Origin: Escherichia coli
GTDB lineage: Bacteria; Pseudomonadota; Gammaproteobacteria; Enterobacterales; Enterobacteriaceae
NCBI RefSeq assembly: GCF_030013595.1
Contig: NZ_CP122768.1
Direction: 5' to 3' (one strand)
Length of the DNA: 64,000 nucleotides
Part shown: positions 1 to 64,000 of the stretch, one piece after another
How positions within the stretch are numbered: position 1 is the first letter of the stretch
How the letters are laid out: every line of letters starts with the position of its first letter
Notes under the pieces: generated by a model
What the model was told of the DNA's origin: nothing
Database searches by the model: none
What the model saw: only the letters and a program-made list of their open reading frames with translations
Program-made: the position numbers and the translations under genes

Positions 1-487
1 GCTTGACGACGGGCAGGTTATCGCAATGGACAAGCCGGATGAGTTGCTACTCACTCCCGCCAGCTTGCTGCTACCCGCCCAAGCCAGCGAAGTGATCCGC
101 TTCTTCTATAAGGGACCAGCAGATGAAAAAGAGCGCTACTACCGCATTGTCTGGTTTGATCAGGCCCTCAGTGATGCGCAGCGCGATAATGCCAACCGTA
201 GCGCTGTGGCCACTGCTTCCGCCCGCATCGGCACCATTCTGGTCGTCGCCCCCCGCCAGGCGAACTACCACTTTCAGTACGCCAACGGCTCCCTGACAAA
301 TACAGGAAATGCGACGCTGCGGATCCTCGCCTACGGCCCCTGCCTGAAAGCCGCCAATGGTAAAGAGTGTAAAGAGAATTACTACCTGATGCCGGGCAAG
401 TCGCGTCGTTTTACCCGCGTGGACACGGCGGATAACAAAGGACGGGTTGCACTTTGGCAGGGTGATAAGTTCATTCCCGTGAAATAG
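1..487 (+). CDS. ecpB: EcpB (MatC) fimbrial chaperone, 3' part only; gene begins upstream of the window
   Basis: Reading frame open to window start; the encoded C-terminus is paralogous to the EcpE chaperone at 4640-5350 (KERYYRIVW vs [15 protein letters not shown] vs VVRPRQ); lies directly upstream of the usher gene; recalled match to E. coli EcpB. Confidence 0.8.
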
Positions 488-512
488 ATAGCTGTGCAGA
501 TGGATAATGACA

Positions 513-3038
513 ATGCCTTTACGACGGTTCTCCCCAGGACTGAAAGCCCAGTTTGCCTTCGGCATGGTCTTTTTGTTCGTTCAGCCCGATGCCAGCGCTG
601 CTGACATAAGTGCGCAGCAAATAGGTGGGGTGATTATTCCGCAGGCCTTCAGTCAGGCGCTTCAGGACGGCATGAGCGTCCCACTTTATATTCATCTCGC
701 CGGTAGCCAGGGGCGCCAGGACGATCAGCGAATCGGCAGCGCTTTTATCTGGCTGGATGATGGACAGCTACGCATCCGGAAAATACAGCTGGAAGAGAGT
801 GAAGATAACGCCAGTGTCAGCGAACAAACTCGACAGCAGCTGATGGCTCTGGCGAACGCCCCGTTCAATGAGGCCCTTACCATCCCCCTGACTGACAACG
901 CGCAGCTGGATCTCAGCTTGCGCCAACTGCTGCTGCAGCTAGTGGTCAAGCGCGAAGCGCTGGGCACCGTACTACGCTCACGTAGCGAAGACATCGGGCA
1001 GTCCAGTGTTAACACCCTCAGCAGTAATCTGAGCTATAACTTCGGCGTCTATAACAACCAGTTGCGTAACGGCGGGAGCAACACATCCAGCTATCTGTCG
1101 CTGAATAACGTTACTGCACTGCGCGAACATCACGTGGTGCTCGACGGCTCGCTGTACGGGATCGGTAGCGGTCAACAGGACAGTGAATTATATAAAGCGA
1201 TGTATGAACGCGATTTTGCCGGTCACCGATTTGCCGGTGGAATGCTCGATACCTGGAACTTGCAGTCCTTAGGGCCGATGACCGCCATTTCAGCAGGGAA
1301 GATTTACGGCCTTTCCTGGGGAAACCAGGCCAGCTCCACCATCTTCGACAGCAGCCAGTCAGCCACGCCAGTGATCGCCTTTTTACCGGCGGCGGGCGAA
1401 GTACATCTCACCCGTGATGGGCGGCTACTAAGCGTTCAGAACTTCACCATGGGCAATCATGAAGTGGATACCCGGGGTCTACCGTACGGTATTTACGATG
1501 TGGAAGTTGAGGTAATCGTTAACGGTCGCGTGATCAGCAAACGCACTCAACGGGTCAATAAGCTGTTTAGCCGGGGGCGCGGCGTCGGTGCACCACTGGC
1601 GTGGCAGATATGGGGCGGTAGCTTTCATATGGATCGCTGGTCGGAAAACGGGAAAAAGACGCGACCAGCTAAAGAGAGTTGGCTGGCAGGTGCCTCGACC
1701 TCCGGCTCACTGAGTACGCTTAGCTGGGCGGCAACGGGATATGGATACGATAATCAGGCGGTGGGCGAAACCCGTCTGACGCTGCCGCTTGGGGGGGCGA
1801 TCAACGTTAACCTGCAAAATATGCTGGCCAGTGACAGCTCATGGAGCAACATCGCCAGCATCAGCGCCACTCTACCGGGAGGCTTTAGTTCGCTGTGGGT
1901 TAATCAGGAAAAAACCCGCATTGGCAATCAATTGCGACGTAGCGATGCCGACAACCGTGCAATCGGCGGCACACTCAACCTGAACTCACTGTGGTCGAAG
2001 CTGGGCACATTCAGCATCAGCTACAATGATGACCGCCGTTACAACAGCCATTATTACACGGCAGATTACTATCAAAATGTCTACAGCGGTCCCTTTGGTT
2101 CGCTTGGCCTGCGGGCCGGTATTCAGCGCTATAACAACGGCGACAGCAACGCCAATACAGGGAAATATATCGCTCTCGATCTCTCGCTACCACTGGGCAA
2201 CTGGTTTAGCGCAGGGATGACCCATCAAAACGGCTACACCATGGCAAACCTGTCAGCACGCAAACAGTTTGATGAAGGAACCATTCGCACTGTTGGTGCC
2301 AATCTGTCACGAGCCATCTCCGGCGATACCGGTGATGACAAAACCCTCAGCGGTGGGGCGTATGCACAGTTCGACGCTCGTTACGCCAGCGGAACGCTGA
2401 ACGTTAATAGCGCGGCGGACGGCTACATCAATACCAATTTGACCGCCAACGGCAGCGTCGGCTGGCAGGGTAAAAACATCGCTGCCAGCGGGCGGACCGA
2501 TGGCAACGCTGGGGTGATATTCGACACTGGCCTGGAGAACGATGGTCAGATCAGCGCCAAAATCAACGGGCGGATTTTCCCGCTTAACGGCAAGCGTAAC
2601 TATCTCCCGCTCTCTCCCTATGGAAGATATGAGGTGGAGTTGCAGAACAGCAAAAACTCACTCGACAGTTACGATATCGTCAGCGGTCGCAAAAGTCATC
2701 TGACTCTCTATCCAGGCAATGTCGCTGTCATTGAGCCAGAGGTGAAGCAGATGGTTACCGTCTCCGGTCGTATCCGTGCGGAAGACGGCACACTGCTGGC
2801 TAACGCACGGATTAACAACCATATCGGCCGAACCCGAACCGATGAAAACGGCGAGTTTGTCATGGACGTGGATAAGAAATACCCCACTATCGATTTTCGC
2901 TACAGTGGCAATAAAACCTGCGAAGTGGCACTGGAACTCAACCAGGCGCGCGGTGCCGTCTGGGTCGGTGATGTGGTCTGCAGCGGCCTCTCATCGTGGG
3001 CGGCGGTGACGCAGACAGGAGAAGAGAATGAGAGTTAA
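513..3038 (+). CDS. ecpC: EcpC (MatD) outer-membrane fimbrial usher, 841 aa
   Basis: ORF 507-3038; start moved to third Met to give the 841 aa usher length; recalled N-terminus [17 protein letters not shown]; position between ecpB and ecpD. Confidence 0.9.
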
Positions 3039-4671
3039 CCTACTGATAGCGATGATAATCTTTGCGCTAATCTGGCCTGCAACCGCGCTCAGAGCGGCAG
3101 TGAGCAAAACAACCTGGGCGGATGCTCCGGCACGCGAGTTTGTGTTTGTCGAAAACAACTCAGACGACAACTTTTTCGTCACGCCTGGCGGGGCGCTGGA
3201 TCCGCGCCTGACCGGTGCCAACCGCTGGACCGGTTTAAAATACACTGGCTCAGGAACCATCTATCAGCAAAGCCTCGGCTACATTGATAACGGTTACAAC
3301 ACCGGCCTTTATACCAACTGGAAGTTTGATATGTGGCTGGAAAATTCACCAGTTTCATCTCCTTTAACTGGCTTGCGCTGCATCAACTGGTACGCAGGGT
3401 GTAATATGACCACCAGTCTTATCCTGCCGCAAACCACCGACGCCAGTGGATTTTATGGCGCGACGGTGACCAGCGGCGGCGCGAAGTGGATGCACGGCAT
3501 GTTGTCAGACGCGTTTTACCAGTATCTGCAACAAATGCCCGTCGGCAGCAGCTTTACAATGACCATCAATGCCTGCCAGACCTCTGTGAACTATGACGCC
3601 AGTAGCGGCGCACGCTGTAAGGATCAGGCCTCCGGCAACTGGTATGTTCGCAACGTCACCCATACGAAAGCAGCAAATCTGCGGTTGATAAATACCCACT
3701 CGCTGGCGGAAGTATTTATCAACAGCGACGGAGTACCGACTCTGGGCGAAGGGAACGCCGACTGCCGGACGCAAACCATCGGCAGCCGTTCAGGATTAAG
3801 TTGTAAGATGGTTAACTATACCCTGCAAACAAACGGACTCAGCAACACCTCAATCCATATCTTCCCGGCGATCGCCAACTCGTCGTTAGCCTCGGCCGTC
3901 GGGGCGTACGATATGCAGTTCAGTCTGAATGGCAGTTCATGGAAACCGGTGAGCAATACTGCCTATTACTACACCTTCAACGAGATGAAGAGCGCAGACT
4001 CGATCTATGTTTTCTTCTCGAGCAACTTCTTTAAGCAGATGGTGAACCTCGGGATCAGCGATATCAACACCAAAGATCTATTCAACTTTCGCTTTCAGAA
4101 CACCACATCACCGGAGTCTGGCTGGTATGAATTTTCTACCTCCAACACGCTGATTATCAAACCCCGTGATTTCAGCATCAGTATTATCTCCGATGAATAT
4201 ACTCAGACACCGTCGCGGGAGGGATATGTTGGCAGCGGCGAGTCGGCACTCGATTTCGGCTATATCGTAACCACCAGCGGTAAAACAGCTGCCGACGAAG
4301 TGCTGATCAAGGTGACCGGACCCGCGCAGGTGATTGGCGGGCGCTCCTATTGTGTCTTCAGCTCCGATGACGGTAAGGCGAAAGTACCGTTCCCGGCGAC
4401 ACTTTCCTTTATTACCCGCAACGGAGCTACAAAAACCTACGATGCCGGGTGCGATGATAGCTGGCGGGATATGACCGATGCGCTGTGGTTGACCACACCG
4501 TGGACTGATATCTCTGGCGAAGTGGGGCAGATGGATAAGACCACAGTCAAATTTTCGATTCCAATGGATAACGCCATTTCGCTGCGTACGGTAGATGATA
4601 ACGGCTGGTTTGGCGAAGTCAGCGCTTCAGGAGAAATTCATGTTCAGGCGACGTGGCGTAACATTAACTAA
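3028..4671 (+). CDS. ecpD: EcpD (MatE) fimbrial tip adhesin, 547 aa
   Basis: 547 aa ORF with signal peptide, overlaps ecpC stop by 11 nt; length and context match EcpD. Confidence 0.9.
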
Positions 4672-5350
4672 GGCCCTGCTGACAGCGGTCTGTATGCTGG
4701 CGGCACCTTTGACACAGGCGATTTCGGTCGGCAATCTGACATTTTCGCTGCCGTCCGAGACTGACTTTGTCAGCAAACGTGTAGTGAATAACAACAAAAG
4801 CGCACGGATATACCGTATTGCCATCAGTGCTATCGATAGCCCGGGCAGCAGTGAATTGCGCACCCGACCGGTGGATGGTGAACTGCTTTTCGCCCCCCGC
4901 CAGCTGGCGTTGCAGGCTGGTGAGAGCGAGTATTTTAAATTTTACTATCATGGTCCACGGGATAACCGCGAGCGCTACTACCGGGTCTCATTTCGCGAGG
5001 TCCCCACTCGCAACCAGACAAGACGCAGCCCAACCGGCGGCGAGGTCAGCACGGAGCCGGTGGTGGTGATGGATACCATTCTGGTAGTACGACCTCGTCA
5101 GGTTCAGTTTAAATGGTCCTTCGACAAGGTGACAGGAACGGTAAGTAACACTGGCAACACGTGGTTTAAGCTACTGATTAAGCCAGGATGTGATTCGACC
5201 GAAGAGGAAGGCGATGCCTGGTATCTACGTCCGGGAGACGTAGTTCATCAGCCTGAGTTACGTCAGCCGGGGAATCATTATCTGGTCTATAACGACAAAT
5301 TCATTAAGATTAGCGATTCCTGTCCTGCTAAGCCCCCTTCGGCGGACTAA
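4640..5350 (+). CDS. ecpE: EcpE (MatF) fimbrial chaperone, 236 aa
   Basis: ORF 4595-5350; start placed at MFRRRGVT to give 236 aa with signal peptide; paralogous to EcpB. Confidence 0.85.
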
Positions 5351-5663
5351 GACTTATCCATCGGACGAGGGAAGAACTCCACCTCAGAGACTCAAATAAT
5401 CGTTTAAATGATGTGGAAGCGATCGTCAATGTCACCTGTAATGATGGGCTTTCTCATATGTACACCATAGTGTTCAGGAGACACGGAAAGGTACCAGGCA
5501 GCCTGCTAACGAGTGGTTTATTCACGAATTAGTACGTAAAATCGGTAACGGCTGGAAATCATTCAATACTCACACTATCGAAAGTACACCAGCCAACCGC
5601 GGTACGTTCTTACATACGATGTACCGCTGTTCTCTTTACGATTTATAGCTGTACTGGTGAATT

Positions 5664-5993
5664 ATGAGCAATCTGAATCCATGCATGACGTGTGGTGCCT
5701 GTTGTGCATTTTTCCGCGTCTCTTTTTACTGGGCCGAAGCCGACGATGCTGGCGGTACCATTCCCGCCAGGCTCACTGAACAAATATCCCCTTTTCACCG
5801 ATGCATGAGCGGTACCAATCAGAAAAACCCCCGATGTATTGCCCTTGCAGGAACACCGGGCAAAAATGCCTGCTGCACGATATATAAAAATCGATCGTCC
5901 ACGTGCAGAGAATTCGCCATGTCTGGTGAGAACGGAGTCGTCAATGAGGCTTGCAATCGTGCAAGAGCTAAATACGGGCTGACACCGTTATAA
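5664..5993 (+). CDS. ykgJ: YkgJ, Cys-rich zinc/iron-chelating (UPF0153) protein, 109 aa
   Basis: 109 aa ORF with CxxCxxCC and CC motifs; conserved position between ecp operon and yagU. Confidence 0.85.
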
Positions 5994-6199
5994 ATATGCA
6001 ATAATTAATTGCACTGCCCCGCCAGCTATAATCGCGGGGCTTCGTTTTTCAGGGATAACAAAACCCGAAACTTCTTCCATCTGCCAGCAACAATGCCTCT
6101 TCCTCTATAGTGTTCTCCGGATCTACAGCATCCTGAAGTAGCGCGATGTACTCATTGGCTATCTGCATCAGAAAGTTAAAAACAATGTTTTTAACCTAT

Positions 6200-6228
6200 A
6201 AAAATGGCGCTTTATTTGCGCCATTTTT
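6200..6228. terminator. Bidirectional rho-independent terminator between convergent ykgJ and yagU
   Basis: Perfect inverted repeat aaaaatggcgc / gcgccattttt with 6 nt loop, flanked by A/T runs on both strands. Confidence 0.55.
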
Positions 6229-6241
6229 ATCATTCAATGCA

Positions 6242-6856
6242 TTATCTGTTTGAGCCTAAAGGGATCTCAGGGTCTGGCTCATGAGTAATTCTGTTTCGTA
6301 AATCTCTGCGAATAATTTCAATGGACCAGAACCAGACTAAATGTCCAAAAATTTCAGAAACATTCTCATACCAAGGGAGATCAAACAGAGGTGGCGTCAG
6401 TCCCATGAGAGGGAATGAAATCATATGAACAAAAAGTTGGGCTAAAGCACCTGCCAGTAAGCCCTGCCAGAGTTTAATTTTTGGAAATACTTCAGCGACC
6501 ACACAATAACCGACAGCAAACACTATCGAAAAGATAATGTGCGTAACACCAACCCAGTTAAAGACATGCCCGGCAAAGGTATAAACAGCCGCATTGGGAT
6601 CTGTCAGCCCCAACCAGTCTCGAAGAAAAATATACGGAGGATTGAGAAAATTACGGGAGCAATCAATTTGCCCAGCAGCCCTGATTAATGATTCCGGGCC
6701 ACACGCTGCATTAAACATATCCACCGGGCTACGTGGCGGCAATGGAACTTCAGCCCCCCACTTCACAAATGCGGAAACAACGCCAGCAATCAGCCCAATG
6801 AATGCAGCAAGACCATAACGTCTGCGGTTCGGTGGAGTTTGTTCAAATATATTCAT
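6242..6856 (-). CDS. yagU: YagU inner-membrane protein (DUF1440), 204 aa
   Basis: 204 aa hydrophobic ORF; conserved neighbour of paoA in E. coli. Confidence 0.85.
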
Positions 6857-7261
6857 ATCTACCCTGCTTGTACCATTATGTTATACACCTCTTCAGGAGT
6901 ATTCATAAAACAAGACAAATGTAAAGAACCGTATTGTTTTGTATAATGCAATGGTGCCTAATCGCCAATTAATATAAGCACCATCATTTCTCCCTATTTT
7001 TATATTAGAAGTGACAACGATTTGCAGGGTAATGCAGAGCTGACAATCACAGGTTTCCTTATCGGTTTTTGCATCGCACAACTAAAGCAATAAACTAGCT
7101 CCCGTCATCGGCGAATATGAATTAATTAGCCGGGCTCATAGCTGCATTCGCGTTTTAAGAATAATCCTCCTGCTCTCACCGACTATGCTTAACGTTTAAA
7201 AAAGCATCAGCACTCTCGCAACGCACTCTTATTTTCCCCTTTAGAATACCGGAGGCCTGGT

Positions 7262-7951
7262 ATGAGCAACCAAGGCGAATACCCCGAAGATAATCGGGTT
7301 GGGAAGCACGAGCCGCACGATTTTAGTTTGACCCGTCGCGATCTGATTAAAGTCAGCGCCGCAACGGCGGCGACCGCCGTGGTTTATCCTCATTCTACGC
7401 TTGCAGCAAGCGTTCCGGCAGCTACACCCGCGCCAGAGATAATGCCCCTGACACTTAAGGTGAGCGGCAAAACCGAGCAGCTTGAGGTGGATACCCGAAC
7501 CACGCTACTGGACGCTTTGCGTGAAAATCTGCATCTGATCGGTACCAAGAAAGGTTGCGATCACGGGCAGTGCGGAGCCTGTACCGTGCTGGTCAATGGT
7601 CGCAGGCTTAATGCCTGCCTGACGCTTGCAGTCATGCATCAGGGGGCCGAGATCACCACCATTGAAGGCCTGGGTTCACCAGATAATCTTCACCCCATGC
7701 AGGCGGCCTTTATCAAGCATGATGGCTTCCAGTGCGGCTACTGCACCTCCGGGCAAATTTGCTCATCAGTAGCGGTGCTAAAAGAGATTCAGGACGGCAT
7801 TCCCAGTCACGTCACGGTCGATTTGGTTTCCGCTCCAGAAACAACTGCCGATGAGATCCGTGAACGTATGAGCGGCAACATCTGTCGCTGTGGTGCATAC
7901 GCTAACATCCTTGCCGCCATTGAAGATGCTGCGGGGGAGATAAAATCATGA
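7262..7951 (+). CDS. paoA: PaoA, periplasmic aldehyde oxidoreductase 2Fe-2S subunit with Tat signal
   Basis: 229 aa; twin-arginine motif TRRDLIKVS; Cys clusters [10 protein letters not shown] and CGYC...CRCG typical of 2Fe-2S ferredoxin subunits. Confidence 0.9.
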
Positions 7952-8904
7952 AGGCGTTTACCTATGAACGAGTGAACACCCCGGCCGAGGCGGCACTTAG
8001 CGCTCAGCGCGTACCCGGCGCAAAATTTATCGCTGGCGGGACCAATCTGCTGGACCTGATGAAGCTGGAAATTGAAACGCCAACCCACCTTATCGATGTG
8101 AACGGGCTCGGGCTCGATAAGATTGAAGTGACCGACGCGGGTGGGCTGCGCATCGGCGCACTGGTACGGAACACCGACCTGGCAGCTCACGAGCGCGTGC
8201 GTCGTGATTATGCGGTACTCTCCCGCGCCCTGCTCGCTGGCGCGTCTGGTCAGTTACGCAATCAGGCAACCACCGCAGGTAATCTGCTCCAGCGCACGCG
8301 CTGCCCCTATTTTTACGACACCAATCAGCCCTGCAATAAGCGCCTGCCCGGAAGCGGCTGCGCGGCACTTGAAGGCTTTAGCCGTCAGCACGCGGTGGTA
8401 GGCGTAAGCGAAGCCTGCATTGCCACCCATCCGAGCGATATGGCGGTCGCAATGCGGTTGCTGGATGCGGTGGTGGAAACCATCACGCCGGAGGGAAAGA
8501 CTCGCAGTATCACACTGGCTGATTTTTATCACCCTCCGGGAAAAACGCCGCACATTGAAACCGCCCTGCTTCCCGGTGAGCTTATCGTTGCGGTGACGTT
8601 ACCTCCGCCGCTCGGCGGAAAACATATCTACCGCAAGGTGCGCGATCGCGCCTCCTACGCCTTTGCCCTTGTATCGGTCGCGGCGATTATTAAGCCTGAC
8701 GGCAGCGGGCGCGTCGCGCTGGGCGGAGTAGCACATAAGCCCTGGCGCATTGAGGCTGCGGATGCTCAGCTATCCCAGGGGGCGCAGGCCGTGTATGACG
8801 CGCTGTTCGCCAGCGCCCATCCCACCGCTGAAAATACCTTTAAACTCCTGTTGGCGAAGCGAACGCTTGCCTCCGTACTGGCTGAAGCGAGGGCACTGGC
8901 ATGA
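7948..8904 (+). CDS. paoB: PaoB, aldehyde oxidoreductase FAD-binding subunit
   Basis: 318 aa, ATGA overlap with paoA; length and operon order match YagS. Confidence 0.9.
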
Positions 8905-11099
8905 AATTTGATAAACCCGCAGGGGAAAACCCGATCGATCAGCTGAAGGTTGTCGGTCGTCCCCATGACCGCATCGACGGACCGCTGAAAACTACCGGCA
9001 CGGCACGCTACGCCTACGAATGGTATGAAGAAGCTCCCAACGCCGCCTATGGTTATATCGTCGGTTCCGCCATTGCCAAAGGATGCCTCACCGCCCTCGA
9101 TACGGACGCCGCGCAAAAAGCGCCGGGCGTACTGGCTGTCATTACCGCCAGTAACGCCGGGGCACTCGGCAAAGGCGACAAAAACACCGCCAGGCTGTTA
9201 GGCGGCCCGACTATTGAGCACTATCATCAGGCCATTGCGCTGGTAGTGGCCGAGACCTTCGAACAGGCGCGAGCGGCGGCCTCGCTGGTGCAGGCGCACT
9301 ATCGCCGTAATAAAGGAGCTTACTCCCTGGCGGACGAGAAACAGGCCGTCAGTCAGCCGCCGGAAGACACGCCCGATAAAAATGTTGGTGACTTTGACGG
9401 GGCTTTCACCTCCGCTGCGGTGAAGATTGATGCTACCTACACGACCCCGGACCAGAGCCATATGGCGATGGAGCCGCATGCCTCGATGGCCGTCTGGGAT
9501 GGGAATAAGCTTACCCTCTGGACCTCAAATCAGATGATTGACTGGTGCCGCACCGATCTGGCAAAAACGCTGAAAGTGCCCGTGGAGAATGTGCGTATTA
9601 TCTCCCCGTATATCGGTGGAGGGTTTGGCGGCAAGCTGTTCCTGAGAAGCGATGCGCTGCTGGCGGCCCTCGCCGCCCGTGCGGTGAAACGTCCGGTTAA
9701 AGTGATGCTCCCCCGCCCCACTATTCCCAATAACACAACGCACCGCCCCGCCACCCTTCAGCACCTGCGTATCGGTGCCGACCAGAGCGGGAAAATCACT
9801 GCTATCTCACATGAAAGCTGGTCCGGAAACCTGCCCGGCGGCACGCCGGAAACGGCGGTACAGCAAAGCGAATTTCTTTACGCAGGGGCGAATCGTCATA
9901 CCGGCCTGCGGCTCGCCACGCTTGATTTGCCGGAAGGGAACGCCATGCGTGCGCCCGGCGAAGCCCCCGGTCTGATGGCGCTCGAAATCGCGATCGATGA
10001 ACTGGCGGAAAAAGCAGGCATCGATCCCGTCGAGTTTCGCATCCTGAATGACACTCAGGTTGACCCCGCCGACCCGACGCGCCGCTTCTCTCGCCGTCAG
10101 CTTATTGAGTGCTTGCGCACCGGAGCGGATAAATTTGGCTGGAAGCAGCGCAACGCCACACCCGGACAGGTACGCGACGGGGAGTGGCTAGTCGGCCACG
10201 GTGTTGCGGCGGGCTTTCGCAATAATCTGCTGGAAAAATCGGGTGCTCGGGTTCACCTAGAACAAAACGGCACCGTTACCGTGGAAACGGACATGACCGA
10301 TATTGGCACCGGCAGCTACACAATTCTGGCTCAGACGGCAGCGGAAATGCTTGGCGTACCGCTGGAGCAGGTTGCGGTTCACCTCGGCGATTCCAGTTTC
10401 CCGGTTTCTGCGGGTTCTGGTGGACAATGGGGCGCGAATACCTCCACCTCCGGCGTTTACGCCGCCTGTGTGAAACTTCGCGAAATGATTGCCTCGGCAG
10501 TCGGGTTTGATCCTGGGCAGTCGCAGTTTGCCGACGGCAAGATTACCAACGGTACCCGAAGCGCCACGCTACATGAGGCCACCGCAGGCGGCAGGCTGAC
10601 AGCGGAAGAGAGCATTGAATTCGGAACACTGAGCAAGGAGTACCAGCAATCGACCTTTGCCGGGCATTTTGTGGAGGTCGGCGTGCATAGCGCGACGGGA
10701 GAAGTTCGGGTCCGGCGTATGCTCGCTGTGTGTGCTGCAGGACGCATCCTGAATCCGAAAACCGCACGCAGCCAGGTCATTGGCGCAATGACTATGGGCA
10801 TGGGCGCGGCACTGATGGAGGAGCTGGCGGTGGATGACCGTTTGGGCTACTTCGTTAATCACGATATGGCGGGGTATGAGGTGCCGGTTCATGCGGATAT
10901 CCCAAAACAGGAGGTGATTTTCCTGGATGATACCGACCCCATATCCTCCCCGATGAAGGCCAAAGGTGTCGGTGAGCTGGGCCTGTGCGGCGTGAGCGCG
11001 GCTATCGCCAACGCGGTGTATAACGCCACCGGTATTCGGGTACGGGATTATCCCATCACTCTGGATAAGCTGCTCGATAAGCTGCCGGATGTGGTTTAA
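8901..11099 (+). CDS. paoC: PaoC, aldehyde oxidoreductase molybdopterin-binding subunit
   Basis: 732 aa, ATGA overlap with paoB; length and order match YagR. Confidence 0.9.
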
Positions 11100-11108
11100 G
11101 GAGGAACA

Positions 11109-12062
11109 ATGTCATACCCACTTTTTGACAAAGACGAGCACTGGCATAAGCCAGAGCAGGCGTTTCTCACCGATGACCACCGGACCATTCTGCGCTTCGC
11201 CGTAGAGGCGCTAATGTCCGGTAAAGGAGCGGTGCTGGTGACGCTGGTGGAAATACGCGGCGGCGCGGCGCGCCCGCTCGGGGCTCAGATGGTGGTGCGC
11301 GAAGATGGTCGTTACTGCGGTTTTGTCTCTGGCGGCTGCGTGGAGGCCGCTGCCGCTTTTGAAGCGCTGGAGATGATGGGCTCAGGCCGCGATCGCGAAA
11401 TTCGCTATGGCGAAGGTTCGCCGTGGTTTGACATCGTTCTGCCCTGCGGCGGTGGGATCACGCTGACGCTCCATAAACTACGCTCGGCACAGCCTCTGCT
11501 CGCCGTGCTGAACCGCCTGGAACAGAGAAAACCGGCGGGTCTGCGCTACGATCCGCAAGCACAATCGCTGGTGTGCCTGCCCACGCAAACCCGGACAGGC
11601 TGGAATCTCAATGGCTTTGAGGTGGGGTTCAGGCCATGCGTCAGGCTGATGATTTACGGACGTTCTCTTGAGGCGCAGGCAACCGCGAGTCTTGCAGCAG
11701 CCACAGGCTATGACAGCCATATCTTCGATCTTTTTCCGGCCTCAGCCAGCGCTCAGATCGATACCGATACGGCGGTCATTTTGCTGTGCCATGATCTCAA
11801 CCGGGAGCTGCCAGTGTTGCAGGCCGCGCGAGAAGCAAAACCCTTTTATCTCGGCGCATTGGGCAGCTATCGAACCCACACTTTACGTCTGCAAAAGCTC
11901 CACGAGCTGGGATGGTCCAGGGAGGAGACAGCGCAAATCCGGGCACCCGTCGGGATATTCCCCAAAGCCCGGGATGCGCATACTCTGGCACTCTCCGTGC
12001 TGGCAGAAGTCGCCGCTGTACGTCTCCGTCAGGAGGATTCATGCCTGCCCCCATCGTCCTGA
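11109..12062 (+). CDS. paoD: PaoD, molybdenum cofactor insertion chaperone (XdhC-like)
   Basis: 317 aa directly downstream of paoC; length and order match YagQ. Confidence 0.85.
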   Translation: MSYPLFDKDEHWHKPEQAFLTDDHRTILRFAVEALMSGKGAVLVTLVEIRGGAARPLGAQMVVREDGRYCGFVSGGCVEAAAAFEALEMMGSGRDREIRYGEGSPWFDIVLPCGGGITLTLHKLRSAQPLLAVLNRLEQRKPAGLRYDPQAQSLVCLPTQTRTGWNLNGFEVGFRPCVRLMIYGRSLEAQATASLAAATGYDSHIFDLFPASASAQIDTDTAVILLCHDLNRELPVLQAAREAKPFYLGALGSYRTHTLRLQKLHELGWSREETAQIRAPVGIFPKARDAHTLALSVLAEVAAVRLRQEDSCLPPSS

Positions 12063-12173
12063 TCCTCGCGGCGGGGCGTGGGGAGCGCTTCCTCACCTCC
12101 GGGGGAAATACCCATAAATTAAGAGAAAAATCTGCAGTAGCCGTTTAAGAAAATCACCTAAATCGTTTAAAAG

Positions 12174-12197
12174 AGCGCCCAACCCATAGTGGGCGCT
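12174..12197. terminator. Stem-loop between convergent paoD and MFS transporter gene
   Basis: Inverted repeat agcgccca / tgggcgct; a T-rich run follows on the minus strand. Confidence 0.45.
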
Positions 12198-12240
12198 TAT
12201 CGCCTTGTGTAACTTATTCAGCAACGCGCGCCTCGCCGGA

Positions 12241-13434
12241 CTAAAGCGCACCGGCCTTCTGGCGTGCGGTAACAAAGGTCAGTACGCCAGCGCAAAGGAG
12301 CAGCACGCTACTCATAGCAAACGTGCTCTGCCAGCCAAGGCGGTCAAACACAATGCCTCCTGCCGTTGATCCAAGGGCGATGGCGAGCTGAATCACCGCG
12401 ACCATGAGCCCGCCTCCGGCTTCGGCGTTGTCAGGCAACGTACGCGCAATCCATGTCCACCATCCGGTTGGCGCGGCGGTGGCCAGCATGCCCCAGAGTC
12501 CTAACAGCAGCGAGACCGTCCAGACGTGATGCCCGGTAAGCATCAGACCGATGGCAATGACGGCCATCAGTCCGGGTATGGCCATCAGCGTGGGGTAGAA
12601 TTTTCTGTTGAGAAATGCCGAAACAACCAGCGTGCCAATAAAACCGGCCACGCCGATAATCAGCAAAATCGACGACAAGCCTAAGGAATTAACCCGTGTC
12701 ACCGACTCCAGAAACGGGCGCACATAGGTGAATAGCGCAAACTGCCCCATGAAAAACAGGCCACAAGCTATCATGCCGACCACAACCATGCGGCGGCTAA
12801 ATAAGCGGAATACCGCGCCACATGAAGTGTGGCTTTTATTCGCATCCATGCTTGGCAGGCTGATGCACTGCCAGATAAAGGCGACAACCGCGATGGGCAC
12901 CAGGCACAAGAAAGCGCCTCGCCATCCGACCGTAGCCCCCAGATAGCTTCCCAGCGGTGCGGCCACGACCGTCGCCAGCGCATTACCGGCGTTGAAAATT
13001 GCCAGCGCACGCGTGACCTGATGCTGCGGCACCAGACGAATCGCCGTTGCCGCTGACATCGACCAGAATCCGCCAATAGCCACACCAATCATCGCACGAC
13101 CGACCATATACATCAGATAACTGGAAGCCAGCGCAATAATAAGCCCCGATACGGCCATCAGAACCGTCATCCCCAGCAGCAGGAACTTACGATTCATCTT
13201 TCCAGCTAGCGTTGAAAGCGTCAGGCTGGTCAGAACCGCCAGCGCGCCGGAGATAGCAATCCCCTGCCCTGCCAGCCCCTCCGTCACGCCTAAATCGCGG
13301 GTAATCGGCGTGAGCAGGCTGACGGGCATAAATTCAGAAGCAATCAGCACAAACACGCACAGGGTCATGGCAAAAATACCGCCCCAGTATGCGCGCTGAT
13401 GATGAGGTGATAGTGTTTGGCTTAGTGTCGACAT
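12241..13434 (-). CDS. MFS family transporter
   Basis: 397 aa, about 12 predicted hydrophobic helices, glycine-rich MFS-like loops. Confidence 0.8.
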   Translation of the reverse strand: MSTLSQTLSPHHQRAYWGGIFAMTLCVFVLIASEFMPVSLLTPITRDLGVTEGLAGQGIAISGALAVLTSLTLSTLAGKMNRKFLLLGMTVLMAVSGLIIALASSYLMYMVGRAMIGVAIGGFWSMSAATAIRLVPQHQVTRALAIFNAGNALATVVAAPLGSYLGATVGWRGAFLCLVPIAVVAFIWQCISLPSMDANKSHTSCGAVFRLFSRRMVVVGMIACGLFFMGQFALFTYVRPFLESVTRVNSLGLSSILLIIGVAGFIGTLVVSAFLNRKFYPTLMAIPGLMAVIAIGLMLTGHHVWTVSLLLGLWGMLATAAPTGWWTWIARTLPDNAEAGGGLMVAVIQLAIALGSTAGGIVFDRLGWQSTFAMSSVLLLCAGVLTFVTARQKAGAL

Positions 13435-13509
13435 AGTGAAATTTCACAAAGATCAGGATAAAAGCCACCAGCCTATGGCCGATGGCTTTGCATCAATTCA
13501 GGAGAGGTT

Positions 13510-14646
13510 TTATTTCAGTTTGGTCTGGAAAAATTGTTCGAACTTCGCGAAAGGTATTTTTCCGGCCACGTTATCGTACAGGTCCACGTGATTTGCCCCT
13601 GGTACCACCACCAACTCTTTGTCGTTACTGCCAACCGCCTTGTAAGCATCTTCAGCAAAATAACGTGAATGCGCTTTCTCACCGGTCACAATCAGCGTCG
13701 GAATGGTGATTTCACTGGCGTAGCTCAACAGCGGCATATTCATAAATGACAGCGGCATCGTTGCCGTCCACGCCCCGGTAGAGTTAACGGAACGTTCGTG
13801 GAAGCCGCGCGGCATGCGATAGTAGTCAAAGAACTCTTTCAGTACCGGATGAGGATTTGCCGGCAGCGTTTCTGGCAGAATGCGCTCGCCCGCACTGACC
13901 TTGCCGTTGCTGTCGACATTAATATCATGACCACCGTGAGCGAACGTTCCGCTCTTCGCATCCTTCCAGCGCTGTTCATTCAGATATTGCAGAACAGCAC
14001 GACGGTCGGCGGTAGAATAACGGTCTTTGCCATCCCCCACACCATGACCCATCGCCCGGCTCATGTCATACATCACGCTGGTAGCTACCGCTTTAACGCG
14101 GGTATCCATCGCTACGTCGTTCAGCGCCATGCCGCCCCAGCCACAAATACCGAGCAGCCCGATACGGTTGCGATCTACCTCTTTTTGCAGCCCTAAGAAA
14201 TCCACCGCCGCGCTGAAATCTTCAGTGTTGATATCCGGTGAGGCGACGTTTCGCGGATAGCCGCCGCTTTCCCCGGTGTAAGAAGGATCGAACGCCAAGG
14301 TAACAAACCCTCGTTCCGCCAGCGTCTGCGCATACAGGCCGCTGGATTGCTCTTTCACCGCGCCAAATGGCCCACTGACCGCAATCGCCGCCAGCTTGCG
14401 ATCGCCACGGTCTTTAGGCAGGTAAAGATCGCCCACTAAGGTGATGCCATATCGGTTCGGGAACGAGACTTTACGGTGATCGACTTTCTGGCTCTCGGCG
14501 AACGTTTTATCCCATTTATCTGTCATGGACACAGGGGCATTAGGATTGGTTGAATCAGCATAACTCATTGTCGTGACTCCACTTAATGATGCGAAAAGCA
14601 GCATGGTCGGCATCGCGGTTTTTAGCGTGCGGGTGAAGGCTTTCAT
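13510..14646 (-). CDS. Secreted alpha/beta hydrolase (dienelactone hydrolase / S15 peptidase-like)
   Basis: About 378 aa with N-terminal signal peptide, GICGWGG nucleophile-elbow-like motif; start codon uncertain (ORF track starts at 14667). Confidence 0.7.
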   Translation of the reverse strand: MKAFTRTLKTAMPTMLLFASLSGVTTMSYADSTNPNAPVSMTDKWDKTFAESQKVDHRKVSFPNRYGITLVGDLYLPKDRGDRKLAAIAVSGPFGAVKEQSSGLYAQTLAERGFVTLAFDPSYTGESGGYPRNVASPDINTEDFSAAVDFLGLQKEVDRNRIGLLGICGWGGMALNDVAMDTRVKAVATSVMYDMSRAMGHGVGDGKDRYSTADRRAVLQYLNEQRWKDAKSGTFAHGGHDINVDSNGKVSAGERILPETLPANPHPVLKEFFDYYRMPRGFHERSVNSTGAWTATMPLSFMNMPLLSYASEITIPTLIVTGEKAHSRYFAEDAYKAVGSNDKELVVVPGANHVDLYDNVAGKIPFAKFEQFFQTKLK

Positions 14647-14832
14647 AAAAATCCCCATAAAAAACAACAGAGAGATACAGGTTTCCGACGGACAACGCTG
14701 CGGTGCTTTGCTTTGATGGGGTCATTATAGTGAGCAGAATTAGTGCTGATTAGGGGGCGATTAATGCTAAGATTAATACCATATTGTTATAAATTAATGT
14801 GGAGATTGCCGGCATGAAGGGGGGATGTTTCA

Positions 14833-15717
14833 ATGGCGAAAAGGGAGAACTACAACGAGCTGTACCTGTTTATGCAGGTGGTGCGAGAAGGCAGCTTTAC
14901 CGCAGCGGCTCAGCGGCTGGGTCTTGCTCAGTCAGGAGTCAGCCGTTCTGTTCGCGAGCTTGAAGAAAGGCTGGGCGTCCAGCTGCTAGTGCGCACCACG
15001 CGTAAACTGTCGCTGACACAAGCAGGCGAGCAGCTCTACCAGAAGACGGCATCTGGATTTGAAATGTTAGATCTTGGGCTTGCCACGCTGGCGCACTATC
15101 GAGAGACGCCCTCCGGCACGGTGCGTATCAATGCCAGCCAGCACGCGATTGATAAATGCCTGCTGCCAAAGCTGGCGGTATTTAAACAGAGATATCCTGA
15201 TATCCGGCTTGAACTGATAAATGAGAGCCGGTTCGTCGATATCATCGAGGAAAGATTCGATGCAGGTGTCCGCCTGGGGCCTGAAGTCGGCCAGGGTATG
15301 GTCGCGGTACGCATCACGCCCGATATGGAGATGGCAATTGTGGGGACTCCGGAACATTTTCGTCGCTATGGTTTTCCGCAAACCCCGGCGGATTTAAAGG
15401 CGCATCCCTGTATCGCCTATCAGTTTGCCGACGGCAGCGTATACCAGTGGGAACTCAATCAGGATGATAAAAAAATCACTCATCGCCCTGAAGGGCAATG
15501 GGCCCTATCCGACAGCTATATGGAAGCAGAAGCCGCCCGGCTGGGCCTCGGATTGGCCTATGTTCCTGTTGAACTGGTCGCGGATGATTTAGAACACGGT
15601 AAGCTTATCAGGGTGTTGCAGCGTTACAGCCTGCGAATGGAGGGATTGTTTCTCTATTACCCTCATCGCAACGTCTCCCCCGCCCTGCGGATGGTCATTG
15701 ATACATTGAAAATCTGA
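14833..15717 (+). CDS. LysR-family transcriptional regulator
   Basis: 294 aa; N-terminal HTH (FTAAAQRLGLAQSGVSRSVRELEERLGVQLL) and LysR substrate-binding region. Confidence 0.85.
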   Translation: MAKRENYNELYLFMQVVREGSFTAAAQRLGLAQSGVSRSVRELEERLGVQLLVRTTRKLSLTQAGEQLYQKTASGFEMLDLGLATLAHYRETPSGTVRINASQHAIDKCLLPKLAVFKQRYPDIRLELINESRFVDIIEERFDAGVRLGPEVGQGMVAVRITPDMEMAIVGTPEHFRRYGFPQTPADLKAHPCIAYQFADGSVYQWELNQDDKKITHRPEGQWALSDSYMEAEAARLGLGLAYVPVELVADDLEHGKLIRVLQRYSLRMEGLFLYYPHRNVSPALRMVIDTLKI

Positions 15718-16301
15718 ACGTTAACAACGACCGACTCTTCACTGTGCAAAATTGTGTCAGGTAGTCCCTCTGCGTTCAATTCCAGGGTCTGTACAGTCTG
15801 CTTTGAGCGAGAAAGAGGGGACTATCCAGCAATGGAGATCACCCAAAAGAAAAAACCACCTGGCTCCCTCGACAACCTTCATCCAGGCATTTAGCCTCAA
15901 TCAACATTTTTATATCTGTCAGGTTACTTCATGATGAAAACTGATCATTATCGTTGTTTTTGTTGCAATAGTAGAATACGCGTATTTATTCCTCCATCTC
16001 TATTAATAACGGCAATAAACTGTTCACTTCACTGATATTTAAAATATGTATCCTTTTCAAGCTGTTCAGCGGCGTAAGAAAAAGTATTAATTATGAATTC
16101 GATGATTTAACCATATCTGTCTGATTGGTAATCATCCGTGATTAATGCTGGTCTATTGATTACGCCAGCATTAACCGCTTAGGGATGTATTCTTCCTGTT
16201 CATATAGCCCTCGAAAAAGAGAGAAAATAAAACTGTGTCCAATATTAATTTACCACTCCAGACCGAAGCATCGGTGGGATTAGCAGAATGATCTGCGTCT
16301 G

Positions 16302-16517
16302 ATGTTGAGGCTGGCTCTTGCCGGCGCAGGCATAACAATTGCCACTCAGGAAACTTTCAGGCCATATATTGAAAGCGGTAAGCTTGTATCGCTGCTTGAT
16401 GACTTTCTTCCACAATTTCCGGGCTTCTATCTGTATTTCCCACAGCGTCGCAATATTGCACCAAAGCTCCGCGCCCTGATTGACCACGTCAAGGAATGGC
16501 GGCAGCAATTGGCTTAA
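16302..16517 (+). pseudogene. C-terminal fragment of a second LysR-family regulator (possibly the yagP-type remnant)
   Basis: 71 aa ORF resembles only the C-terminal end of LysR proteins; its motif FYLYFPQRRNIAPKLRALIDHV parallels LFLYYPHRNVSPALRMVIDTL at the end of the intact LysR at 14833-15717; no N-terminal HTH; abuts the island repeat. Confidence 0.5.
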
Positions 16518-16634
16518 ATGTCTGCACCTGCACTGCCTGATGTCAGAACAGTATTTTGATGAATTGCCAGGGTTACAATGGCACAAATACGGCACAGGAG
16601 GAAAATGTGGTGTAATTGAATGTGAGGTAACTAC

Positions 16635-16690
16635 TTGATTTAAATGGTGCCGATAAGAGGAGTCGAACCTCCGACCTTCGCATTACGAAT
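16635..16690 (-). repeat. Island-junction direct repeat: partial copy of the tRNA-Thr 3' end (about 47 nt) plus 9 bp of flank, not a functional tRNA
   Basis: 56 bp match to 44976-45031 with 2 mismatches; sequence diverges from thrW beyond the anticodon region. Confidence 0.85.
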
Positions 16691-16855
16691 TAGCGAGACC
16701 AGTGATTCAAGATGTTCACATCCGTTTCAGCATACAATAAAAAATATATAAAAATCAACAAAATAGACATAAATGCAGTATCAAGATGTTTCGCCTTGTT
16801 TCTGATGATATCATGTTAAATGTGTACCCCACTGTGTACCCAAAAGGCTGAAGAT

Positions 16856-18175
16856 ATGACTTTTACTATTACACAAGACAGACAATTGGCTTCATTGACC
16901 GTTACTAAAGAAGAAAAAGAAATCTTATTTGCTGTAAAATCTAAAGCTGGGGGAGGACTCTTTATACGCGTTCGTTATGGTAGCGACAATAAAAGCTGGA
17001 TTTATCGTTATCGAATAGCTCAAAAGCCAGCTAAATTAACACTAGGTAGTTACCCTGCCATGGGATTAGCTCAAGCTCGTAAAGCTCATGCGGATGCAAT
17101 TGAATTAGTAAGAAAAGGTATAGATCCTCGTCATATTAGAAAAAATGAAAAACAAAAAAATGAACAAATGATTATTTACTCTGAATTATGGAAAGATTGG
17201 ATAGAATTCAGAAAGACAAGTAAACCAATTAGCACCAGACCCCTTGCAGATTATGAAGGGACTTATCACCGCCACCTTGAAAAAGCATTAGGAAACCTTC
17301 GCATTGACGAACTTACCAAAAGCGTTATTTTTGAACATCTCAGTAATGTAAGAAAAACCAGTTCTGAAGCAGTTCGTAAAGGATTAATTATTCTAAATAT
17401 GACTCTTGATCATGCCAACTTACAGGGTATGCTTGAGCATAACCCAGCACGACTGCTCAAACCAGCAATGTTTGGTGCATCGATGAATAAACCTCGCGAG
17501 CGATGGCTTCCTGAGAATGAACTCCGGATGCTATGGAAGGCTTTGGATGATGCTACTGTTGGAGGAGGCTCCATTGCATCTGGTGGCTATGGAATTTCCT
17601 CTAGTGTGGTATTATCTCATTCTGTCGCAAATGCACTCCGTTTGATTATTTTCACAGGAGTGCGCCGCTCTGAAGCGGCACAAATGCGCTGGGATCAAAT
17701 TAATGGAGAGCGTTGGACCATACCAGCCACTAAAAATGGGAAAAGCCATATTGTTACTTTACATCCGTATATGCTTTCTTTAATAAAAACACAACGTGAA
17801 TTCACTGAAGGTGCATATGTTTTTGGTTCTACTAGCAAACCTGGCTTTCCCATCACAAATGACGCTCTGACTCGCGCGTTAGAAAGGGTTCGCTCTAAGT
17901 ATCTAGCCGAACTTACTCCATTTTCTCCTCATGATCTGCGTAGAAGTGTTGCGACTGGATGCGCTGAATACCTTGATGCTCCAGAGCGCCTAATAGAGTT
18001 ACTGTTAAATCATGTACCCAAAGACCGTTTAATACGAACATATCAAGTCGGACAACAAGCTGAAAAATTAAAAAATTTATTTATAGAATGGGGGAATTTT
18101 ATTATGAATAACGTCATTACTGTGCAGCAGAATGCTCCGGATAATGTTATTCATATAAAATTTGGGAACAGATGA
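16856..18175 (+). CDS. P4-type tyrosine integrase
   Basis: N-terminal arm-binding pattern GGGLFIRVRYGSDNKSWIYRYR...KLTLGSYP...LAQARK; C-terminal catalytic region with R...H..RR and Y; start set at second Met with weak SD (ORF track starts at 16820). Confidence 0.85.
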   Translation: MTFTITQDRQLASLTVTKEEKEILFAVKSKAGGGLFIRVRYGSDNKSWIYRYRIAQKPAKLTLGSYPAMGLAQARKAHADAIELVRKGIDPRHIRKNEKQKNEQMIIYSELWKDWIEFRKTSKPISTRPLADYEGTYHRHLEKALGNLRIDELTKSVIFEHLSNVRKTSSEAVRKGLIILNMTLDHANLQGMLEHNPARLLKPAMFGASMNKPRERWLPENELRMLWKALDDATVGGGSIASGGYGISSSVVLSHSVANALRLIIFTGVRRSEAAQMRWDQINGERWTIPATKNGKSHIVTLHPYMLSLIKTQREFTEGAYVFGSTSKPGFPITNDALTRALERVRSKYLAELTPFSPHDLRRSVATGCAEYLDAPERLIELLLNHVPKDRLIRTYQVGQQAEKLKNLFIEWGNFIMNNVITVQQNAPDNVIHIKFGNR

Positions 18176-18267
18176 TAAAAATACATGCATGGTCTGAGAT
18201 ACCCTGTCTACTCGACCATGCAGTATGGTTCAACTAAATCAGTCACAACAAGAAATGATTAGTTTTA

Positions 18268-19116
18268 TTAGATATTGTATGGGATTATTTCTGGATAATA
18301 CTTCGCAATGATGTCATTTAGCCGATCAACCAGTTCTGGTTTTCTGAACGTGATATGCGCGGAGCCCTTCTTAAAGTATCTGATGCTGAACATCTCATCT
18401 TCATAGCAGGCTTTGCCCTGAACGGAGCGGATGTGATCATCCAGCCGAATAATGATATTTTCCCGGCTGTCGGGGATCGGTTTGCCGCTGAACAGGTGCA
18501 GCATTCTTTCCAGGTCGGCAAGTCGATCTGCCTGTTGCCCGGTGATAAGATGCAATCCCCACCGGTCCCACCTCACCAGATTGTTGACGATAATTTTACT
18601 GCCAAATTTACAGGGGCAATTGGTTTTGTAATCCCAGCTCAGTCCCCTGAAGACGTTGATGCCCCCACGCTCAAACACTTCATCCTTATTCTGGTGTAGT
18701 TGCTCAAACGTACTCAGTATATTCTCTTCACTGATTTCCGGAAAATTATCGTACTCCAGTGACCGGTACCATGTATCACGGGCCTGTGCATCCATTAAGG
18801 AAAGCATCCCTGAACGTTGCATCAGGTCACGCCAGATTTCACGGTCAAGGTTGCGGGTGATGGCTTTCATTGCCGTTTCAGGTTTCTCCATCAGCCAGCA
18901 ACCGCAGCGAAAATCCTGTTTCATGGCCCAGTCCGGAGCAGTTTTACCTCCAATACTTTCTGTCATTGCTGATATTTCAGCCAGTTGCCGGATAAGTGTG
19001 TCGATTTGCAGCAGTGTGCTCTTTCGTACAGCCAAAATGTGGCGGATACTGGTTGAGCAGATAACGTCCGTATGCCCGTTGACCACTTCCGGACGGGAGA
19101 TTGTGATGTCTGACAT
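18268..19116 (-). CDS. DUF4942-like protein of CP4-type islands
   Basis: 282 aa ORF downstream of the cbtA module, a position where DUF4942 genes occur in CP4-44/CP4-57-like elements; recalled family resemblance only. Confidence 0.55.
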   Translation of the reverse strand: MSDITISRPEVVNGHTDVICSTSIRHILAVRKSTLLQIDTLIRQLAEISAMTESIGGKTAPDWAMKQDFRCGCWLMEKPETAMKAITRNLDREIWRDLMQRSGMLSLMDAQARDTWYRSLEYDNFPEISEENILSTFEQLHQNKDEVFERGGINVFRGLSWDYKTNCPCKFGSKIIVNNLVRWDRWGLHLITGQQADRLADLERMLHLFSGKPIPDSRENIIIRLDDHIRSVQGKACYEDEMFSIRYFKKGSAHITFRKPELVDRLNDIIAKYYPEIIPYNI

Positions 19117-19200
19117 TATCGGTTTCCCTTTTGGTTTATAAACGAAAACGCCAGCCCTGTTCAGGCTGACGTCAGTGGAATGAAGTATGGTGAGTGATAT

Positions 19201-19623
19201 TTACCGCTTCTGGTGCAGAAGCTGCAGATGACGAAGAGTACGGACATCCTCCCGGGCCTGTTCGATACAGGGCAACAGTGCTACCGAATCCGTTTTATCC
19301 TCATCGTTGTCAAAGATAATTCCCGATTCGCAGTCGATATTGTCCTGCAGCCACGCAATGAGGATATCCAGCGCTGTTTCAGTGGTTAATGGCATCACGC
19401 TCTGTATCACTGTATTGTCTTCCGGCAACTGATGAGGGCTGGCAGAAGTCGCCGGTGTTTCGGTAGCGTCACGTTCATTCACCACGCGGAGTGAATAACC
19501 GTTTTCAGCGACTTTGTTAATCAGTTCAGCGAGCTCAATACCATCGACGTCAACGACAATGCGCCCCATGTTCAGCGCCTGCGCATTAATGCTGTCGGCT
19601 TCCAGCGTCAGGGCCAGTTTCAT
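19201..19623 (-). CDS. YeeW-like small protein downstream of cbtA
   Basis: 140 aa ORF overlapping the cbtA stop by 4 nt; context matches yeeW. Confidence 0.5.
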   Translation of the reverse strand: MKLALTLEADSINAQALNMGRIVVDVDGIELAELINKVAENGYSLRVVNERDATETPATSASPHQLPEDNTVIQSVMPLTTETALDILIAWLQDNIDCESGIIFDNDEDKTDSVALLPCIEQAREDVRTLRHLQLLHQKR

Positions 19624-19997
19624 TGTTTCGCCCCCGGATGTTTACCCAGGGTAATGTTATTTACCGTTCTGTAGTTGTCGCGTGTCATCAGGCCGGTTGC
19701 CCGGCGTGCCCGGAGGATATCAATACTGTTTATTAACTGAGAACGGGTACAGGCGCTGAATCCCGGCTGGTCGGTACGTACCAGTGCGTATTTTTCAACG
19801 AGAAAGTTCACCGCATCGCACAGTGAAATGCCTGCCTCAATATGCTGCTCAATCACACGTTCATCAGCGAACGGTGTGTCATTCAGCGTAAGGCCGTAGT
19901 GCTGATCCAGCAGTCGGGTGAGCAGTGTCTGCCAGATTTCAACCGGAGACGGGCGTGAACTGGCCGCCTGCCCGGGTAATACAGGTAATGTTTTCAT
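19620..19997 (-). CDS. cbtA: CbtA/YeeV/YkfI-family type IV toxin (cytoskeleton-binding)
   Basis: Recalled near-identity to YeeV (MKTLPVLPG...SPVEIWQ...LLDQHYGLTLNDTPFADERVIEQHIEAGISLCDAVNFLVEKYALVR); ORF track start 20138 is an upstream extension. Confidence 0.9.
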   Translation of the reverse strand: MKTLPVLPGQAASSRPSPVEIWQTLLTRLLDQHYGLTLNDTPFADERVIEQHIEAGISLCDAVNFLVEKYALVRTDQPGFSACTRSQLINSIDILRARRATGLMTRDNYRTVNNITLGKHPGAKQ

Positions 19998-20086
19998 ACT
20001 GAAGATTTTCCTGAAATGCAGAGATGAAAAATGGAAAAGTGGCGTGGTGAAAGCACCAGGCCGGAGCAGAAGGTTATTCTGGAGAG

Positions 20087-20455
20087 TTACTTTTTCGTTT
20101 CGGGCGTCGGATAAACAGCCATATAAACGTAGCCACAACTGCCGAGGGTGTCGGCTTCGCAGGTCAGCCCTTTTGCATACAGCGTGACGGTATGCTGATG
20201 GCGGGGATTCAGTTCACCGCTGGTGAGCATGAGCTCCAGTTGTTTCATCAGCAGCGGAAAGGCCTGGTCTAGGTGGTACGAATCCGCGTCGCTGAACCGC
20301 CCTCTGATACCGGCGCGGTCGGCAAGGTAATGCAACCGGTTGCCTTCCTGTACCAGACGGGCACCAAAACAGGGCGTCACGGTGCAGGGCAGTCCCCACC
20401 AGGTGCGGTCGTTATTGTCGTCGGGAAGCGTTGTCCCGGGGAGTGTGTCTGACAC
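20087..20455 (-). CDS. cbeA: CbeA/YeeU-family type IV antitoxin
   Basis: 122 aa; recalled match to YeeU (MSDTLPGTT...WWGLPCTVTPCFGARLVQEGNRLHYLADRAGIRG); directly upstream of cbtA. Confidence 0.9.
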   Translation of the reverse strand: MSDTLPGTTLPDDNNDRTWWGLPCTVTPCFGARLVQEGNRLHYLADRAGIRGRFSDADSYHLDQAFPLLMKQLELMLTSGELNPRHQHTVTLYAKGLTCEADTLGSCGYVYMAVYPTPETKK

Positions 20456-20534
20456 GATAAAATCCTCACAGAAAATTGGTTAAGAATGGTCCGGTGGTGG
20501 CGATAATTCTGCTCTTCTGAATGCCCTTCCAGAC

Positions 20535-20756
20535 TCAGTTCAGGGTGACGCTCATCAGCCGGACATACGGACCAAAACTGTCCTTCCGGCGTTCTGCAAA
20601 CACAGCCAGCACACCGGGAATATCCTGTACTTCACGGCCGGTATATGTATCCGTGCTACCGTGCCAGCGGTATTTACCGGTACAGAACGGAAAAAGACGG
20701 GATGCAGGATGCTGACGGTGAATACGCATGGCTTCACCACGGGTGATGATTTTCAT
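20535..20756 (-). CDS. YeeT-like DUF987 protein
   Basis: 73 aa; recalled match to YeeT (MKIITRGEAMRIH...FPFCTGKYRWHGS). Confidence 0.8.
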   Translation of the reverse strand: MKIITRGEAMRIHRQHPASRLFPFCTGKYRWHGSTDTYTGREVQDIPGVLAVFAERRKDSFGPYVRLMSVTLN

Positions 20757-20842
20757 GAGAATAGTCCTCCTGAATGTGAAAGTAAGAAACAGCTGAGAAA
20801 GAGAAACTGAAGTGATATGAAGGTGATTGTGACGGTGACGGG

Positions 20843-21319
20843 TTAAAGCAGACCGTGTTCCGCAAAGGAGAAAACCTGGCTGCCACCGATTATCAGATGG
20901 TCCGGTACCCGGATATCCACCAGGGCCAGTGCCTGTACCAGACGCTCAGTGATAAGGCGGTCTGCCTTGCTGGGGGTGACTTCACCGGACGGGTGATTGT
21001 GCGCCAGCACCACGGCAGCGGCATTGTGGTACAGGGCGCGTTTAATCACCTCCCGGGGATGGACTTCTGTGCGGTTGATGGTGCCAGTGAAGAGGGTTTC
21101 ACCGGCAATCAGCTGATTCTGGTTGTTCAGATACAGCACCCGGAACTCTTCCCGCTCCAGTCCCGCCATGTTCAGTATCAGCCATTCCCGTGCCGCATGC
21201 GTGGAGGTGAAGGCCACGCCGGGTTCATGAAGATGGCGGTCCAGGGTTTTCAGGGCCCGTTGAATGAGGCTGCGCTCGCCGGGCGTCATCTCTCCGGGCA
21301 GAAAGGAAAGCTGTTGCAT
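20843..21319 (-). CDS. RadC-like JAB-domain protein (YeeS/YkfG family)
   Basis: JAMM-like motif HNHPSG; start set at MQQLSFLPGEM; ORF track start 21334. Confidence 0.85.
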   Translation of the reverse strand: MQQLSFLPGEMTPGERSLIQRALKTLDRHLHEPGVAFTSTHAAREWLILNMAGLEREEFRVLYLNNQNQLIAGETLFTGTINRTEVHPREVIKRALYHNAAAVVLAHNHPSGEVTPSKADRLITERLVQALALVDIRVPDHLIIGGSQVFSFAEHGLL

Positions 21320-21334
21320 TGTGCTTCTCTCCAT

Positions 21335-21820
21335 TCAGTCGATGATGCGCATAATGGCGCTGCATTCCGGATGCTGCAGGGCGTAATCCCGCAGCCGGTA
21401 ATAATGGACCGTCATGGCATAACACTCCGTACGACAGGCATGATGACTGTACGTCATCAGACAGGCAGCAATGCCGGCGGCTTCCGGGCTCATTTCAGCG
21501 CGGTTGCCGTTCATGACATTGAACAGTACCCATATTTCGTCATCATCGTCATCCGGTTCGGGTGCCATAAATGCCCCGCCGTTGTTCAGAGTGTACAGAT
21601 TCCAGATACCACCGCAGTAGTCTTCGCTCAGACGGTCCATCCAGCCGAAAACACGGGGCTCCAGGGTCACCCACTGTGGAATGAGACCAAAGTGCTGCGG
21701 CCAGAAGCTGATGCGCTGTTCATCAGGGACTATGGTGGCAACCAGCTGAGGCTGGTCATTCCCTGATGCAGCGGTTACGGAAACAGAAGGAGTGGTGGAA
21801 TTATGCGAGACGGTTGTCAT
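21335..21820 (-). CDS. Antirestriction protein (YfjX/YafX/KlcA-ArdB-like)
   Basis: 161 aa with acidic stretch PEPDDDDDE; conserved position upstream of radC in CP4-like islands. Confidence 0.7.
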   Translation of the reverse strand: MTTVSHNSTTPSVSVTAASGNDQPQLVATIVPDEQRISFWPQHFGLIPQWVTLEPRVFGWMDRLSEDYCGGIWNLYTLNNGGAFMAPEPDDDDDEIWVLFNVMNGNRAEMSPEAAGIAACLMTYSHHACRTECYAMTVHYYRLRDYALQHPECSAIMRIID

Positions 21821-21911
21821 GAGATTATTCCTTATAAAAAGTAAATGAATGGAAGAAACCCCGGGGGAAGGGACAAACGTGAGTCAGAACTGCGCTTTCA
21901 GGGAAAAGGCA

Positions 21912-22730
21912 TCAGCACATGCTCTCCAGCAGCGTTTCAGCCATTACCCACAATGCGCGATTGAGCTTAATGTCGGTGTCGATGCTGTGAATGGCACGGG
22001 TATGGATACGTTTCCCTCTGGCACTGCGACCGGAAATTCCGCCTTTCAGCATATTCTCCTGAATGGTCTGATAAGCACTCCACAGGTCCTTACCGTAATC
22101 CTCCCGGCGTCGTGGTGTCAGAATGTCGGCGGTGGTGACGGGCTGATGTTCGTCACCATAACGGTAAGTCAGTGCCGCCTGTGCCAGCGCCTGGCGTGCC
22201 GGTGGCGGCAGAATCAGCGACTGCATGGCATCACGCTTTTCCTCAATCCGCTCAAACACGCCCACCACCTCGTAAGCCCCTTCAATAACTTTCTCCACCA
22301 CATTTCCCCGGTGTGGAACACGCAATTCTCCCAGAGACTGACCGCAGACCAGTCCATTGGTACAAATGGCACGAAAATATCCGGGTAACATCTGGTAGCT
22401 GGATGAACCGTCATGGGAGTTGAGCAGAATAATTTCAGGGACATGCTGACCGGTTATCTGCCCGGCCCGCCGCAGACGCAGCATGTGTTTTGTGTATTCC
22501 CGGCGGCTCTGGTCGCGCACGCGGGTCTGGCAGGCAAAGAACGGCTGAAAGCCTTCCTGCTGCAGATTTTCCAGGACGGTGATAGTGGGAATGTACGCAT
22601 AGTGTTCACTTCGGGAGGTATGTCGGTTTTCCCCAAAAATACTCGGTACATGGCGCATCAGTTCTTCGTGTGTCAGCGGACGGTCACGGCGTATCTGGTT
22701 TACATGACCAAAACGACTCGCTAATCGCAT
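21912..22730 (-). CDS. DUF932 protein (YafZ/YfjQ-like)
   Basis: 272 aa; conserved position between antirestriction gene and GTPase/Ag43 block. Confidence 0.7.
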   Translation of the reverse strand: MRLASRFGHVNQIRRDRPLTHEELMRHVPSIFGENRHTSRSEHYAYIPTITVLENLQQEGFQPFFACQTRVRDQSRREYTKHMLRLRRAGQITGQHVPEIILLNSHDGSSSYQMLPGYFRAICTNGLVCGQSLGELRVPHRGNVVEKVIEGAYEVVGVFERIEEKRDAMQSLILPPPARQALAQAALTYRYGDEHQPVTTADILTPRRREDYGKDLWSAYQTIQENMLKGGISGRSARGKRIHTRAIHSIDTDIKLNRALWVMAETLLESMC

Positions 22731-22799
22731 TATTTGCTCCTTATGAATGAGTTAGCGGTATAAATGAATAAATATCCTCCGGCATAGCCGGAGGTTTTT

Positions 22800-23520
22800 C
22801 AAATGCGCCTGTAAGGCTCTGTTACCAGCCGCGCCCTAACAGGCGCATACGATCTGACATTTGCATTCAACTTCGTTACTTACGGCCCGTAAACGGGCTG
22901 CCCGGATATGGAATCGATAACTGCTCCCCCATTTTATCCTCTTCAAGCTGGTGCTTTATGTAGTCCTGTATCTTCGCCGTGTTCTTACCCACCGTATCGA
23001 CATAGTACCCTCGGCACCAGAACTCCCTGTTTCTGTATTTGAATTTCAAATCCCCAAACTGCTCGTAAAGCATCAGACTGCTTTTCCCTTTCAGATATCC
23101 CATAAAGCCGGATACGCTCATTTTGGGTGGGATTTCCACAAGCATATGGATATGATCTGCGCAGCACTCTGCTTCCAGAATCCGTACGCTTTTCCACTCA
23201 CACAGCTTTCTCAAAATACTGCCTATCGCCCTACGCTTCTCTCCGTAAAACGCCAGTCTTCGGTATTTCGGCGCAAAAACTATGTGATATTTACAGTTCC
23301 AGCGGGTGTGCGCTAAGCTCTTTTCGTCCCCCATTGGGACCCCCTTTTGATTTCTTGTTTGACACTTGCAGTTGCCAGACCGCAAGGTGTTTTAACAAAT
23401 CAAAAGGGGTTTTAATAACTGGCTCAAAGCTGAAAGCTTTCCGGAACCCCCAGCCTAGCTGGGGGTTTTCTGTGCACAAAAAGCCGCGTCTCCCGGAGAA
23501 GACGCGGCCTGATGGGTGAA
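22800..23520 (-). mobile_element. IS200-like insertion sequence (boundaries approximate)
   Basis: Contains IS200/IS605 Y1 transposase gene; upstream on the minus strand a perfect hairpin gccgcgtcttctccgggagacgcggc followed by a T-run and a second hairpin cccccagctaggctggggg, the characteristic IS200 left-end structures. Confidence 0.75.
22876..23334 (-). CDS. tnpA: IS200/IS605-family Y1 (HUH) transposase TnpA
   Basis: 152 aa from MGDEKSLAHTRWNCKYHIVFAPKYRR with HUH motif ADHIHMLVEIP and catalytic Tyr region; ORF track start 23385 is an extension. Confidence 0.85.
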   Translation of the reverse strand: MGDEKSLAHTRWNCKYHIVFAPKYRRLAFYGEKRRAIGSILRKLCEWKSVRILEAECCADHIHMLVEIPPKMSVSGFMGYLKGKSSLMLYEQFGDLKFKYRNREFWCRGYYVDTVGKNTAKIQDYIKHQLEEDKMGEQLSIPYPGSPFTGRK

Positions 23521-23530
23521 ATGAAGACGT

Positions 23531-23800
23531 TTATTGCCTGAGAATTCCCTCACTGGCGAGATACGGATTTAGCTGTTTTCCGGCATCAGGTTCAAAATTC
23601 CAGTACCGCCAGCGCAACTGACCTTCAGCATTACGGATAACCAGCCGGAAATGCGTTCCCTGGTCATCTTCAATAAGCACATTGCGGTAAGCTGTTGTGA
23701 CGGCAACCGCCTGTTCGCGTGAGAAAGGGCCTTCGGGTAATAAACGTGATGTACAACCCGGCATATCTGTTGCTCCCTGAAAGTAAAAGGCCCCGGTCAT
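23531..23800 (-). CDS. Small hypothetical protein downstream of antigen 43
   Basis: 89 aa ORF, no recognised domain; coding potential judged only by length and context. Confidence 0.4.
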
Positions 23801-23834
23801 GATGACCGGGGCCTGAAGGGGAGTGACCTGATTA

Positions 23835-26681
23835 TCAGAAAGTCACATTCAGCGTGGCCTGACCGTTATAACCTTCAGCGCTGCTGCCGCTGACGCTGTG
23901 GGCATAACCGGCCTGAACGCCCAGGGTGATATTTTCCCGGACACGGGCTTCCAGTCCGGCCTGCAGGTCCAGTGACGTGCCATTCTGGGATGGTGAGAAC
24001 GTCATGTTACTGCCGGCTGCGGCTGTACCCATGCTCATGTCACCCCGGGAGCTGAAGGTGCGGATAACAGAAGGCTGTACCCACCAGTTCACCGGCAGTT
24101 CACGCACACTGTGTTTTGCACTGTCGCGCAGGGTGTCACGGGATGAGGTGCCTTCACCAAAGGTCATATCGTTGTGGCTGCCCAGACGGAAACCGGCACG
24201 CACATGTTGTGCACTGCCATGCCCGAACTTCACATAACCGGCGTTATCCTGGCCGTCATCCAGGGAAAGTCCCTGCCAGGTATACTGCAGTTGTGGCTCC
24301 AGCATCAGGTTGTCAGTGATACTGAAGGGCAGACCGGTTTCCAGTGAGCCCAGCCAGCCCCAGCCCCGGGCGCGGAAGTCGTTATTGTCCGATGACGCTT
24401 TCATGCTGTGGCGGGTTCCCTGTGCCACAATGTCAGCCCACAGGCCGGAGGACGTGTGTGTCAGATTCAGGTATCCGCCCAGGCTGCCGGCATCATCCCG
24501 GACCGTGCCGGCACGGGAGCCGTCATCATCCTTAACATCAACGGAAGAATGGCCTGCAGCGCCATATACCCCCGTGGTCACAGACATACCGGCAACCTCT
24601 GTTCTCAGCAGGTCACCCTCCAGACGGACGAAGCCATAGCTGCCGCTGCTTTCCGGCGTGGCCCCACGGGCAATACCGCCGTTGTTATCGTGACCGAGAT
24701 GACCGCCCTGAATGCTGAGACGGACGCTGTTATTTTCACCGTTTACACCGGTCTGATGGCTGCGGGAGCCTGCCAGAATCCGGTCATAGTCCATTGCCTG
24801 TGTCAGCATGGAGGCATACAGGGGGACTTCAGCACGATAAGCATTTTCACTGCGCAGGTACCAGTCTTCATCGCTGTCACGGTTCAGGGTGTAGTTAAAG
24901 ACACCGGCCTGAAGCGGGCGACTCAGGGCAAACGCACCTTCTTCTGTGGTGGCACCATTCTGTGCATCCACAACCCGGATACCCTGTCCGGAGGTTGCCA
25001 CCCCGAGGTTACTGTTTCCGACATTTGTGAACGCAAGCCAGGTTTTGCCGGTTGCCTGACCACCATTAATCACCAGCTGGTCAGGGGCATTGCTGCCATC
25101 AAGGCGAACACGCATATTGATGGTGCCACCCTGACCGGTGAGGTTACTGGTGGTCAGTTTATGGAACGTTACCGGGGCGTCGCCTTTTGCAACAGCACGG
25201 CTCAGGACGGCATCCTGTGTCGTCTGATTATCAAAGCGAATCTCCCCTGCGTTAACAATATCGCCGGTACTGACCACATCACCATTCAGTACCATGCTGG
25301 CGCCTTTACTGAGCTGTGTTCTGCCACTCAGACTTCCCCCGGCAGCCAGCATCAGTGTCCCACGATGTCCGACAGTGGTGTTGCTGGCCTGTCCCCCGGC
25401 ATTAACCGTAAAGCTACCGCCATTTTCCAGCAGCAGGCCGCTGGCCTGACCGGATATACCATCAATACTGAACTTACCGCTGGCATTGGTCCCCTCAACA
25501 GTGGCACCACTGTCTGCAATCAGGGCACCACCGGATGTCATGGTGACACCTGTTGCCTTACCACCGGCAGACACTGCCAGGGTACCGCCGTCATCCACCC
25601 GTGTTTTCTGCGCTGAATGGCCCTCCAGTACATCCAGGCGACCGCCGGACTCCAGAACAAGGCCGTCAGCCTTACCGTTTTCCACCGTGAAATTGCCCAG
25701 ACGGTTGCTGCCGGTGACGGTTGCCGCCGTACTGGTGACCAGTGCGCCCCCCTGCTTCAGGGTGACATTCGTGGCTGTACCACCGGCGTTCACCTGCAGC
25801 TTGCCTTTCTGGTTAACGGTGGTGAAATCCGCCAGACCACCTTCCTTGATAATCTGCCAGCCGTCACTGTTTACAACAGTGCCAGACGCCGTACCGCCGT
25901 TGTGCACATACTGGTACCCCCCATTCAGCGTGGTATCCAGTGCGTGACCATGTACAGTCTGGTCGCCGCCGGCATAAACCACAGTGGTATTTACCGTTCC
26001 TTCAGCAGCCACAATCTGACGACCATTTTTATTGATGGTGGTGCGTACGGCATCTCCGTAGACGGTCTGCCCGGTATCACCATTTTCTGCATCCGGTCCC
26101 CCTTCCGCGCCGGTATTCACAACCGTGTCGGTTGCCACTGCGCCGGATTTGACGGCCTGCCAGCCCTTCTCATTAATGACAGTACCCGTTGCAATCCCGC
26201 CTTCATGTACCCACTGCTCACCGCCGTTCAGAGTGGTGTTCACTGCCTGCCCCTGAAGGCTCTGTCCGCCTCCGGCACTGATAACCGTGTCTGAAACGCT
26301 TCCTCCGGCATTCACTCTCTGAAGACCACCACCGGTGACAGTAGTGTTGTTGGCGATACCGCCATTTTGTATCCATTGTCCGCCGGTATTGGCCTCGTTA
26401 TCCGGCCCATACTCCAGACCGGTACTGATGGTCATTCCGTTGGCCGTACCGAAGACAATCTGGTTGTCATGATTTTCCAGTGTTCCGCCGCTCACGGTTT
26501 CTCCCGTCTGTACAACCGTGTCAGCAGCCAGTGCCGGGACTGATGTGACAGCAGCAAGAGACAGCGCAACCGCCACACCGGCGCGTTTTCCCCGTGAGCG
26601 GGCCAGTTCGGAGGTCACCACCAGGGTGCCCGTAATGTGATTCCATACCAGCCTGTAGCTGGTGTTCAGATGTCGTTTCAT
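23835..26681 (-). CDS. flu: Antigen 43 (Flu) self-associating autotransporter adhesin
   Basis: Extended autotransporter signal peptide [45 protein letters not shown]; repetitive beta-helix passenger; beta-barrel ending in aromatic F; 948 aa from this start (ORF track start 26756). Confidence 0.9.
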
Positions 26682-26894
26682 CAGCTTTTCCTTACAGAGG
26701 GTGAATAAAAAAGCCGGTACCCACAAATATGGGTACCGGCAGGTACAAAACAGCATGGTCAGATAAAGTGGTTTTTCCCGGACATAAATGCTTCTCCTCT
26801 CTCATCCGCCAGAGAAGTATCAGTCCGTTGTGTGCAATTCCGTTCTGCATGATGAAGAGATTCAGCTGCCTTTTCGCAGACCATTAACCACTAT

Positions 26895-26938
26895 AAACGA
26901 TCGATGGTAACGATCGATACATGTTTTATCGATCGTTT
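26895..26938 (-). promoter_or_regulatory. agn43 leader with three clustered GATC sites (Dam/OxyR phase-variation switch)
   Basis: GATC at 26899, 26912 and 26931 within about 35 bp, roughly 220-250 bp upstream of the Ag43 start codon. Confidence 0.65.
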
Positions 26939-27052
26939 TATTCTATTAACAGCAAGGCAGTCACGCAAGAGAAAGAGGTGGGTATGAGGTGTTTGTGTCA
27001 TGTTTTCAGTTGGTTAACGCAATGTAATCAGGCATTTCCCCTGGCAGAGTGT

Positions 27053-27922
27053 TCAGAAGAAAATCCAGTTCCATACAGCGCGGGCAACAGAGACCACCGT
27101 GTCACGGACGACACGCAGAACCGTACGAGCCACAGAGGCAATACAGACGCTCTCCGCCGTGTCAAATATCCGGTCCACCGCACCGGTAAACTGTTCACGG
27201 GCCTGCCCCCGGACAGATTCCGTGCACAACTCGTCCTGCAGGCGGGTCATCAGGGGACTGGCGGCATGGTCGGGAAGTGCTGTCATGAGCGCACTGACCA
27301 GCGTATCCAGTTCCCAGCCGGTGCGGGCCGATACGGCCACAACCGGATGTACGGGCCGGAACAGCCGGAATACCGCATCTGTTTTCTCACGAATGTTCTG
27401 TTCCTGTGCGGGAGAAGGCTGAATACCTGCCATATCCCATTCATGGCAGGGCTCCGTTTTGTCGGCCTGCGTCACCACAAACAGCACCTGCTGATGTCCC
27501 CGGTGCAGGATGTGTCGCCAGAAATACTCATCCACAGACAGGGCACGGTCATCGGCTTTAATCAGCCACAGTACCAGGTCAAGTTCAGGCAGAATGTCAC
27601 GGTACAGGGCTTCATACTCTGCATCCCTGTCCCGGCTCTCGCCCACCCCGGGTAGGTCAGTGATAACCATGCTGTGACCATGGCCACTCAGACGGAAGCG
27701 CTGCGCTTCCCGGGTGCCGGCGTGAACATCACTGACCGGGGTGACCTCCCCCTGAAACAGTGCATTACAGAGTGAGGATTTACCGGCCCCGCTTTTCCCC
27801 ATAATGCCAATCACGGGTTCGTGGCTGGTGAGTTTGCGCAGATGTTCCAGGATGTGACGGGAAAGTGAGTAAGGAAGAGAAGAAAGTGGTTTTTCAATTG
27901 CCTCAATGGCATCAGACGGATT
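27053..27922 (-). CDS. YfjP/YkfA/YeeP-family GTPase
   Basis: Walker A GIMGKSGAGKSS, G3 DLPG, G4 TQADK; start set at MNPSDAIEAIEK; ORF track start 27964. Confidence 0.85.
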   Translation of the reverse strand, partial: NPSDAIEAIEKPLSSLPYSLSRHILEHLRKLTSHEPVIGIMGKSGAGKSSLCNALFQGEVTPVSDVHAGTREAQRFRLSGHGHSMVITDLPGVGESRDRDAEYEALYRDILPELDLVLWLIKADDRALSVDEYFWRHILHRGHQQVLFVVTQADKTEPCHEWDMAGIQPSPAQEQNIREKTDAVFRLFRPVHPVVAVSARTGWELDTLVSALMTALPDHAASPLMTRLQDELCTESVRGQAREQFTGAVDRIFDTAESVCIASVARTVLRVVRDTVVSVARAVWNWIFF

Positions 27923-28255
27923 CATACATGTATTCCCGGTGAAAAAAGACAAAACCCCGCGCACCGGAAAGGTGGCGGGGGATTCACGGAGATAATATCT
28001 GTCTGAAATTATTTAGGATGCAGGTATCTTCAGATAATCGCACCCCCAGAATTTTATTCTTAATAGTTGAATAGTGGTATTTGGTTTCCCTGAGAGAATA
28101 TAAAGATGAATCATGCTGTATTGAGTTTGATTCTATTTGTACTGAGACAGGTATCTTCATGATTATAATCAAAAGCCGGGTGGATTGGTCTGGCGCTAAT
28201 TATTTTCTCGAATAAACTCACTAATTATTGTAACCATCCCAAAGGAGATGATTTT

Positions 28256-30400
28256 ATGTATAATTGTGGTGAATCATATTCAGAATACGACATATCATTA
28301 TCTGACGATGAAAACTATAACGATGACTATTATCGTGAGCGCCCGTGCCCGGGAGAAGTTTTCGGCTATGATAATGATGTACCACGGTTTAGTAAGATTG
28401 CACGGTCTTATTTGCTCCACGTGGGTAGCCTTGACTGGACCAAGATAAATCCGGATATCTTTGGCTCCATGATTCAGGCAATTGCCGAAGATGAAGAGCG
28501 CGGAGAGCTGGGTATGCATTACACCAGCGTACCCAACATCTTAAAAGTTTTGAATCCACTATTTCTTGACGACCTGCGTGCACAGCTGGACGAGGCTGGT
28601 GACAATCCACGTATGTTGCTGAACCTGCGCAAACGCATTTCCCACATTCGTGTGTTCGACCCAGCGTGCGGTTCTGGGAACTTTTTGGTTATCGCGTATA
28701 AGGAAATGCGTGCCATTGAGGCCGAAATCAACAAGAGGCGCAGTGAGCCGGATCGTGCCTCGGATATTCCACTTACCAACTTTCGCGGGATTGAACTACG
28801 AGATTTCCCGGCAGAAATCGCCCGCCTTGCGCTTGTTATCGCTGAGTACCAATGTGATGTGCTGTACCGTGGGCTGCGGCTGGCCTTGGCTGAGCTTCTT
28901 CCTTTACGCAACGAAAATTGGATTACTTGTGGCAATGCACTGCGGCTCGACTGGTTAAGAATTTGTCCGCCAACGGGAACCAGTGTGAAATTACATGGTG
29001 ACGACTTGTTTGGATCACCGCTTGATCAGGCAGAGATTGACTTTGAAAATGAAGGAGGAGAGACATATATTTGTGGAAATCCTCCATACAAGGGTAGCCA
29101 AACCCAAACTGATGACCAAAAAAATGATCTAAAAGCCATATTCGAGAAACGCACAACTAATTGGAAGTCATTGGATTATGTTGCAGGTTGGTTTATGAAG
29201 GCTGTCGACTACGGTAGTCAAACTAACTCGTCTGCTGCGTTCGTCTCAACTAATTCCATTTGTCAAGGTAGACAGGTCGAAACCCTTTGGTCGTTGATTT
29301 TTGCAGCCAAGCATGAAATATCCTTTGCTTATACGTCCTTCAAATGGGCAAATCTTGCTAGCCACAATGCGGGAGTGAGTGTCATTGTTGTGGGAATTTC
29401 TAATCATGTTAAGGGCCCCCGGAAAATATTTTCCACAACTGAGGATTTGGGGACCATCATAAAAGAAGTAGACAACATCAATGCGTATCTTGTCGCGGGT
29501 AAAAGCACAATTGTTGCACAGCGAAGTTTTCCTTTATCCGAAGTAAGTGTAATGGATTTTGGTTCAATGGCGAACGATGGTGGTGGCCTTCTTTTTGACA
29601 GTTCAGAATCAAGTCGTGCAGTTAATGATTATGGTGCTGATATTTGTTATTTTCGAAAGGCTTGGGGAGCTAAGGAGTTTATTTCTGGAACTCCTAGAGC
29701 TTGCCTGTGGTTAAATAAAGACAGTGCTAAAAAAGCAATTCTGAACTCTTGGATTTCAGACCGAATTGAGATCACACGTAAGGCCAGAGCAAATAGTCCT
29801 CGGGCAGCGACAAAAAAACTAGCAGATATTGCTTACAGATTTGGTGAAGTGAGGCAAGACGGCAGCGAGCGAATCATTATTGTTCCCAGTGTCAGTTCTG
29901 AACGTAGGGAGTATCTTCCATGTGGTTATCTCGATGTTGGTTCAATCGTTATCGCTCCGAATCTTGCTTTCTATGATTCCCCGCTTTGGAATATGGCGCT
30001 TATTGCTTCTAGGTTGCATTTGGTATGGGTGGCGACAGTCTGCGGGCGTATCAAAACTGACTATCGCTACTCTAATACCCTTGGCTGGAATACTTTCCCT
30101 GTCCCACCACTCACTGAGAAAAACAAGGCCGACCTTACGCGTTGCGCAGAGGATATCCTACTGGCGCGGGAACACCACTTCCCTGCGACTATTGCGGATT
30201 TGTATGATCCCGCGAACATGCCCCCTGACCTGCGTGCTGCCCATGAACGAAACGACGAAGTGCTGGAACGCATCTATATAGGGCGACGATTCAAGAACGA
30301 CACTGAGCGGCTGGAAAAGTTGTTCGACCTCTACACGAAAATGATTGCTTCGACTGCACCGGTCAAAGGTAAGAAGCGCAAAGCAGGAAATAACGAATGA
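28256..30400 (+). CDS. N6-adenine DNA methyltransferase, gamma-class, MmeI/PglX-like, without nuclease domain
   Basis: 714 aa; strong SD aaaggaga 8 nt before ATG; SAM motif I VFDPACGSGNFLV at about aa 135 and catalytic motif IV CGNPPYKG at about aa 277; upstream HYTS helical region; about 430 aa C-terminal presumed target-recognition region. Confidence 0.8.
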   Translation: MYNCGESYSEYDISLSDDENYNDDYYRERPCPGEVFGYDNDVPRFSKIARSYLLHVGSLDWTKINPDIFGSMIQAIAEDEERGELGMHYTSVPNILKVLNPLFLDDLRAQLDEAGDNPRMLLNLRKRISHIRVFDPACGSGNFLVIAYKEMRAIEAEINKRRSEPDRASDIPLTNFRGIELRDFPAEIARLALVIAEYQCDVLYRGLRLALAELLPLRNENWITCGNALRLDWLRICPPTGTSVKLHGDDLFGSPLDQAEIDFENEGGETYICGNPPYKGSQTQTDDQKNDLKAIFEKRTTNWKSLDYVAGWFMKAVDYGSQTNSSAAFVSTNSICQGRQVETLWSLIFAAKHEISFAYTSFKWANLASHNAGVSVIVVGISNHVKGPRKIFSTTEDLGTIIKEVDNINAYLVAGKSTIVAQRSFPLSEVSVMDFGSMANDGGGLLFDSSESSRAVNDYGADICYFRKAWGAKEFISGTPRACLWLNKDSAKKAILNSWISDRIEITRKARANSPRAATKKLADIAYRFGEVRQDGSERIIIVPSVSSERREYLPCGYLDVGSIVIAPNLAFYDSPLWNMALIASRLHLVWVATVCGRIKTDYRYSNTLGWNTFPVPPLTEKNKADLTRCAEDILLAREHHFPATIADLYDPANMPPDLRAAHERNDEVLERIYIGRRFKNDTERLEKLFDLYTKMIASTAPVKGKKRKAGNNE

Positions 30401-32442
30401 ACAATAAAATCAAGAATGTACCTTCCGTTTCCGTTACTTATGCACGTAATGGCGCATCAACCAAAGCTAATGTGCTTGGGATGCGTCCTATGCAGGAGAG
30501 AGCTTATGAAAAGCGCGGCGAGCAGTACTTGCTTATCAAATCACCACCGGCATCAGGTAAAAGCCGCGCACTGATGTTCATAGCACTCGACAAACTCGAA
30601 AACCAAGGGATTAAACAGGCAATCATCGTTGTGCCGGAAAAATCTATCGGCGCGAGTTTCAACGATGAACCGCTATCGCAGTTTGGATTCTGGGCTGATT
30701 GGCATGTCGAACCTAAGTGGAACCTATGCAACGCGCCCGGTAACGACAACGGGGGCAAGGTAAGATCTTTTGGCTCTTTTCTTGAAAGTAGCGACAAGGT
30801 GCTTGTTTGCACACACGCAACCTTTCGCTTCGCGGTCGATGCCTATGGCGTAGAAGCGTTTGACGATCGCCTGATCGCCGTCGATGAATTCCACCATGTG
30901 TCAGCTAACCCGGATAACAAGCTTGGTCAGCATCTGGGGCAGTTCATCGCGCGTGATAAGACACACATCGTTGCCATGACCGGCTCCTACTTCCGTGGTG
31001 ATGCGGAGGCCGTTTTGGCTCCTCAGGATGAGTCCAGGTTCGATACCGTCACCTATACCTACTACGAACAACTCAACGGTTACGAATACCTCAAGCAACT
31101 CGATATCGGCTACTTCTTTTACAGTGGCTCCTACGTCGATGACATCCTTAATGTCCTCGATCCTGACAAAAAGACCATTATCCATATACCCAACGTCAAT
31201 TCGCGCGAGAGCACGAAGGATAAAATCAAGGAAGTGGAGCATATTCTTAGCGAGCTTGGCGATTGGCAAGGTGCGGATCCTGCGACTGGTTTCCAGCTAG
31301 TCAAATGCCTCGATGGCCGAATGTTGCGTATAGCTGATCTGGTGGACCCAACTAGTCAAGGCAAGATTCAGGAAAGCCTTCGTGCTGCAGAAATGAAGAC
31401 AGACCGTGACTATGTAGACATCATTATTGCACTTGGTATGGCGAAGGAAGGTTTTGACTGGATTTGGTGCGAACATGCGCTGACCGTTGGCTACCGTGCC
31501 AGCCTGACTGAGATCGTGCAGATTATCGGTCGCGCTACTCGCGACGCGCCGGGTAAAAACCGCGCAAGGTTTACTAACCTGATCGCCGAGCCGGATGCTG
31601 TTGAGGGGGCTGTCACCGAGGCAGTCAACGATACCTTGAAAGCCATCGCGGCAAGCCTGCTGATGGAGCAAGTATTAGCTCCGCGCTTCGAGTTCAAGCC
31701 TAAGAACCCAGAAAGTGGTCCGGCCCCAGGCTTTGATTATGGTGATGGTGGATATGACCCGGATAGCTGTAATTTTGGTGTTAATGAGCAGACAGGGACG
31801 TATCAAATCGAGATTAAGGGACTTGCCGAGCCCAGGAGCAAAGAGGCGGCACGCATCTGCCAGGAAGATTTAAACGAAGTGATCGCGGCCTTTGTGCAGG
31901 ATAAGCCCGCCATCGAACGAGGCCTGTTCGATGAAGAGCTGATTCCTGAAGAGTTAACTCAGGTTCGTATGGGTAAGATCATCAAAGAAAAGTATCCTGA
32001 GCTTGATGCTGAAGATCAGGAGGCTGTACGTCAGCATGCTATCGCCGCCCTTAACCTCACGCAGCAGGCCAAGCGTCTTGCCACCGACGATAACGATGGG
32101 ACGCTCAATACTGCTCTTATTGACGGAGTGCGTCGCTTTGCGATGGATGTGCGCGATTTAGACATAGACCTTATCGACCGCATCAATCCCTTTGGTGAAG
32201 CCTACGCTATCCTTGCTAAGACGATGAGTGAAGACAGTTTGAAGCAGGTCGCGGCGGCAATCTCGGCCAAGCGTACCTCGATCACACCTGAAGATGCCAA
32301 GGTGATCGCCAAGCGTGCCGCTGAATTCAAACGTGAACGTGGCCGCCTCCCATCGTTAACTTCGCCGGATGCTTGGGAAAAACACCTTGCTGAAGGTGCA
32401 GCTGCGTTTATGCGTTTTAGGGCGGAGGGACGTTATGAATAA
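30397..32442 (+). CDS. SF2 (DEAD/DEAH, ResIII-like) helicase with about 300 aa uncharacterised C-terminal extension
   Basis: 681 aa; ATGA overlap with MTase stop; Walker A SPPASGKSRA, DExH box IAVDEFHHV, motif III MTGSYF, motif VI QIIGRATRD. Confidence 0.8.
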   Translation: MNNKIKNVPSVSVTYARNGASTKANVLGMRPMQERAYEKRGEQYLLIKSPPASGKSRALMFIALDKLENQGIKQAIIVVPEKSIGASFNDEPLSQFGFWADWHVEPKWNLCNAPGNDNGGKVRSFGSFLESSDKVLVCTHATFRFAVDAYGVEAFDDRLIAVDEFHHVSANPDNKLGQHLGQFIARDKTHIVAMTGSYFRGDAEAVLAPQDESRFDTVTYTYYEQLNGYEYLKQLDIGYFFYSGSYVDDILNVLDPDKKTIIHIPNVNSRESTKDKIKEVEHILSELGDWQGADPATGFQLVKCLDGRMLRIADLVDPTSQGKIQESLRAAEMKTDRDYVDIIIALGMAKEGFDWIWCEHALTVGYRASLTEIVQIIGRATRDAPGKNRARFTNLIAEPDAVEGAVTEAVNDTLKAIAASLLMEQVLAPRFEFKPKNPESGPAPGFDYGDGGYDPDSCNFGVNEQTGTYQIEIKGLAEPRSKEAARICQEDLNEVIAAFVQDKPAIERGLFDEELIPEELTQVRMGKIIKEKYPELDAEDQEAVRQHAIAALNLTQQAKRLATDDNDGTLNTALIDGVRRFAMDVRDLDIDLIDRINPFGEAYAILAKTMSEDSLKQVAAAISAKRTSITPEDAKVIAKRAAEFKRERGRLPSLTSPDAWEKHLAEGAAAFMRFRAEGRYE

Positions 32443-33613
32443 TTCTGATTTAGACGATTTGGCAGCAGAACTTGCCGAGTTTGCACCACCTGAGAAGAAA
32501 AAAGGACGTCCAGCCAGCGAGGAACGCATCATAGCCGGTTTTGAAGAGATCCAGCGCTTTACTGAGCAACATGGGCGTGTCCCGCAACATGGCGAAGAGC
32601 GTGATATCTTCGAGCGTCTCTATGCAGTGCGGCTCGACCGCCTACGCAGTCTCCCAGACTGCCGTGCCTTGCTAGAGCCACTGGATCATCAGGGCTTATT
32701 AGCTGGAGGGGGCGATGTAGCGGAGTCTGCGGACGAAATTATCGATATCGATAACTTGGCTGCCGAACTGGCGGATGTTTCCAGCGAGGACGATATCACG
32801 GTCTTGCGTCATGTTCGTGCTAGCACCGAAAAGCGCGTTGTACAAGGAGTTGCGGATCGCAAGCCGTGCGAGGATTTTGATGCGTTCAAACCACTATTTG
32901 AGCAGGTACGCAATGATCTAAGTTCAGGGTTAAGAGTGACCCGACCTTTTGGGCAGTATGCAACGATTGAAGTGGGTCATTGGTTTATCCTGGATGGTCA
33001 AACGGCTTATGTGTCTGAGGAAGGTGAAGAGTTCGATTCTCCACAGGGGAAGAAAGATGCTCGGCTGCGTGTCATTTATTCGAATGGTACAGAAAGCAAC
33101 CTACTTCGGCTGTCATTGGTTCGTGCTTTGTATAAAGACGAAACAGCGCGTCGAATTACCGATCCAGACATGGGGCCTTTATTCAGCGATGCTCTAGAAG
33201 AGAGCGATCTAGAAAGTGGCACTATTTATGTGTTGCGTTCGCTATCTGATAACCCTTATGTAGCTGAACATCGTGATGTCATTCACAAGATTGGAGTGAC
33301 TGGCGGCAAAGTAGAGGCGCGTATTGCCAATGCGGAACACGATTCCACCTATCTGTTAGCGAAAGTCGAGGTGGTAGCTTCATACAAGCTTGCAGGCATC
33401 AACAGCACCCGGATGGAAAACCTGTTTCACAGGTTGTTTGCACCCGCAAGGCTTAACATTACCATTAACGACCGTTTCGGCCATCCAGTGCAGCCCGAGG
33501 AATGGTTTCTCGTTCCGTTATTCGTTATCGATGAGGCTGTTGCACGTATTAAGGATGGTAGCATCATTGGGTATGTTTATGACCCCATGTCTGCGAAACT
33601 GGTGAAGGCATAG
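32435..33613 (+). CDS. Protein with C-terminal T5orf172 / GIY-YIG-superfamily domain
   Basis: 392 aa; start ATG 32435 overlaps the helicase stop by 8 nt and has GGAGGG SD; C-terminus GTIYVLRS...HKIGVTGGKVEARI...ENLFHRLF...EEWFLVP matches the T5orf172/GIY-YIG pattern; N-terminus has two acidic repeats DLDDLAAELAEF and DIDNLAAELADV. Confidence 0.7.
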   Translation: MNNSDLDDLAAELAEFAPPEKKKGRPASEERIIAGFEEIQRFTEQHGRVPQHGEERDIFERLYAVRLDRLRSLPDCRALLEPLDHQGLLAGGGDVAESADEIIDIDNLAAELADVSSEDDITVLRHVRASTEKRVVQGVADRKPCEDFDAFKPLFEQVRNDLSSGLRVTRPFGQYATIEVGHWFILDGQTAYVSEEGEEFDSPQGKKDARLRVIYSNGTESNLLRLSLVRALYKDETARRITDPDMGPLFSDALEESDLESGTIYVLRSLSDNPYVAEHRDVIHKIGVTGGKVEARIANAEHDSTYLLAKVEVVASYKLAGINSTRMENLFHRLFAPARLNITINDRFGHPVQPEEWFLVPLFVIDEAVARIKDGSIIGYVYDPMSAKLVKA

Positions 33614-33650
33614 TGAAGTGACACACTGAATTTGGCCACCTGTTCTGAGG
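33614..33650 (+). repeat. IS3-family (IS911-like) terminal inverted-repeat-like sequence abutting the stop codon of the T5orf172 gene
   Basis: TGAAGTGACACACTGAATTTGGCCACC starts one base after the TAG stop; shares TGAAGTG...GGCCACC termini with the IR at 33838-33864. Confidence 0.5.
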
Positions 33651-33837
33651 TGAGTATATCACCTCAGAACAGCACAGGAATAAAAGATACTGATTTGAAT
33701 GTGCCTATACTTTGTGATGTGAGGATCAATGAATAGTAACCTGATCAAGATATGTTACCGTGGTGAGACTGGTGAAAGTGGTGAAAGTGATCTAAGAACA
33801 TTGATACTTGGTGAGATTCTATATATCTCACTATGAA

Positions 33838-34262
<425 letters not shown>

Positions 34263-34426
34263 TAAGCGTCGTCTGAGTACCGTCTGGTCCCGAATCCAGG
34301 ATCCTGTAACTTAAGCACCCACTTATTTTGCAGGTGGACACCTCATGCGCACCAAAGAACGACTCCCCCGGAAACGCTATTCTCCTGAATTTAAAATGGA
34401 ACTGGTCAGGCTGGCCCTTGAACAAG

Positions 34427-36191
34427 ATATCACGAACGGTGCAATAGTGGTTCTTCCGCAACTTGGGTGGAAGAAAATGGATGAAACTTTCTGGTGAACA
34501 AGGATCTAAGCTGTTTTAAGTTATGGGCAACGCAATGCACTCTCTTAAGACACTTCTACAGTTACCTTGCGGATGGCGATGCAGTCGACAAATTATTAGC
34601 TCTGACGGTATCACCCTCCATCTCCACGGAAAACGCAAAACAGCACAATGTCCTGAATGCTCTAAGCGTAGCGACTCTGTTCATAGTTCTCGTCGGCGCC
34701 GGATACAGCATCTACCCTGCTCCGGGCAGACGCTATGGCTTGTATTTTCCGTCCGCCACTGGTACTGCCGTAACCCGGCTTGTTCACGTAAAATTTTTGC
34801 CGAGTCGCTTGCTCCCTTCGCCGGTTCACACCAGCAGTCTTCACAGGCGTTACAAAATTTACAACGTCAACTGGGATTAATAGCTGGAGGTGAGGCTGGA
34901 AAACGGGCTGCAACGGCAGCGGGTCTCCGTTGCAGTGCTGATACTCTTCTTCGCAGGGTTATCAATACCCCGGAGACGAAACAGTCAGGCGCGCCTCATG
35001 TCGGTATTGATGAGTGGGCGTGGCATCGGGGCCACTGCTGCGGTATGTTAATAGTCAATCTTGATACTCACCGTCCCCTCGTCCTGCTTCCCGGCCGTGA
35101 TCAGCGTACGCTGGCGACCTGGTTCAGAAAATATCCGGAAATACAGGTTGTCTCGCGTGATCGCAGTGGAGTCTATGCGACAGCAGCACGTGAAGGTGCA
35201 CCTCAGGCCAGACAGGTGGCCGATCGATGGCACCTGCTAAAAAATATTGGTGATGAGCCTGAACGAATGATGTACAGACATATACCTCTGATACGTCTTG
35301 TTGCCAGTGAGTTGTCACCAAAGAAATCACCTGAGCCAGAACTGTCTGTGCCTGCAGCATCGCTCCGTCGTCCGGAACGCCTTAAACAGCAAACCCGCAA
35401 AAAACGGCATCAGCGTTGGACAGAGGTTATGGCCCTGCATAACAAGGGATGTAGTTTCAGGGAAATATCCCGTATTACAGGCCTGTCGCGTGTGACAGTC
35501 AGTCGCTGAGTACGTTCAGGAACATTCCCTGAAATGTCAACCCGACCTCCAAAGCGAGGGCTTTTGGACCCATGGAGGGAGTGGTTAAAAGAGCAACGAG
35601 AAAGTGGGAATTATAACGCCAGCCGGATAATGGCGGGAAATGGTGGTCCGGGGGTTTACAGGCAGTGAAACCATTGTCAGGGATACTGTTGCCAAATGGC
35701 GTAAAGGCTGGATCCCACCGGTTACTACTGCCGTCAGACTTCCTTCAGTGTCCCGGGTAAGGCGCTGGTTGATGCCCTGGAGAATAATCAGGGATGAAGA
35801 AAATTATGCTTCCCGATTTATTAGTCTGATGTGTGAAAAAGAACCGGAGCTGAAAATAGCGCAGCAACTGGTACTCGAGTTCTACCGTATTCTGAAAACC
35901 CAAAATAAATCACAGCTTAGCAGCTGGTTCACTCGAGTCCACGAAAGCGGTTCAGCAGAACTTCGGCGCGTGGCTGCGGGGATGGAAGCTGATGCTGCGG
36001 CTATATGTGAGGCAATCAGCAGTCGCTGGAGTAATGGTGTTGTCGAAGGTCATGTAAATCGCCTGAAGATGTTGAAACGCCAGATGTATGGTCGAGCCGG
36101 ATTTGAACTGCTCAGGCAGAGGGTCATGAGTCCACTGGCATGAAAATCTCCACCCAAGTTGCGGAAGAACCACTTTTCATCCGTCGTTGAC
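34427..36191 (+). mobile_element. ISL3-family insertion sequence nested in IS66 tnpA
   Basis: Perfect 23 bp terminal inverted repeats ggttcttccgcaacttgggtgga (34449-34471) and tccacccaagttgcggaagaacc (36149-36171), extending imperfectly outward; removing 34427-36196 restores the IS66 tnpA frame. Confidence 0.75.
34523..36143 (+). pseudogene. ISL3-family transposase, disrupted by an in-frame stop and a frameshift
   Basis: Two ORFs (34523-35509 and 35640-36143); N-terminal zinc-finger-like HLHGKRKTAQCPECS and C-terminal WSNGVVEGHVNRLKMLKRQMYGRAGFELLRQRV typical of ISL3 transposases; TGA at 35507-35509 followed by a frame change. Confidence 0.75.
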
Positions 36192-36498
36192 ACAAGAGGG
36201 CAGTATCGCTGCTCTGGCCCGTCAACATGACGTCAACGATAATCTGCTCTTTAAATGGATAAGGCTCTAGCAACGTGAAGGGCGGGCGGGTCTGTCGACC
36301 CCGAAAAAATGCATCGTCGCTTCCTGCCCTGATACCCGTGCAACTTCAGGCGGAGCCTTCTCTCCCGGCATTCGAACCACCATCCTGTTCACCTACCACT
36401 GCCTGCCACATAAAATGTCGGGGCGGAGAAATAACACTGACCTCTCCCTCAGTTGAGCTTATGAGCACTGTCCTGCGCGAACTGATGCGGGGGTCTGT

Positions 36499-36840
36499 AT
36501 GATAAATCTTCCCGCAGGCACAAAAATCTGGCTGGTTGCCGGTATCACCGATATGCGCAACGGCTTCAATGGTCTCGCCGCAAAGGTGCAGACAGCGTTG
36601 AAAGATGACCCGATGTCCGGCCACGTCTTCATCTTCCGGGGCCGCAGCGGCAGTCAGGTCAAACTGCTGTGGTCCACCGGCGACGGACTGTGCCTGCTGA
36701 CCAAAAGGCTGGAGCGTGGCCGCTTCGCCTGGCCGTCGACCCGCGATGGCAAAGTGTTCCTGACGCCGGCGCAGCTGGCGATGCTGATGGAAGGTATCGA
36801 CTGGCGACAGCCAAAGCGGTTACTGACGTCCCTGACATGT
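36499..36840 (+). CDS. tnpB: IS66-family TnpB (orf2)
   Basis: MINLPAGTKIWLVAGITDMRNGFNGLAAKVQTALKDDPMSGHVFIFRGRSGSQVKLLW...GIDWRQPKR matches IS66 orf2; ATGA overlap with preceding tnpA frame; 3' end merges into the truncation junction. Confidence 0.7.
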
Positions 36841-37684
36841 TGTAGCCCAGGTCTTCTTCGTTGATAAAGTTCACATCCAGAGGATGGATACTTCCTGTAG
36901 CCCGTAATATCGTCGGTTCAATATCCTGCACATTCATCGGGATCACCGATGCAAGAAAAGCCCATTGATCAGAATAAGGCTGGAAATTAATATCAACAAA
37001 AACGCTTCCCCCCGATGCACGCGGTCTTTTTTGCAGAGGTAACGCGATAAGATTACCAAATCCTCCTTTTGGCATAGTATCCTGATTAGGAAATAATCGG
37101 TCATAAGAACTCAATTGCAGCTGTCGGGTCCGGCTGCACGTATAGCTAATAATAGCAGTCCCCAGACGGCGAGCTTCGCGGGCCGAAACTCGTGAAGCAA
37201 AAAATATCCAGACATGCGCTCCCTGACGTGAGCGGGATATTTCCAGCGCAGCAGGTACACTCAGCTCATCACAGGCTCGCATGAACGCGGATGCATCCTT
37301 CTGCCATTCAGCTTTATCAAAATCAACAGCCAGAAAATAACAGGAATCATCTTCCAGCAACGGATATAACCCGGCAGTATGCGTGCCTGCCAGATGCTGG
37401 TAGATGACAAGATCAGATACAGGGAGTAACTGACGGTGCGTACAGTCCCCGCATTTTATCCGGGGTTTACCGCATATTCTCGCCTGCCATTCGTTAGCGC
37501 AGGCAGGAGAGTACCCTGATTTGCCGCTGGTTTTACTTTCCCAACGAAGGGCCCATATATCATCACGCCCACGAAACAACCGACGAAATAATGCAACCTT
37601 CTCGTCGGTGGATAATACGGAAACGCGCTGCACAGGGCTCGGCGGTTTACGTCGCCATTCCAAGTAATGAGACCAGACGGGCAT
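36841..37684 (-). pseudogene. Archaeo-eukaryotic primase (AEP / Prim-Pol)-like gene, 3'-truncated by the IS66 remnant
   Basis: N-terminal LFRRLFRGRDDIWALRWE, DxD motif FLAVDFDK, GAHVWIFF and GGFGNLIALP motifs; the last third of the listed 341 aa ORF is antisense IS66 tnpB sequence. Confidence 0.6.
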
Positions 37685-37887
37685 TTTCTGCCCTCAATGC
37701 AGCTAATTCATCGCTGTCAGATTTATGAACCATATTCGTTACCTGTATCCGATCCACTGAGGCACCACGGCAGAAATTCGGGTCCCCTACACTGATGACA
37801 AAGCGCCCCGCCCTCTTCTGCCTATTAACTCAAGCACCTCCCAACAACTTACAGAAACTTAATTCTAATACCTAATACAGCTGTAAT

Positions 37888-38451
37888 TCAGTTGTGTCGT
37901 GGTCGGCCCCGGTTACTTTTTTCGGGAAGCCTGCTACGGCCCAGAATAATACCGTGTTCTTTCTGATCCTGTTTAGCCAGGTAGCTGAGGGCGTAACGTA
38001 AGTCGTCTACCGCGGACTTATCACTATAGTGAATCACGTGATCGATACGCACCGGGTATTTATCTTTAGCCCGGCACAGATGAAAATAACCATCCCCTTC
38101 CGTGATCCGCCTCCAGATATCTCCCAGTTGCCTGGATATCTGATAAGAGTTCTTGTGACGTTGTCCATCCAGGTAGCCGATAAAATGAATATGAAGCCCT
38201 TTGTCTGGTGTATATTCCATAACCCAGTAATATCCTGCCAACATCGTTTGGTTTTCGCTAAGTAAACGGTATATTTCCATACACATACTGTGCTTACAGG
38301 AATGCCCGAAACTGGGCGTGTATTTCCTGTAGGCAAAATCAATTCTGAAAGGTAACAGTTTAGAAAAACGTTGAAACAGACCTTCCATGTGTTCATTCAC
38401 ATCTTTCAGAATCGCGAAATTCATTTCGTAATTGGGATTGGCATTATACAT
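37888..38451 (-). CDS. YagK/YfjJ-family (inovirus Gp2-like) protein
   Basis: 187 aa; recalled family resemblance and conserved position next to DUF3987/alpA in CP4-like islands. Confidence 0.65.
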   Translation of the reverse strand: MYNANPNYEMNFAILKDVNEHMEGLFQRFSKLLPFRIDFAYRKYTPSFGHSCKHSMCMEIYRLLSENQTMLAGYYWVMEYTPDKGLHIHFIGYLDGQRHKNSYQISRQLGDIWRRITEGDGYFHLCRAKDKYPVRIDHVIHYSDKSAVDDLRYALSYLAKQDQKEHGIILGRSRLPEKSNRGRPRHN

Positions 38452-38581
38452 TTTATAGTCCTTACTTTATAAAATTCACAGGAAGAGGGAATTACGTAAA
38501 TACTGAGAGTACATAAACGCCGTACCACGGCATTAATAAACGAGGTAACCAGCAGTACAGACAACCTGATAAAACTGTTTG

Positions 38582-38609
38582 GTATTACCTCATTACAATG
38601 AGGTAATAC
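38582..38609. promoter_or_regulatory. Perfect 13 bp palindrome (gtattacctcatt ac aatgaggtaatac) upstream of the YagK-like gene
   Basis: Exact inverted repeat with 2 bp spacer, about 130 bp upstream of the start codon inside a roughly 970 bp AT-rich non-coding region. Confidence 0.35.
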
Positions 38610-39423
38610 TTCAGAATACAGTGAGGCTCTCTTAAACAGAGGACTAGTAAGAATTACAATGGCAAAAACACACCTCATAGAATTAAGTTTAAGGAAGTAC
38701 CATTCAATCACTTACAGGAAGTAATCTGATCTTCACAAAAGTCAGCTATCGAATAGCCACAGGCAACATCGCTATTAATATTGCCGTACCATTAAGTAAA
38801 AACAGGGACTCTGCAGAGAGAGCCTACAGATATTTAACCTCACAATAAGAAGATTATTTTATACAGAAAATATTATATTTACCCATACTTATAAACTGTA
38901 ATGGAGCTATAACATACGAACTAAAGACAATATACTCTAATAGTGTTCTGGTACGTAACTAGTGTTAAATACAAACCAGACATACATTCAGTGGATTAAC
39001 TATCTCAATATTACGCTATGAGCGTAGTAACATAATTTACACATAACTAAACCCCATACACCTCCACACTGTAGTATATGGGATAGACGCATTACGCACA
39101 TACAGAATACTCAGCATAACATAAAGAGGAGTGACATTACGATAAAAAGAGACAACATAACAGATAACATAACTCCCATTAATAATACTAATTAACCTAA
39201 ATTATTTATTGAATACGAAAACAATGAAGGCCCCACCTCACCTCAGACTAAAGCCGACAATATCCTGAGCAACAGGATATCCAATAGTAAATAGTGGTTA
39301 CACCAGTTATATTTACTGACTGACCTGTACCAGAGTTTTCTAATACAACGCTGACATGGTAAAGGCATTAGTCTCCTCCGCAAGTAGCAGAGGAGACTAT
39401 ATGTTAGTCAACGATTAAGTTGT

Positions 39424-40874
39424 TCAGAGGTCAAAGTTAGGTGCGACACACAACGTTTTTCCCTCAATAACCGGTACAACTCTGTTTTGTTCATACAGTA
39501 AATCCAGTAACCAGTTGATTTTATCCTTTTTCCGGAAACGGTTCGGACCACGCTGTAAAATGTCATTTTTTTTCATACAGAGGATCCCCTTCTCAATGCA
39601 ATAGCTTTTTATCCAGTTGAAAAGTTCAAGCTCCTCTGGAATGAGTCGCACAGGTACGGTCAGGGCAGGGTTGTCAAAAGTTAACGGATTAGACAACCGC
39701 ACATACTCATTACCGTACCATATTGCTAATTCTCTCGCCATTTCTGCAATGTAAGGGGAAATCTCCCCCTCCTCACCGCTCGAATGGTAAATAAGTCCTG
39801 CCAGTCTTGCCATATACTCTGCATTTTTAGCAGCATATTCCCGGCAATGTCTTAAAGGCCCCAATCCCCCCAGCTTCGATTCCACATCATTGTAATAATC
39901 CGTCCAGATTCTGGCAGCCTGAGGAGAAAAGTGAAGGCAACGTCGTTCACCACTCATCGCCAGACTTTCATCAATAAGCTCATTGATCCTCTGTTCAAAC
40001 AAATCCTGATACTGTGATGAATAATTATCTCCGGTTATTATCCTTGTCCCCTGCGTTGATGTTGGTTGACACATCAAAAACCTTGCATGATGTCCTGACG
40101 TTTTCACAAGTTCTTTTTTTCGCGTACAAAAACCTTTGTGGTAAACATCAGGCTGAATCATCGCCGACATCGTCAGTCTTGGCTCCTTCAAATTAATTCC
40201 GGGAGATGATTTCCTGTCGATGAAAAGAGAACCTCCATCCCACAAAGTGTTAATAATTCCCAGTTTACTCATGGCCCGGCTGTCAAAAATTCCCCCCCTT
40301 CACTGGATACAAGAGCAAAAGAACGATTGCTATCGGAGTAATATTTTAACATTCCCTCTATCGTTGTCTCATTAAAAATTGTTCGACGTATCTGCGGCGG
40401 AACAGGAGACTTATTCAGATGCGTTTCAAGCTCTGATTCTGTTGCCTTGTAATCTTTACCGGCACGAATCTCTTTATGAAATTTTGATTCCAGCGCTTTT
40501 TGTTTTTGCTCCCATATTTCCTTTTCTGTGCTGTAATTCTCAACCAGTTTCGCGTATTCTTCCGCCAGGGCTTCATCCCTGAGATAAAATGCTTTCATAA
40601 ACACTTTATCCACGGTCGTTTTCCTTTCACCAGAATCAGCCAGAATCAGAGAGTAAAGATTAACAGGCCCACGTAAATTTCCAGGTCTGCACACGTCAAT
40701 CTGATTCTGACAGGCAATTGAGATCGCTGTTAATGCGGATGTCGCCACCATAGCCAAAGGTGCCTGTGTATTTTTTTGAGTTTCAATTATTGCATTTCTC
40801 ACCAGCGGTGGTAGTGCATATATCGGATAAGGATTTTCTGGTGCAAGTAAGCACATAAAAGCCTCTCTTTTCAT
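39424..40874 (-). pseudogene. YfjI-like DUF3987 protein gene split by a frameshift in a C7/G7 homopolymer
   Basis: Two ORFs (40874-40269, 201 aa; 40272-39424, 282 aa) in adjacent frames; both frames are open across the C7 run at 40292-40298 and one extra C would fuse them into about 483 aa. Confidence 0.6.
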
Positions 40875-41104
40875 TAATGGGTTAGTAAAGTAGCAGCAAC
40901 TCCCGCTATAATAGCGAAATAGCTGCTGTTCAGACCTAATGTTCTGAGAAATACAGAATATCTGTAGATCTGATGTTTAATAAACCGATAAGGTTAATTC
41001 AGTTCATACTGTGTTATTTACCACGAAATATCATTCATGTTTCTCATTCTTAACACCTCCTAAAATTATTTCACTAACACCTTCCCCCCGGTCTTTTTCC
41101 TTTC

Positions 41105-41332
41105 TCAGGAATCAGCCAGAACCATAGTGTAAATATTAACGGGCCCACGTAAATTTCCGGGGTTGCACACGTCAATCTGATTCTGACAGGCAATTGATAT
41201 CGCTGTTAATAATGATGTTGTAGTCATAGCCAGAGATGCTTTTTCATTGTGTTGAGTTTCAATTATTGCATTTCCAGTCATTGATGGTTGCGCATATACT
41301 GGATACGGAGTATCCGGTTTGATGTAAGACAT
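41105..41332 (-). pseudogene. Duplicated 5' fragment of the DUF3987 gene
   Basis: 75 aa ORF with an LAM..TS.LTAISIACQNQIDVC.PGNLRGPVN.Y core shared with the N-terminus of the ORF at 40874; flanking DNA 41100-41410 repeats 40620-40930 at roughly 80 percent identity. Confidence 0.55.
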
Positions 41333-41437
41333 AAATATTTCCTTTTTTCGTAATAACTTTCGGTTATAGCAGCTATTTCCGCTACAATAGCAACAATAGC
41401 TGCTATACAGACTGGATATACTGAAAATACAGACAGT

Positions 41438-41686
41438 TCATCTGGTCTGTATCCAGCAGAGAAGGTCACTTAACAACCATCCGCAAGATTTCTTTCCGAT
41501 AGACTTACGTGGTGGAAATGTTCCCTCCCGTTCAAGTTTCCACGCTTGTGTACGAGAAATTGACGTGATCTCATATCGTTCCTTTTCACGTACCAGTCTG
41601 TCGCATTCAATCCCATAAGCTTTCAAAATGACCAGACGCTGTTCATCTGTTAATGGAAGCCACATACTACCCTCCTGATATATCAA
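41438..41686 (-). CDS. alpA: AlpA-family phage/island transcriptional regulator (HTH)
   Basis: C-terminal YEITSISRTQAWKLEREGTFPPRKSIGKKSCGWLLSDLLCWI matches the AlpA HTH pattern; true start may be an internal Met. Confidence 0.7.
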   Translation of the reverse strand: MIYQEGSMWLPLTDEQRLVILKAYGIECDRLVREKERYEITSISRTQAWKLEREGTFPPRKSIGKKSCGWLLSDLLCWIQTR

Positions 41687-42355
41687 TACTTTTTATTTCC
41701 GGCATGAGCATGAAATGACTAAGTTTCCCGGATAAACAATGAGTGAAAGTCACTATCATTCATCCAGTCAACACCTTACAAATAAAATGTAATACTATGA
41801 TTTTTATAGGTCAAAATACTGAATTGAAATGTTAAAATGGCTTTTAATAGAAAAAATAAAGACATATAGAACCAAATAAAAACAAGCCGCGACCAATAAA
41901 AACAAAAATTAATATTAAAAATCCATTATGACGATTTTTGTTGACTAAAATTAGGTTGGGATATATAAATAAATCCATGTAAAATTCAAACAAAGCATGG
42001 AGGAGTCGCAGGAAGGTGAAATATTTCCATCTAATTTGTGATAATCATCACAAAAATAAGCTACAACAAGCGGAGGAAAAGACAATCTGTTGCTGAACAG
42101 ACAGAAGCAGGCTACGAATGATCGGAAAATGAAGCAAATACGCTTATACAGAAGACGCAGAGGTAACTGACGGAGACAATCACAATCAGGAGAAAATTAT
42201 CGTAAATAATGTATAAAATCTCAGGATATAAACAAATGTACACAAGCTATCCACGTAATCAGCGGCTGGCTCAGGATTAACGTTTCATTTCAGTGGACAA
42301 CATCGATTCTGTCTGACAGCGGACCAATATGTAGCAAGCAGAAACTTCTGACATC

Positions 42356-43954
42356 ATGGTAACTCGGACAATGCAACAAAAGTATCAGTATGATCGTGTT
42401 TTATCCGGCGAACTCCACCCATTCCCTGGCATATACGAGGCGGTTTCCGAACAAATCCTTTTGCTCATTTTTAAAGCACGTCAACTATATCAGGATCCAG
42501 AATATCGCCCCTGGTTTGAAGAACAGCACAGAGTACTCTCTGCATTACGTGCCAATACAGAGCTCCTGAGAATCTTTAGAGAACAAAGAAGCGCTGAAGA
42601 ACCAAAGCTTACTATTGAAGAGTCTACCTCCCCCCAACCCACTCCTTCTGCTCTTACAGATGCGCTTAATGTGATGTGCCATTTATACAATGGTTTTGAT
42701 GAAGGAAATATCAGTCTGAAAACTTGGGGGGCGATGCAAGAGGTACAGACAACATCAACCTTTATCAGCCCAGGACCGAGAACCTGGAAAACACCTGAAC
42801 TGGCAAAGTTTGTAGGAGATGATTTATTTAATATTCTGACTGAATGTAAGGCCTGGAGTTCACCAATTCCAGCAGAAACCCGACAGGGGTATTGCCATCA
42901 GGATCTGTCTGTTGCACACTCCTGCACCTCAGAGTTACTGGCACACCTGAATCAATATCATGAAATTGATGAATCAGCAATACTTGCCAGAGTTATTGGT
43001 ATAACAGTTAACGGATTCTACAAGAAAAATAATACAGACCTTCCAGAATGGCTATCCCCCTTTAAAGAGGAACATAAAATATTCAGAGATTGTCCGGAGC
43101 AAAATACCGGGGATGTAATCAGACGGAAAGAACAACTGTTGAAAACAGGACGTACAGAATTCGTGAATAATTTGTGTCGGGTCGCCAACTGGTATGAAAT
43201 TGAGTCAATATACGATGAATACGTCCGTCTTTATGCCAATGAAATCATTGACTGGTTCAACAAAACCATGAAGTATTTTAAACCAACAGATTTTATCCGA
43301 TATACATGGAAATTCGCAACAGTTACTCCGGATAAAGATACAGAAACCGGGCATACAACTGCATGGGAAAAGGATTATTGCCAGATAACCATACAACGTG
43401 ATGAACTTCTGAGGTTGATTCACACCAATACCCTTCAGGATGCAGTAATTTATCTTTGTCATTGTCTACAGAAGGAATACAAGAAATCATCCCAAAATGA
43501 GATAGAGTTCCCAGGAATAAAACCTCCGACATCAGAGAGTAAAATTAATATAACAAATAATATTAAATTTCATTCTCTCCTGGAGCTCAGTAAAGATAAT
43601 GAGAAGCGTCTGGAAACATTTCAAAAATGGTATGAAAAAAATAAAGTTTTGTTAGAAAGTCATAAACAAAAACGAACAGAGAAGATTGACGTTGCCGTAC
43701 GACTTGTAGGGCTGAAAGCCTATGATCTGCATGAAGGGATTCCGGATAGTCCAAAACGAAAAGTTAAAGATGGCATAAATGAAGACATCAAAGCCGATAC
43801 CAGTTTACGCCTGTCAAAGACAAATATAAGTGATACGTCGCTAAACCGTTATCGCCGCACTGTTAAGGAGATTATCAATAACGAAATTGACGCATTCCTG
43901 TTGGAACAGAAGAAAAAAATAAAAGATTTCCCTACAGTGAAGATAGAGATGTGA
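42356..43954 (+). CDS. Hypothetical protein, 532 aa, no recognisable domain
   Basis: Long uninterrupted ORF in an AT-rich segment; no Walker, nuclease or HTH motif found by eye; start codon uncertain, no clear SD. Confidence 0.55.
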   Translation: MVTRTMQQKYQYDRVLSGELHPFPGIYEAVSEQILLLIFKARQLYQDPEYRPWFEEQHRVLSALRANTELLRIFREQRSAEEPKLTIEESTSPQPTPSALTDALNVMCHLYNGFDEGNISLKTWGAMQEVQTTSTFISPGPRTWKTPELAKFVGDDLFNILTECKAWSSPIPAETRQGYCHQDLSVAHSCTSELLAHLNQYHEIDESAILARVIGITVNGFYKKNNTDLPEWLSPFKEEHKIFRDCPEQNTGDVIRRKEQLLKTGRTEFVNNLCRVANWYEIESIYDEYVRLYANEIIDWFNKTMKYFKPTDFIRYTWKFATVTPDKDTETGHTTAWEKDYCQITIQRDELLRLIHTNTLQDAVIYLCHCLQKEYKKSSQNEIEFPGIKPPTSESKINITNNIKFHSLLELSKDNEKRLETFQKWYEKNKVLLESHKQKRTEKIDVAVRLVGLKAYDLHEGIPDSPKRKVKDGINEDIKADTSLRLSKTNISDTSLNRYRRTVKEIINNEIDAFLLEQKKKIKDFPTVKIEM

Positions 43955-44078
43955 TTCGACCTTTATGGGGAAAATGCCTGACCGGGCAGTAGATCACAGA
44001 TGGGATAACATCCCGGTTATCCCCTGTTTGTTCTGCTTCAGGTTGCCAGAGCTCCAGGAACACGAGGCAATCGGCAAA

Positions 44079-44675
44079 TTATGCGGCTTTTCCATTAACA
44101 GATTCGGCCACAAGAACAACACCGTGTTTGTTTCGATCAGGATGTTCACTCCAGATTTCTGATTCAGGAATACTTTCCCCATCATAGCAGATCCGATCAC
44201 CATCAAACGGATAATACCGTGCGGAATCTGTATCTAAGATAAACACCTTAAGATTCGTTGAACGACGCGCTATATGCTGCCAGAGGGCTTTACCTCCTTC
44301 ATATTGCTCGTTATCACTTAATAGTATAACGCCTGCTTTTGTGGCTATTGTTTCATAAACAAACGTAGCAAGGCTAACATCACGTACAGCACCATCGACA
44401 ACAATCCCTTCAATCTGAGCAACGTCCTGTTCTTCCCAGAATTTCCGGACAAACACCCCTTCAAGCTGTGAACGACGCTGAAGCTCCAGAGTGGCAACAA
44501 CCTTATGGCGAATATCACCATCAATAACAGAAGGTGCAGCTTCGATTACCGCAGCGAACGGAGTCTTTGGATCCCAGATGATCTGGTAAAGCACACCCTG
44601 AATAGTTACTCCATCCAGTATCGAAAAACGACGAGCTACAGTAGCAGGGGAGTAAGACATTGGAATGACAGCCAT
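44079..44675 (-). CDS. Hypothetical protein, 198 aa
   Basis: ORF adjacent to thrW inside the island; no recognised motif. Confidence 0.5.
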   Translation of the reverse strand: MAVIPMSYSPATVARRFSILDGVTIQGVLYQIIWDPKTPFAAVIEAAPSVIDGDIRHKVVATLELQRRSQLEGVFVRKFWEEQDVAQIEGIVVDGAVRDVSLATFVYETIATKAGVILLSDNEQYEGGKALWQHIARRSTNLKVFILDTDSARYYPFDGDRICYDGESIPESEIWSEHPDRNKHGVVLVAESVNGKAA

Positions 44676-44975
44676 TTTATGGCCTAAAATTTGAAAACAT
44701 CAGTATCAATACTGACCTCATCAGTCTGAGCATATATTGATAAAGTTTTTATGTTTACACTCAATAAATACCTTACCAAACAACTAATAGCGATGTCTAC
44801 ATTGCCATTCGACATGCTTACAATTTTTGTCAACAAGAAAGTGAATTTATATCAACGGTAAGAAGTAAACACGAGGACACCAAAACCAAATGTACACACT
44901 TTTGTGCTTTGTGTCCCCTGTGTGTACCCAAATGACAAACTGCAAGAAAATCTAGGCACACACTTATCTAACTTA

Positions 44976-45031
44976 TTGATTTAAATGGTGCCGATAATAG
45001 GAGTCGAACCTACGACCTTCGCATTACGAAT
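44976..45031 (-). repeat. Island-junction direct repeat overlapping the 3' part of thrW
   Basis: 56 bp match to 16635-16690 with 2 mismatches. Confidence 0.85.
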
Positions 45032-45061
45032 GCGCTGCTCTACCAACTGAGCTATATCGGC
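44986..45061 (-). tRNA. thrW: tRNA-Thr (anticodon CGT)
   Basis: Reverse complement reads GCCGATATAGCTCAGTTGGTAGAGCAGCGCATTCGTAATGCGAAGGTCGTAGGTTCGACTCCTATTATCGGCACCA; 76 nt with CCA end, located next to proA. Confidence 0.95.
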
Positions 45062-45175
45062 CCTGAAAGGACATGTTCACGAACGTGAATCACGGTGGAC
45101 AAGGTTAAAACTAACCGGGCGATGCGTCAATGGCCTTGTGAATCAAATGGCTACTTTTGCATCACCCGGTTTTAT

Positions 45176-46429
45176 TTACGCACGAATGGTGTAATCACCA
45201 ATGCCGATCCACTTGTAAGTGGTCAGTGCTTCCAGCCCCATTGGGCCACGCGCGTGGAGTTTTTGTGTGCTTACCGCCACTTCCGCACCCAGACCAAACT
45301 GGCCGCCATCGGTAAAACGCGTAGAGGCGTTAACGTAAACAGCGGACGAATCCACTTCGTTAACAAAACGCTGGGCGTTGCGCATATCGCGGGTCAGGAT
45401 CGCATCGGAGTGTTGTGTGCCGTGTTCACGAATATGGGCGATGGCATCGTCAAGATCGCTGACGATTTTAACGTTCAAATCTAATGACAGAAACTCATCG
45501 TCATACTCTTCGGCTTTAACAGCCACCACCTTCGCGGGGCCTGCCTGCAACTGCGCCAGCGCAGCTACATCTGCGTGTAATGCCACGCTGCTTTCCGCCA
45601 TTTGCTTGCTTAATGCGGGCAGGAAGCTATCGGCGATGTTTTTATTTACCAGCAACGTTTCTACCGTATTACATGTGCTCGGACGCTGAGTTTTTGCGTT
45701 GACGATTACTTTCAGGGCTTCAGCGATCTCTGCACTTTCATCAACGTAAATATGGCATACGCCTATACCGCCTGTGATCACTGGGATTGTCGACTGTTCG
45801 CGGCACAGCTTATGCAGGCCAGCGCCTCCACGCGGGATCAGCATGTCGATGTATTTATCCATACGCAGCATTTCACTGACCAGCGCACGGTCAGGATTAT
45901 CAATCGCCTGCACGGCACCCGCCGGTAAGCCGCAGGATTTCAGGGCGTCCTGAATCACCGCTACCGTTGCAGCGTTAGTGCGACAGGTTTCTTTGCCACC
46001 ACGCAGGATCACCGCGTTACCGGTTTTCAGGCACAGCGAAGCGACATCAACCGTCACGTTCGGGCGCGCTTCATAAATCACGCCAATAACCCCCAGCGGT
46101 ACGCGACGACGCTCAAGACGCAGGCCGCTGTCCAGTACGCCGCCATCGATTACCTGCCCCACCGGATCGGCGAGATTACACACCTGACGCACATCGTCGG
46201 CGATGCCTTTCAGCCGTGCGGGCGTCAGTGCCAGACGGTCAAGCATCGCTTCGCTAAGGCCATTGGCACGCGCGTCAGCAACATCCTGGGCGTTAGCGTT
46301 GAGGATGATTTCGCTTTGTGCTTCCAGTTCATCGGCGATTTTTTCCAGCACGCGATTTTTTTCGCGGCTGGAGAGTTGCGCTAATTTATACGAGGCTTGC
46401 TTCGCGGCAATGCCCATTTGTTCCAGCAT
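45176..46429 (-). CDS. proA: Gamma-glutamyl phosphate reductase
   Basis: 417 aa; recalled match to ProA; conserved proBA operon. Confidence 0.95.
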
Positions 46430-46440
46430 CGGCCAGCTCC

Positions 46441-47544
46441 TTAACGGGTAATCATGTCATCACGGTGAACGGCAACCGGGCCATATTCATATCCCAGTAT
46501 TGCATCAATTTCTTGCGAGTGGTGTCCGGCAATGCGGCGTAACGAATCGCTGTTGTAACGACTGACGCCGTGAGCGATATCGCGACCTTCGAGGTTGCAA
46601 ATGCGGATGACTTCACCACGCGAGAAATTGCCAGTCACGCTTTTAATGCCTTTCGGCAACAGGGAGCTGCCGCGTTCAAGAATGGCGGCAGTTGCGCCTT
46701 CATCTACCGTGATTTCACCCGCCGGCGGCGCACCGAAAATCCAGCGTTTGCGGTTTTCAAGCGGAGTCGCCTGGGCATGGAACAACGTACCGACGGAGAT
46801 GCCTTCCATCACATCACCAATAACGCCCGGCTTGCTGCCCGCGGCAATAATGGTGTCGATACCCGCACGGCAAGCCACGTCCGCGGCCTGCAATTTGGTA
46901 CTCATGCCGCCAGTTCCGAGGCCTGAAACGCTGTCGCCAGCAATCGCTCGCAGTGCGTCATCAATGCCGTAAACATCTTTAATCAGTTCTGCCTGCGGAT
47001 TGCTGCGCGGGTCAGCGGTATACAAACCTTTTTGATCGGTCAGCAGCAACAGTTTATCGGCACCCGCCAGAATCGCCGCCAGCGCAGAAAGGTTATCGTT
47101 ATCGCCGACCTTAATCTCTGCAGTCGCGACAGCATCGTTCTCATTGATTACCGGAACGATATTGTTATCGAGCAACGCACGCAGGGTGTCGCGGGCGTTC
47201 AGGAAGCGTTCACGGTCTTCCATATCAGCACGGGTCAGCAGCATTTGCCCGACGTGAATGCCATAAATCGAAAACAGCTGTTCCCACAGTTGAATCAGTC
47301 GACTCTGCCCTACCGCCGCCAGCAGTTGTTTCGAGGCGATAGTCGCTGGCAGTTCTGGGTAACCCAGGTGCTCACGTCCGGCGGCAATCGCGCCCGACGT
47401 CACAATAACAATCCGATGCCCGGCGGCATGTAACTGCGCGCACTGGCGAACGAGTTCAACAATATGGGCACGGTTCAGGCGGCGCGATCCGCCTGTTAGC
47501 ACACTGGTGCCGAGTTTTACCACCAGCGTCTGGCTGTCACTCAT
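46441..47544 (-). CDS. proB: Glutamate 5-kinase
   Basis: 367 aa from [16 protein letters not shown] with C-terminal PUA domain; ORF track start 47631 is an extension. Confidence 0.95.
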
Positions 47545-47831
47545 GATTCTCTGCCATTCAATTTTAGGAAAAATGATATCAAACGAACGTTTTAGCAGGA
47601 CTGTCGTCGGTTGCCAACCATCTGCGAGCAAAGCATGGCGTTTTGTTGCGCGGGATCAGCAAGCGTAGCGGCAGTTGTTTACGCTTTTATTACAGATTTA
47701 ATAAATTACCACATTTTAAGAATATTATTAATCTGTAATATATCTTTAACAATCTCAGGTTAAAAACTTTCCTGTTTTCAACGGGACTCTCCCGCTGAAT
47801 ATTCGCGCGTTAATTAAAATCAGGAATGAAA

Positions 47832-48887
47832 ATGAAAAAGAGCACTCTGGCATTAGTGGTGATGGGCATTGTGGCATCTGCATCCGTACAGGCCGCAGAA
47901 ATATATAACAAAGACGGTAATAAACTGGATGTCTATGGCAAAGTTAAAGCCATGCATTATATGAGTGATAACGACAGTAAAGATGGCGACCAGAGTTATA
48001 TCCGTTTTGGTTTTAAAGGCGAAACACAAATTAACGATCAACTGACGGGTTATGGTCGTTGGGAAGCAGAGTTTGCCGGTAATAAAGCGGAGAGTGATAC
48101 TGCACAGCAAAAAACGCGTCTCGCTTTTGCCGGGTTGAAATATAAAGATTTGGGTTCTTTCGATTATGGTCGTAACCTGGGCGCGCTGTATGACGTGGAA
48201 GCCTGGACCGATATGTTCCCGGAATTTGGTGGCGACTCCTCGGCGCAGACCGACAACTTTATGACCAAACGCGCCAGCGGTCTGGCCACTTACCGTAACA
48301 CTGACTTCTTCGGCGTTATCGATGGCCTGAACTTAACCCTGCAATATCAAGGGAAAAACGAAAACCGCGACGTTAAAAAGCAAAACGGCGATGGCTTCGG
48401 TACGTCATTGACATATGACTTTGGTGGCAGCGATTTCGCCATCAGTGGGGCCTATACCAACTCCGATCGCACTAACGAGCAGAACCTGCAAAGCCGTGGC
48501 ACAGGCAAGCGTGCAGAAGCATGGGCAACAGGTCTGAAATACGATGCCAATAATATTTATCTGGCAACTTTCTATTCTGAAACACGCAAAATGACGCCAA
48601 TAACTGGCGGCTTTGCCAATAAGACACAGAACTTTGAAGCGGTCGCCCAATACCAGTTTGACTTTGGTCTGCGTCCGTCGCTGGGTTATGTCTTATCGAA
48701 AGGGAAAGATATTGAAGGCATCGGTGATGAAGATCTGGTCAACTATATCGATGTTGGTGCTACGTATTATTTCAACAAAAATATGTCGGCATTTGTTGAT
48801 TATAAAATAAACCAACTGGATAGCGATAATAAGCTGAACATCAATAATGATGATATTGTCGCGGTTGGCATGACCTATCAGTTTTAA
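47832..48887 (+). CDS. phoE: Outer membrane phosphoporin PhoE
   Basis: 351 aa porin with signal peptide [21 protein letters not shown] and C-terminal aromatic F. Confidence 0.9.
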
Positions 48888-48894
48888 TGGATAT

Positions 48895-48917
48895 TGCCGG
48901 ATGTGATGCATCCGGCA
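48895..48917. terminator. REP-like palindrome / bidirectional terminator between phoE and crl
   Basis: Inverted repeat tgccggatg / catccggca. Confidence 0.5.
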
Positions 48918-48925
48918 CATTTCAC

Positions 48926-49384
<459 letters not shown>

Positions 49385-50629
49385 TTAACACAATCGTTTT
49401 TCGATCCAGTCGGTGATTTCCTGAAGACCTTTGTCAAAATTCCGATACACCGGGTTAAATGGGATCTCTAATAATTTACCGTCAGCAGATGATGAGGTGA
49501 TTAAGCGTGAGTCCTCTTCCGGGCTGAACGGATCGTTCTTCCAGTAGCCTGATAACATTGGCGTTGGGCAGCGACGTCCCAGCAATCCTTGCACTTTTAA
49601 TGAATAGCGATTCAGCTCCACGCGCAACGCTTCGTCGGAAGCATCATGCATCCCCAAACGGCTCGCCAGAACGTCAAGATACATTTCCGGCACCTGTTGC
49701 TGGCACTTAAAATCACTCAACAGGGTATGAACTACCGGACCAAGACAGGCAACCGCTTTCAGACGCGGCGATTCAAGGTATGCCAGACGTACGGCAACGT
49801 TAGCGCCGAAACGGAAACCAAAGGCCGCGACACGAGTGTGATCTACCCACGGAACGTTAGGCAGCGCCTTTAAAACGTGCTGATGCAACAGGCTGGAGTC
49901 CTGGGTGAGCTTCCATTTTGAAGAAAAGCCCACCGACGGCATATCAATAGTCAGCATCGCAATGCCGCGCGGCGCAAAATAACGTTCATACAGGCTGTAA
50001 TAGTCCGTCTGCATCGCATCCAGACCACCACACATTAATACTGTCGGGAACGGGCCATCACCTTTCGGCATATGCAAAAAGCCGGTGATGGGCGCACCGC
50101 CGGGTACGGTAAACTCCATCTGCCGCATCGTGCCCGGCAGACGCTGAGCGGCCTCTTCATAGGCGCGGTTTGACAAAGCTTGCGCTTGCTCGGCCAGGTC
50201 ATCTCCTTTCAGATGAGGATAGGCGGCAATGTTGTACAACGTAGCCGCATGCAGCCAGTGTCGACCACTGAGTTGCGGATCTTCTTCCGCACAGGCTTTT
50301 TGTTGCCACACCATCGCCTGGGTGGCCCACTCATAAATCCAGTTGCCGCCGCGGTAGCCAATCACCGTATCGTATAAATCATCGTCGGTACGTTCGGCAT
50401 CGCTCATCACAATACGCGCCTGGACGTCGAGGATTTCACGTGGGTCAATGCCGCGCCAGATCCACATCAAACGGTTAATCATGCGATACCAGTGAGGGAT
50501 GGTTTTACCATCAAGGGCCGACTGCACAGGCGGTTGTGCGCCGTGATTAAAGCGGCGAACTAGCGTCGAGGTTTCAGGATGTTTAAAGCGGGGTTTGAAC
50601 AGGGTTTCGCTCAGGTTTGCCTGTGTCAT
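49385..50629 (-). CDS. frsA: Esterase FrsA
   Basis: 414 aa alpha/beta hydrolase; recalled match and conserved position. Confidence 0.9.
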
Positions 50630-50720
50630 GGATGCAGCCTCCAGAATACTTACTGGAAACTATTGTAACCTGCCTGAAGTTAAAAAGAACAACGCCCGGC
50701 AGTGCCAGGCGTTGAAAAGA

Positions 50721-51179
50721 TTAGCGACCGGAGATTGGCGGGACGAATACGACGCCCATATCCCACGGTTGTTCGATCCAGGTATCTTGCGGGATATCAA
50801 CAACATAATCATCAACCAGCGGACGACCGGCCGGTTTTGCGAAGATGGTGACAAAGTGCGCTTTTGGATACATTTCACGAATCGCAACCGCAGTACCACC
50901 GGTATCCACCAGGTCATCAATTACGATGAAGCCTTCGCCATCGCCTTCTGCGCGTTTCAGCACTTTAAGCTCGCGCTGGTTGTCGTGATCGTAGCTGGAA
51001 ATACAAACGGTATCGACATGACGAATACCCAGTTCACGCGCCAGTAACGCACCCGGTACCAGACCGCCACGGCTTACGGCAATAATGCCTTTCCATTGTT
51101 CAGAAGGCATCAGTCGGCTTGCGAGTTTACGTGCATGGATCTGCAACATGTCCCAGGTGACGATGTATTTTTCGCTCAT
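50721..51179 (-). CDS. gpt: Xanthine-guanine phosphoribosyltransferase
   Basis: 152 aa with PRPP-binding motif [11 protein letters not shown]. Confidence 0.9.
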
Positions 51180-51439
51180 GTGAAGTGTCCCAGCCTGTTT
51201 ATCTACGGCTTAAAAAGTGTTCGAGGGGAAAATAGGTTGCGCGAGATTATAGAGATCTGGCGCACTAAAAACCAGTATTTCACATGAGTCCGCGTCTTTT
51301 TACGCACTGCCTCTCCCTGACGCGGGATAAAGTGGTATTCTCAAACATATCTCGCAAGCCTGTCTTGTGTTGACAACATTTTCTGCTAACCCTGTGACCT
51401 GCAATACTGTTTTGCGGGTGATCGACAAGGAGACTTAAC

Positions 51440-52897
51440 GTGTCTGAACTGTCTCAATTATCTCCACAGCCGCTGTGGGATATTTTTGCCAAAATCTGTT
51501 CTATTCCTCACCCGTCCTATCATGAAGAGCAACTCGCTGAATACATTGTTGGTTGGGCAAAAGAGAAAGGTTTCCATGTCGAACGCGATCAGGTAGGTAA
51601 TATCCTGATTCGTAAACCTGCTACCGCAGGTATGGAAAATCGTAAACCGGTCGTCTTACAGGCCCACCTCGATATGGTGCCGCAGAAAAATAACGACACC
51701 GTGCATGACTTCACGAAAGATCCTATCCAGCCTTATATTGATGGTGAATGGGTTAAAGCGCGCGGCACCACGCTGGGTGCGGATAACGGCATTGGTATGG
51801 CCTCTGCACTGGCGGTTCTGGCTGACGAAAACGTGGTTCACGGCCCGCTGGAAGTGCTGCTGACCATGACCGAAGAAGCCGGTATGGACGGTGCGTTCGG
51901 CTTACAGAGCAACTGGTTGCAGGCTGATATTCTGATTAACACCGACTCCGAAGAAGAAGGTGAAATCTACATGGGTTGCGCGGGGGGTATCGACTTCACC
52001 TCCAACCTGCATTTAGATCGTGAAGCAGTTCCAGCTGGTTTTGAAACCTTCAAGTTAACCTTAAAAGGTCTGAAAGGCGGTCACTCCGGCGGTGAAATCC
52101 ACGTTGGCCTGGGTAATGCCAACAAACTGCTGGTGCGCTTCCTGGCGGGTCATGCAGAAGAACTGGACCTGCGCCTTATCGATTTCAACGGCGGCACACT
52201 GCGTAACGCCATCCCGCGTGAAGCCTTTGCGACCATTGCTGTCGCAGCTGATAAAGTCGACGCACTGAAATCTCTGGTGAATACCTATCAGGAGATCCTG
52301 AAAAACGAGCTGGCAGAGAAAGAGAAAAATCTGGCCTTGTTGCTGGACTCTGTTGCGAACGATAAAGCTGCCCTGATTGCGAAATCTCGCGATACCTTTA
52401 TTCGTCTGCTGAACGCCACCCCGAACGGTGTGATCCGCAACTCCGACGTGGCAAAAGGTGTGGTCGAAACCTCCCTGAACGTCGGTGTGGTGACCATGAC
52501 TGACAATAACGTAGAAATTCACTGCCTGATCCGTTCTCTGATCGACAGCGGTAAAGACTACGTGGTGAGCATGCTGGATTCGCTGGGTAAACTGGCTGGC
52601 GCGAAAACCGAAGCGAAAGGCGCATATCCTGGCTGGAAGCCGGACGCTAATTCTCCGGTGATGCATCTGGTACGTGAAACTTATCAGCGTCTGTTCAACA
52701 AGACGCCGAACATCCAGATTATCCACGCGGGCCTGGAATGTGGTCTGTTCAAAAAACCGTATCCGGAAATGGACATGGTTTCTATCGGGCCAACAATCAC
52801 CGGTCCACACTCTCCGGATGAGCAAGTTCATATCGAAAGCGTTGGTCATTACTGGACACTGCTGACTGAACTGCTGAAAGAAATTCCGACGAAGTAA
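51440..52897 (+). CDS. pepD: Cytosol non-specific dipeptidase PepD (aminoacyl-histidine dipeptidase)
   Basis: 485 aa with GTG start; M20-family metal-binding motifs. Confidence 0.9.
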   Translation: MSELSQLSPQPLWDIFAKICSIPHPSYHEEQLAEYIVGWAKEKGFHVERDQVGNILIRKPATAGMENRKPVVLQAHLDMVPQKNNDTVHDFTKDPIQPYIDGEWVKARGTTLGADNGIGMASALAVLADENVVHGPLEVLLTMTEEAGMDGAFGLQSNWLQADILINTDSEEEGEIYMGCAGGIDFTSNLHLDREAVPAGFETFKLTLKGLKGGHSGGEIHVGLGNANKLLVRFLAGHAEELDLRLIDFNGGTLRNAIPREAFATIAVAADKVDALKSLVNTYQEILKNELAEKEKNLALLLDSVANDKAALIAKSRDTFIRLLNATPNGVIRNSDVAKGVVETSLNVGVVTMTDNNVEIHCLIRSLIDSGKDYVVSMLDSLGKLAGAKTEAKGAYPGWKPDANSPVMHLVRETYQRLFNKTPNIQIIHAGLECGLFKKPYPEMDMVSIGPTITGPHSPDEQVHIESVGHYWTLLTELLKEIPTK

Positions 52898-52953
52898 TTA
52901 TTTGATTTGCTGCCGGATGGCGTTTAATCGTCTTCCGGCAGTTTCATCCTTCA

Positions 52954-53342
52954 TTATCCTTCGATAAAAGCCATCCCTGTAAATGTCCGTCTCGGGTTGC
53001 CACGTTCAATCTGGTGATGGAACATTCGCCGCTGCGATTTCAGCACCGCGCTATTTTCCTGTTGCTGTTGTTCCAGCTTCCAGGCAATCAGCAATCGCGC
53101 CAGCAGCTTGTTAGCATGCCCAGAAACCAGTTTTTGCGCCCATGATGAGGCCGATACGGACTCGGACAAATCCACTGAATAGTGCCGCACCAACTTTCGC
53201 TTAATGCCCATGCGTTATCGCCATCCAGAGAAATCAGCGCCGAACGCAGCGTGTCAGAGTAGCGGCCCGTTTCTGTTTCCAGCACCGTTACCGCGACGTC
53301 TTGCCGGGTAAAAACGACCAACAGAGAATAACGCTGCGCCAA
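52954..53342 (-). pseudogene. prfH: prfH-type peptide chain release factor homolog, fragmented
   Basis: Two overlapping partial ORFs carry recalled PrfH segments ([27 protein letters not shown] and [21 protein letters not shown]...[12 protein letters not shown]); middle part lost or frameshifted. Confidence 0.7.
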
Positions 53343-53508
53343 TCGGGTAGCCGCGTCCGGGGTGTAAATCTGGCATCCCTACTACGCGCTGCATGTTGGG
53401 TAAATTTGCCGTGGTGTGTAATTGTTGAATCGCTAAACTCTCGATCCGCAGGTCATCAGATGCGATGGTAAATACCGCATCGGATAAGGGACGAATATAT
53501 TTGCCCAT
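53254..53508 (-). pseudogene. ykfJ: ykfJ, N-terminal remnant of an RtcB-like RNA ligase gene
   Basis: About 66 aa of RtcB-like N-terminus (MGKYIRPLSDAVFTIASDDL...[16 protein letters not shown]) then unrelated sequence. Confidence 0.6.
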
Positions 53509-53752
53509 GTATCATTCCATTTATACTCGTCATACTTCAAGTTGCATGTACTGCGACTCGAATTATTTAGAGTATATAAATATAAAAATCAGGAAATGGC
53601 AGACGAATCCAGGGCAAGAAAAAAGAATTAATCCTGGAAAGGTCTGCAAAGAGTCATTGATAAAGGATTTGTCATGATTTACCTCCTTGCAGTTTGTGGA
53701 ATAAGAAAACGCGCACATACCAGGCGGGTGTTATTTTCATTGCAAGCTGGAT

Positions 53753-54205
53753 TTAATGTTGCGGTTTATATCGCATAGAAAAATTAGTAAACCACGCTCC
53801 CCTGCATTCAACGCGCTGCTGCTTAACTGTCTGAAAACCATAACGTTCAAAAAAGGGTTTTGCGGTTATGCTGGCGTCCACCGTAAGTTCGGATTCAGAC
53901 TTAATCAAAGGTTTTAACAAAGCGCTGGCAACCCCACGGCGGGTGTATTCAGGGTCAACAAATAACATATCGATATAATGTTCAATGCGGGAAATAAAAC
54001 CAACCGGTTGTGCATTAATGATCGCAACCCACACTTGTGATTTCGCGAGTTTCTCCTTCCAGCGAGATTCGTCAATCTGCGCCCAGGCGGCAATTTGTTG
54101 TGGTGAATAATGCTGACTGGCGGTCATCGTAACCGCTCTAATGAAAATAGCGCATAGTTGCTGAAAATCGCCAGGCTGATAATCTCTTATTTGTATGTTA
54201 TTCAT
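53753..54205 (-). CDS. yafP: GNAT-family acetyltransferase YafP
   Basis: 150 aa; recalled match, conserved dinB-yafN-yafO-yafP order. Confidence 0.85.
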   Translation of the reverse strand: MNNIQIRDYQPGDFQQLCAIFIRAVTMTASQHYSPQQIAAWAQIDESRWKEKLAKSQVWVAIINAQPVGFISRIEHYIDMLFVDPEYTRRGVASALLKPLIKSESELTVDASITAKPFFERYGFQTVKQQRVECRGAWFTNFSMRYKPQH

Positions 54206-54214
54206 AATATAAAT

Positions 54215-54613
54215 TCAAAAACGCATGCGAAACGCTTCTGCCATTTTTCCAATTTTATGCATTTGGTTGTTATCTCGAGCCAGTTTATGAGGTTCAGGCT
54301 TCAGAATGGCAATGAGCAACCATGCTTGCTCATCAAACGCACCCTGACAATATACCAAATGCGCTTCGTCATTCGTTCTGCTGAATTGGCGCAACTGTGG
54401 CGGAAATGGATTATTCACATTTGCCAGATGAATATGAGCAACTCGCTCAAATTTGATTAATGGCCAGGTAAACGAGTCGTCGTAGAGTGCATCGCGACCA
54501 AATATATCTGGCAAAATACCGTCACGCTTATAGGAAATAAAATCCGCCGTTAACGCATCAAGTTCCTCTGCTGTAAGTTGCAGGCGAATAAGTTTTGTTT
54601 TGAATACCCGCAT
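54215..54613 (-). CDS. yafO: YafO ribosome-dependent mRNA interferase toxin
   Basis: 132 aa; recalled match and context. Confidence 0.85.
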   Translation of the reverse strand: MRVFKTKLIRLQLTAEELDALTADFISYKRDGILPDIFGRDALYDDSFTWPLIKFERVAHIHLANVNNPFPPQLRQFSRTNDEAHLVYCQGAFDEQAWLLIAILKPEPHKLARDNNQMHKIGKMAEAFRMRF

Positions 54614-54615
54614 CC

Positions 54616-54909
54616 TTATTCCTTAAAGTCATTGAAATCATCATCCGTCATATCATTAAGATATTGTTCAGCGCGGCGTGTAATTTCCTCTAATCTTGCG
54701 GCACTCGGACGGAAGCGCGCCTTCACCAGTTTTTTCTCCTCTTGTTCTGCAAGCATGTCCATTAACGCTTCGAATGCGCTGGCACTTAAGAGATATCCTG
54801 CGGGGCGATTATTAGAAAGAACCGCAACCGGTTGATCAATAAAGTATTTTGCTGGATTTTTACGTAACTCAGTGATATTGACCGATTTTTCAGCGAGAAT
54901 TCGATGCAT
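54616..54909 (-). CDS. yafN: YafN antitoxin (Phd/YefM-like)
   Basis: 97 aa; recalled match and context. Confidence 0.85.
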   Translation of the reverse strand: MHRILAEKSVNITELRKNPAKYFIDQPVAVLSNNRPAGYLLSASAFEALMDMLAEQEEKKLVKARFRPSAARLEEITRRAEQYLNDMTDDDFNDFKE

Positions 54910-54960
54910 ACAGTGATACCCTCATAATAATGCACACCAGAATATACATAATAGTATACA

Positions 54961-56016
54961 TCATAATCCCAGCACCAGTTGTCTTTCCATTTGCGGGTCA
55001 AGCAACGTCACATGCAGCCCCACCAGCCGCACACCGCGCCCGCCGCGACGTTCATCCCAGGTTTTACGCGCGGTGGCAATTAAGTCAGCTTTATTCAGCC
55101 GCGGCCAGACGTGCTCCTGAGTGGTTTGCTGAAAATCGTCGAACTTTAATTTCACCCCCTGGCGAGCAATCAGTAAATCAGGTTTCACCTTTGCCAGACG
55201 GCGTTCAAGTTCCGGATACAGCCGCTCGATAATCGCTTCACATTCAGACCAGTGATGAATATCTTCCGCCATCGTGCGTTCCACGCCGACGGATTTTCGT
55301 AACCGTTCGCTGTTAACGTCGCGCTCGTCAATCCCCTGACTACGCTCCCACAAAATGCGGCCAAATTTGCCAAAACGTTTGAGCAGAGTCACCAGATCAC
55401 ACTTTTGCACATCACCGCAGGTCCGCAGCCCCATCGCTTCCAGTTTTGCCGCCGAGACTTTGCCGACGCCGGGAATTTTTGCCAGCGGTAAGGTTTGCAG
55501 AAATGCCGGAACTTCTGCCGGCGTAATCACAAACTGGCCGTTGGGTTTATTCATGTCGGAGGCGATTTTAGCGAGAAACTTTACTGGTGCCACGCCCGCA
55601 GACGCCGTCAGTTGCAGCTCGTTGAAGATTGTCTGGCGGATTTCCTGGGCGATGAGGGTCGCAGAACCGTGGCAATGGACGCTATCAGTAACATCGAGAT
55701 AGGCTTCATCCAGTGACAACGGTTCAATACGCGAGGTGTAGCGCGAGAAGATTTCACGGATATGATTTGAGGCTTCTTTGTAGGCGTCAAAGCGCCCCGG
55801 AAGCAAGGTGAGATGTGGGCATAATTTGAGCGCCATCCCAGTAGGCATAGCGCTACGTACGCCAAATTTACGCGCGGGATAATTGGCGGTGCTGATCACC
55901 CCCCGACGTTCGCGGCTGCCGCCAATAGCAATAGGGATATCGCGCAGGGCGGGATTGTCGCGCATCTCCACTGCGGCGAAAAAGCAGTCCATATCCACAT
56001 GAATGATTTTACGCAT
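54961..56016 (-). CDS. dinB: DNA polymerase IV (translesion synthesis)
   Basis: 351 aa; N-terminal [22 protein letters not shown] typical of Y-family polymerases. Confidence 0.95.
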
Positions 56017-56086
56017 TGCTCACCTCTCAACACTGGTAAAGTATACAGTGATTTCAGGGTTTGAGAAATGCGTAAAGATTCAGCAT

Positions 56087-57010
56087 CTAGCGCGTTCGCT
56101 GCGAAAGCACCTGCTGCTTATCCAGCTTTTGCACCAGCGGCTGCACCACTTTATCCCCATGCTGACCAAAGTATTGATACAGCGTATCGGACGCACTTTT
56201 GGTCAGCACCATAATCTCAATGCGTCGGTTGCCCGCGCTTTGCGGATTTTTCGCGTCCAGCAGCATCTGGTCCGCCATCGCGCTTACCTGCATCACTTTA
56301 TCTTCCGGCATTCCGGCCTCTTCCAGCACCCGACGGGCCGAAAGCGCGCGATCGCCCGAAAGGTTCCAGTTGTTGTAGATATTGTTTTTGTAGGCCATCG
56401 CATCGGTATGCCCGGTAATAATAATTTTGTTATCGAGCGAGTCGAACACTGGCGCGAGCTCCACCAGCAAAGTTTTAAAGAACGGCATAATCTGCGCGCT
56501 GCCGCGTTCAAACATATTGCGGTTCTGGTCATCTTTAATCAGCACGCGTAATCCCTGCGGGACAATCTCCATCTCCAGATTCGCTTCCATATGTGCATCA
56601 CGGGCAATGGTGTTGATACTGGTTGCCAACTCGCCAAGCTCGGTGGCGGATTTCTTCTTCAGCAGCGCCGGTTTCTCATTCACATCACGCGCTTTTTTCT
56701 CCGTCTCTTCCGGCACCGCTACGGTGGCAGGTTTTGGCGGATGAGACGGGCTGATTTTATTTAACGGCGACAGCCCACCACCGTTAAAAATCGACTGCCC
56801 GTGCAGCGCGGCGATAATGCTTTCACGCTCGGATTTACTGACGCTGTTGACAATCCACAGCGTCATAAACAGCGCCATCATTGCCAAAGTAAAGTCGGCG
56901 AACGTCACCTTCCGCGCCCCGCCGTGGTGCCCGGCATGATTCTTTTTGATCTGCCGCCGGACGATGGTGGTTTTTGCCCCACGCTCGCGGCGGTTGCCCG
57001 TCTTTCTCAT
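56087..57010 (-). CDS. lafU: Lateral flagellar motor protein LafU (MotB-like)
   Basis: TM segment FADFTLAMMALFMTLWIV and C-terminal OmpA-like region; apparently intact here; ORF track start 57043. Confidence 0.8.
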   Translation of the reverse strand: MRKTGNRRERGAKTTIVRRQIKKNHAGHHGGARKVTFADFTLAMMALFMTLWIVNSVSKSERESIIAALHGQSIFNGGGLSPLNKISPSHPPKPATVAVPEETEKKARDVNEKPALLKKKSATELGELATSINTIARDAHMEANLEMEIVPQGLRVLIKDDQNRNMFERGSAQIMPFFKTLLVELAPVFDSLDNKIIITGHTDAMAYKNNIYNNWNLSGDRALSARRVLEEAGMPEDKVMQVSAMADQMLLDAKNPQSAGNRRIEIMVLTKSASDTLYQYFGQHGDKVVQPLVQKLDKQQVLSQRTR

Positions 57011-57012
57011 GC

Positions 57013-57876
57013 TTATTCTTGCTCCAGCATCGCATTCACCCACGCGTCGAGGTTGGCGAAGGTCGGTTTAGATGCCAGATGCAGCAGCTTACGCCCGGCG
57101 TCCACCGCCAGCAGGGTCGGTTTGCCGCCTGCCTGCGCCACCAGCACGGTGCGCACGCATTCCAGCAAAGAATGTTCCGCCCGTGCCTGTTGTTCCATGG
57201 CGTTGGCAAGCGGGTCCATCAGGCAGTAGCAGATAAAGACGCCTAAAAACGTCCCCACCAGAGCCGCCGCCACTTTCAGGCCAATCAGGGCGATAGATCC
57301 ATCAATCGACTGCATGGTGATGATGATGCCCAGCACCGCCGCGCAAATACCAAATCCCGGCATCGCTTCGGCAGTACGTTGCAGCGAGCGCGACGGCGTT
57401 AACAGGGACTCTTCCGCGGTGTCCAGTTCCTGATCGAGAATGCCTTCCAGTTCGTGGGCGTCGATTTTGCCCATCGCCATCAGGCGAAAGTTATCGGCAA
57501 TAAAGGTCACCAGCCGCTTCTGGGTTAATACCAACGGGTATTTCTGGAAAACGGTGCTATCTTCCGGTTGCTCAATATGCTGATCCAGCATGCGCAGGCC
57601 GCCGTTTTGTACCATTTCAAGCAACTCATACAGGCACATTAATAGCTGACGCTGAAACTCCGGCCCGAGCTGTTTTTTACTGATCACGCCTTTAATTTGA
57701 TGGGCAATCTCTTTCAGCACATGTTTCGGGTTACCAATAATCATCGCCCCAAAACCGGCACCCAAAATAATGATCATCTCCGCCGGTTGCCAGATAGCCA
57801 CTAATTGCCCGCCCGCTTCAAAATAACCGCCAAATACGCAGCCGAGCACCACCAGTAAACCTAATATTTTTTGCAT
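57013..57876 (-). CDS. lafT: Lateral flagellar motor protein LafT (MotA-like)
   Basis: 287 aa four-TM protein, N-terminus MotA-like. Confidence 0.8.
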   Translation of the reverse strand: MQKILGLLVVLGCVFGGYFEAGGQLVAIWQPAEMIIILGAGFGAMIIGNPKHVLKEIAHQIKGVISKKQLGPEFQRQLLMCLYELLEMVQNGGLRMLDQHIEQPEDSTVFQKYPLVLTQKRLVTFIADNFRLMAMGKIDAHELEGILDQELDTAEESLLTPSRSLQRTAEAMPGFGICAAVLGIIITMQSIDGSIALIGLKVAAALVGTFLGVFICYCLMDPLANAMEQQARAEHSLLECVRTVLVAQAGGKPTLLAVDAGRKLLHLASKPTFANLDAWVNAMLEQE

Positions 57877-57888
57877 GATTTCTTCACT

Positions 57889-58605
57889 TTAATTCGGATA
57901 GACAAAATCACGAATTTTCTGCGCGATCTGTTTATTCAGTTGACAAATTCGGGCCTCGGTTAGCCCTAATACCAGCGCAATTTCTTTGAGATTCATCTCA
58001 TGCTGGTAATACATGGAGAGGATCAGTTGCTCTTTTTCGCTTAATTGTGAAAGCGCCTGTTGCAACATTTGCTGGGTGACAAACTGATCTTCCAGTTCCC
58101 GGCCAGCAAGCGGAATGCCAGGCCCTTCGCCGTTCAGCAGTTCGTCAAGGCTGGCGAGCGTTTCCGCCCCTTCCAGTTGCTGATATTCGAGATAATCTTC
58201 ATGCGAGATCCCTTCCACGGCCAGTTCTGGCCACTCCGGTTCGTGCCCCAGTTTTTTACGCGTTTCGCGAATCAGGTCTTTCATCTGATGATATTTCTGT
58301 CGCAGCTGGCGCGGTCGCCAGTCGAGAGCGCGCAGCTCATCAAGGATCGCGCCGCGAATACGGTGCACGGCATAGCCGGCAAAACCTTCGTCCGGCAGCC
58401 CGTAGCGGCGAATGGCGTTAAGCAGCCCCATTAACGCCGTTTGTTCCATATCCTGACGGTCAATAATGCAATTACACTGCGGGGCAAGTTGCCGCACCAC
58501 TTTACGCACCAGTGGTAAATAGGCCTGCAAGTAGTGGCTCTCCTGCTGCGGGGTTAATACCGGCGCGGCAGCAAATTCTTCTGACTCGAATACGTCCTGT
58601 AGCAT
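57889..58605 (-). CDS. lafS: Lateral flagellar sigma-28-like factor LafS
   Basis: 238 aa sigma-70-family protein with region 4 HTH (LKEIALVLGLTEARICQL). Confidence 0.75.
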   Translation of the reverse strand: MLQDVFESEEFAAAPVLTPQQESHYLQAYLPLVRKVVRQLAPQCNCIIDRQDMEQTALMGLLNAIRRYGLPDEGFAGYAVHRIRGAILDELRALDWRPRQLRQKYHQMKDLIRETRKKLGHEPEWPELAVEGISHEDYLEYQQLEGAETLASLDELLNGEGPGIPLAGRELEDQFVTQQMLQQALSQLSEKEQLILSMYYQHEMNLKEIALVLGLTEARICQLNKQIAQKIRDFVYPN

Positions 58606-58624
58606 GTTTATATCCGCCTGGTGA

Positions 58625-59092
58625 TTACTGGAAGACCACTTTTTTCACCAGCAAATCCTTATACGGTGCGCTCATTTTGCGACGTTGAAGATCTTTCTTT
58701 AACGCATCCGAAATCAGTTTGCGGATGGCAGATATTTTCATGCCGCGCAAATCTTCAAATTTCATTTCCGTCAGGCATTCAACCGCAATACTTTGATACA
58801 GCGGCTCCTGATGTTTTATTTTTTCCGCTTCTTTGTCACTGGCAACCACCATCACTAATTCCGCCGACAAATAATGGTCCGCGCCGTTGTTGTCATGCAG
58901 CGTGACAATGGTTTCCGGCAACGTCACAAACACGCTTTTGCTTTCATCCAGGGTTTCCACCGTTTCCGTCTGCGCGGCGGCAGTCGGTTTTCCTTTTCCG
59001 GCATAATGATGCCAGACACCCCATCCAGCTCCGACCCCCACCACCAACGCCAGAACGGCGCTGACCACGCCCGCCACCACGATTTTCTTCAT
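58625..59092 (-). CDS. lafF: FliL-like lateral flagellar protein LafF
   Basis: 155 aa, single N-terminal TM helix; position in laf operon. Confidence 0.6.
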   Translation of the reverse strand: MKKIVVAGVVSAVLALVVGVGAGWGVWHHYAGKGKPTAAAQTETVETLDESKSVFVTLPETIVTLHDNNGADHYLSAELVMVVASDKEAEKIKHQEPLYQSIAVECLTEMKFEDLRGMKISAIRKLISDALKKDLQRRKMSAPYKDLLVKKVVFQ

Positions 59093-59099
59093 ATTGCCT

Positions 59100-60161
59100 T
59101 TACACTTTGATCAAAACGGATTCGTTCTGTTGAAATTGAGGCGCATCATCAAGCTGTAAGGCGGCACTCACCTCTTCCTGCTGATGGCCCGACTGTTGTT
59201 GTTGCTGCGACTGCCCTTCGGAGGAAACCTGTACGTTCACCTCCATAAAATTTTGCGCCGTCAGATGCTGGCGGAGATCGTCGCTAAACTGTTGTAACGC
59301 GCGGCAAACTTCACTTTGGTTCGCGCCGATATGCACCATCAGTTTGCCGTTATCGAGTTGTACGGCGATCTCAAGCTTGCCAAGCGACGGTGGATCGAGA
59401 CGGATGGTGGAGATCTGCTGTTGTTTGTTGAGCTGAAAGTGGATCTGATCTTTCAAAAGCGTCGTCAGTTTTTCGCCCAGTTCGTCCATCGAAAGCGTGG
59501 CTGGTTTGGCGACAATCTCCTGATGTTCGCTGACCAGATCCGGCGTCTTAACCTGCAACACCGCACGCGCAATAACCGGTTCGCTGTCCGGCACTTTTTC
59601 CGTTTTACGCTCGACCTGCGGGCGCGCGTTCACACGGGTTAGTTCAGGTTTCGGGCGAGCTGGCTGTGTTGAGACGCGCGGCTGCGTCGGCGCAATGGCA
59701 TGTAAATATTCACTGGCGTAAGTCGCCAGTCTGGCCTGCTGTTCGGGTTTCGCCTGCGGCAACTGACTGATCAGTTCCTGCAACTGCGGCGGCAACGGCG
59801 TGAGTTCCTGCTGCTGCGTCGGGCGTTGCGGCGCGTTTTGCACCACCGCTTTCGTCAATTGCTGGATAACCGGCGATGTTGCGACGTTTCGCGGCTGCGG
59901 CGTGTCCTGATGCGGCGCGGCAGGTTGCGGAAGTAACAGCGCCATTAGCGCCTGCATCGCCACCAGATCGTTCTCCTGCGGGCGCGTCGCCTGTTGCTGA
60001 CTGGTTTTAGCGCTATGAACGCGCTCCGCCACCGCCGCGACCGCCATTTTCGGCAGGGTAAACGCGGGCGCGTTTTCACCGCTCACCGGCGGTAAAATAT
60101 CCGCCTTCAACGAAGCGGTTTCCGCAAGCGTTCCGAGCGTGGCAAGCAATGCCGGATTCAT
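59100..60161 (-). CDS. lafE: FliK-like hook-length control protein LafE
   Basis: 353 aa, Pro/Gln-rich central region, Gln-rich C-terminal domain. Confidence 0.6.
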   Translation of the reverse strand: MNPALLATLGTLAETASLKADILPPVSGENAPAFTLPKMAVAAVAERVHSAKTSQQQATRPQENDLVAMQALMALLLPQPAAPHQDTPQPRNVATSPVIQQLTKAVVQNAPQRPTQQQELTPLPPQLQELISQLPQAKPEQQARLATYASEYLHAIAPTQPRVSTQPARPKPELTRVNARPQVERKTEKVPDSEPVIARAVLQVKTPDLVSEHQEIVAKPATLSMDELGEKLTTLLKDQIHFQLNKQQQISTIRLDPPSLGKLEIAVQLDNGKLMVHIGANQSEVCRALQQFSDDLRQHLTAQNFMEVNVQVSSEGQSQQQQQSGHQQEEVSAALQLDDAPQFQQNESVLIKV

Positions 60162-60469
60162 GACTTCTCCGAAAGTAAATTAACAATTGAGTAGGCCAGT
60201 ACGCCTTCCTGATGCCGCTGATGCTGTTCCATACGCGCTTTCAACACTTCTGCGCGCTGCTCGCGCCGTTTAATCAGGGCGTTAAACGCGTCATACAGTC
60301 GCGCTTTCACTGCATCCAACTGCGCCGCATCGGTTTCCGCCGCCGCGTAATCGTGAAACTGGCGTATCAACTGCTGATGCAGTGCCGGAAGGCGTCGCCA
60401 GCGTTGCTTGTCGAGGGCTTCATTCATCGCCTCGACCAGTGCGAAAAGTTGCCTGCGTTGTTTTTCCAT
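60158..60469 (-). CDS. lafD: FliT-like flagellar chaperone LafD
   Basis: 103 aa helical protein between fliS-like and fliK-like genes. Confidence 0.5.
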   Translation of the reverse strand: MEKQRRQLFALVEAMNEALDKQRWRRLPALHQQLIRQFHDYAAAETDAAQLDAVKARLYDAFNALIKRREQRAEVLKARMEQHQRHQEGVLAYSIVNLLSEKS

Positions 60470-60473
60470 CGTC

Positions 60474-60866
60474 TTAACCCAGCTTGCCCGAAAGCCCTTC
60501 CCAGCCTTCGCGCAGGTTGCTTAAGATCAGCATCACTTCATCGATTTTCTCTGCCGACAGTTCGCCGCTGGCCTCATACAATCGGTAAACGCAGTGGTCA
60601 TAGAGTCGCGAAAGGTTGACCACCAGCTCGCCGCCAGTTTCAAACTCCAGCGAACTGGTGAGCGCATTGAGAATGTCGATGCATTTATTGATGCTCTGGG
60701 CTTTCTTCTCGAAACGCCGCCCTTCAATATGGCTTTTGGCGCGTTCCAGCTCGTCCATCAGGCCAGAAAACAGCACCAGCACCAGTTCCAGAGGCGATGC
60801 CGCCGCAGTACGCGCCGCGAGATCGATCTCTTTATATTGCGAATAGCCGTCCTGTACTTGGTACAT
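60474..60866 (-). CDS. lafC: FliS-like flagellin chaperone LafC
   Basis: 130 aa; size and order after the fliD-like gene. Confidence 0.7.
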   Translation of the reverse strand: MYQVQDGYSQYKEIDLAARTAAASPLELVLVLFSGLMDELERAKSHIEGRRFEKKAQSINKCIDILNALTSSLEFETGGELVVNLSRLYDHCVYRLYEASGELSAEKIDEVMLILSNLREGWEGLSGKLG

Positions 60867-60888
60867 CTTTAGGGATATTCCTTCTGAG

Positions 60889-62205
60889 TTACGCGAATGC
60901 CGCCATGCTGGCTTTCATGGTGTACACCTCGACCAGCGTGTTGGTGTACTCCTCGAGATAACGGTCGTAGTTGGCGTTATAGGTATCAGTAAGCTGATCG
61001 CCTTCGTCCTGAATTTTGCTCATCTGATCGTCAATGTTCTGCTGGCGCAGGGTGATGATGCCGTTGCTGGAGTCCGTGTAGGTGTTAATCAGGTCGTCCA
61101 TCTGCGCTACCATGCTGTTGTCGCCAACGAAAATAGAGGTCAGACCGTCAGGATTTTTCGCCATTTCGTCGTTGAACTGGTCGGAGTCAATCTGTAAGTG
61201 GCCGTGAGAATCGAGGGTGATGCCATAGTCAACAATCGACACGCCGTTGTAGCTGGCATGGGCGATGTCATCGAGCTGGTTCGCCAGTGAACTGAGTCCG
61301 GCGTCGCCTGCAAATACCCCGGCGCTGGTACTGTCATCACCGTGAGTGGTTAGCGAATCAACCGTATCGATCAGGGTGTTATAGGCATCGACAAAGGTCT
61401 GCACTTTCTCCTGGCTGGCGCTGGAATCTTCGCTAATGTTAAAGGTAGTGAGGTCGCTGTCAGAATCGCTGACTTCGGTGAAAGTCATGGTGACGCCGGG
61501 GATCACATCATCAAACGTATTGCTGCTGTTGGTGATCTCAGGCCCCGTGGCGCTGCCAAGATGAATAATCGCGTCCTGAGCGGAGGAAACATCCGTGGCA
61601 ACGGGCGCGCTGGTGCTATCGTTGCTGCCGTCATGCCCCGTTACGCTCACCGAAAATGCGCTCTGCGCCCCGGTGCTATCGGAGGTGAGCATAATCGTGG
61701 TGGTGCCGTCGGTTTTTACCAGTGCCGCCGACACGCCCGGATTGTCATCAGAGTCGTTAATCGCATTCACCAGCTCGCTGGCGTCGATAAAACCGTCGCC
61801 GTCACCGTTCTGATCTGCCGCCGACAGATCAATATCCATGGTGCTGTCGCCCATCGTCAGTTCAAAAGTGCCGGTGGCGGAAAAGGTGTCGTCGCCCATA
61901 CTGAACGTGGTTTGCTGCCCCTGCGCCAGTTGCTCAACGAAAAACGAGTAGCTTCCCGCCTGTGCCTGCGAGTTAGCAGAAACGGTCGCCGAGTCATTAT
62001 TGCTGGTGGCGGCAAAAGTCACCGGGCCGTCGGTATCGCTGTTCAGCGCGTCAACGGCGCTCTGAAAATCGCTTAACGCCGAGCTGAGCGAGTCCAGGCC
62101 GCTGCTTTCAGCGTCCAGCTCGGTCTGCTTCTCCTGCAAATTTGCCGCCTGGGTGGCGACATCCGCATAAGCAATTTCTTGCGCAATGGTTCTTGGGTTA
62201 ATCAT
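60889..62205 (-). CDS. lafB: FliD-like filament cap protein LafB
   Basis: 438 aa with N- and C-terminal coiled-coil regions; downstream of flagellin. Confidence 0.75.
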   Translation of the reverse strand: MINPRTIAQEIAYADVATQAANLQEKQTELDAESSGLDSLSSALSDFQSAVDALNSDTDGPVTFAATSNNDSATVSANSQAQAGSYSFFVEQLAQGQQTTFSMGDDTFSATGTFELTMGDSTMDIDLSAADQNGDGDGFIDASELVNAINDSDDNPGVSAALVKTDGTTTIMLTSDSTGAQSAFSVSVTGHDGSNDSTSAPVATDVSSAQDAIIHLGSATGPEITNSSNTFDDVIPGVTMTFTEVSDSDSDLTTFNISEDSSASQEKVQTFVDAYNTLIDTVDSLTTHGDDSTSAGVFAGDAGLSSLANQLDDIAHASYNGVSIVDYGITLDSHGHLQIDSDQFNDEMAKNPDGLTSIFVGDNSMVAQMDDLINTYTDSSNGIITLRQQNIDDQMSKIQDEGDQLTDTYNANYDRYLEEYTNTLVEVYTMKASMAAFA

Positions 62206-62379
62206 TGATGACTCCGGGTAACGATGTCAGGTTAATGGCAAAAGGCGTGCCAATATTTTTTATGTGAATAATCAATAGATTGAAAAACAGGCGGAAATGG
62301 TGTTTCCGGTCTGGCGGAAAAAAGCCTGCCGCTGAAAGCACAACACCGCCTGCAGGCGGTGTTGAGACTGATGACAAAC

Positions 62380-62495
<116 letters not shown>

Positions 62496-62500
<5 letters not shown>

Positions 62501-63410
62501 GCAGCAGGCTGGAAACCATGCTGGACATGCTGTTGGACTGTTTCAGCATGGTGATGCCGGTCTGCATCAGCACCTGCTGTTTGGTCATGTTGGACGCTTC
62601 CGTCGCGTAGTCGGTATCCATGATGTTACCGATAGCAACTTCGGTGTTGTCCTGCATGCTGGTCAGGTTATTAGCCGTGTCGTTCAGACGGTTGATAGAC
62701 GCACCCAGTTTGGACTGGATCTGAGACACGTCATCCATCGCGGTAGAGATGCTGGTGATCATCTGGTTAGCCGAGCCAGACGCAGTCAGCTCAGTACCGC
62801 CAGAAACGCCTGCGGTGCCCGTGGTGTCAGCCTGATCCGCACTAAAGGAGTTGCTGATAGCAGAAAGATCAGTCACCAGGGTATTCAGCTGGCTTGAAAT
62901 ATTCACGGTCATGGTGTCGGAAGATTCCGCGCCCACCTGGAAAGTTACCGCGCTCTGGAACAGACCGTCAGTACCGGTGTTGCTGGTGCCGGAAACACCG
63001 AACAGGTTGGTGCCGCCGTAAGTGGTGTTTTGCAGCATGTCAGACATCTGCTGGCCCAGTTCGTCGTATTCGTCCTGCATCGCCTGCAGGTCGTCGTCGC
63101 TGTAGGTGCCGTTCGCTGCCTGAGTTGACAGGTCTTTCATACGACCCAGCACGTCAGACATTTCGTCGAACATGCTGTCAGCGGTTTGCAGCATCGCGGT
63201 GGCATCATTGATGTTGCTCAGCGCAACACCCATACCGCTGGACTGTGCTGTCAGACGGTTAGCAATTTGTTTGCCTGCGGCGTCATCGGCAGAAGAGTTA
63301 ATCCGGTTACCCGTTGCCAGGCGTTCCATAGATGTAGACAGAGAAGAGCTGCTTTTGCTGATTGCATTAACGGCGGCCATTGAGGCGTTATTGGTGTTAA
63401 TAGATAACAT
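62496..63410 (-). CDS. lafA: Lateral flagellin LafA
   Basis: 304 aa from MLSINTNNASMAAVNAISK with conserved flagellin N- and C-terminal helices (LQ end) and AGGAG SD; ORF track start 63476. Confidence 0.85.
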
Positions 63411-63894
63411 GATACTGCTCCTTGGGATTAATCGTTTTCGTTTCGATACCCTGTAAAAACGACACCTCGGGAGCAAACTTAAAACCGCTATGAAAAAAAT
63501 TCGCTACGTATTATCCGATGCCACTTTTAGCTAAAAAAAGCAGAGTTTAAATTCAGATAAAAAGATTATTAGCAATATCTGCCACATGGCCAGGTATCAA
63601 AATATGTCTTAATCAAACGCTTGATATAGTTAAGATTGTCATCAATTATCGCGTTTTGTTCTCAATGTACTGATGCCAAAATTTACATTGCGTTGCAAAT
63701 AGCACACATTTGGCTATTGTACCTGTCCTGTCATTTCGTTACATTTCCACGCCATATAGTGATTAAGAATAATCCTATTACCGTAAAATATTAATTATCA
63801 CGCAGAAAAATCATCTTCTCAGGGACGTATAAGACTGTGCTTTATGCAAAGCACTATCAGGAAACATTTATCCCTTGCTAAGGTAAACTCAACT

Positions 63895-64000
63895 ATGAGT
63901 ATTATTATCAACAACTGGCGGATGGACCCGTCGCTTAATGCCTTAATACATTGCGAAACGGGTGAAACACGTCGTCTCGGCGAATACCATTTTATTTTGC
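63895..64000 (+). CDS. Possible start of a winged-helix (ToxR/CadC-like) regulator, perhaps lafZ; continues past window end
   Basis: ATG at 63895 opens a frame reading MSIIINNWRMDPSLNALIHCETGETRRLGEYHFIL, reminiscent of OmpR/ToxR-type N-termini; only 35 codons visible. Confidence 0.3.
   Translation, partial: MSIIINNWRMDPSLNALIHCETGETRRLGEYHFIL

Follow-up and report, generated by a model that had tools for sequence, protein, structure and literature searches.

The IS-excision enhancer and related proteins

The references for the IS-excision enhancer, IEE (gene iee, ECs1305), of Escherichia coli O157:H7 are Kusumoto et al. 2011 (PMID 21224843) and Calvo et al. 2023 (PMC9943667). Intact IEE promotes the transposase-dependent excision of elements of the IS3, IS1 and IS30 families, together with IS-adjacent deletions (PMC9943667; PMC9397093). 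It is encoded in an SpLE1-like integrative element and is carried by >33% of E. coli assemblies, and 98.8% of IEEs are >95% identical to the O157:H7 protein (PMC9943667). An AEP domain, assigned to a 'Z1568-like family', takes up residues 1-290 and is followed by an SF2 helicase-like domain (residues 291-786); as catalytic residues the paper gives D142, D144, D216 and H178, with Y128, K451 and R735 in addition (PMC9943667).

The AEP domain acts in vitro as an error-prone DNA polymerase that depends on Mn2+, the C-terminal domain is a DNA-dependent ATPase that has no unwinding activity, and both domains are required to pair 3′ overhangs at microhomologies of at least 4 bp and to extend them (PMC9943667). 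The isolated AEP domain (AEP-Dom, residues 1-288) polymerises as efficiently as the wild type on a primer/template, in short stretches, and cannot synapse ends (PMC9943667). In the intact protein, the SF2 helicase-like ATPase holds the DNA, and the pairing and extension of ends by the two domains together, a form of end-joining, is thought to reseal the chromosome or to switch strands during IS excision; in an alternative model, IEE acts at the copy-out replication step. IEE is not known to serve as a replication primase. Natural inactivation is also on record, in that IS disruption of iee in STEC O121:H19 abolishes IEE-dependent IS excision (PMC9397093). A second name attached to AEP domains of this kind is TOTE, which stands for TPR, OB, TBP, Effector according to PMC12458937, citing Aravind, Iyer and Burroughs 2022.

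A truncated and frameshifted iee gene

The DNA analysed here is a 64-kb stretch of an E. coli genome (64,000 nt, referred to as the window). At 36847..37733 on the minus strand it contains what is very probably a non-functional remnant of iee, a gene that sits on SpLE1-like and CP4-57/CP4-6-like integrative islands of E. coli. The extent of the pseudogene was drawn from Pfam, from alignment with the intact gene of strain M19 and from PGAP pseudogene calls in identical loci. The remnant comprises codons 1-24 and 30-300 of about 788, so that 38% of the gene is left and the 3′ 62% is gone, and it retains the complete AEP (Z1568-like/AEP-TOTE) polymerase domain. An earlier note on this DNA had described a 3′-truncated gene of the AEP/Prim-Pol type, and this description stands: the 341-aa ORF at 36659..37684 (minus strand) matches Pfam AEP-TOTE (PF22548) with E = 9e-100 over ORF residues 28-256 and model positions 1-228 of 230, with a weaker match to DNA_primase_S, and intact homologues run to 786-788 aa, past the break. 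The ORF itself is a chimera of 8 out-of-frame amino acids, IEE residues 30-300 and a 62-aa tail; the tail is read-through antisense to IS66 tnpB and not primase.

The three motifs quoted in that note are real, and two of them can be placed on the catalytic residues of IEE: FLAVDFDK carries D142 and D144, and GAHVWIFF carries H178. GNLIALP (G231-P237), which hardly varies within the family, is distinct from the third catalytic motif, SYD216R, and the remnant contains that one as well. D142, D144, H178 and D216 (IEE numbering) are all intact, and with the 14-nt gap described below restored, every published IEE residue that falls in the AEP domain is retained; K451 and R735, of the helicase-like domain, are missing.

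The remnant can be compared directly with IEE of O157:H7 strain SS17 (786 aa), a protein that has Y128, D142, D144, S171, Q175, G176, H178, D216, K451 and R735 at exactly the published numbering. Over codons 30-300 the two are 93% identical in nucleotides and 92.6% in amino acids, the latter value being slightly under the 95% band cited above; identity to the M19 protein is 96.7%. At the DNA level, the window is 95% identical to the M19 locus from the upstream YagK/YfjJ gene to 36842-36846, where the homology ends. The iee 5′ flank and start codon, at 37730..37788 (minus strand), are identical to the arms of the knockout primers iee-H1-R1/R2 (PMC9397093); the match is exact over 59 nt and ends on the start codon, and none would be expected by chance. 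The local module of an AlpA-like HTH gene, DUF3987/YfjI, YagK/YfjJ and iee is the same in the window and in O157:H7, and the YagK/YfjJ (inovirus Gp2-type) gene directly upstream of iee, at 37888..38451 (minus strand), belongs to a gene order common to M19, O157:H7 SS17, SMS-3-5, ChlosBP-23-1 and 2022H047. Flank identity and synteny clearly point to the same gene as O157:H7 iee.

The half of the gene that is absent can be described from its homologues. In the intact M19 protein (788 aa), Pfam places AEP-TOTE at residues 49-277, ResIII/DEAD at 423-565 and Helicase_C at 639-738, and in the intact homologues of 786-788 aa the ResIII/DEAD/Helicase_C region, at residues 423-738, is of the XPB/RadD-like SF2 type. 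A tblastn search found no trace of this half anywhere in the 64-kb window, which bears out the supposition that a C-terminal helicase domain had been lost. Judged by its sequence, the missing SF2 half marks the feature as a truncated pseudogene of the IEE family and not as a member of another family.

The 5′ end carries a separate lesion. The earlier note had the gene begin at 37684 and missed a frameshift at codon 25; the authentic start codon lies at 37733-37731 (minus strand), and M19 residues 1-24 map by tblastn to window positions 37733-37662. Between 37660 and 37661 on the minus strand, the alignment with M19 reveals the deletion of 14 nt, AAGCTCATGGGATT of the intact genes, flanked by TTGAA direct repeats, and this slippage deletion shifts the iee frame after codon 24. 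Codons 25-29 (EAHGI) are kept in M19 and SS17 and are missing from the remnant. The product of the frameshift is a 28-codon stub ORF at 37647..37733 (minus strand), MVHKSDSDELAALRAENARLVSLLGMAT*, which begins at the authentic start, and the ATG at 37684 is internal and lies out of the iee frame for its first 8 codons.

The IS66 junction and the distribution of the allele

The cut had been placed at about 36841-36870 and attributed to an IS66 remnant. The position is right, in that homology to the intact genes ends at 36846/36847, and the gene does abut an IS66 remnant; what does not hold is a break made by the end of an IS. In a three-way comparison with an intact IS66 (strain S88) and the intact iee of M19, the junction lies at 36846..36847 with a 1-nt overlap. 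Homology to IS66 stops at 36846, 1-2 nt beyond the tnpB stop codon (TAG) and in the tnpB-tnpC spacer, and homology to iee starts at 36846/36847. This comparison identifies the junction as a deletion that fused an internal point of IS66 to iee codon 300, and not an insertion by an IS end. Because the junction is inside IS66, just past the tnpB stop, the deletion took tnpC as well as the 3′ 62% of iee, codons 301-788 being lost in the same event that joined iee and IS66.

As to how the deletion arose, the 1-nt overlap points to no clear mechanism. IEE itself was considered as its author and rejected, since the published pattern fits neither so short an overlap nor an endpoint within IS66 instead of at the terminus of an IS3, IS1 or IS30 element. 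We also considered, as the ancestral insertion, the ISEc8 element (IS66 family) that lies downstream of iee in O157:H7 SS17 and is oriented relative to it as in the window; it was set aside as a different insertion, because its tnpB shows only 88% identity and its flanks do not match.

The IS66 copy is in two pieces, both on the plus strand, and is without tnpC and without its right end. The right piece, at 36187..36846, contains the 3′ part of tnpA and tnpB (91% alignment with S88 IS66; NCBIfam IS66_TnpB, E = 7e-35). As an ORF, tnpB spans 36499-36864, a 1-nt deletion near its end causing read-through into antisense iee. The left piece, at 34263..34427, comprises the 5′ part of tnpA together with the terminal inverted repeat (GTAAGCG...), and aligns at 94% with the left end of S88 IS66. 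Within tnpA lies an ISL3-family element at 34428..36186 (plus strand, boundaries approximate), recognised by 36-nt inverted repeats at 34436-34471 and 36149-36184 and by the PGAP product 'ISL3 family transposase' in matching loci. Its insertion is accompanied by a duplication of about 8-10 bp, TTGAACAAGA / TTGACACAAGA, and its transposase, intact in SMS-3-5 and 2022H047, is broken into two ORFs in the window.

Matches to iee are present in 1750 of 5426 complete E. coli genomes (32%), in agreement with the published figure for assemblies (PMC9943667). A 160-mer spanning the junction occurs in 47 of the 5426. Three carriers were inspected, and their junction-bearing islands, together with that of the window, occupy three chromosomal sites: thrW (the window and 2022H047), beside dgcT (ChlosBP-23-1) and beside clpA (SMS-3-5). 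In all three strains PGAP labels the gene "frameshifted; incomplete; missing C-terminus". The block at 33834-38813, containing the truncated iee and the IS66 remnant, is nearly unchanged in the islands at the thrW, dgcT and clpA sites, and it therefore moved or recombined between islands after the deletion. The truncated gene may persist as neutral debris passed between related islands.

Other features of these islands show decay or cargo of their own. The YfjI (DUF3987) gene of the window island, at 39424-40874 (minus strand), is split by a frameshift into ORFs 39424-40272 and 40269-40874 and is intact (477 aa) in M19 and 2022H047. Close to it, a diverged direct repeat of 373 bp (40585-40957 and 41061-41433; 77% identity) holds a duplicated DUF3987 N-terminal coding fragment. 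On the other side of the IS66 remnant, three genes are clustered at 28256-33613 (plus strand), and they encode a type IIG-like restriction enzyme/methyltransferase, a DEAD/DEAH helicase (30397-32442) and a GIY-YIG nuclease (32435-33613). The first of them lacks its 5′ end: the methyltransferase ORF matches positions 260-910 of 912 of its PADLOC profile, and its counterpart in 2022H047 has 928 aa. Neither the helicase nor the nuclease has a PADLOC match. In the M19 locus, a ShosTA pair (14454-15970; PADLOC ShosT E = 2e-50, ShosA E = 4e-103) lies directly downstream of the intact iee on the opposite strand.

Alternative readings and comparison with known systems

The name under which the gene is annotated invites a different account, in which the intact gene is the effector of a TOTE conflict system, or more broadly serves in defence against phages or plasmids, and what is left in the window is the ruin of a system of this kind. 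We consider this unlikely. The earlier note's mention of TOTE is correct as to the label, since PGAP calls the product 'TOTE conflict system archaeo-eukaryotic primase domain-containing protein' because the Pfam domain is so named; NCBIfam has no model for IEE. The surroundings offer some encouragement as well: the slot after yfjI-yfjJ holds AbpAB and RnlAB in K-12, ShosTA adjoins iee in M19, and neighbours at family loci include a DUF4011 helicase, NERD and toxin-antitoxin genes. Among 64 distant homologues, six have a C-terminal PLD nuclease domain. The partners that give TOTE its name are nevertheless missing. When 12 neighbouring proteins from five loci were scanned with Pfam, none matched a TPR, CSD/OB or TBP family, within a sensitivity limited to Pfam HMMs and with several neighbours matching nothing, and the same scan taken with the annotations showed neither a TPR-OB (cold-shock domain) fusion protein nor a TBP-like protein beside family loci. 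The gene lists of seven loci, intact or truncated, contain no such partner either, and none stands next to iee in M19, SS17 or the relatives of the window, or next to five distant homologues. A comparison of the neighbours at three distant loci likewise turned up no partner gene in common. PADLOC has no defence-system model for the gene save a Cas-associated PrimPol profile, and IS excision is the sole role shown by experiment. A broader conflict role for the intact gene is possible.

A view of the intact gene as the replication primase-helicase of the island, in the manner of P4 alpha or pRN1 ORF904, is highly improbable, although an AEP joined to a helicase is the usual architecture of mobile-element replicases and the gene belongs to the island's conserved module, adjoining DUF3987 (PHROG 'DNA helicase') and Gp2-type genes. 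The helicase half is of the XPB/RadD-like SF2 type and not the hexameric SF3/D5 replicative type, and it does not unwind DNA in vitro (PMC9943667). The island already has DUF3987 helicase-like and Gp2-like genes, K-12 CP4-57 carries the same core module without iee, and the distant homologues are single genes in unrelated contexts. A replicative role, which had also been proposed for this gene as the primase of the island, is unlikely, the gene being iee, a characterised IS-excision enhancer.

The distant homologues come from a protein search at the level of 50% clusters, at which PF22548 numbers 8346 representatives; a plain protein search gave near-identical E. coli proteins only. One distant homologue, in GCA_027437355.1 (locus positions 7001-8302), has 433 aa and no helicase domain, and immediately after it come a Tn5-type transposase, IS66 fragments and a group II intron, so that this too looks like a member of the family cut short by mobile elements.

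There remains the question of whether the truncated product could act. In one version, expression from the ATG at 37684 yields an AEP polymerase that works by itself (IEE 30-300 with the 62-aa foreign tail) and serves as a short-patch error-prone polymerase or modulates IS behaviour. The 341-aa frame is open and keeps all the catalytic residues, a GAGGG Shine-Dalgarno-like motif stands 6 nt before this ATG, recombinant AEP-Dom (1-288) is an active polymerase in vitro (PMC9943667), and the allele is nearly unchanged in 47 genomes, at three chromosomal sites. We nonetheless think this improbable. IS excision is proposed to rest on the synapsis of 3′ ends, of which AEP-Dom is incapable (PMC9943667); the product lacks residues 1-29 and bears a tail unrelated to IEE; the near-identity of the copies suggests recent spread over selection; and PGAP treats the gene as a pseudogene. 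Substitutions specific to the lineage of the remnant, relative to M19 and SS17, number 3 synonymous and 4 non-synonymous, a set too small to reveal relaxed selection. It is slightly more doubtful still that the allele is alive in the stronger sense, translation restarting at 37684 to yield a helicase-less AEP polymerase that is kept because, for instance, it carries out short-patch error-prone synthesis or interferes with full-length IEE or IS transposition; if true, a retained polymerase of this sort would explain the presence of the same allele at three chromosomal sites.

We return to the reading of the feature as a non-functional iee remnant. Because end-joining needs the helicase domain, the window copy would be unable to enhance IS excision, and we infer a complete loss of its activity. 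A strain that has this allele as its sole iee copy should be without IEE-driven IS excision and IS-adjacent deletions, and such a loss bears on the stability of the strain's many IS insertions. The PGAP product name 'TOTE' hides that the E. coli gene is iee, and the locus can therefore be misread when genomes are screened for iee or defence systems. The feature itself is a truncated, frameshifted pseudogene of a characterised gene, already annotated as such, and it offers nothing new; as a decayed copy, little depends on it.

Among the systems with which the locus can be compared, TOTE systems share with it the AEP-TOTE domain family PF22548 and differ in their defining TPR-CSD fusion and TBP partners, which are missing beside the E. 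coli gene and the distant homologues examined. The closest solved AEP fold by sequence is that of Marinitoga CAPP (PDB 7nqd/7nqf; NCBIfam PrimPol_Msp; E = 1e-10), and the DxD, GxHxWxFF and GGxGNLIxxPL motifs of the remnant align with its PrimPol domain. Membership in CAPP was rejected: the PrimPol_Msp score of 88 bits falls short of the curated cut-off of 200, and the partner domain at the C terminus is a different one; two identical loci, each annotated over a 40-kb stretch, contain no cas genes.

The likeness to IEE of O157:H7 extends to orthologous sequence, identical catalytic residues, yfjI/yfjJ-like upstream genes and an identical 5′ flank. Unlike the O157:H7 gene, the window copy is frameshifted at codon 25 and its helicase-like domain is gone, and the window island lies at the tRNA-Thr gene thrW with different cargo, whereas the O157:H7 iee island lies beside ycdU. 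The window copy also resembles the IS-disrupted iee of STEC O121:H19 as a case of natural IS-linked inactivation (PMC9397093). The O121:H19 alleles, however, are simple IS insertions in a gene that is otherwise complete, whereas the window copy has a 3′ deletion with its junction inside IS66.

Follow-up and report, generated by a model that had tools for sequence, protein, structure and literature searches.

A candidate control region upstream of a HUH Rep-like gene in tRNA-linked islands of Escherichia coli

Introduction

What is the stretch without genes that separates yfjI from a small Rep-like gene in many islands of Escherichia coli, and which of its two neighbours does it serve? In the window considered here (the whole 64-kb stretch of DNA that was analysed), this gap covers positions 38452-39423 and is bounded on one side by the start of a YagK/YfjJ-type gene (187 aa) and on the other by the TGA stop of yfjI (39426-39424). 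The original prediction presented it as regulatory-looking non-coding DNA containing a perfect palindrome. Comparison with homologous loci upholds the general character of the region and displaces the emphasis, as the strongest conservation lies in a 19-nt box and not in the palindrome. Is the box a promoter, an origin or a nick site? Does the long leader that follows it act as RNA, as DNA, or not at all?

The island backbone and the genes on both sides of the gap

The gap is part of a backbone that recurs in many E. coli islands in the order alpA, (DUF3987 fragment), yfjI, gap of 0.8-1.0 kb, Rep-like gene and variable cargo, the copy in the window being a tRNA-linked island at thrW (tRNA-Thr). 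A match was found in 1539 of 5426 complete E. coli genomes, and the alpA - yfjI - gap - Rep-like module is the backbone of islands in over a quarter of them; among their contents are defence systems (Zorya, TOTE) and virulence cargo. The gene bordering the gap upstream, yfjI (39424..40874, minus strand), codes for a helicase-like DUF3987 protein and is frameshifted in the window, one base being absent near 40270 relative to the loci L001 and L003. Both halves match Pfam DUF3987 (E 4e-37 and 1e-41), and the PHROGs match is 'DNA helicase'.

The gene that the gap precedes (37888..38451, minus strand, 187 aa) belongs to the YagK/YfjJ family and is named 'inovirus-type Gp2 protein' in RefSeq. Its product contains a HUH motif (GLHIHF) and a YxxK motif (Y157-L-A-K160): across 29 sequences, including YfjJ and YagK of K-12, H87 and K160 are invariant, and H89 and Y157 are conserved in at least 90%. 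Pfam matches (PF23343, PF11726) are weak and under the cut-off, and the AF2 model (pLDDT 89) has its best fold matches among nucleases, namely parvovirus NS1, AAV Rep and SIRV1 ORF119. On its motifs, the protein can be described as Rep-like, of the HUH (rolling-circle) kind, with a predicted nuclease activity. A scan of genome contigs with this protein returned three close relatives and no others, and literature searches on the function of YfjJ or YagK brought nothing useful and no mention of TOTE.

A non-coding region composed of three parts

The gap proved to be non-coding, as had been proposed: the longest open reading frame touching it (38421-38711, 96 aa, GTG start) has no Pfam match and its frame is broken in homologues by indels of 1-4 nt, tblastn with every ORF of the window and 98 Rep homologues detects no decayed coding remnant, and the listed homologous E. 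coli records of RefSeq have no feature in it, except a six-base overlap of the yfjI CDS in one record. The absence of a tblastn remnant and the loss of frame in an ORF without Pfam match also led to the rejection of a decayed gene as the origin of the gap. A mobile insertion or MITE in the leader was rejected as well, there being no second copy in the window and no match in phages, plasmids matching only in E. coli records, and the long-range inverted repeats not being consistently nested.

The GC content is 35.4%, against 50.4% for the whole window, with a plus-strand composition of A 0.39, T 0.26, C 0.20 and G 0.16. The region had further been called rich in A/T tracts, of which the plain AT-richness stands and the excess of tracts does not: A4+/T4+ tracts occur at 10.3 per kb, which is the window average, and W6+ runs number 22, where dinucleotide shuffles predict 22.0. 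An AT content well above average in acquired DNA, here an island beside tRNA-Thr, is the type of target expected for H-NS, so that binding of this protein to the gap (64.6% A+T, horizontally acquired) is plausible. Repeat searches and TRF detect short repeats in two copies and no classical iteron arrays. In an Rfam scan of 37500-40500, no family came near its gathering score among the matches listed to E = 10: the best one in the gap is BsrC (39211-39290, 22 bits against a gathering score of 38 bits, E = 0.76), and a sub-threshold match to SNORD65 falls in the neighbouring gene (E = 2.9, far under the gathering score).

Read on the minus strand, the gap is a mosaic whose modules have had different histories, consisting of a yfjI trailer (39221-39423), a 19-nt box with short direct repeats beside it (39180-39198 for the box), and an Escherichia-specific leader or spacer of about 730 nt that extends up to the HUH Rep-like gene (38451-37888). 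The trailer was seen solely in loci that have yfjI upstream. Most of these copies match it at 96-100% identity and the two most divergent ones at 89-91%; where the upstream gene is another (L006, L009, L014), it is unalignable (43-47%). It contains a strong hairpin (39369..39399, minus strand), starting 25 nt past the yfjI stop, with two 13-nt arms (39369-39381 and 39387-39399) that are complementary at 12/13 positions around a 5-nt loop, and with a folding energy of -25 kcal/mol as RNA. The stem-loop originally predicted at 39373-39402 is therefore real and does follow the DUF3987 stop, with slightly shifted coordinates. This hairpin is near-invariant in nine yfjI-linked copies (one substitution in two of them), and hence no covariation can be counted in it. 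Its tail AAUGCCUUUACC has no U-run and the terminator scan does not report it, unlike an intrinsic terminator; the structure is a candidate for the 3' end, or for a stability element, of the yfjI mRNA.

A box preserved across genera

The box AGGTTAATTARTATTATTA (39180-39198, minus strand; also written AGGTTAATTAGTATTATTA) is AT-rich, occurs once in the window and is separated from the palindrome by about 600 bases. All full-length Escherichia loci examined have it unchanged. Erwinia, Yersinia, Citrobacter-like, Limnobaculum and metagenome loci have it unchanged or with 1-4 mismatches, the Rep proteins at the Erwinia, Yersinia, Citrobacter-like and Limnobaculum loci sharing just 37-59% identity. 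Loci found through the protein constitute an unbiased set for this conservation, and where they include enough upstream DNA (protein identities 33-63%), the box is present with at most 4 mismatches in 7/9 and degenerate in 2/9. Conversely, a motif scan gave 104 exact matches (metagenome or genome) with at least 900 nt downstream, 74 of which are followed by a Rep-like ORF; every Rep-like ORF found shares the strand of the box, whose orientation is constant across loci. Box and ATG lie 131-201 nt apart in divergent lineages (usually about 135) and 538-785 nt apart in Escherichia. Pairwise identity in the box stretch reaches 0.91-0.94, versus 0.893 for the third codon positions of the Rep-like gene, which are used here as a neutral proxy. 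Where another gene lies upstream (L006, L007, L009, L014), the sequences are homologous from the Rep gene to just past the box and no further; the box is the distal edge of the Rep-gene module. As judged from these alignments, the box, rather than the palindrome, is the one strongly preserved part of the gap.

What could such a sequence be doing? A consensus scan recovers no sigma-70-like promoter on the sense strand of the window's gap, no conserved -35 was found beside the box, and the -10 that the scans place inside it, both in the window and in Erwinia, has the opposite orientation; these observations count against reading the gap as a control region, as does an identity of 19/19 across genera, which exceeds the needs of a promoter. 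The box is surrounded by a 5-bp A/T stem, with no GC-rich stem, and its sequence was not found in the literature. An autoregulatory site of AlpA was considered and rejected, the best candidate upstream of alpA in the window having 6-7 mismatches out of 19.

Short direct repeats lie beside the box (39150..39175, minus strand): the sense sequence GTTATGTT occurs twice with a 12-nt period (TRF period 12, 2.0 copies), with a partial third copy at 39116-39124, and the corresponding k-mers are enriched (for example ATAACATA, 3 observed versus 0.18 expected). At the same place, other lineages have GTGGTAT (2-3 copies) or TTATGTT. The repeat type tracks the upstream flank and not the Rep protein; a coevolution of the repeats with Rep was looked for, and none was found.

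The box might serve a family of small YagK/YfjJ-type HUH endonucleases, which sit with AlpA in tRNA-linked islands across Enterobacterales, as nick site or origin. Excised islands, or their cargo side, would then be replicated or mobilised by rolling circle from the box, and the Escherichia leader would be a lineage-specific insulator silencing the nuclease. This proposal is in our opinion rather unlikely.

Repeats that follow the upstream flank and not Rep are more readily understood as part of an origin for the upstream gene than as part of a site for Rep. Could the box then belong to yfjI, as in phage-inducible chromosomal islands (PICIs), with a helicase-like YfjI initiator binding iterons and melting the AT-rich box after its own gene? 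The position would be appropriate, directly downstream of an alpA-like HTH gene and of the DUF3987 gene yfjI, with short direct repeats abutting an AT-rich sequence and changing with the upstream gene. Outside Escherichia, however, the box travels with the Rep-like gene and not with the supposed initiator: at L017, L022, L024, L149, L151 and L152 unrelated genes on the opposite strand lie upstream, with no adjacent DUF3987 gene, and the proteins of 607-627 aa that replace YfjI elsewhere have no recognisable replication domain. There is, moreover, a single set of 2-3 repeat copies on one side of the box and no repeat family on the yfjI side. A PICI-type origin at this place is, for these reasons, unlikely.

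A fast-evolving leader with retained hairpins

Among 47 distinct Escherichia copies, the leader has a pairwise identity of 85.8%, versus 89.3% at the third codon positions of the gene (0.973 at positions 1 and 2), and only a few blocks exceed this proxy. Because its identity is below that of third positions, its alignment is full of indels and it has no Rfam or protein match, most of it is unconstrained. The extreme case is an indel-rich spacer restricted to Escherichia (38825..39149, minus strand), with pairwise identities of 0.69-0.90 and gap fractions up to 0.33, from which blocks of 100-250 bp are absent in L005, L009, L012 and L013, and which has no match in plasmids or phages outside E. 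coli.

A terminator-like hairpin follows (38797..38824, minus strand; stem 38824-38807, 6-7 bp), found by consensus scan inside the leader and ending in a T5 run; with a GC-containing stem and a U-run directly after it, it has the features of an intrinsic terminator, a function that is predicted. Its T-run block has the top identity of the proximal leader (0.945). Three unrelated stem sequences occur across lineages, and hairpin potential is retained in nearly all variants. The sense RNA is stabler than the antisense in 13/13 variants, a preference that the G+U-rich sense strand favours by itself. A role of AlpA as a Q-like antiterminator at this site was also considered: AlpA of Pseudomonas aeruginosa, in which residues as far along as position 142 contact DNA, has a G+C-rich GGGACG binding element (PMC9371919) and is much larger than the product of the AlpA-type gene here, of about 75 aa; as nothing but a common name stood behind the idea, it was dropped.

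Further downstream, a promoter-like site faces away from the Rep gene (38633..38660, plus strand; TAAACA-16-TACAAT or, at 38634-38660, TTAAAC-17-TACAAT), a consensus match whose hexamers are near-invariant in 14 loci (block identity 0.91-0.92) and which is a candidate antisense promoter. The best-conserved block of the proximal leader (38529..38588, minus strand; identity 0.92-0.95 versus 0.893) lies 3' of the palindrome hairpin in the sense direction. Finally, the ribosome-binding site TAAGGA (38464-38459) is accompanied by an upstream CTTCCT (38485-38480), the two together spanning 38459..38485 on the minus strand. In other genera the corresponding elements pair, the minimum-energy fold joining the ribosome-binding site to an upstream complement of differing sequence in 12/18 lineages. 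The occlusion in the window, which is of the Escherichia type, is weak, with 4 bp only, a point against the control-region reading. Since a hairpin that occludes the ribosome-binding site covaries across genera, the leader is probably mRNA.

Might most of this be an inert AT-rich spacer, an acquired filler probably coated by H-NS and kept by shared ancestry, with hairpins as by-products? A leader that diverges slightly faster than third codon positions (0.858 versus 0.893), contains numerous indels and lacks entire blocks in certain lineages would be expected of such DNA, as would a GC content of 35%, an interior specific to Escherichia and a palindrome centre under the neutral proxy. However, the conservation of the box goes far beyond shared ancestry, several blocks stand at 0.92-0.95 identity, dyad symmetry is kept in 22/22 palindrome variants, and the terminator-like hairpin persists despite the replacement of its stem; in addition, non-coding upstream regions of 349-1446 bp recur beside this Rep-like gene family in other genera. 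An inert spacer is thus a doubtful, quite improbable explanation of the gap as a whole.

An independent RNA gene would be the opposite extreme, either as a sense RNA of about 370 nt reaching from the box to the hairpin near 38800, or as an antisense RNA starting from 38634-38660 and controlling the Rep-like mRNA in the manner of plasmid rep countertranscripts. The conserved T-run of the terminator-like hairpin and the conserved antisense hexamers are consistent with it, as is the leader structure that appears to gate translation in relatives, and the whole leader folds better than shuffles (z = -3.7 and -3.6 for the two strands). These nearly equal scores, however, suggest inverted repeats at the DNA level; promoter-like counts show no excess (6, versus 5.2 in shuffles), and the stretch that would form the body of the sense RNA (39150-38825) is free of constraint, parts of it being deleted in many strains. 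The idea that the gap could host an sRNA had been raised at the outset, and it finds no support, as the Rfam scan brought no family near its gathering score and the bulk of the gap evolves at or below the neutral proxy; we regard an RNA gene as very unlikely. Strand-specific selection on RNA was likewise discarded: three leader hairpins favour the sense strand, which the G+U-rich composition alone would produce, the palindrome has no preference, and the whole-region scores are equal.

The palindrome as a lineage-specific hairpin

The palindrome GTATTACCTCATT-AC-AATGAGGTAATAC (38582..38609), which stands about 130 nt before the start codon of the Rep-like gene, was correctly described as an exact 13-bp inverted repeat (13+2+13). 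The 64 kb window contains four perfect inverted repeats of at least 13 bp, this one included. When the gap was dinucleotide-shuffled 300 times, the longest such repeat averaged 6.9 and stayed at 12 or below, none of the 300 shuffles reaching 13. How far it is conserved in homologous islands depends on the part considered. Dyad symmetry is kept in all 22 variants and the outer stem TATTACC/GGTAATA is retained across them, with a single substitution in four; the centre drifts (0.849, versus 0.893 at third codon positions) and the spacing of the half-sites is 12, 15 or 16 nt depending on the lineage. The perfect 13-bp form, present in 5/47 distinct sequences, is by comparison of these sequences a derived minority state, from a central deletion of 3-4 nt.

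A variable spacing and a drifting centre fit a hairpin better than the rigid site of a dimeric protein. On the aligned variants, the palindrome is a lineage-specific hairpin; neither strand folds better. An operator had been suggested originally. As a duplex site at which a dimeric regulator encoded by the island would repress the Rep-like gene, it finds in the window a perfect dyad with conserved half-sites at a suitable distance from the start codon, and it is extremely improbable given the unfixed spacing, the lack of an overlapping sense promoter, the absence of the palindrome from short-leader relatives, and a 75-aa AlpA-type protein as the only DNA-binding protein nearby.

A proposed control region for the Rep-like gene

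Taken together, these data make it somewhat probable that the gap is the non-coding control region, possibly also the origin, of the HUH Rep-like gene in a tRNA-linked island backbone. Reading along the minus strand, the yfjI message would end in its strong hairpin; the box and adjacent repeats would then mark the start of the Rep module, as the cis-site where its expression begins, and perhaps also as a site for the Rep-like nuclease, be it origin or nick site. Escherichia alone has about 730 nt of fast-evolving leader or spacer interposed between box and gene. There, if the leader is transcribed and its hairpins act on the RNA, the terminator-like hairpin with its T-run and the palindrome hairpin may lower or gate read-through into the rep-like gene. 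The short element near the ribosome-binding site would occlude this site in relatives, with a weak pairing here.

Should the box be only a promoter, this would be an ordinary control region. Next to these genes the box has the same letters from genus to genus, within a kilobase that otherwise drifts, and it is a precise candidate substrate for the protein and a precise target for deletion.

Comparison with known systems

In Gram-negative PICIs, such as EcCICFT073, the replication module consists of alpA, pri-rep and ori, and the locus analysed here resembles it in having alpA, a helicase-like DUF3987 gene and an AT-rich non-coding stretch with short direct repeats, in the same host and the same type of integrative island (Fillol-Salom et al. 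2018, PMC6092414). The two differ in that the AT-rich box follows the downstream HUH gene in other genera, and not the helicase gene, and in that one small repeat set replaces the two iteron sets flanking the AT-rich part.

In Ff filamentous phages, a large intergenic region upstream of gene II holds replication signals. The gap is similarly a long, hairpin-rich non-coding DNA directly upstream of a gene named 'inovirus-type Gp2'. In contrast to Ff, there is no sequence similarity, the 187-aa protein has HUH and YxxK motifs with sub-threshold Pfam matches only, the gap is mostly unconstrained, and it belongs to a chromosomal island instead of a phage.

Plasmid rep genes (pT181, IncFII/IncI) are controlled in their leaders by attenuation or translational occlusion, together with countertranscripts. 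A terminator-like leader hairpin, a hairpin that covaries and occludes the ribosome-binding site in relatives, and a conserved antisense promoter-like site recall this organisation. The Escherichia leader is, unlike these, far longer and mostly unconstrained, its occlusion is weak in the window, and a countertranscript is here hypothetical.

In rolling-circle replicons with a HUH Rep, such as geminiviruses, circoviruses and those of the phiX174 or pC194 type, the origin combines an invariant nick sequence with repeats that vary by lineage, both lying shortly before rep. Here, the stem around the box is 5 bp of A/T and not GC-rich, repeats and Rep do not covary, the Escherichia box is 538-785 nt away from the gene, and nicking is putative. 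The likeness lies in a small protein with HUH motifs, in a very conserved short AT-rich box that has a fixed orientation and stands about 135 nt upstream in most lineages, and in the variable short repeats beside it; the box also contains TAGTATTAT or TAATATTAT, which match at 8/9 positions what we take to be the nonamers of CRESS viruses. If the box were indeed a nick site, its logic would parallel that of CRESS-DNA virus origins, with an invariant AT-rich, nonamer-like core accompanied by variable repeats.

Setting and extent of the proposed control region

The best-supported reading of the 972-bp gap (39423-38452) in this E. coli window is that of a composite control region of the Rep-like gene that follows it on the - strand: a deeply conserved box marks the start of the Rep module and, in Escherichia, a long, largely neutral leader with two maintained hairpins sits between this box and the gene. 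The island bearing the gap adjoins tRNA-Thr(CGU) (44986-45061) and runs, on the - strand, from an AlpA-type HTH gene through a DUF3987 fragment to yfjI (40874-39424; DUF3987, PHROGs 'DNA helicase', frameshifted here), the gap, the Rep-like gene (38451-37888, YagK/YfjJ type, 187 aa, RefSeq 'inovirus-type Gp2 protein') and an AEP-TOTE primase-like gene cut off by remnants of IS elements. Other islands repeat the order alpA - yfjI - gap - Rep-like gene, each with different cargo past the Rep-like gene.

In this strain, yfjI consists of two overlapping ORFs (40874-40269 and 40272-39424, - strand) and is a frameshift pseudogene, since one base is missing from the run AAAATT[A]CCCCCCC at 40265-40275 relative to the intact copies of two related loci (L001, L003). 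The primase gene (36659-37684, - strand, and 34523-36143; AEP-TOTE domain, Pfam PF22548, E = 7e-100), shortened by ISL3/IS66 remnants, has an intact 745-aa equivalent in an IMG/VR contig (L028, 10623-12860); no paper on a 'TOTE conflict system' was found in the literature search. The cargo slot directly downstream of the Rep-like gene, often IS-broken, holds TOTE primase, type I Zorya, a ShET2-like enterotoxin (OI-122-type island), a group II intron RT or zinc-ribbon proteins in related loci (L001, L003-L007, L012-L017), and hsdMS in Erwinia. Two ORFs between the AlpA-type gene and tRNA-Thr (42356-43954, + strand, 532 aa; 44079-44675, - strand, 198 aa) are without Pfam or NCBIfam match, and no integrase gene is visible between tRNA-Thr and the island genes in the window.

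Of 5426 complete E. coli genomes, 1539 have a megablast match to the gap, 632 of them with at least 80% coverage, and RefSeq places no gene in it in the homologous E. coli records listed. The original observation is confirmed, and its interpretation as regulatory non-coding DNA is right in part: the gap holds no credible ORF, protein remnant or second copy within the window, H-NS binding is plausible, but the Rfam scan returned no match and there is no evidence for the suggested sRNA. The gap is AT-rich as claimed (GC 35.4% vs 50.4% for the window), but not tract-rich, as homopolymer A/T tracts do not exceed the average density of the window and W-runs are as predicted from its composition. 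The gene upstream of the gap encodes an unrelated 607-611-aa protein in some islands and is a divergent yfjI in E. albertii; where it differs, similarity to the window extends from the Rep-like gene to about 39215 and then ends, so that 39221-39423 belong to yfjI and the remainder to the Rep-like gene. A stray 96-bp piece of leader, 91% identical to window 38723-38820, looks like a rearrangement scar: in E. coli PEC41 (L025, 2501-2596) it is flanked by a truncated phage terminase gene on one side and an IS3 remnant on the other.

The Rep-like protein is probably an HUH Rep-like nuclease. It carries the motifs FRIDF, GLHIHF and YALSYLAK, and R36, D38, E79, H87 and K160 do not vary across 29 sequences, K-12 YfjJ and YagK included, in which conservation of H89 and Y157 is at least 90%. 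The AF2 model is confident (pLDDT 89), and its best structural matches are the HUH nucleases parvovirus NS1, AAV Rep and SIRV1 ORF119, with modest scores and unrelated ferredoxin-like folds intermixed. Of 12 loci, 11 have an AlpA gene as neighbour, the usual order outside Escherichia being box - rep - alpA. Unusually long non-coding upstream regions (349-1446 bp) also occur at Rep-like relatives of Erwinia, Yersinia, Citrobacter, Limnobaculum and Rouxiella (L017, L021-L024, L149-L152), nearly all of which adjoin an AlpA gene, mostly directly downstream.

A conserved box at the start of the Rep module

The box, AGGTTAATTAGTATTATTA, occurs once in the window (39198-39180, - strand) and is exact in all full-length Escherichia loci fetched. 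Nine further loci were found via the protein, and are thus unselected for the box: it has one mismatch in Erwinia (Rep 59% identical to that of the window), Y. intermedia (41%; 39% in the multiple alignment), a Citrobacter-like contig (53%) and a metagenome locus, L023 (63%), three in Y. enterocolitica (43%; 42%) and Limnobaculum (37%; 36%), four in L152 (44%), and is degenerate in C. braakii (34%; 33%) and Rouxiella (37%; 36%). Exact 19-mer matches from a scan of metagenome contigs were pooled with those of the fetched loci: a Rep-like ORF lay downstream in 74 of the 104 matches with at least 900 nt of downstream sequence, and all Rep-like ORFs found share the strand of the box. Most of the other 30 look like chance, as their contigs have 15-40% GC and the flanks are unrelated.

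Box and ATG are separated by 131-201 nt in divergent lineages and by 538-785 nt in the Escherichia type; three other lineages have 248, 935 and 1130 nt. Alignment between genera is limited to the box plus about 10 nt flanking it and to the ~60 nt that precede the ATG, which makes the Escherichia leader an expansion specific to its lineage, set between two conserved ends. No conserved -35 hexamer was found next to the box, and consensus scans place a -10 inside it whose direction differs: in Y. intermedia it faces the gene, whereas in the window and Erwinia it faces the other way. From sequence, the box could be a promoter or operator, the origin of the predicted nuclease, or the melting site of a YfjI origin. 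It was in no paper of the literature searched, appears undescribed so far, and constitutes a modestly interesting lead.

The upstream regions of the distant K-12 paralogues yagK and yfjJ are without the box. That of yagK (L008, 7084-7146) has GTATTATATAATGG, resembling the 3' half of the box, with a perfect 10-bp inverted repeat (TACTCTTACT-13-AGTAAGAGTA) about 15 nt beyond it; that of yfjJ (L002, 8470-8500) has GATAGGTAATATATAGG.

Conservation and hairpins of the leader

Mean pairwise identity was calculated over 47 distinct Escherichia-type copies from genomes and metagenomes, third codon positions of the Rep-like gene (0.893) serving as neutral proxy; positions 1+2 reach 0.973. The whole leader stands at 0.858, and the stretch 39150-38810 at 0.69-0.90, with gap fractions to 0.33 and blocks of 100-250 bp absent from several strains. 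Higher values are found for the box region (0.91-0.94), a T-run at 38808-38789 (0.945), 38748-38629 (0.89-0.94) and 38588-38529 (0.92-0.95). Judged by this alignment, most of the gap is free of selection.

The palindrome described at 38582-38609 is indeed exact (13+2+13), and dinucleotide shuffling of the gap, repeated 300 times, never gave an arm of 13 (mean 6.9, maximum 12). The dyad is kept in 22/22 variants, with the outer stem TATTACC/GGTAATA intact in 18 and altered by one substitution in the other four, but its centre drifts (0.849 in the 20-nt block containing it), compensation in the inner stem being only occasional; the perfect 13-bp form of the window is a minority state, derived from a short central deletion. 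As the half-sites are 12, 15 or 16 nt apart, a rigid dimer operator is disfavoured, and the proposed operator is not a well-behaved one. Neither strand folds better, and the palindrome is compatible with an RNA or single-stranded DNA hairpin, or a weakly selected structure. As first described, the gap and its palindrome are ordinary. Three more perfect inverted repeats (arms 13-14 bp, loops 1-7 nt) lie in the window at 33640-33672, 23788-23814 and 6198-6230.

The leader also contains a terminator-like hairpin (38824-38807, T5 run 38802-38798), whose T-run is conserved and whose stem exists in three unrelated sequence versions, all hairpin-forming. The 9-bp stem-loop announced past yfjI at 39373-39402 is present, but as 39369-39399, with 13-nt arms, one mismatch and -25 kcal/mol, and no U-run follows it. 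Folding of the whole region beats shuffles by as much on one strand as on the other (z = -3.7 and -3.6), which points to DNA-level inverted repeats over strand-specific RNA.

At the gene-proximal end, the ribosome-binding site pairs with an upstream complement in 12 of 18 lineages (minimum-energy fold, last 70 nt), and the complement differs between lineages: CUUCCUU/GAGGAAG, GUUCCU/AGGAAC, UCCUC/GAGGA, AUCCU.UCU/AGA.AGGAU and CCAUGAAU/AUUCAUGG. This is covariation, and it indicates a leader that is probably part of the mRNA and a Rep-like gene whose translation is probably gated; only UCCU/AGGA can pair in the window, so this control is weak or lost there.

Repeats beside the box and comparison with PICIs

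Directly downstream of the box in the sense direction, TRF detects two copies of GTTATGTT with a 12-nt period (39175-39150), and a partial copy lies at 39124-39116; other lineages have GTGGTAT (2-3 copies) or TTATGTT in the same place. The repeat type tracks the 12 nt preceding the box, hence also the upstream gene context, but not the Rep-like protein: Rep sequences from loci of different types are as alike (identity 0.94-0.96) as those from loci of one type, and identical Rep proteins are encoded by some loci of the A-type and C-type. This is the main point for regarding the gap as a PICI-type origin, with the box as melting site of YfjI's origin. We nevertheless consider this unlikely, since there is a single small repeat set only, the box accompanies the Rep-like gene even where no DUF3987 gene is nearby, and the proteins replacing YfjI are without recognisable domains. 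A control region of the Rep-like gene remains the preferred reading. In E. coli PICIs, alpA and pri-rep precede an origin whose iterons surround AT-rich DNA (PMC6092414); the island resembles them in having alpA and a helicase-like gene followed by AT-rich DNA with repeats, and differs in that one small repeat set stands here in place of iterons around the AT-rich stretch.

Follow-up and report, generated by a model that had tools for sequence, protein, structure and literature searches.

A YfjI-family gene split beside a homopolymer in an Escherichia coli thrW island is probably a recent frameshift pseudogene

Two adjacent open reading frames in an Escherichia coli genome meet exactly at a run of seven C, and the locus raises the question of whether they are two genes, one gene that is switched on and off, one gene that has been broken, or one gene that was misread. 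The stretch of DNA we analyzed, hereafter the window, comprises 64,000 nucleotides of contig NZ_CP122768.1 (assembly GCF_030013595.1), and the features of the locus are collected in Table 1. On the + strand the run stands in the context AAAATT-CCCCCCC-TTCACTGG. The frames of ORF A and ORF B are both open through it, and one base added (or two removed) at the run joins them into one continuous reading frame of about 483 aa. A continuous protein of that length after one extra base had been proposed by an earlier, sequence-only reading, and our frame reconstruction confirmed it. ORF A, whose start as annotated in relatives is at 40856 (MCLL...), ends in SSEGGEFLTAGP followed by a stop; the residues read after the shift are EFLTAGP. 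The stop codon of ORF A overlaps the start codon of ORF B in an ATGA. ORF B begins with MSKLG, and its ATG is an internal Met of the intact protein; the same frame stays open for nine codons 5' of this ATG (RGGIFDSRA), up to a TGA at 40300-40302. Overall, the window contained two G/C runs of at least seven bases, compared with 6.4 +/- 2.5 in shuffled sequences. The run by itself is ordinary, and the point of note is the coincidence of a frame break with it.

Table 1. Positions of the split gene, its break site and neighboring features in the window.
Feature	Position	Strand	Remarks
C7 run (G7 on the coding strand)	40292..40298	-	two Gly codons GGG GGG plus base 1 of the next codon
One-base deletion site	40291..40292	-	A (+ strand) in intact relatives = T of the GTA Val codon
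ORF A, N-terminal half of YfjI-like predicted helicase	40269..40874	-	201 aa; Walker A SGERKT and Walker B strand/glutamate
ORF B, C-terminal half of the same gene	39424..40272	-	282 aa; DUF3987 profile 168-363 plus C-terminal domain
AlpA-family regulator gene	41438..41686	-	5' of the helicase gene; order as alpA-yfjI in K-12 CP4-57
DUF3987 N-terminus remnant	41105..41332	-	75 aa; about 77% DNA identity to the gene's 5' part; pseudogene in relatives
YagK/YfjJ-like gene (inovirus Gp2-type)	37888..38451	-	3' of the helicase gene
Truncated AEP-TOTE primase-polymerase gene	36659..37684	-	341 aa vs about 788 aa intact (NZ_CP054169.1)
Integrase gene of the island	16820..18175		
tRNA-Thr (CGT), thrW island boundary	44986..45061	-	adjoins proA

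We first consider what the two ORFs encode. The reconstructed protein matched the Pfam family PF13148 (DUF3987) with 281.4 bits (cut-off 27), its residues 31-390 covering positions 1-363 of the 364 in the profile. Searched separately, ORF A scored 143.7 bits over profile positions 1-159 and ORF B scored 128.6 bits over positions 168-363 of 364. Because these matches fall on complementary parts of the profile, the two ORFs are two halves of one DUF3987 domain, in agreement with the earlier proposal that a DUF3987 (YfjI-like) gene is split at the run. In an alignment of 58 sequences, R78-K79 of Walker A were invariant and S75-G76-E77 nearly so, E186 was nearly invariant, and the consensus at the site was SxEGG. 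The run lies directly 3' of the Walker B glutamate codon. The frameshift falls at residue 188/189, just past Walker B and within the ATPase core; in the AlphaFold (AF2) model (pLDDT 89.7) the Walker B strand spans residues 180-184, and the break comes right behind it.

With few exceptions, the top Foldseek matches in the PDB, which reached E-values down to 7e-5 and probability 1.00, were MCM subunits; ComM was also among the leading matches, and TM-scores were only 0.3-0.4. The model thus points to an MCM-like (SF6) AAA+ fold, and the conserved motifs are consistent with the Walker A and Walker B of the DUF3987/YfjI family. DUF3987 proteins of phages and mobile elements have been described as SF6/MCM-like helicases that often occur together with AEP primases (PMC4889955, PMC5862659), and a PriCT-DUF3987 protein has been reported to be a 5'-3' helicase that depends on Walker A and B (PMC11724360). 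By analogy, the gene is predicted to encode the YfjI/DUF3987 helicase of the thrW island.

The identity of the missing base came from comparison with intact alleles. The gene occurs in about 1400 records of complete E. coli genomes, and most of these have it intact, as a "YfjI family protein" of 477 aa. Intact relatives read TT-A-CCCCCCC-TT, that is, their run also has seven C, and it follows an A that is absent from the window; at the site as a whole, the intact allele is TTACCCCCCCTT and the window allele is TTCCCCCCCTT. On the coding strand the intact sequence is GAA GGG GGG GTA ATT, which gives SSEGGVIFDS as the ancestral protein sequence and places the loss at the T of the Val codon. Two details of the sequence-only reading had to be given up at this point. 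It had supposed that the run is one base short (G8 to G7), but the intact allele also has G7, and a C8 allele without the A was found in none of the 1110 complete-genome E. coli records. It had also taken a third Gly (SSEGGGIFDS) to be ancestral, where intact alleles have Val (GTA). Finally, it had allowed for homologues that form two separate genes with the same break, and these proved to be single 477-aa genes. A frameshift at a homopolymer should therefore be compared with intact alleles before a change in run length is assumed.

How often does each allele occur? The census covered those 1110 complete-genome records with allele probes of about 93-98 bases, for which an identity of at least 99% is reached only by an exact match. 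The intact arrangement, A followed by C7, was matched exactly in 943 records. A followed by C6 was present in eight records and A followed by C8 in two, and one further record probably has C9. The window allele, C7 without the A, was found in 0/1110. The site pattern was not found in the GTDB representative genomes. A pattern scan of metagenome contigs recovered 41 copies of the site, all of in-frame length, with neither the window allele nor any length change among the 41. Their site sequences were TACCCCCCC in 36 contigs, TATCCCACC in two, and TACCCCTCC, CACCCCCCC and CCCCCCCCC in one each, the last at low coverage. In some intact alleles the run is broken by substitutions (CCCCTCC, TCCCACC). 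At the protein level, a collection of about 15 billion proteins contained neither the exact ORF A product nor the exact ORF B product, and the intact protein identical to our reconstruction was on record in 243 blocks.

Two candidates arising from these searches were set aside. A 282-aa protein cluster with 1034 members (P0004) at first looked like ORF B in many genomes; the match was actually an N-terminal piece truncated where its contig ends, and the cluster is a mixture of partial sequences. A two-step route to the window allele, in which the A became C and the resulting C8 then shrank to C7, would pass through a C8 allele that was seen in 0/1110 records, and one low-coverage metagenome contig has C9. 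That contig, NODE-196 of ERZ781270 (L018 321-360, coverage 3.7), reads SSEGGGIFDS in frame; this is the protein sequence that the sequence-only reading had proposed, but on a different allele.

These counts bear directly on the idea that the G7 tract slips often and thereby toggles the island helicase on and off. The run does lie inside the coding region, where a single-base change toggles the frame, and a gain of one G would restore it; length variants do exist in the few genomes listed above. Nevertheless, the ON and OFF alleles are equal in run length, and the change lies outside the run. The length variants amount to about 1% of the 1110 records and 0/41 metagenome contigs, and at least one of them looks like an assembly artefact. 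Moreover, the substitutions that interrupt the run in some intact alleles mean that it is not conserved as a run; it is short (seven bases), sits mid-gene at a conserved E-G-G motif, and belongs to a gene predicted to encode a replication helicase and not a surface or restriction function. Judged by the alleles compared here, the two marks of a contingency locus, a difference in tract length between ON and OFF states and frequent tract-length polymorphism, both appear to be lacking, with C7 exact in 943/1110. We consider a phase-variable switch very unlikely, and the site is unfit for lists of candidate phase-variable loci. The switch had been one of three options in the sequence-only reading, which also asked for tract length to be compared among strains; that length hardly varies. 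Its other two options, a recent inactivation and a sequencing error, were both retained after the allele comparison and have to be weighed against each other.

The nearest relatives narrow the age of the lesion. A draft assembly, GCA_001650605.1 (L061), aligned to window positions 37442-48954 (11.5 kb) with 0 mismatches and one gap, which is the missing A. Over 15.6 kb, another assembly, GCA_900448395.1 (L072), showed one mismatch and three single-base gaps relative to the window; its copy of the gene is intact. None of the complete RefSeq E. coli genomes exceeded 99.2% identity over 22 kb. Comparison of intact alleles with the reconstruction gave dN/dS values of about 0.07-0.66, which suggests that the gene is normally maintained under purifying selection. 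Since the allele is unique and is the single difference from the sister assembly, the one-base loss appears to be private to this genome and very young.

The same two observations suit a sequence error, in which the organism carries the intact TTACCCCCCCTT and the A beside the run was dropped in base calling, consensus or assembly. A consensus error would look just like a missing A that is the sole difference from a sister assembly, and an error would leave an allele that is absent from the complete genomes, the metagenome contigs and the protein collection alike. The deletion also borders a G/C run, and homopolymer artefacts occur in public assemblies at this very tract: EcN_Sk has C6 where other Nissle 1917 assemblies have C7. 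On the other hand, the homopolymer in the window has the correct length of seven, and the base that is lost is its non-repeated neighbor, which is not the usual platform error. There is no other indel relative to the sister assembly in 11.5 kb, other homopolymers included. This, together with a natural A7 described below, makes the region look accurately assembled. We therefore regard a sequence error as less likely than a real mutation and on the whole unlikely, while taking it seriously.

The A7 lies at 43913-43919 (+ strand) in the ORF 42356-43954, where several relatives have A8; the C-terminus is altered as a result, and the product has 532 instead of 545 aa. It was at first a candidate for a second deletion private to the window, and was rejected on finding the 532-aa product in 46 blocks, the sister assembly among them. 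Both the A7 and the A8 alleles thus circulate. The product of this ORF had no Pfam match.

The assembly of EcN_Sk (L011, NZ_CP172017.1), a derivative of Nissle 1917, deserves mention in its own right. Compared with Nissle 1917 (L012), it has five contracted runs of at least seven bases in 13 kb that are otherwise identical, among them the C7 to C6 change in the YfjI gene, and three genes are thereby "frameshifted". In the flanks, the differences between the two are dense substitutions. The pattern of contractions reads as the signature of assembly error, and the window, with its single gap relative to the sister assembly, does not resemble it, a further point for a real mutation. Some of the tract-length variation in public complete genomes is accordingly of this kind.

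Taken as a whole, the evidence favors the reading that the gene in the window is a real, private and recent pseudogene produced by a non-programmed one-base deletion, to which we assign a probability of about 0.62. The base would then be truly missing in the organism. The features expected of a pseudogene are seen in the alignments: an intact orthologue exists, both in the sister assembly and as the protein of 243 blocks, and a single indel appears to account for the break. The affected protein would belong to an MCM-like AAA+ family that provides mobile elements with their replicative helicase. In this genome, the T that follows G7 on the coding strand (the A between 40291 and 40292 on the + strand) would have been lost through a spontaneous error of replication at the homopolymer's edge and not through a change in run length, and such an event would be neither programmed nor reversible. 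Misinsertion followed by realignment is the expected route to the loss of a non-repeated base beside a run. Here, a C may have been misinserted opposite the T, after which the primer end may have realigned on the first G of the run, so that the non-repeated neighbor was deleted. Translation would leave the frame just past the Walker B glutamate, continuing from S-E-G-G into the short tail of ORF A and its stop, and the ATPase core would be cut into pieces of 195-201 aa and 282 aa. With the core cut in two, the gene has probably lost its function.

Could the split gene still work? The two halves might be made separately and assemble, or a -1 slip or RNA polymerase slippage might yield some full-length protein. 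Reinitiation is conceivable where the TGA of ORF A overlaps the ATG of ORF B. Relative to ORF A, the frame of ORF B is -1, and a tRNA-Gly on a P-site GGG codon can shift back by one base and pair with GGG again, which would give SSEGGGIFDS. The homologues, however, are single-frame genes that need no recoding, and the break, coming right behind the Walker B strand, interrupts the ATPase core. The site reads A-GGG-GGG-A and lacks the canonical X XXY YYZ heptamer. A programmed frameshift would be expected to show the two-frame layout in homologues, and those compared here appear as single-frame genes of 469-482 aa. The allele is also unique, so there is no selection for recoded or split expression. 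Of all the readings considered, continued function of the split gene seems to us the least probable.

The preferred reading, a recent frameshift pseudogene, has a practical consequence: the two ORFs are best annotated as a single frameshifted pseudogene of the YfjI family and not as two genes. It is a pseudogene of a known kind in a known family, with little significance beyond annotation. A broader claim would be that mutations recur at the boundary of the G7 run, a hot spot at which independent E. coli lineages silence the island helicase. We give it only a slight chance; if true, the hot spot would amount to a crude off switch, working mostly in one direction, by which the island becomes locked in the chromosome.

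The surroundings of the gene are those of a degenerate element. The island extends from the integrase gene to the tRNA-Thr gene beside proA (Table 1). The AEP-TOTE primase, likely the partner of the helicase, is truncated, and its gene adjoins pieces of IS66 and ISL3; it is already inactivated in genomes with an intact yfjI too. The remnant of a second DUF3987 N-terminus corresponds to a repeat (40585-40957 vs 41061-41433); it may have arisen by an old, partial tandem duplication, or it may be a recombination scar. The ISL3-family transposase gene at 34523-36143 (+ strand) carries an extra A at 35629 and falls into two ORFs (328 and 167 aa); it is intact (539 aa) in the closest complete genome and in a further relative, L074, and a split is shared by GCA_900448395.1. 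Decay of the neighborhood is thus seen in the truncated primase, the split ISL3, the DUF3987 remnant and the IS66 pieces. Loss of the helicase probably costs the cell nothing.

Other parts of the window were noted in passing. The stretch 28256-33613 (+ strand) encodes an MmeI-like methyltransferase/restriction protein, a DEAD-box helicase (681 aa) and a GIY-YIG/T5orf172 nuclease. The MmeI-like protein has 714 aa in the window vs 928 aa in L074, and the cluster resembles a defence module with an N-terminally shortened first gene. The distal part of the island, at 17000-27000, holds CP4-type cargo as in the closest genome, comprising a CbtA/CbeA toxin-antitoxin pair, RadC, an antirestriction protein and an Ag43-type autotransporter (ORF 23835-26756). 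Outside the island, at 7262-12062, there is an aldehyde oxidoreductase operon that resembles paoABCD.

The locus can be set beside several known systems. The closest is the intact allele WP_021519321.1 (477 aa), which is identical save for one base, stands at the same thrW/proA position and is flanked by the same genes; unlike the window gene, it has the A before C7 and forms a single ORF. K-12 YfjI (b2625, CP4-57, PF13148) aligned end to end with 42% identity over 465 aa (E 2e-128). The K-12 prophage shares the gene order alpA-yfjI-yfjJ with our locus, and the two proteins share the Walker A motif SGERK[ST] and a Gly directly behind the Walker B glutamate. However, the K-12 gene is unbroken; at the site its protein reads SDEAGIIF, without the Gly-Gly pair that the run encodes in the window, and the gene lies in the ssrA-linked CP4-57, whereas the window gene is in the thrW island and frameshifted. 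AgaPH (PriCT-DUF3987) and the DUF3987 helicases of phages resemble the window locus in their Walker A/B ATPase domain, in the association with an AEP primase gene, and in an element linked to an integrase and a tRNA. By contrast with AgaPH, the window protein has no PriCT domain, the neighboring primase is a truncated TOTE-type AEP, and the role as a helicase is a predicted one. Finally, the phase-variable genes of Neisseria, Haemophilus and Campylobacter likewise carry a G/C run within the reading frame and lose the frame at that run. The run in the window differs from those tracts in that its length is unchanged between alleles and hardly polymorphic, and in that it is short (seven bases) and unconserved as a run.

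Follow-up and report, generated by a model that had tools for sequence, protein, structure and literature searches.

Introduction

Rolling-circle double-strand origins served by HUH Rep proteins are known from plasmids of the pT181 and pMV158 types, from phiX174 (gpA) and from the Ff phages (gpII), and in RSF1010 the single-strand initiation hairpins ssiA and ssiB are recognised by the RepB' primase, together with the RepA helicase. The origins of PICIs are arrays of iterons found 3' of rep, and not one hairpin. Over-expression of AlpA sets off the excision and replication of PICIs (PMC6092414), and the DUF3987 passages of a report on pAgo-associated elements show a protein of this family to be a helicase of 5'-3' polarity, acting together with an AEP primase-polymerase (PMC11724360).

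A large share of E. coli genomes has the alpA-yfjI-yfjJ module, whose genes are functionally uncharacterised, in CP4-57 or in a related island, at thrW or elsewhere. We analysed a stretch of 64,000 nucleotides of the E. coli contig NZ_CP122768.1 (hereafter, the window), in which a tandem repeat separates alpA from yfjI, a DUF3987 helicase gene, in a degraded CP4-57-like island at thrW. The CP4-57 island of K-12 shares the three-gene module, gene order included, as well as the dyad (GCTATTTCCGCCATTAATAGCGGAATAGC) between alpA and yfjI, but it differs from the window in holding a single copy of the repeated segment, with neither the gene stub nor the filler sequence reported below, and in having a YfjI that is 42% identical and an AlpA of another sequence type. 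No description of the K-12 dyad was found in the literature searched, and the hairpin element that we report here appears to be previously undescribed.

Results

The module in the window consists of three genes:

37888..38451, minus strand: yfjJ/yagK-like gene (Gp2 / REP_ORF2-like), the third gene of the module, assigned by sub-threshold Pfam matches and its PGAP name
39424..40857, minus strand: full-length yfjI (DUF3987 helicase family; Pfam DUF3987 PF13148, E = 1.5e-83 for the full-length allele)
41438..41665, minus strand: alpA-like gene, 75 aa by the PGAP start, with an ORF that reaches 41686

The product of the alpA-like gene matches Pfam Phage_AlpA (PF05930) over the full profile with E = 1.7e-13, and the gene is annotated as a helix-turn-helix or AlpA family regulator in identical genomes. 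Alignment to the intact 477-aa allele shows that yfjI is broken in the window by a 1-nt deletion after 40291, with ORFs at 40269-40874 and 39424-40272 in different frames, while the H1 allele is intact; a search of YfjI against solved structures gave no significant match. The window YfjJ scores below the Pfam gathering cut-off both for REP_ORF2-G2P (E = 0.0015; 19.2 vs 27.8 bits) and for YagK_YfjJ_C (E = 0.005), PGAP names it a 'YagK/YfjJ domain-containing protein', and the alignment of its family shows conserved H-x-H and S-Y-L-x-K motifs, that is, HUH-like and Tyr motifs. A TOTE AEP-primase gene adjoins the module. The stretch of the window between thrW and the module has no integrase, a gene that related loci do carry there. 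When positions 39000-45200 were scanned with Rfam 15, tRNA-Thr alone reached the gathering score, and the dyad gave a chance-level match to a microRNA (E = 0.39).

The original prediction was that the 5' region of the DUF3987 gene had been partially duplicated in tandem, over about 310 bp, to yield an N-terminal fragment. Both the repeat alignment and the Pfam DUF3987 match bear this out, with a repeat that is somewhat longer than proposed, at about 392 bp:

41061..41452, minus strand: repeat copy 2 (upstream, 'A-type'), with the last ~15 nt of alpA, a dyad, a Shine-Dalgarno sequence and DNA equivalent to the first ~90 codons of yfjI
40585..40976, minus strand: repeat copy 1 (downstream, 'B-type'), with a remnant of the last alpA codons, a dyad, a Shine-Dalgarno sequence and the 5' end of the full-length yfjI
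41423..41452, minus strand: stem-loop ATACAGAC-N10-GTCTGTAT followed by TTTT, read from the sequence, overlapping the alpA stop codon at the upstream end of copy 2

Gapped homology runs from about 40585-40976 against 41061-41452 with 75-78% identity and a period of 476 bp, and includes two ungapped blocks, one of 294 nt (40585-40878 vs 41061-41354, 77%) and one of 33 nt (40918-40950 vs 41395-41427, 76%). Identity amounts to 76% in the coding segment, or 78% with the ATGs in register (49 differences in 225 nt), to 71% in the upstream non-coding segment (53 of 75 positions), and to 78% in the 65 nt beyond the stop of copy 2; past both ends of the repeat it drops to the random level of 40-45%. 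Similarity above 70% hence covers non-coding as well as coding DNA, and the self-match of the repeat in a 99.9%-identical genome has a blastn E value of 5e-72. The high similarity that had been predicted is real, although the predicted figure of roughly 80% is not, as about 76% was measured. In a single-copy relative of the locus (L003), the arms of the stem-loop at the alpA stop codon read ATTCAGAC and GTCTGAAT, a compensated change.

The upstream copy contains the predicted fragment:

41105..41332, minus strand: truncated 5' fragment of yfjI (DUF3987), a pseudogene, with a 75-codon ORF in the window strain

This 75-aa ORF does exist, and matches Pfam DUF3987 with E = 2e-8 over profile positions 2-45 only, even though homology to yfjI continues for about 45 nt beyond its TGA, to 41061, near the Walker A codons. 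Orthologous fragments have dN/dS values of 1.4-1.7, vs 0.24-0.61 for the intact 5' ends, and in two of the three lineages they carry a stop at codon 15 and frameshifting indels; in the fragments of the CFT073/O157 and PK5074 types, these are the codon-15 stop, deletions of 10 and 12 nt, and a 1-nt insertion. The ancestral fragment, as reconstructed by parsimony, already has the stop at codon 15, and its dN/dS against the ancestral intact copy is 0.57, a value that fits one neutral and one constrained branch. We are therefore highly confident that the region was duplicated in tandem and that the copy next to alpA is a pseudogene stub evolving neutrally.

Between the two copies lies a sequence of a different kind:

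40977..41060, minus strand: junction filler (~84 nt), with a strong Shine-Dalgarno sequence, AGGAGG, at 41056-41061, and a 9-codon ORF (MRNMNDISW) at 41018-41047

The Shine-Dalgarno sequence and mini-ORF of the filler are 91-93% conserved, and the changes are one synonymous and one stop-codon change. Similarity to the filler was sought in the 3' end of alpA and in the other sequences compared, and none was found. An 11-codon mini-ORF that follows alpA in K-12 was considered as a homologue and rejected, since it is not conserved in the related loci L007, L042 and L022, and its resemblance is thus a matter of chance. Filler and fragment occur together in 1,337 of 5,426 complete E. coli genomes, and the filler always accompanies the fragment, so the doubled form is old and inherited. 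It is found at different chromosomal sites, such as thrW (the window and PK5074) and, with a flanking integrase, a site adjacent to dgcT/pgaA (CFT073), and beside different alpA types. Lineage variants (ATT, GTT or GCT in 'CAGxxTGA') are common to both copies within one locus, and a chimeric fragment protein (P0010) exists, both of which point to gene conversion between the copies.

In the scenario that we prefer, about 392 bp at the alpA/yfjI junction would have been tandemly repeated in the ancestor of a large group of CP4-57-like islands of E. coli, with the filler of ~84 nt at the joint, and the downstream copy would have come to head the real yfjI, itself frameshifted in the window strain. 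Alternatively, the repeat might be the recombination junction of two diverged islands or alleles, with no duplication in situ, in which case the fragment would be what is left of the gene that first partnered alpA, and another island would have supplied the filler, the second dyad and yfjI. We consider both parts of this reading rather unlikely, even if it accounts for several features of the locus. Homology between the window and CFT073 sets in at 41404, precisely where dyad 2 has its left edge, the alpA genes being unrelated at the DNA level; the intact copies of these two lineages are 98% identical, vs 87% for their fragments; L003, a relative with one copy, matches copy 1 and its dyad at 96% identity; and a simple duplication leaves the 84-nt filler unexplained. 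Furthermore, dS between the two copies, at about 0.35-0.44, is larger than among the intact copies, which, given the mosaic nature of the locus, keeps recombination between diverged alleles among the possible origins. Against it, an intact A-type gene occurs in 0 of the 5,426 complete E. coli genomes, a tblastn search of plasmids for such a gene gave only fragments (with more than 85% identity), and a scan of the GTDB species representatives with an N-terminal pattern gave no A-type relative. In a protein word-index search all 25 matches were 94 aa or shorter, a weak negative, as a full-length YfjI of 68% identity was missed as well. Two functional alleles, moreover, would be expected to give a dN/dS of about 0.3, as in comparisons between B-type copies, and not the 0.57 obtained for the A and B ancestors, and the codon-15 stop is already there in the reconstructed ancestral fragment.

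An inverted repeat upstream of each copy had been predicted as well, and both exist:

41365..41407, no strand assigned: dyad copy 2, TATAGCA-GCTATT-GTT-GCTA-TTG-TAGC-GGA-AATAGC-TGCTATA, with perfect outer arms of 13 nt and a mismatched linker
40890..40929, no strand assigned: dyad copy 1, ACAGCA-GCTA-T-TTC-GCTA-TTA-TAGC-GGG-AGTTGC-TGCTAC, with a degenerate right outer arm

In copy 1 the outer arms read AGCAGC...GCTGCT and the inner ones CGCTAT-A-ATAGCG. As a DNA hairpin, dyad 2 folds with -13.9 kcal/mol (z = -5.0) and dyad 1 with -8.5 kcal/mol (z = -2.2). Both are conserved above their neutral flanks: dyad 2 is 92-95% conserved among three island lineages and the fragment next to it 80-87% (by Fisher's test, p = 0.002 if gapped columns are counted and 0.03 if substitutions alone are), and dyad 1 is 95-100% conserved among lineages. 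About 20 loci from at least 15 genera of Enterobacterales, CP4-57 of K-12 among them, have the same element at a distance of 40-55 nt from yfjI, with the consensus CT-GCTATT-N3-GCTA-(3-5 nt)-TAGC-N3'-AATAGC-AG, from which the two copies of the window have degenerated somewhat. By their sequences, then, both palindromes represent a single conserved cis-element.

Base pairing is the property that appears to be maintained. Among the dyad cells, 94.5% are paired, vs at most 66% in slid controls; the N3 linkers are perfectly complementary in 28 of 46 instances, which comprise 11 linker types (binomial p = 6e-39 against an expectation of 1/64); and the flanking pairs +1 and +2 are complementary in 76-85% of cases, with about 45% for pairs +3 to +9 and 25% expected by chance. 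Canonical dyads fold as DNA hairpins with -19 to -20 kcal/mol (z = -6 to -8). It is thus quite probable, from these comparisons, that the dyad is a conserved element of the AlpA / YfjI / YfjJ module that is constrained to pair.

The location of the dyad is far less uniform. It accompanies the genes for AlpA, YfjI and YfjJ from Enterobacterales to Burkholderiales and in metagenomes, at varying intergenic positions: a viral contig has it between yfjJ and alpA, Rugamonas, Pectobacterium and a MAG have it on the downstream side of yfjI, and in metagenomes it is most often 170-290 nt upstream of alpA. Among 46 unique gene-associated instances, genes and dyad form 17 arrangements. The metagenome loci with at least 3 kb on both sides number 18, too few to tell which gene best predicts the dyad. 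Such a range of positions shows that the dyad is not tied to the yfjI promoter, and, as far as gene neighbourhoods can tell, it belongs to the AlpA / YfjI / YfjJ module as a whole.

Selection on base pairing would also be expected if the dyad worked at the RNA level, as a hairpin of the alpA-yfjI(-yfjJ) transcript, where it could control processing, stability, pausing or termination and so govern whether transcription continues past alpA into the replication genes; with the duplication, two such gates would then stand in series, with about 450 nt of largely untranslated leader. The sense RNA does fold well (-23.7 and -19.3 kcal/mol, z = -4.5 and -3.4), and alpA and yfjI abut in an operon-like fashion in distant relatives. 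In K-12, in addition, yfjI is on a 929-nt transcript that rises 45-fold when Rho is compromised (PMC9160355), and the alpA-yfjI interval is reported to contain a strong Rho-dependent terminator, with this 45-fold de-repression (PMC9160355), which makes a transcriptional role plausible. Nevertheless, mismatches compatible with G.U pairing number 16 in the sense and 12 in the antisense orientation, a lack of strand bias that argues for DNA over one RNA strand, even though it is not enough to settle RNA vs DNA. The position of the dyad relative to genes is highly variable and includes divergent-promoter regions and sites upstream of alpA, and its stem letters GCTATT and GCTA are kept across proteins that are only 30% identical, which would be unusual for a purely structural RNA hairpin. 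The dyad has no Rfam match and no U-tract after it; a scan for Rho-independent terminators found none at the dyads of the window, and in the consensus the dyad is followed by 'AG' and not by a run of T. The sense strand of the leader, checked for rut-like composition, is G-rich, not C-rich, and offers no compositional support for extra loading of Rho. We therefore judge the RNA hairpin unlikely, and the pair of gates in series equally so.

It had also been suggested that the palindromes are promoter motifs and operators controlled by AlpA, whose duplication would have created two AlpA-regulated yfjI promoters in tandem. The dyads do follow alpA closely and precede the yfjI start codons by 30-55 nt, many metagenomic ones are in the promoter region between divergent alpA and yfjI genes or 170-290 nt before alpA, and AlpA activates its own operon, replication genes included, in PICIs (PMC6092414). 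Binding of AlpA to the dyad is also conceivable, as the AlpA types are homologous and have, in our reading, a similar recognition-helix pattern (S-R/K-S/T-T-I-Y/W). A TATAAT is indeed present in copy 1, as had been noted, but it is on the plus strand and points away from the gene, and it is limited to some lineages, GCTATTGTAGC being what most lineages carry, so a promoter role for it is unsupported. Scanning for a sigma-70 consensus over the dyads gave none in the window and none in CP4-57 of K-12, and a single weak, non-conserved match in the related locus L006; with no consistent promoter at the dyads in any of the three loci, the promoter claim lacks support. Operators controlled by AlpA are likewise unsupported, as the dyad is the same beside AlpA of sequence types I, II and III, occurs also downstream of yfjI, and is absent from the upstream regions of alpA in related loci, where the conserved palindrome is a different motif, CTTAATAAG. 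Linkers that covary, and thereby keep base pairing, are not predicted by a simple operator, and, with stem extensions as variable as those seen here, they are unlike a site contacted by protein. Operators over a yfjI promoter hence seem quite improbable to us. The P. aeruginosa AlpA antiterminator was dropped as a model, being far larger, with eight helices, DNA contacts at residues 128-142 and the binding element GGGACG. An older SELEX list has yfjI as a target of YbaO/DecR, whose published motif is reportedly unrelated to GCTATT.

Last, that selection has kept the fragment as a gene for a small functional protein, paralogous to the N-terminal domain of YfjI, is very hard to believe, for although its 75-codon ORF, with a Shine-Dalgarno sequence, is open in the window strain and its close relatives, and the doubled form is far commoner in E. 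coli than the single-copy one, the stops, frameshifts and dN/dS of 1 or more reported above speak against it, as does an annotated ORF length that varies from 38 to 79 codons between genomes.

Discussion

Taken alone, the duplication is an ordinary evolutionary scar, with a stub that PGAP already labels as a partial gene ('incomplete; missing C-terminus'). Its value lies in that it points to a strongly conserved, pairing-constrained DNA element travelling with the alpA-yfjI-yfjJ module across Proteobacteria. The explanation of the locus as a whole that we find best, and on balance probable, is that of a duplication scar combined with a module hairpin that has an origin-type role. The dyad would act as a base-paired DNA hairpin or cruciform recognised by the replication proteins of the module itself, namely YfjJ, a predicted HUH-nuclease-like relative of Rep/G2P, and YfjI, a predicted DUF3987 helicase, and could serve as a nick or loading hairpin or as a single-strand initiation site. 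The second copy of the dyad would be a by-product of the duplication. The better-formed hairpin is now beside alpA, before the dead stub, and the more degenerate one before yfjI.

That the dyad is an origin-type hairpin for YfjJ and YfjI in particular is plausible, even if we hold it to be somewhat short of probable. It is consistent with the HUH-like YfjJ candidate in the module, with the selection on pairing, with the DUF3987 helicase and with the adjacent AEP-primase gene. On the other side, the metagenomic position most often seen, upstream of alpA, would also fit an upstream regulatory site, and the dyads found in E. coli are degenerate ones that have mismatched linkers and 3-nt loops. 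A search for a conserved sequence resembling a nick site found none in the loop (3-5 nt, variable) or in 60 nt of flanks beyond the CT/AG, and no AT-rich unwinding region was found flanking the dyad. Two origins of the same sense, 476 bp apart, should furthermore be unstable in an element that actively replicates by rolling circle, but more than 1,300 genomes stably maintain the doubled form.

More tentatively still, the hairpin could serve a very widespread family of integrative elements, defined by AlpA, a DUF3987 helicase and an HUH-like YfjJ, as a previously unrecognised origin of replication or as the hairpin that their initiator recognises, and this family might then take in CP4-57, the CP4-6-like islands and many environmental relatives; we regard both proposals as possible but doubtful. 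If this were true, the y-genes of these 'cryptic prophages' would constitute a hairpin-primed replication module, and the doubling seen in E. coli would be a fossil of origin-associated recombination. With a defined cis-site and candidate trans-factors (the HUH-like YfjJ and the DUF3987 helicase), the function of the module becomes directly testable. The locus also advises caution, in that position alone is a poor ground for calling such dyads promoters or operators.

Several described systems resemble the module in part. In the AgaPP/AgaPH (PriCT-DUF3987) pair of pAgo-associated elements, a DUF3987 5'-3' helicase is found beside an AEP primase-polymerase in a tRNA-integrated element, as the DUF3987 passages of the report have it, with the difference that AgaPH has an N-terminal PriCT domain and YfjI does not; those same passages mention no dyad element (PMC11724360). 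Gram-negative PICIs such as EcCICFT073 (int - alpA - pri/rep - ori) are, like the island, integrative, and have alpA at the head of an operon with replication genes (PMC6092414). They differ in that these genes encode a Pri-Rep, where the island has a DUF3987 helicase and an HUH-like YfjJ, and in their packaging genes, of which none was seen in the island in the window.

Another parallel for a hairpin is offered by the ssi sites of RSF1010, which share with the dyad the character of sequence-specific hairpins usable on both strands, in a replicon with its own helicase and non-DnaG primase, as an AEP-primase gene adjoins the module of the island. The parallel is a tentative one, and CP4-57 of K-12 and many metagenomic loci differ in having no adjacent primase gene. 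The dyad is also unlike the origins of HUH Rep proteins in its loop of only 3-5 nt and in the lack of a conserved nick sequence, and YfjJ is placed in the HUH superfamily by its motifs and by Pfam matches below threshold, as a candidate member. What it shares with those origins, however, is an extrudable, conserved inverted repeat that accompanies the gene for an HUH-type initiator, with YfjJ as the candidate here, and a stem whose sequence is conserved as would be expected for recognition by a protein.

Results

The island lies at tRNA-Thr(CGT) thrW (44986-45061), adjoining proA, and its genes, read along the minus strand, are the following.

198-aa hypothetical gene, first in order
532-aa hypothetical gene, divergent, second in order
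41438-41665, minus strand, AlpA-family gene (Pfam PF05930, E = 1.7e-13)
41105-41332, minus strand, DUF3987 fragment of 75 codons
39424-40857, minus strand, yfjI, full-length DUF3987 gene
37888-38451, minus strand, YagK/YfjJ (Gp2-like) gene
Decayed TOTE AEP-primase gene and IS debris, last in order

In the window, no integrase gene was found from thrW to the 198-aa ORF (44079-44986 and 42356-43954), whereas the related islands L003 (a single-copy relative), CFT073 and O157 retain one at this thrW-side stretch. Neither the 532-aa nor the 198-aa ORF matches a Pfam family, although both are conserved among the same islands. Between yfjI and the yfjJ-like gene lie ~970 nt (38452-39423) of AT-rich (32-37% G+C) non-coding DNA, compared to about 150 nt in K-12, with a 13-nt perfect inverted repeat inside (38582-38609); a terminator-like repeat is located 3' of yfjI (39369-39399). 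A stem-loop at 41423-41452 (ATACAGAC-N10-GTCTGTAT, then TTTT) overlaps the alpA stop codon and may serve as a weak terminator or attenuator beyond this gene; L003 has ATTCAGAC/GTCTGAAT as the arms, so that the change on one side is compensated on the other.

The tandem partial duplication of the DUF3987 5' region claimed in the original prediction was borne out, and both inverted repeats, one per copy, were found as described there. The homologous unit, with few gaps, spans ~392 nt with a period of 476: 40585-40976 (copy 1, the 5' end of yfjI) against 41061-41452 (copy 2, next to alpA and holding the fragment), with a blastn E value of 5e-72. Ungapped matches reach 77% identity (40585-40878 vs 41061-41354) and 76% (40918-40950 vs 41395-41427). 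By part, the upstream non-coding DNA is 71% identical, the coding portion 76-78% and the 65 nt past the fragment stop 78%; outside the unit, identity drops to random levels. The upstream boundary falls within the last five alpA codons, a remnant of which is recognisable in copy 1 (CATCAGATC vs ATTCAGACC). No relative of the ~84-nt filler between the units (40977-41060) was detectable. On the minus strand, at 41018-41061, a strong Shine-Dalgarno (AGGAGG) and an 8-nt spacer precede a 9-codon ORF, MRNMNDISW, which across three island lineages shows only one synonymous change and a TAA/TGA change at the stop. Identity here is 91-93%, against 80-87% in the neighbouring stub (Fisher p = 0.012), and the mini-ORF may encode a leader peptide or represent a gene start that was captured.

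The fragment, flagged as partial by PGAP, is a dead gene. In the CFT073/O157 and PK5074 lineages, codon 15 is a stop, and the frame also has deletions of 10 and 12 nt and an insertion of 1 nt. Orthologous fragments have dN/dS values of 1.4-1.7, against 0.24-0.61 at the corresponding codons of intact yfjI. The codon-15 stop was already in the parsimony ancestor, and the open 75-codon frame in the window is probably a chance reversion. Between the ancestral fragment and the ancestral intact copy, dN/dS is 0.57, the value expected if one branch evolved neutrally and the other under constraint. The window also has a disrupted full-length yfjI: compared with an intact 477-aa allele in an otherwise 99.9%-identical genome, 1 nt is deleted after 40291. 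This frameshift (40291/40292) adjoins a C7/G7 run; either the gene is a genuine pseudogene or the missing base is a sequencing error at the homopolymer.

The doubled arrangement, recognised by its filler, occurs in 1,337 of 5,426 complete E. coli genomes, and a related single-copy form in ~60. Its locations are thrW and, in CFT073, another site that adjoins dgcT/pgaA and has a flanking integrase; the neighbouring alpA is one of at least two unrelated alleles. Homology between the window and CFT073 sets in precisely where dyad 2 has its left edge (41404), and their intact copies are 98% identical while the fragments are only 87% identical; the doubled locus is a mosaic. Lineage-specific variants are common to both copies within one locus and chimeric fragments were seen; gene conversion between copies therefore occurs. 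We favour in-situ duplication followed by decay as the origin of the repeat, recombination between diverged alleles being a live alternative. Searches of the complete E. coli genomes, plasmids, a protein index and GTDB species representatives found no intact gene of the fragment's type.

The inverted repeat, or dyad (dyad 2, 41365-41407; dyad 1, 40890-40929), precedes yfjI by 40-55 nt in ~20 loci of many Enterobacterales genera; K-12 CP4-57, with a YfjI of only 42% identity, is among them. Decisive was a regular-expression scan of all the loci analysed, in which the dyad also appeared downstream of yfjI in one Rugamonas genome, one Pectobacterium genome and one MAG. Pattern scans added 7 sites in the viral collection and at least 120 in the metagenome collection, with AlpA, YfjI or YfjJ homologues nearby in most of the 80 metagenome loci read. 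Among 46 unique gene-associated instances, the dyad lies 170-290 nt upstream of alpA, in the alpA-yfjI interval, 3' of yfjI, in the interval from yfjJ to alpA, or in divergent alpA/yfjI spacers: it belongs to the module, not to one gene. Two metagenome contigs (L062, L083) carry the dyad, alpA and a yfjJ-like gene with no detectable DUF3987 gene between them, and the helicase may therefore be a non-obligatory partner. In Kosakonia (L020, ~2900-2940), another perfect 12-nt inverted repeat, GTATCAGTTGTG-N13-CACAACTGATAC, occupies the alpA-yfjI spacer, where other genera have the GCTATT dyad.

Only GCTATT, GCTA and their complements were fixed in the search pattern, and the positions left free, in linkers and flanks, are informative. 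The N3 linkers are perfectly complementary in 28 of the 46 instances, representing 11 sequence types (p = 6e-39 vs a chance rate of 1/64); the two flanking pairs are complementary in 76-85%, and pairs farther out in ~45%. In matches without the genes, linkers are imperfectly complementary in 19 of 25. The dyad is a conserved element, also in its stem sequence, and its base pairing is under selection. Wobble-type mismatches (16 vs 12) show no strand preference, neither an AT-rich tract nor another conserved motif flanks the dyad, and there is no Rfam match. In doubled loci both dyads are 92-100% conserved, against 77-87% for the neutral stub and UTRs between them, and both copies therefore appear to be still constrained. 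Dyad copy 2 of E. coli 700481 has the 9-nt unit GCTATTGTC three times instead of twice, its left arm having expanded in the manner of slippage.

A promoter function, also proposed originally, was not supported, as the TATAAT is on the plus strand, directed away from yfjI, and is replaced by a GTAGC-type sequence in most lineages, and consensus scans of the window, K-12 and one related locus found no sigma-70 promoter over the dyads.

Discussion

The duplication itself is an ordinary, old scar. The duplicated element, however, appears to be an undescribed and widespread hairpin of the AlpA-YfjI-YfjJ module that merits a bench test; no publication on this locus or dyad was found in the literature searched for the module genes and DUF3987. 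Based on pairing selection, module-wide distribution and the partner proteins, we infer that the dyad could be an origin-type DNA hairpin, which YfjI (DUF3987) and YfjJ (HUH-like) would recognise. One DUF3987 family member was shown to partner an AEP primase-polymerase as a 5'-3' helicase (PMC11724360). The YfjJ family has conserved H-x-H and S-Y-L-x-K motifs typical of HUH initiators, with sub-threshold Pfam support. Against an origin stand the tiny loops, the degeneracy of the E. coli dyads (as DNA, these hairpins fold at -13.9 and -8.5 kcal/mol, canonical ones at about -19 to -20), and the stability of a doubled origin in many genomes; no nick consensus was found at the dyad.

Alternatively, the dyad might act as an RNA gate, a reading we keep because in K-12 a strong Rho-dependent terminator precedes yfjI (PMC9160355).

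The original suggestion of alpA-controlled operators was unsupported: the dyad is unchanged with the three AlpA sequence types that accompany it, and alpA upstream regions have a different conserved palindrome, CTTAATAAG. In type-I AlpA loci (L016, ~2450-2560; L008, L009, L010, L012, L018, L023), CTTAATAAG/CTTATTAAG palindromes are conserved 60-120 nt upstream of alpA, and the same stretch holds CATTAAGC(CCCT) direct repeats, in four tandem copies in L016; these are candidate AlpA or repressor sites, and the window has none of them ahead of its alpA. Nevertheless, the dyad may still be a site for AlpA or another regulator, because in PICIs AlpA is the activator of its own operon (PMC6092414).

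Follow-up and report, generated by a model that had tools for sequence, protein, structure and literature searches.

An unassigned open reading frame (ORF) of 198 codons lies directly inside the junction between a genomic island and the tRNA gene thrW in Escherichia coli. We asked what kind of protein it encodes, whether that protein is likely to act on behalf of the island, and how the gene came to lie at this edge. The window (the whole stretch of DNA that was analyzed) is 64,000 nucleotides long.

The 198-aa protein and its predicted fold

The layout of the junction was as an earlier note on this DNA had described it. The ORF finder and ARAGORN placed the ORF at 44079-44675 and 310 bp from thrW (about 310 bp in the note), and the ORF is convergent with one of 532 codons, with 124 bp between the two stop codons. 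The features are:

42356..43954, plus strand: 532-aa ORF, facing the 198-aa ORF
44002..44023, plus strand: terminator-like hairpin between the two convergent genes (consensus scan)
44079..44675, minus strand: 198-aa ORF, with an ATG start
44676..44985: 310-bp spacer between the 198-aa ORF and thrW
44986..45061, minus strand: tRNA-Thr(CGT), thrW, the only tRNA gene in the window (ARAGORN; Rfam tRNA, 71.8 bits)

The locus is E. coli thrW, since proA, proB, and phoE lie on its right. In a near-identical E. coli chromosome (NZ_AP029605.1), the ORF is labeled 'hypothetical protein' and adjoins tRNA-Thr and proA. The GC content was ~0.45 in the ORF, 0.36 in the spacer, and 0.52-0.59 in proBA.

The 198-aa ORF is a real gene under purifying selection and not a chance reading frame, because it has full-length homologues, low pairwise dN/dS, and wide occurrence. 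Estimates of dN/dS (Nei-Gojobori) were 0.03-0.11 when the window copy was compared with copies from Escherichia albertii, from an E. coli island on the nfeF side, and from the phage-plasmid SJ46; for the SJ46 copy, dS was ~2 and dN 0.06. The exact protein sequence was present on at least 1000 public contigs, and DNA homologues were found in 805 of 5426 complete E. coli genomes (~15%), falling into three classes of identity. The class with at least 95% identity had 353 records. The class with 90-95% identity had 340, and the one copy examined (L026) was in an island adjoining nfeF/yqjH. The class with 60-80% identity had 127, of which those listed had the size of a P1-like plasmid, about 95-100 kb. 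L027, another copy linked to nfeF, was 96.3% identical to the window gene, and the identity bands therefore do not match location cleanly. The thrW-type junction, counted by means of its spacer, was carried by 278 of the 5426 genomes.

The protein belongs to a phage protein family that curated domain models do not reach. Scans of the 198-aa protein with Pfam, NCBIfam, and PADLOC gave no significant match, a sequence search of the PDB with the single protein gave chance-level matches only, and the defense-protein models of PADLOC-DB 2.0 assigned no family to either the 198-aa or the 532-aa protein. RraA-like matches in the scans of these two proteins (E about 0.1) were discarded as noise. Among PHROGs, phrog_7522 matched residues 1-198 (E 1e-126) and phrog_7349 matched residues 3-66. 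When 1.84 billion cluster representatives were searched exhaustively with HMMER, 253 clusters were recovered at E<=1e-3, mostly of 200-215 aa. As judged by sequence comparison, the 198-aa protein is a full-length member of the PmgF-long (PHROG 7522) family that lacks a conserved N-terminal segment of 10-12 aa. In an alignment of 114 sequences, W132 was invariant, and Q87, Y107, S120, D121, L131, Y164, and W175 were conserved in at least 90%; Q124 is likewise among the invariant or near-invariant polar residues of the family. The window protein keeps all of the invariant columns (W132, Y107, S120-D121, Y164, and W175). Taken together, the invariant and near-invariant polar residues Q87, Y107, S120, D121, Q124, W132, Y164, and W175 point to a putative active site.

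The predicted structure resembled acetyltransferases. An AlphaFold2 model made from the 114-sequence alignment (pLDDT 91.3, pTM 0.87) has a mixed alpha/beta GNAT fold, in which a beta4/beta5 splay is flanked by alpha3 and alpha4. The best Foldseek matches in the PDB were acetyltransferases (Naa60, NatA/E, HAT1, and others), with a top probability of ~0.99, weak E-values, and TM scores of 0.3-0.4, and the structural neighbors within the GNATs were HAT1, NatD/Naa40, Naa50/Naa60, insect AANAT, and Listeria 2oh1. Among predicted viral structures the best match had a TM score of 0.76 (E 7.5e-13), and several matches were 'NAT_SF domain containing' proteins of uncultured Caudovirales. Membership of the GNAT superfamily by fold is solid. 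The protein differs from canonical GNATs in that the N-terminal half of the model is rich in beta strands and has no alpha1-alpha2 arm. It also differs from curated GNATs in that no GNAT model of Pfam or NCBIfam reaches its threshold, and from other GNATs in that the family has an invariant set of its own (Q87, Y107, S120-D121, W132, Y164, and W175). Conservation is high in the beta6-beta7 loop (residues 149-185), which is long.

We also examined the position of GNAT motif A. This motif, Q/R-x-x-G-x-G/A, lies in the beta4-alpha3 loop and binds pyrophosphate. Its position in the window was set by alignment columns, hhalign, and a match to AANAT2:

44370..44387, minus strand: GNAT motif A position, codons 97-102 (V-R-D-V-S-L, with A103 next), in the beta4-alpha3 loop

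The family profile matched AANAT2 in the PDB weakly, across the segment of beta4-alpha3 and motif A, and hhalign paired the beta4-alpha3 region with motif A of RimI. In the 114-sequence alignment, the motif columns held R/Q in 57% and K in 18% (75% in all), G in 80%, and A/G in 87%. Pfam Acetyltransf_1 touched six of the 114 members, weakly (best E 6e-4), and the window protein itself had no match. As read from the alignment columns, motif A is present at the level of the family; the window copy reads R98-D-V-S101-L-A103, and its Ser, where Gly is usual, is found in nine of the 114 members. The earlier note had found no motif that could be assigned; from the column counts, the pairing with RimI, and the alignment, GNAT motif A of the family can now be named instead. 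The clear match to a characterized family outside island biology that the note gave as a refutation was only half borne out: the superfamily is clear, whereas the subfamily is not a characterized one. In public databases the protein is already present as 'hypothetical' or, occasionally, 'N-acetyltransferase', and literature searches (pmgF, protein accessions, thrW and defense hotspots, GNAT anti-defense) found no paper on the family. The 198-aa protein is an uncharacterized newcomer to a known superfamily.

We lean toward the view that the gene encodes an acyl-CoA-dependent GNAT acyltransferase of phage origin that is carried as accessory cargo, here as a copy displaced at its 5' end. Acetyl- or acyl-CoA would be held in the beta4/beta5 splay by the motif A loop (R98-D-V-S101-L-A103) and helix alpha4 (G127-G-K-A-L-W132), and the acyl group would then be passed to the amine of an acceptor. 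The acceptor might be gripped by the beta6-beta7 loop (Y164-D-G-x-[N/S]-I...I-W175-S) together with S120-D121 at the end of beta5, and the likeliest candidates are a lysine or the N-terminus of a protein, or else a small amine. The target in phages is probably a component of the host or of a competitor, modified during infection or lysogeny; in the island the enzyme would be carried-over cargo. Catalysis, the cofactor, the acceptor, and expression of the thrW copy are all points that we infer.

Relatives in phages, islands, and chromosomes

Relatives of the 198-aa gene in P1-like phage-plasmids occupy the place of a P1 gene with an old name. SJ46 and RCS47 have homologues that are 88% identical in amino acid sequence, with bplB immediately before them and the lytic-replication module after them, exactly where pmgF lies in P1. 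The similarity in DNA between the window and SJ46 (79%) was limited to the ORF. P1 PmgF (98 aa; 5995..6291 of L003) was 45% identical over residues 4-66 only. Because PmgF diverges after residue 66, stops at residue 98, and has no GNAT core, it looks like a truncated relic of the ~210-aa gene of SJ46 and RCS47 and not its prototype. The name 'putative morphogenetic function' and PHROG 7349 belong to a protein that, unlike the 198-aa protein, is without the whole GNAT core. Eight regions vary strongly among P1-like phage-plasmids, and the segment rlfA-rlfB-pmgF is one of them (PMC9603915).

One phage lineage has the gene inside the operon for the Dar antirestriction and head proteins. On L066 (IMG/VR UViG_3300013827_000023, 1764..8865) and on L067, a D6/P1-like contig, a homologue with 68% identity lies between ddrA and a ddrB-like gene and is co-oriented with them. 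We assign it to the Dar operon because DarA is encoded upstream, ddrA and ddrB flank it, and the portal gene is downstream, in the order darA-ddrA-GNAT-ddrB-portal; DdrA of L066 was 42% identical to that of SJ46.

More distant members were found in other phages. On large phage contigs, members with 27-29% identity lie beside the gene for an NAD-dependent DNA ligase, with overlapping stop and start codons, and also adjoin genes for tRNA-amidotransferase-like and phosphoesterase/RNA-ligase-like proteins. In the early regions of lytic phages, members of the family are solitary genes. The homologue in RsoM2USA, a Ralstonia jumbo phage, was 30% identical over 70% of the protein (tblastn). Phage proteins of the PHROG 7522 type, of ~200 aa (BFVD A0A8D4KE75, an uncultured Caudovirales 'NAT_SF domain containing protein', and gp116 of RsoM2USA), widen the distribution and add no mechanism. 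On an 89-kb viral contig (L070, 2783..4632), genes for a protein with a colicin M domain and a family-17 glycosyltransferase precede a 54%-identical homologue.

In islands next to nfeF, the gene follows an integrase gene. The order in E. albertii and at both E. coli loci examined (L026 and L027) is nfeF, a co-oriented integrase gene (438 aa) and the GNAT gene, a convergent gene of 545 or 568 aa, and then alpA, yfjI, and a yagK-like gene. Likewise, a metagenomic relative with 30% identity (L006) comes directly after a P4-type integrase gene. It is followed by a gene with an Ntox44 toxin domain and a small ORF (204..3080 of L006), another neighborhood of conflict genes.

In other genera, the gene had about 50% identity and was solitary in unrelated core contexts, the neighbors being named from a reading of their proteins. 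Related loci were found with an alignment of 16 sequences. The gene follows rsmI in Buttiauxella and Cedecea, a pair of ECF sigma and anti-sigma genes in Pantoea, and kbl-tdh in Enterovibrio; in Erwinia and Winslowiella it adjoins glyQS, and in Ewingella it is the last gene of the mdc cluster. No tRNA gene lay within 8 kb of 18 homologues in other species, and no partner gene was conserved in the contexts examined across these genera. Based on the varied contexts and the lack of a conserved partner, the gene behaves as a self-contained mobile single-gene module (a 'moron'), probably of phage origin. The earlier note had suggested island-specific cargo. Cargo is a fair word, but the gene is not specific to islands, being found also in phage-plasmids, the nfeF island, the dar operon, lytic phages, and chromosomes.

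A protein with the fold of a GNAT need not be an enzyme, and the old P1 name implies a role in the virion or in morphogenesis. We consider it unlikely that the family is non-catalytic, its fold serving for binding or regulation (for example as an acyl-CoA sensor or an adaptor between proteins) or as an accessory to the virion or its morphogenesis. The invariant polar residues S120-D121, Q87, Y107, and Y164 suit catalysis better than mere binding, and many copies are at chromosomal sites outside phages. A structural role in the virion is unlikely in particular because P1 retains only the 66-aa homologous remnant and because pmgF was non-essential, dispensable for plaque formation, in a CRISPRi screen of P1 (PMC10695390).

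Some GNATs are toxins of toxin-antitoxin pairs, and the 198-aa protein might in principle acetylate aminoacyl-tRNA as the toxin of a GNAT/RHH pair like AtaT, KacT, or TacT. This is highly improbable: no small antitoxin gene was adjacent in any context examined, the neighbors differ in every context, there was no PADLOC match, and dozens of other GNATs resembled the protein at least as well as AtaT. Phage and mobile-element GNATs with known roles include, besides such toxins, Mom of phage Mu, which modifies DNA, and the anti-CRISPR acetyltransferase AcrVA5. Neither AtaT/KacT nor Mom had specific sequence similarity to the protein, and the gene lacks both the antitoxin partner of the former and the com/mom-type regulatory context of the latter.

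The junction at thrW

The island has two ends that match the 3' end of thrW, and its only intact integrase gene is at the end away from thrW. A repeat search found two matches to the 3' end of thrW (none expected), which bound an island of about 28.3 kb (16669..44985). The features are:

16645..16668, minus strand: distal copy of the 3' end of thrW, 23 of 24 nt
16820..18175, plus strand: tyrosine integrase gene, the only intact one of the island, at the thrW-distal end (Pfam Arm-DNA-bind_3 and Phage_integrase)
41438..41686, minus strand: AlpA-family regulator, 82 aa (Pfam Phage_AlpA, E 2e-13)
44986-45009, minus strand: 3' 24 nt of thrW, the proximal att repeat

The distal integrase gene adjoins a DUF4942 gene. 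The thrW-proximal end, where the integrase gene lies in related islands, has none. We considered the distal integrase as a displaced partner of the 198-aa gene and rejected it, as it was 23% identical to the nfeF-type integrase (BLASTP).

The earlier note had also raised a recombination directionality factor, and in one respect the arrangement invites it: a P4-type integrase gene is directly followed by the gene, in the same orientation, in the nfeF-side islands of E. coli and E. albertii and in the case of the 30%-identical relative from a metagenome. Nonetheless, a role in directionality or as an integrase accessory is scarcely credible. The protein has a GNAT fold and not that of the small winged-helix Xis/AlpA type, and at 198 aa it contrasts with the 82-aa AlpA-type regulator, which is encoded separately in the same island and is, from its sequence, the actual candidate for a factor of the Xis type. 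Homologues are found in P1-like phage-plasmids, which do not integrate, in lytic phages, and at chromosomal sites free of integrases. The integrase gene that would be adjacent has been lost at thrW, but 278 genomes there still have the ORF whole.

Homology to the relatives of the 198-aa gene stops just before its start codon. Similarity to the E. albertii island and to SJ46 ends at 44678/44679, 3-4 nt before the ATG. Upstream of this breakpoint the relatives share a leader that encodes (M/V)PVL..GDS.M, whereas the window has the 310-bp spacer, which is AT-rich and found only in the 278 E. coli genomes (of 5426) that have this type of island. We rejected the spacer as a remnant of an integrase gene or as a known RNA, given that it had no similarity outside the 278 genomes and no Rfam match except the tRNA. 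For most members, and for the nearest copies located away from thrW, the reading frame continues upstream by another 10-12 codons. This segment contains an almost invariant Pro, which 103 of the 105 sequences with a residue in that column have and the window copy lacks. In a model of the 208-aa form (AlphaFold2), the extension makes a short strand, with a mean pLDDT of 90 for residues 1-10.

Comparison with these relatives indicates that the thrW copy is a displaced version of an ancestral order of integrase, leader, and gene. The cut 3-4 nt before the ATG removed the integrase gene, the native ribosome-binding region, and the conserved N-terminal strand. Among four thrW-linked copies (L075-L077 and the window), the spacer differed at 0-3 of 310 positions, and the gene differed at 6-16% of synonymous sites (pN/pS 0.03-0.16). 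Because diversity steps up sharply at the start codon, this pattern suggests that the interiors of the islands have been exchanged repeatedly by recombination against a near-invariant edge made of the tRNA gene and spacer.

The loss of the leader raises the question of whether the thrW copy still makes a functional protein. It could be a silent, decaying remnant, with the promoter and Shine-Dalgarno sequence lost along with the integrase gene and the N-terminal strand in one recombination; this would be compatible with an enzyme elsewhere in the family. Homology breaks next to the ATG, an in-frame TGA (44702..44700) blocks the N-terminal extension, and the near-invariant Pro is missing. A consensus scan found no minus-strand sigma-70 promoter in the spacer, which is low in GC and contains hairpins, and only an AGG is found 8 nt before the ATG. 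Against silence, the ORF was intact in all four of the thrW-linked copies with the low pN/pS given above, although that variation may have been imported by recombination. Transcription that reads through thrW would have the right direction. In addition, a Pantoea homologue has a TAA at the place of the window's TGA and also starts at the internal ATG, which therefore can serve as a start. Based on these results, a silent remnant at this particular locus seems to us somewhat unlikely.

Two stable hairpins follow thrW on the minus strand (~44920-44963 and ~44873-44918; fold z = -3.7). One has a stem of 14 bp; the other is longer and imperfect (~27 pairs) and leads into a U-rich stretch. They had no match in Rfam and may be terminators of thrW or a structure of the att arm.

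Significance and other genes of the island

Some of the phage copies are in settings that could suit a role in conflict with the host. The family might be an unrecognized group of phage acyltransferases for counter-defense or host takeover, with the island copies, the one at thrW among them, captured and influencing conflict between phage and host or between elements. Acylation would then inactivate a component of host immunity or of translation or RNA. The copy in the Dar operon and those in early or nucleic-acid-metabolism regions of lytic phages leave room for it; we rate it a speculative and rather improbable extension of the acyltransferase that we propose.

The analysis adds a fold assignment, the link to pmgF, a pattern of mobility, and the anatomy of the thrW junction to a gene that is annotated 'hypothetical'. 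About 15% of complete E. coli genomes have it, as do many P1-like phage-plasmids, and the latter carry resistance genes between hosts as vehicles. The GNAT fold, P1 pmgF as a truncated relic, and the Dar-operon copy in one lineage make it approachable by experiment. At thrW, the junction is clarified as one in which the proximal integrase gene and the native leader have been lost at a breakpoint just before the ATG, with the only intact integrase gene at the distal att. If the enzyme is a routine small-molecule acetyltransferase, the gain is an improvement in annotation only.

The convergent 532-aa ORF is best regarded as separate cargo. Its product had no family match in Pfam, NCBIfam, PADLOC, or PHROGs. 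Homologues of ~540 aa, also free of domain matches, were found at typical sites for accessory genes: the gpV-gpS interval of P2-like prophages of Klebsiella and the int-alpA interval of a Vibrio island. Beside the ~540-aa gene (6001-7623 of both L028 and L031) there was each time a small divergent gene, of 136-145 aa and different in each case. Among the called neighbors of these Klebsiella and Vibrio homologues, judged by gene size only, there was no relative of the 198-aa family. We rejected the 532-aa ORF as a functional partner of the 198-aa gene, as each gene occurs without an evident copy of the other (the 198-aa gene alone in phage-plasmids and other genera). From this distribution, the 532-aa ORF is independent cargo that joins the 198-aa gene only in CP4-like islands. 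The 532-aa family may be an unrecognized conflict or defense gene.

Elsewhere in the island, two loci differed from the closest genome. The YfjI/DUF3987 gene (39424..40874, minus strand) is split into overlapping ORFs of 201 and 282 aa in the window and is a single gene of 477 aa in the closest genome; the window copy appears to be frameshifted. Upstream of it, a 75-aa ORF (41105..41332, minus strand) corresponds to a partial DUF3987 pseudogene in the annotation of that genome. At a junction near ~28372, the window is without ~2.3 kb of the closest genome, made up of IS66 fragments and the 5' part of the gene for a SAM-dependent DNA methyltransferase of class I. The cluster encoding a methyltransferase, a DEAD/DEAH helicase, and a GIY-YIG nuclease (28256..33613) therefore opens with a truncated methyltransferase, 714 versus 928 aa.

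Follow-up and report, generated by a model that had tools for sequence, protein, structure and literature searches.

The 555 bases at positions 52954-53508 of the window (the whole 64,000-nucleotide stretch of Escherichia coli DNA analyzed here) are almost certainly a non-functional remnant of the rtcB2–prfH ribosome-repair operon, lying at the normal site of that operon and made by two sequential deletions at microhomologies. The remnant is encoded on the minus strand and runs from the first base of the rtcB2 (ykfJ) start codon, an ATG at 53508, to the last base of the prfH stop codon at 52954. It consists of three operon fragments lying between pepD and yafP. The same two neighbours flank the intact operon of E. 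coli O111:H- 11128 and the ykfJ/prfH pair of K-12. A first-pass annotation made from the letters of the sequence had called this interval a decayed RtcB-like (ykfJ)/PrfH module, and both the identity and the coordinates proved to be exact when checked by BLASTP, NCBIfam profiles and the ends of the open reading frames (ORFs). The features of the region are as follows.

51440-52897, plus strand: pepD.
52954-53508, minus strand: the rtcB2–prfH remnant.
52954-53115, minus strand: 3' fragment of prfH (prfH nt 454-615, codons ~151/152-204 and the stop), in a frame different from that of the middle fragment.
52954-53211, minus strand: mechanically called ORF of 85 codons; the last ~54 are the true PrfH C-terminus and the first ~30 are the middle fragment read out of frame.
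53088-53342, minus strand: mechanically called ORF of 84 codons with a TTG start, with the prfH middle fragment inside it.
53116-53119, no strand: junction of the 169-bp deletion, which removed prfH nt 281-449; 4-bp ATGC microhomology.
53120-53301, minus strand: middle fragment of prfH (prfH nt 99-280, codons ~33-94; with the microhomologies included, nt 92-284, codons ~31-94).
53254-53508, minus strand: the ykfJ ORF, 84 codons beginning MGKYIRPLSD; ~66-69 RtcB2 codons followed by ~15-18 codons of prfH DNA out of frame.
53302-53308, no strand: junction of the 1,027-bp deletion; 7-bp imperfect microhomology, attributable to the sequence on one side or the other.
53309-53508, minus strand: 5' fragment of rtcB2 (ykfJ), nt 1-200 of the 1,140-nt gene, codons 1-66 of 379.
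53753-54205, minus strand: yafP, beyond which lie yafO, yafN and dinB.

The intact operon of O111 11128 is 1,751 bp in length and codes for an RNA ligase of 379 aa and a release-factor homologue of 204 aa, the genes of which are joined by a 4-nt stop/start overlap. In a blastn comparison with this operon, remnant nt 1-207 correspond to operon nt 1-207 (96.1% identity), nt 201-393 to operon nt 1228-1420 (97.9% identity) and nt 390-555 to operon nt 1586-1751 (97.0% identity). The alignment with an intact operon that the first-pass annotation had proposed thus confirms that the decay is real and resolves it into two internal gaps of 1,027 and 169 bp. The window was compared with five alleles (HCP5S3_I2, K-12 MG1655, O111:H- 11128, a BL21-type allele and ETEC1731), and the same two gaps relative to the intact operon emerge, in exact agreement, from pairwise blastn and from a MAFFT alignment of all six sequences. 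What is kept amounts to 32% of the operon sequence and includes no catalytic parts. Over the retained 555 bp, the window is orthologous in sequence and site to the intact RtcB2–PrfH modules of ATCC 25922, CFT073 and O111 11128 (96-98% nucleotide identity). At the protein level, the three fragments show 90-96% identity to the intact proteins (BLASTP E-values: 5e-37 to 3e-48). The two prfH fragments, located at the orthologous site, are 97-98% identical to O111 prfH in nucleotide sequence, and so are classified as a pseudogene descended from it. A tblastn search of the 64-kb window recovered no further copies of rtcB2 or prfH.

The rtcB2 fragment encodes the N-terminus of the ligase. The 84-aa ykfJ ORF is identical to intact RtcB2 residues 1-69 at 66 of 69 positions (96%, E-value: 2e-46). 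Residues 1-66 are unambiguously derived from RtcB2, in agreement with the first-pass estimate of about 66 aa of an RtcB-like N-terminus, and residues 67-69 fall within the junction microhomology. The ORF scores below the curated cut-off of each full-length profile: 98.8 bits against NF007153, the equivalog for PrfH-coupled RtcB (cut-off 407; profile positions 1-69 of 379), 92.8 bits against TIGR03073 (cut-off 271.8) and 23.4 bits against Pfam RtcB (PF01139; cut-off 27; profile positions 1-35 of 426). The metal-binding and nucleotidyl-histidine region of RtcB proteins lies in the C-terminal two thirds of the protein. As codons 1-66/69 of 379 are retained (17% of RtcB2), the catalytic core is missing from the window, including the HGAGR-type segment found at approximately residues 292-296 of O111 RtcB2. 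At position 53512, immediately upstream of the ORF, the window and HCP5S3_I2 have a T where the remaining compared alleles have a C. The T turns the TGG of the upstream ykfJ start annotated in K-12 (MEWYMGK) into TGA, so that only the ATG at 53508 can open the window ORF.

The first junction, at 53302-53308, joins rtcB2 nt ~200 to prfH nt ~92. Its 1,027-column gap is common to the window, K-12, the BL21-type allele and ETEC1731 in the MAFFT alignment, and the overlapping blastn segments and the junction sequence place it identically. Both the junction sequence and the gap are the same in the window and in K-12. In HCP5S3_I2, which is 99.9% identical to the window, the boundary between the prfH and RtcB pseudogenes drawn by PGAP is at this same position. 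The first-pass annotation had placed an old deletion junction near 53320; the deletion exists, a few bases from there, and a second junction at 53116-53119 had been missed. An early date is plausible because the deletion is widespread, being carried by K-12, BL21-type strains and O157:H7 and present in about half of the complete genomes searched (see below). The 1,027-bp deletion corresponds to the loss of ~1,000 nt that Baranov et al. 2006 (PMC1586002) reported in the K-12 strains MG1655 and W3110 and in the O157:H7 strains Sakai and EDL933.

PrfH is represented by two pieces in different frames. The ORF at 53088-53342 matches intact PrfH residues 26-95 (BLASTP E-value: 3e-48) and contains the middle fragment, which is part of the rRNA-recognition domain. 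It scores 93.4 bits against TIGR03072 (release_prfH; profile positions 31-95 of 200) and stops 9 codons past the 169-bp junction, reading NWFLG up to the junction and MLTSCWRDC before the stop codon. The ORF at 52954-53211 matches residues 149-204 (E-value: 5e-37) and scores 56.6 bits against the same profile (positions 143-200 of 200). Neither reaches the whole-protein cut-off of 166.65 bits, compared to 325.7 bits for intact O111 PrfH. No Pfam matches were found in either of the two prfH ORFs. Similarity to RF1, RF2 and ArfB, which is kept by intact PrfH and by the K-12 remnant, is no longer detectable in the window fragments. Residues 1-30 and the ATG were lost to the 1,027-bp deletion, leaving residues ~31-94 and 151-204; the rRNA-recognition domain (residues 2-98 and 180-204) is therefore incomplete and has no start codon of its own. 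The GGQ motif, residues 120-122 of intact PrfH, lies inside the 169-bp gap. The GGQ domain comprises residues 108-161, and substitution of its glutamine (Q122N/E) abolishes function (Tian et al. 2022, PMC9304027). Loss of codons ~95-150 takes both the motif and 43 of the 54 residues of this domain. The first-pass statement that two overlapping frames between them carry the recognisable PrfH segments is thus not supported: each holds a PrfH fragment, but the most recognisable segment of the protein, the GGQ peptidyl-hydrolase domain, is gone. Position 53105, in the 3' fragment, is A in the window and C in all five compared alleles, changing R155 to L in the dead prfH frame. A 76-bp query spanning this position had no 100% match among 5,426 complete E. 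coli genomes.

The second junction explains the split of prfH. O111 and K-12 both read GTTAGCATGC followed directly by TGACTACG at one end of the missing segment and CGCCCAATGC followed directly by CCAGAAAC at the other, whereas the window reads GTTAGCATGC followed directly by CCAGAAAC. In the six-sequence alignment, this 169-column gap is found only in the window, HCP5S3_I2 and ETEC1731, while K-12 and the BL21-type allele are without it. Because 169 is not a multiple of 3, the prfH frame is shifted and the C-terminal 54 codons stand in another frame. The two-frame state of prfH comes from this deletion and not from a point frameshift. The decay had initially been described as the same kind as in K-12; this holds for the 1,027-bp deletion, which is the same event, but the frame break is due to the additional 169-bp deletion that K-12 does not have. 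In the literature consulted on prfH with rtcB or pseudogenes, nothing resembles a description of the 169-bp deletion.

Both junctions were counted in 5,426 complete E. coli genomes using 76-bp junction-spanning queries (11-base words, E ≤ 1e-18, half-matches excluded). The 1,027-bp junction is found in 2,689 genomes (~50%) and the 169-bp junction in 659 (~12%), equivalent to about a quarter of the 1,027-bp carriers; these proportions reflect which genomes have been sequenced and not natural frequencies. A 322-bp query spanning both junctions (70-bp flanks, E ≤ 1e-30) is fully covered in 659 genomes. Short flanks and a strict E-value were used as nearby pieces are otherwise joined. The same 76-bp queries run with megablast undercount, giving 390 genomes for the 169-bp junction and 1,931 for the 1,027-bp junction, since nearby SNPs leave no exact 28-base word. 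The intact 1,751-bp operon is at least 80% covered in one place in 2,675 genomes (~49%), and none of 20 such matches sampled is split. The equality of the two totals of 659, together with the lack of split matches in the intact sample, indicates that the 169-bp deletion is nested within the larger one and second in time. The 169-bp carriers thus appear to be a subset of the 1,027-bp carriers, judging from equal totals and not from a genome-by-genome comparison. A megablast search with 52850-53650 against the same genomes revealed several length classes at the locus. Approximately 60 genomes have neither an intact operon nor the K-12 deletion. Strain MEW has only the last ~396 nt of prfH, EC571 has the rtcB side only and TUM13867 has almost nothing, which suggests further independent decay events at this locus.

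The proposed model for the decay of the operon is as follows. The 1,027-bp deletion would have eliminated most of the RNA ligase (82%), together with the translationally coupled stop/start overlap and PrfH codons 1-30. Later, within a subset of this lineage, the 169-bp deletion would have removed codons ~95-150 with the GGQ motif. Judging from the junction microhomologies, both deletions probably occurred between short direct repeats. This anatomy fits ordinary stepwise gene decay, with the pair already dead after the first deletion.

The 169-bp deletion sits on two haplotypes, the window type and the ETEC1731 type, with 19 differences between them at 853 shared sites. The window haplotype has a short ERIC element and the ETEC1731 haplotype a long one. 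ETEC1731 is otherwise nearer to the BL21-type allele (8 differences). One variant near the 169-bp junction, 53187 G, is common to ETEC1731 and the window, and the rtcB2 fragment of ETEC1731 is O111-like at 53308, 53347 and 53362. With two haplotypes, a single origin of the deletion requires later recombination, the alternative being two separate deletion events at one and the same 4-bp microhomology. The mosaic pattern of ETEC1731 suggests that the deletion arose once and then spread by recombination, rather than recurring. It is conceivable, albeit unlikely, that the second deletion was selected, if the K-12-type 166-aa fragment, which bears the GGQ motif without the N-terminal recognition elements, were mildly harmful through unspecific peptide release or aggregation. 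Such selection would explain the presence of the 169-bp junction on two divergent haplotypes and in a quarter of the 1,027-bp carriers.

A still less probable reading is that the remnant has been co-opted, with the 84-aa ykfJ ORF serving as a small protein or the transcript as a regulatory RNA, and that this explains its persistence in about half of E. coli. The deleted allele is indeed very common, and K-12 and the window both have an open ykfJ ORF with a shared out-of-frame tail despite differences between their remnants at 18 of 853 sites. However, the RtcB2 codons show three non-synonymous and four synonymous differences from O111 (W21R and F60L included), which gives no sign of purifying selection, albeit with numbers that are too small for a test. 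For all retained codons the counts against O111, also too few to test for relaxed selection, are ten synonymous and six non-synonymous. Within the remnant, no Rfam family was identified besides a chance-level snoRNA match (E-value: 0.28). A scan of 52850-53800 found no sigma-70-like promoter at threshold, a result that is uninformative about transcription as 1.8 would be expected by chance. Knockouts of the K-12 remnant are reported to have no colicin E3 phenotype (PMC9223846), and continued erosion by a second deletion is the expectation for neutral DNA.

We consider it highly improbable that prfH is made functional by programmed ribosomal frameshifting, as is its paralogue prfB. The homologue RF2, encoded by prfB, is well established to use a programmed +1 frameshift (PMC1586002), but intact prfH genes are single uninterrupted frames of 204 codons and have no prfB-type arrangement. 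In the window, the change of frame coincides exactly with the deletion that takes the GGQ motif. With the start codon and first 30 codons also gone, even a perfectly frameshifted product would still miss residues 1-30 and 95-150, and a product without GGQ cannot hydrolyse peptidyl-tRNA, given that Q122 mutants are inactive (PMC9304027). There is likewise next to no chance that the split prfH is a sequencing or assembly error such as a homopolymer indel in a gene that is really K-12-like, which the first-pass annotation had named as the outcome that would overturn it: two overlapping frames do resemble a frameshift on the raw sequence, but the alignment reveals a genuine deletion, with 169 bp cleanly missing at a 4-bp microhomology, and not an indel of 1-2 bp, and the identical junction occurs in 659 independently assembled complete genomes.

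Loss of both genes by stepwise deletion has a predictable consequence for ribosome repair. PrfH enters the A site of ribosomes that have been cut between A1493 and G1494 of the 16S rRNA by colicin E3 or CdiA-CT and frees the peptide by means of its GGQ domain, after which RtcB2 re-ligates the rRNA (PMC9304027, PMC9223846). Neither the RtcB2 ligase nor the PrfH peptidyl-tRNA hydrolase can be made from the window allele. K-12 BW25113 is reported to be sensitive to colicin E3, with no change upon knockout of the remnant and with protection restored by a plasmid-borne intact operon of ATCC 25922 (PMC9223846). With 17% of RtcB2 left and no GGQ, the same null phenotype as in K-12 is predicted for the window allele: the strain would lack the protection that the module gives against 16S cleavage by colicin E3 and CdiA-CT. 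In interpreting sensitivity to either toxin, carriers of this allele are best regarded as rtcB2/prfH-null. Both junctions are convenient lineage markers; otherwise, the allele matters mainly for correct annotation.

A short ERIC-like repeat is located at 53520-53586, between ykfJ and yafP. K-12 and ETEC1731 have 72 more bases at this repeat (reverse-complement positions 2573-2644 of the K-12 locus), flanked by the direct repeats TGCGACT/TGCAACT, and the standard ERIC1R and ERIC2 primers each align to this additional sequence with a single mismatch. The long and the short ERIC element are each found both with and without the 169-bp deletion, which implies either a recurrent ERIC indel or recombination at the locus. 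The repeat, which is outside the remnant, also has a match to the Rfam family isrH at 26.8 bits (below the gathering score of 45) and carries a terminator-like hairpin at 53540-53558. Between yafP and dinB, the window has the yafN-yafO toxin-antitoxin pair (54215-54909), as do K-12 and HCP5S3_I2. O111 11128 is without this pair, and its yafP overlaps dinB directly (O111 locus 5101-6605).

Of 5,426 genomes, only 17 cover at least 80% of window positions 40000-64000 in one place. The closest genome that matches all of this interval is strain C1 (97.6% identity overall). Beyond dinB (~56000-64000), the C1 counterpart is annotated with the lateral-flagella (Flag-2) genes lafU, motA, a FliA-type sigma factor gene, fliL, fliK, fliS, fliD and lafA; K-12 has only remnants of this cluster. 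At the other end (~40000-45000), correspondence with C1 places a variable island beside tRNA-Thr and upstream of proA. It encodes a YfjI family protein, a DUF3987 fragment, an HTH regulator and hypothetical proteins. The island probably represents an integration hotspot and may be part of the reason why so few genomes match the whole 24 kb.

The rtcB2–prfH module, its function and its inactivation in K-12 are already published, and RefSeq already flags the window allele. HCP5S3_I2 carries the same doubly deleted allele, differing from the window at 1 base of 801 (position 53105), and PGAP annotates it there as "prfH, frameshifted; incomplete; missing N-terminus" and "RtcB family, incomplete". 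In ETEC1731, the two deletions are accompanied by a different set of SNPs and by the long ERIC form, and the prfH part is annotated by PGAP as "hypothetical protein, frameshifted". What is added here is allele-level detail: the anatomy of the two junctions, their frequencies in 5,426 genomes and a decay that has gone further than in K-12. The K-12 pseudogenes ykfJ (b0235) and prfH (b0236) occupy the same locus and share with the window the 1,027-bp junction and the out-of-frame ykfJ tail; the ERIC element upstream of ykfJ is 72 bp longer in K-12. Unlike the window, however, K-12 retains in its prfH remnant one continuous frame of 166 codons that includes GGQ and scores 269.8 bits against release_prfH, above the 166.65-bit cut-off.
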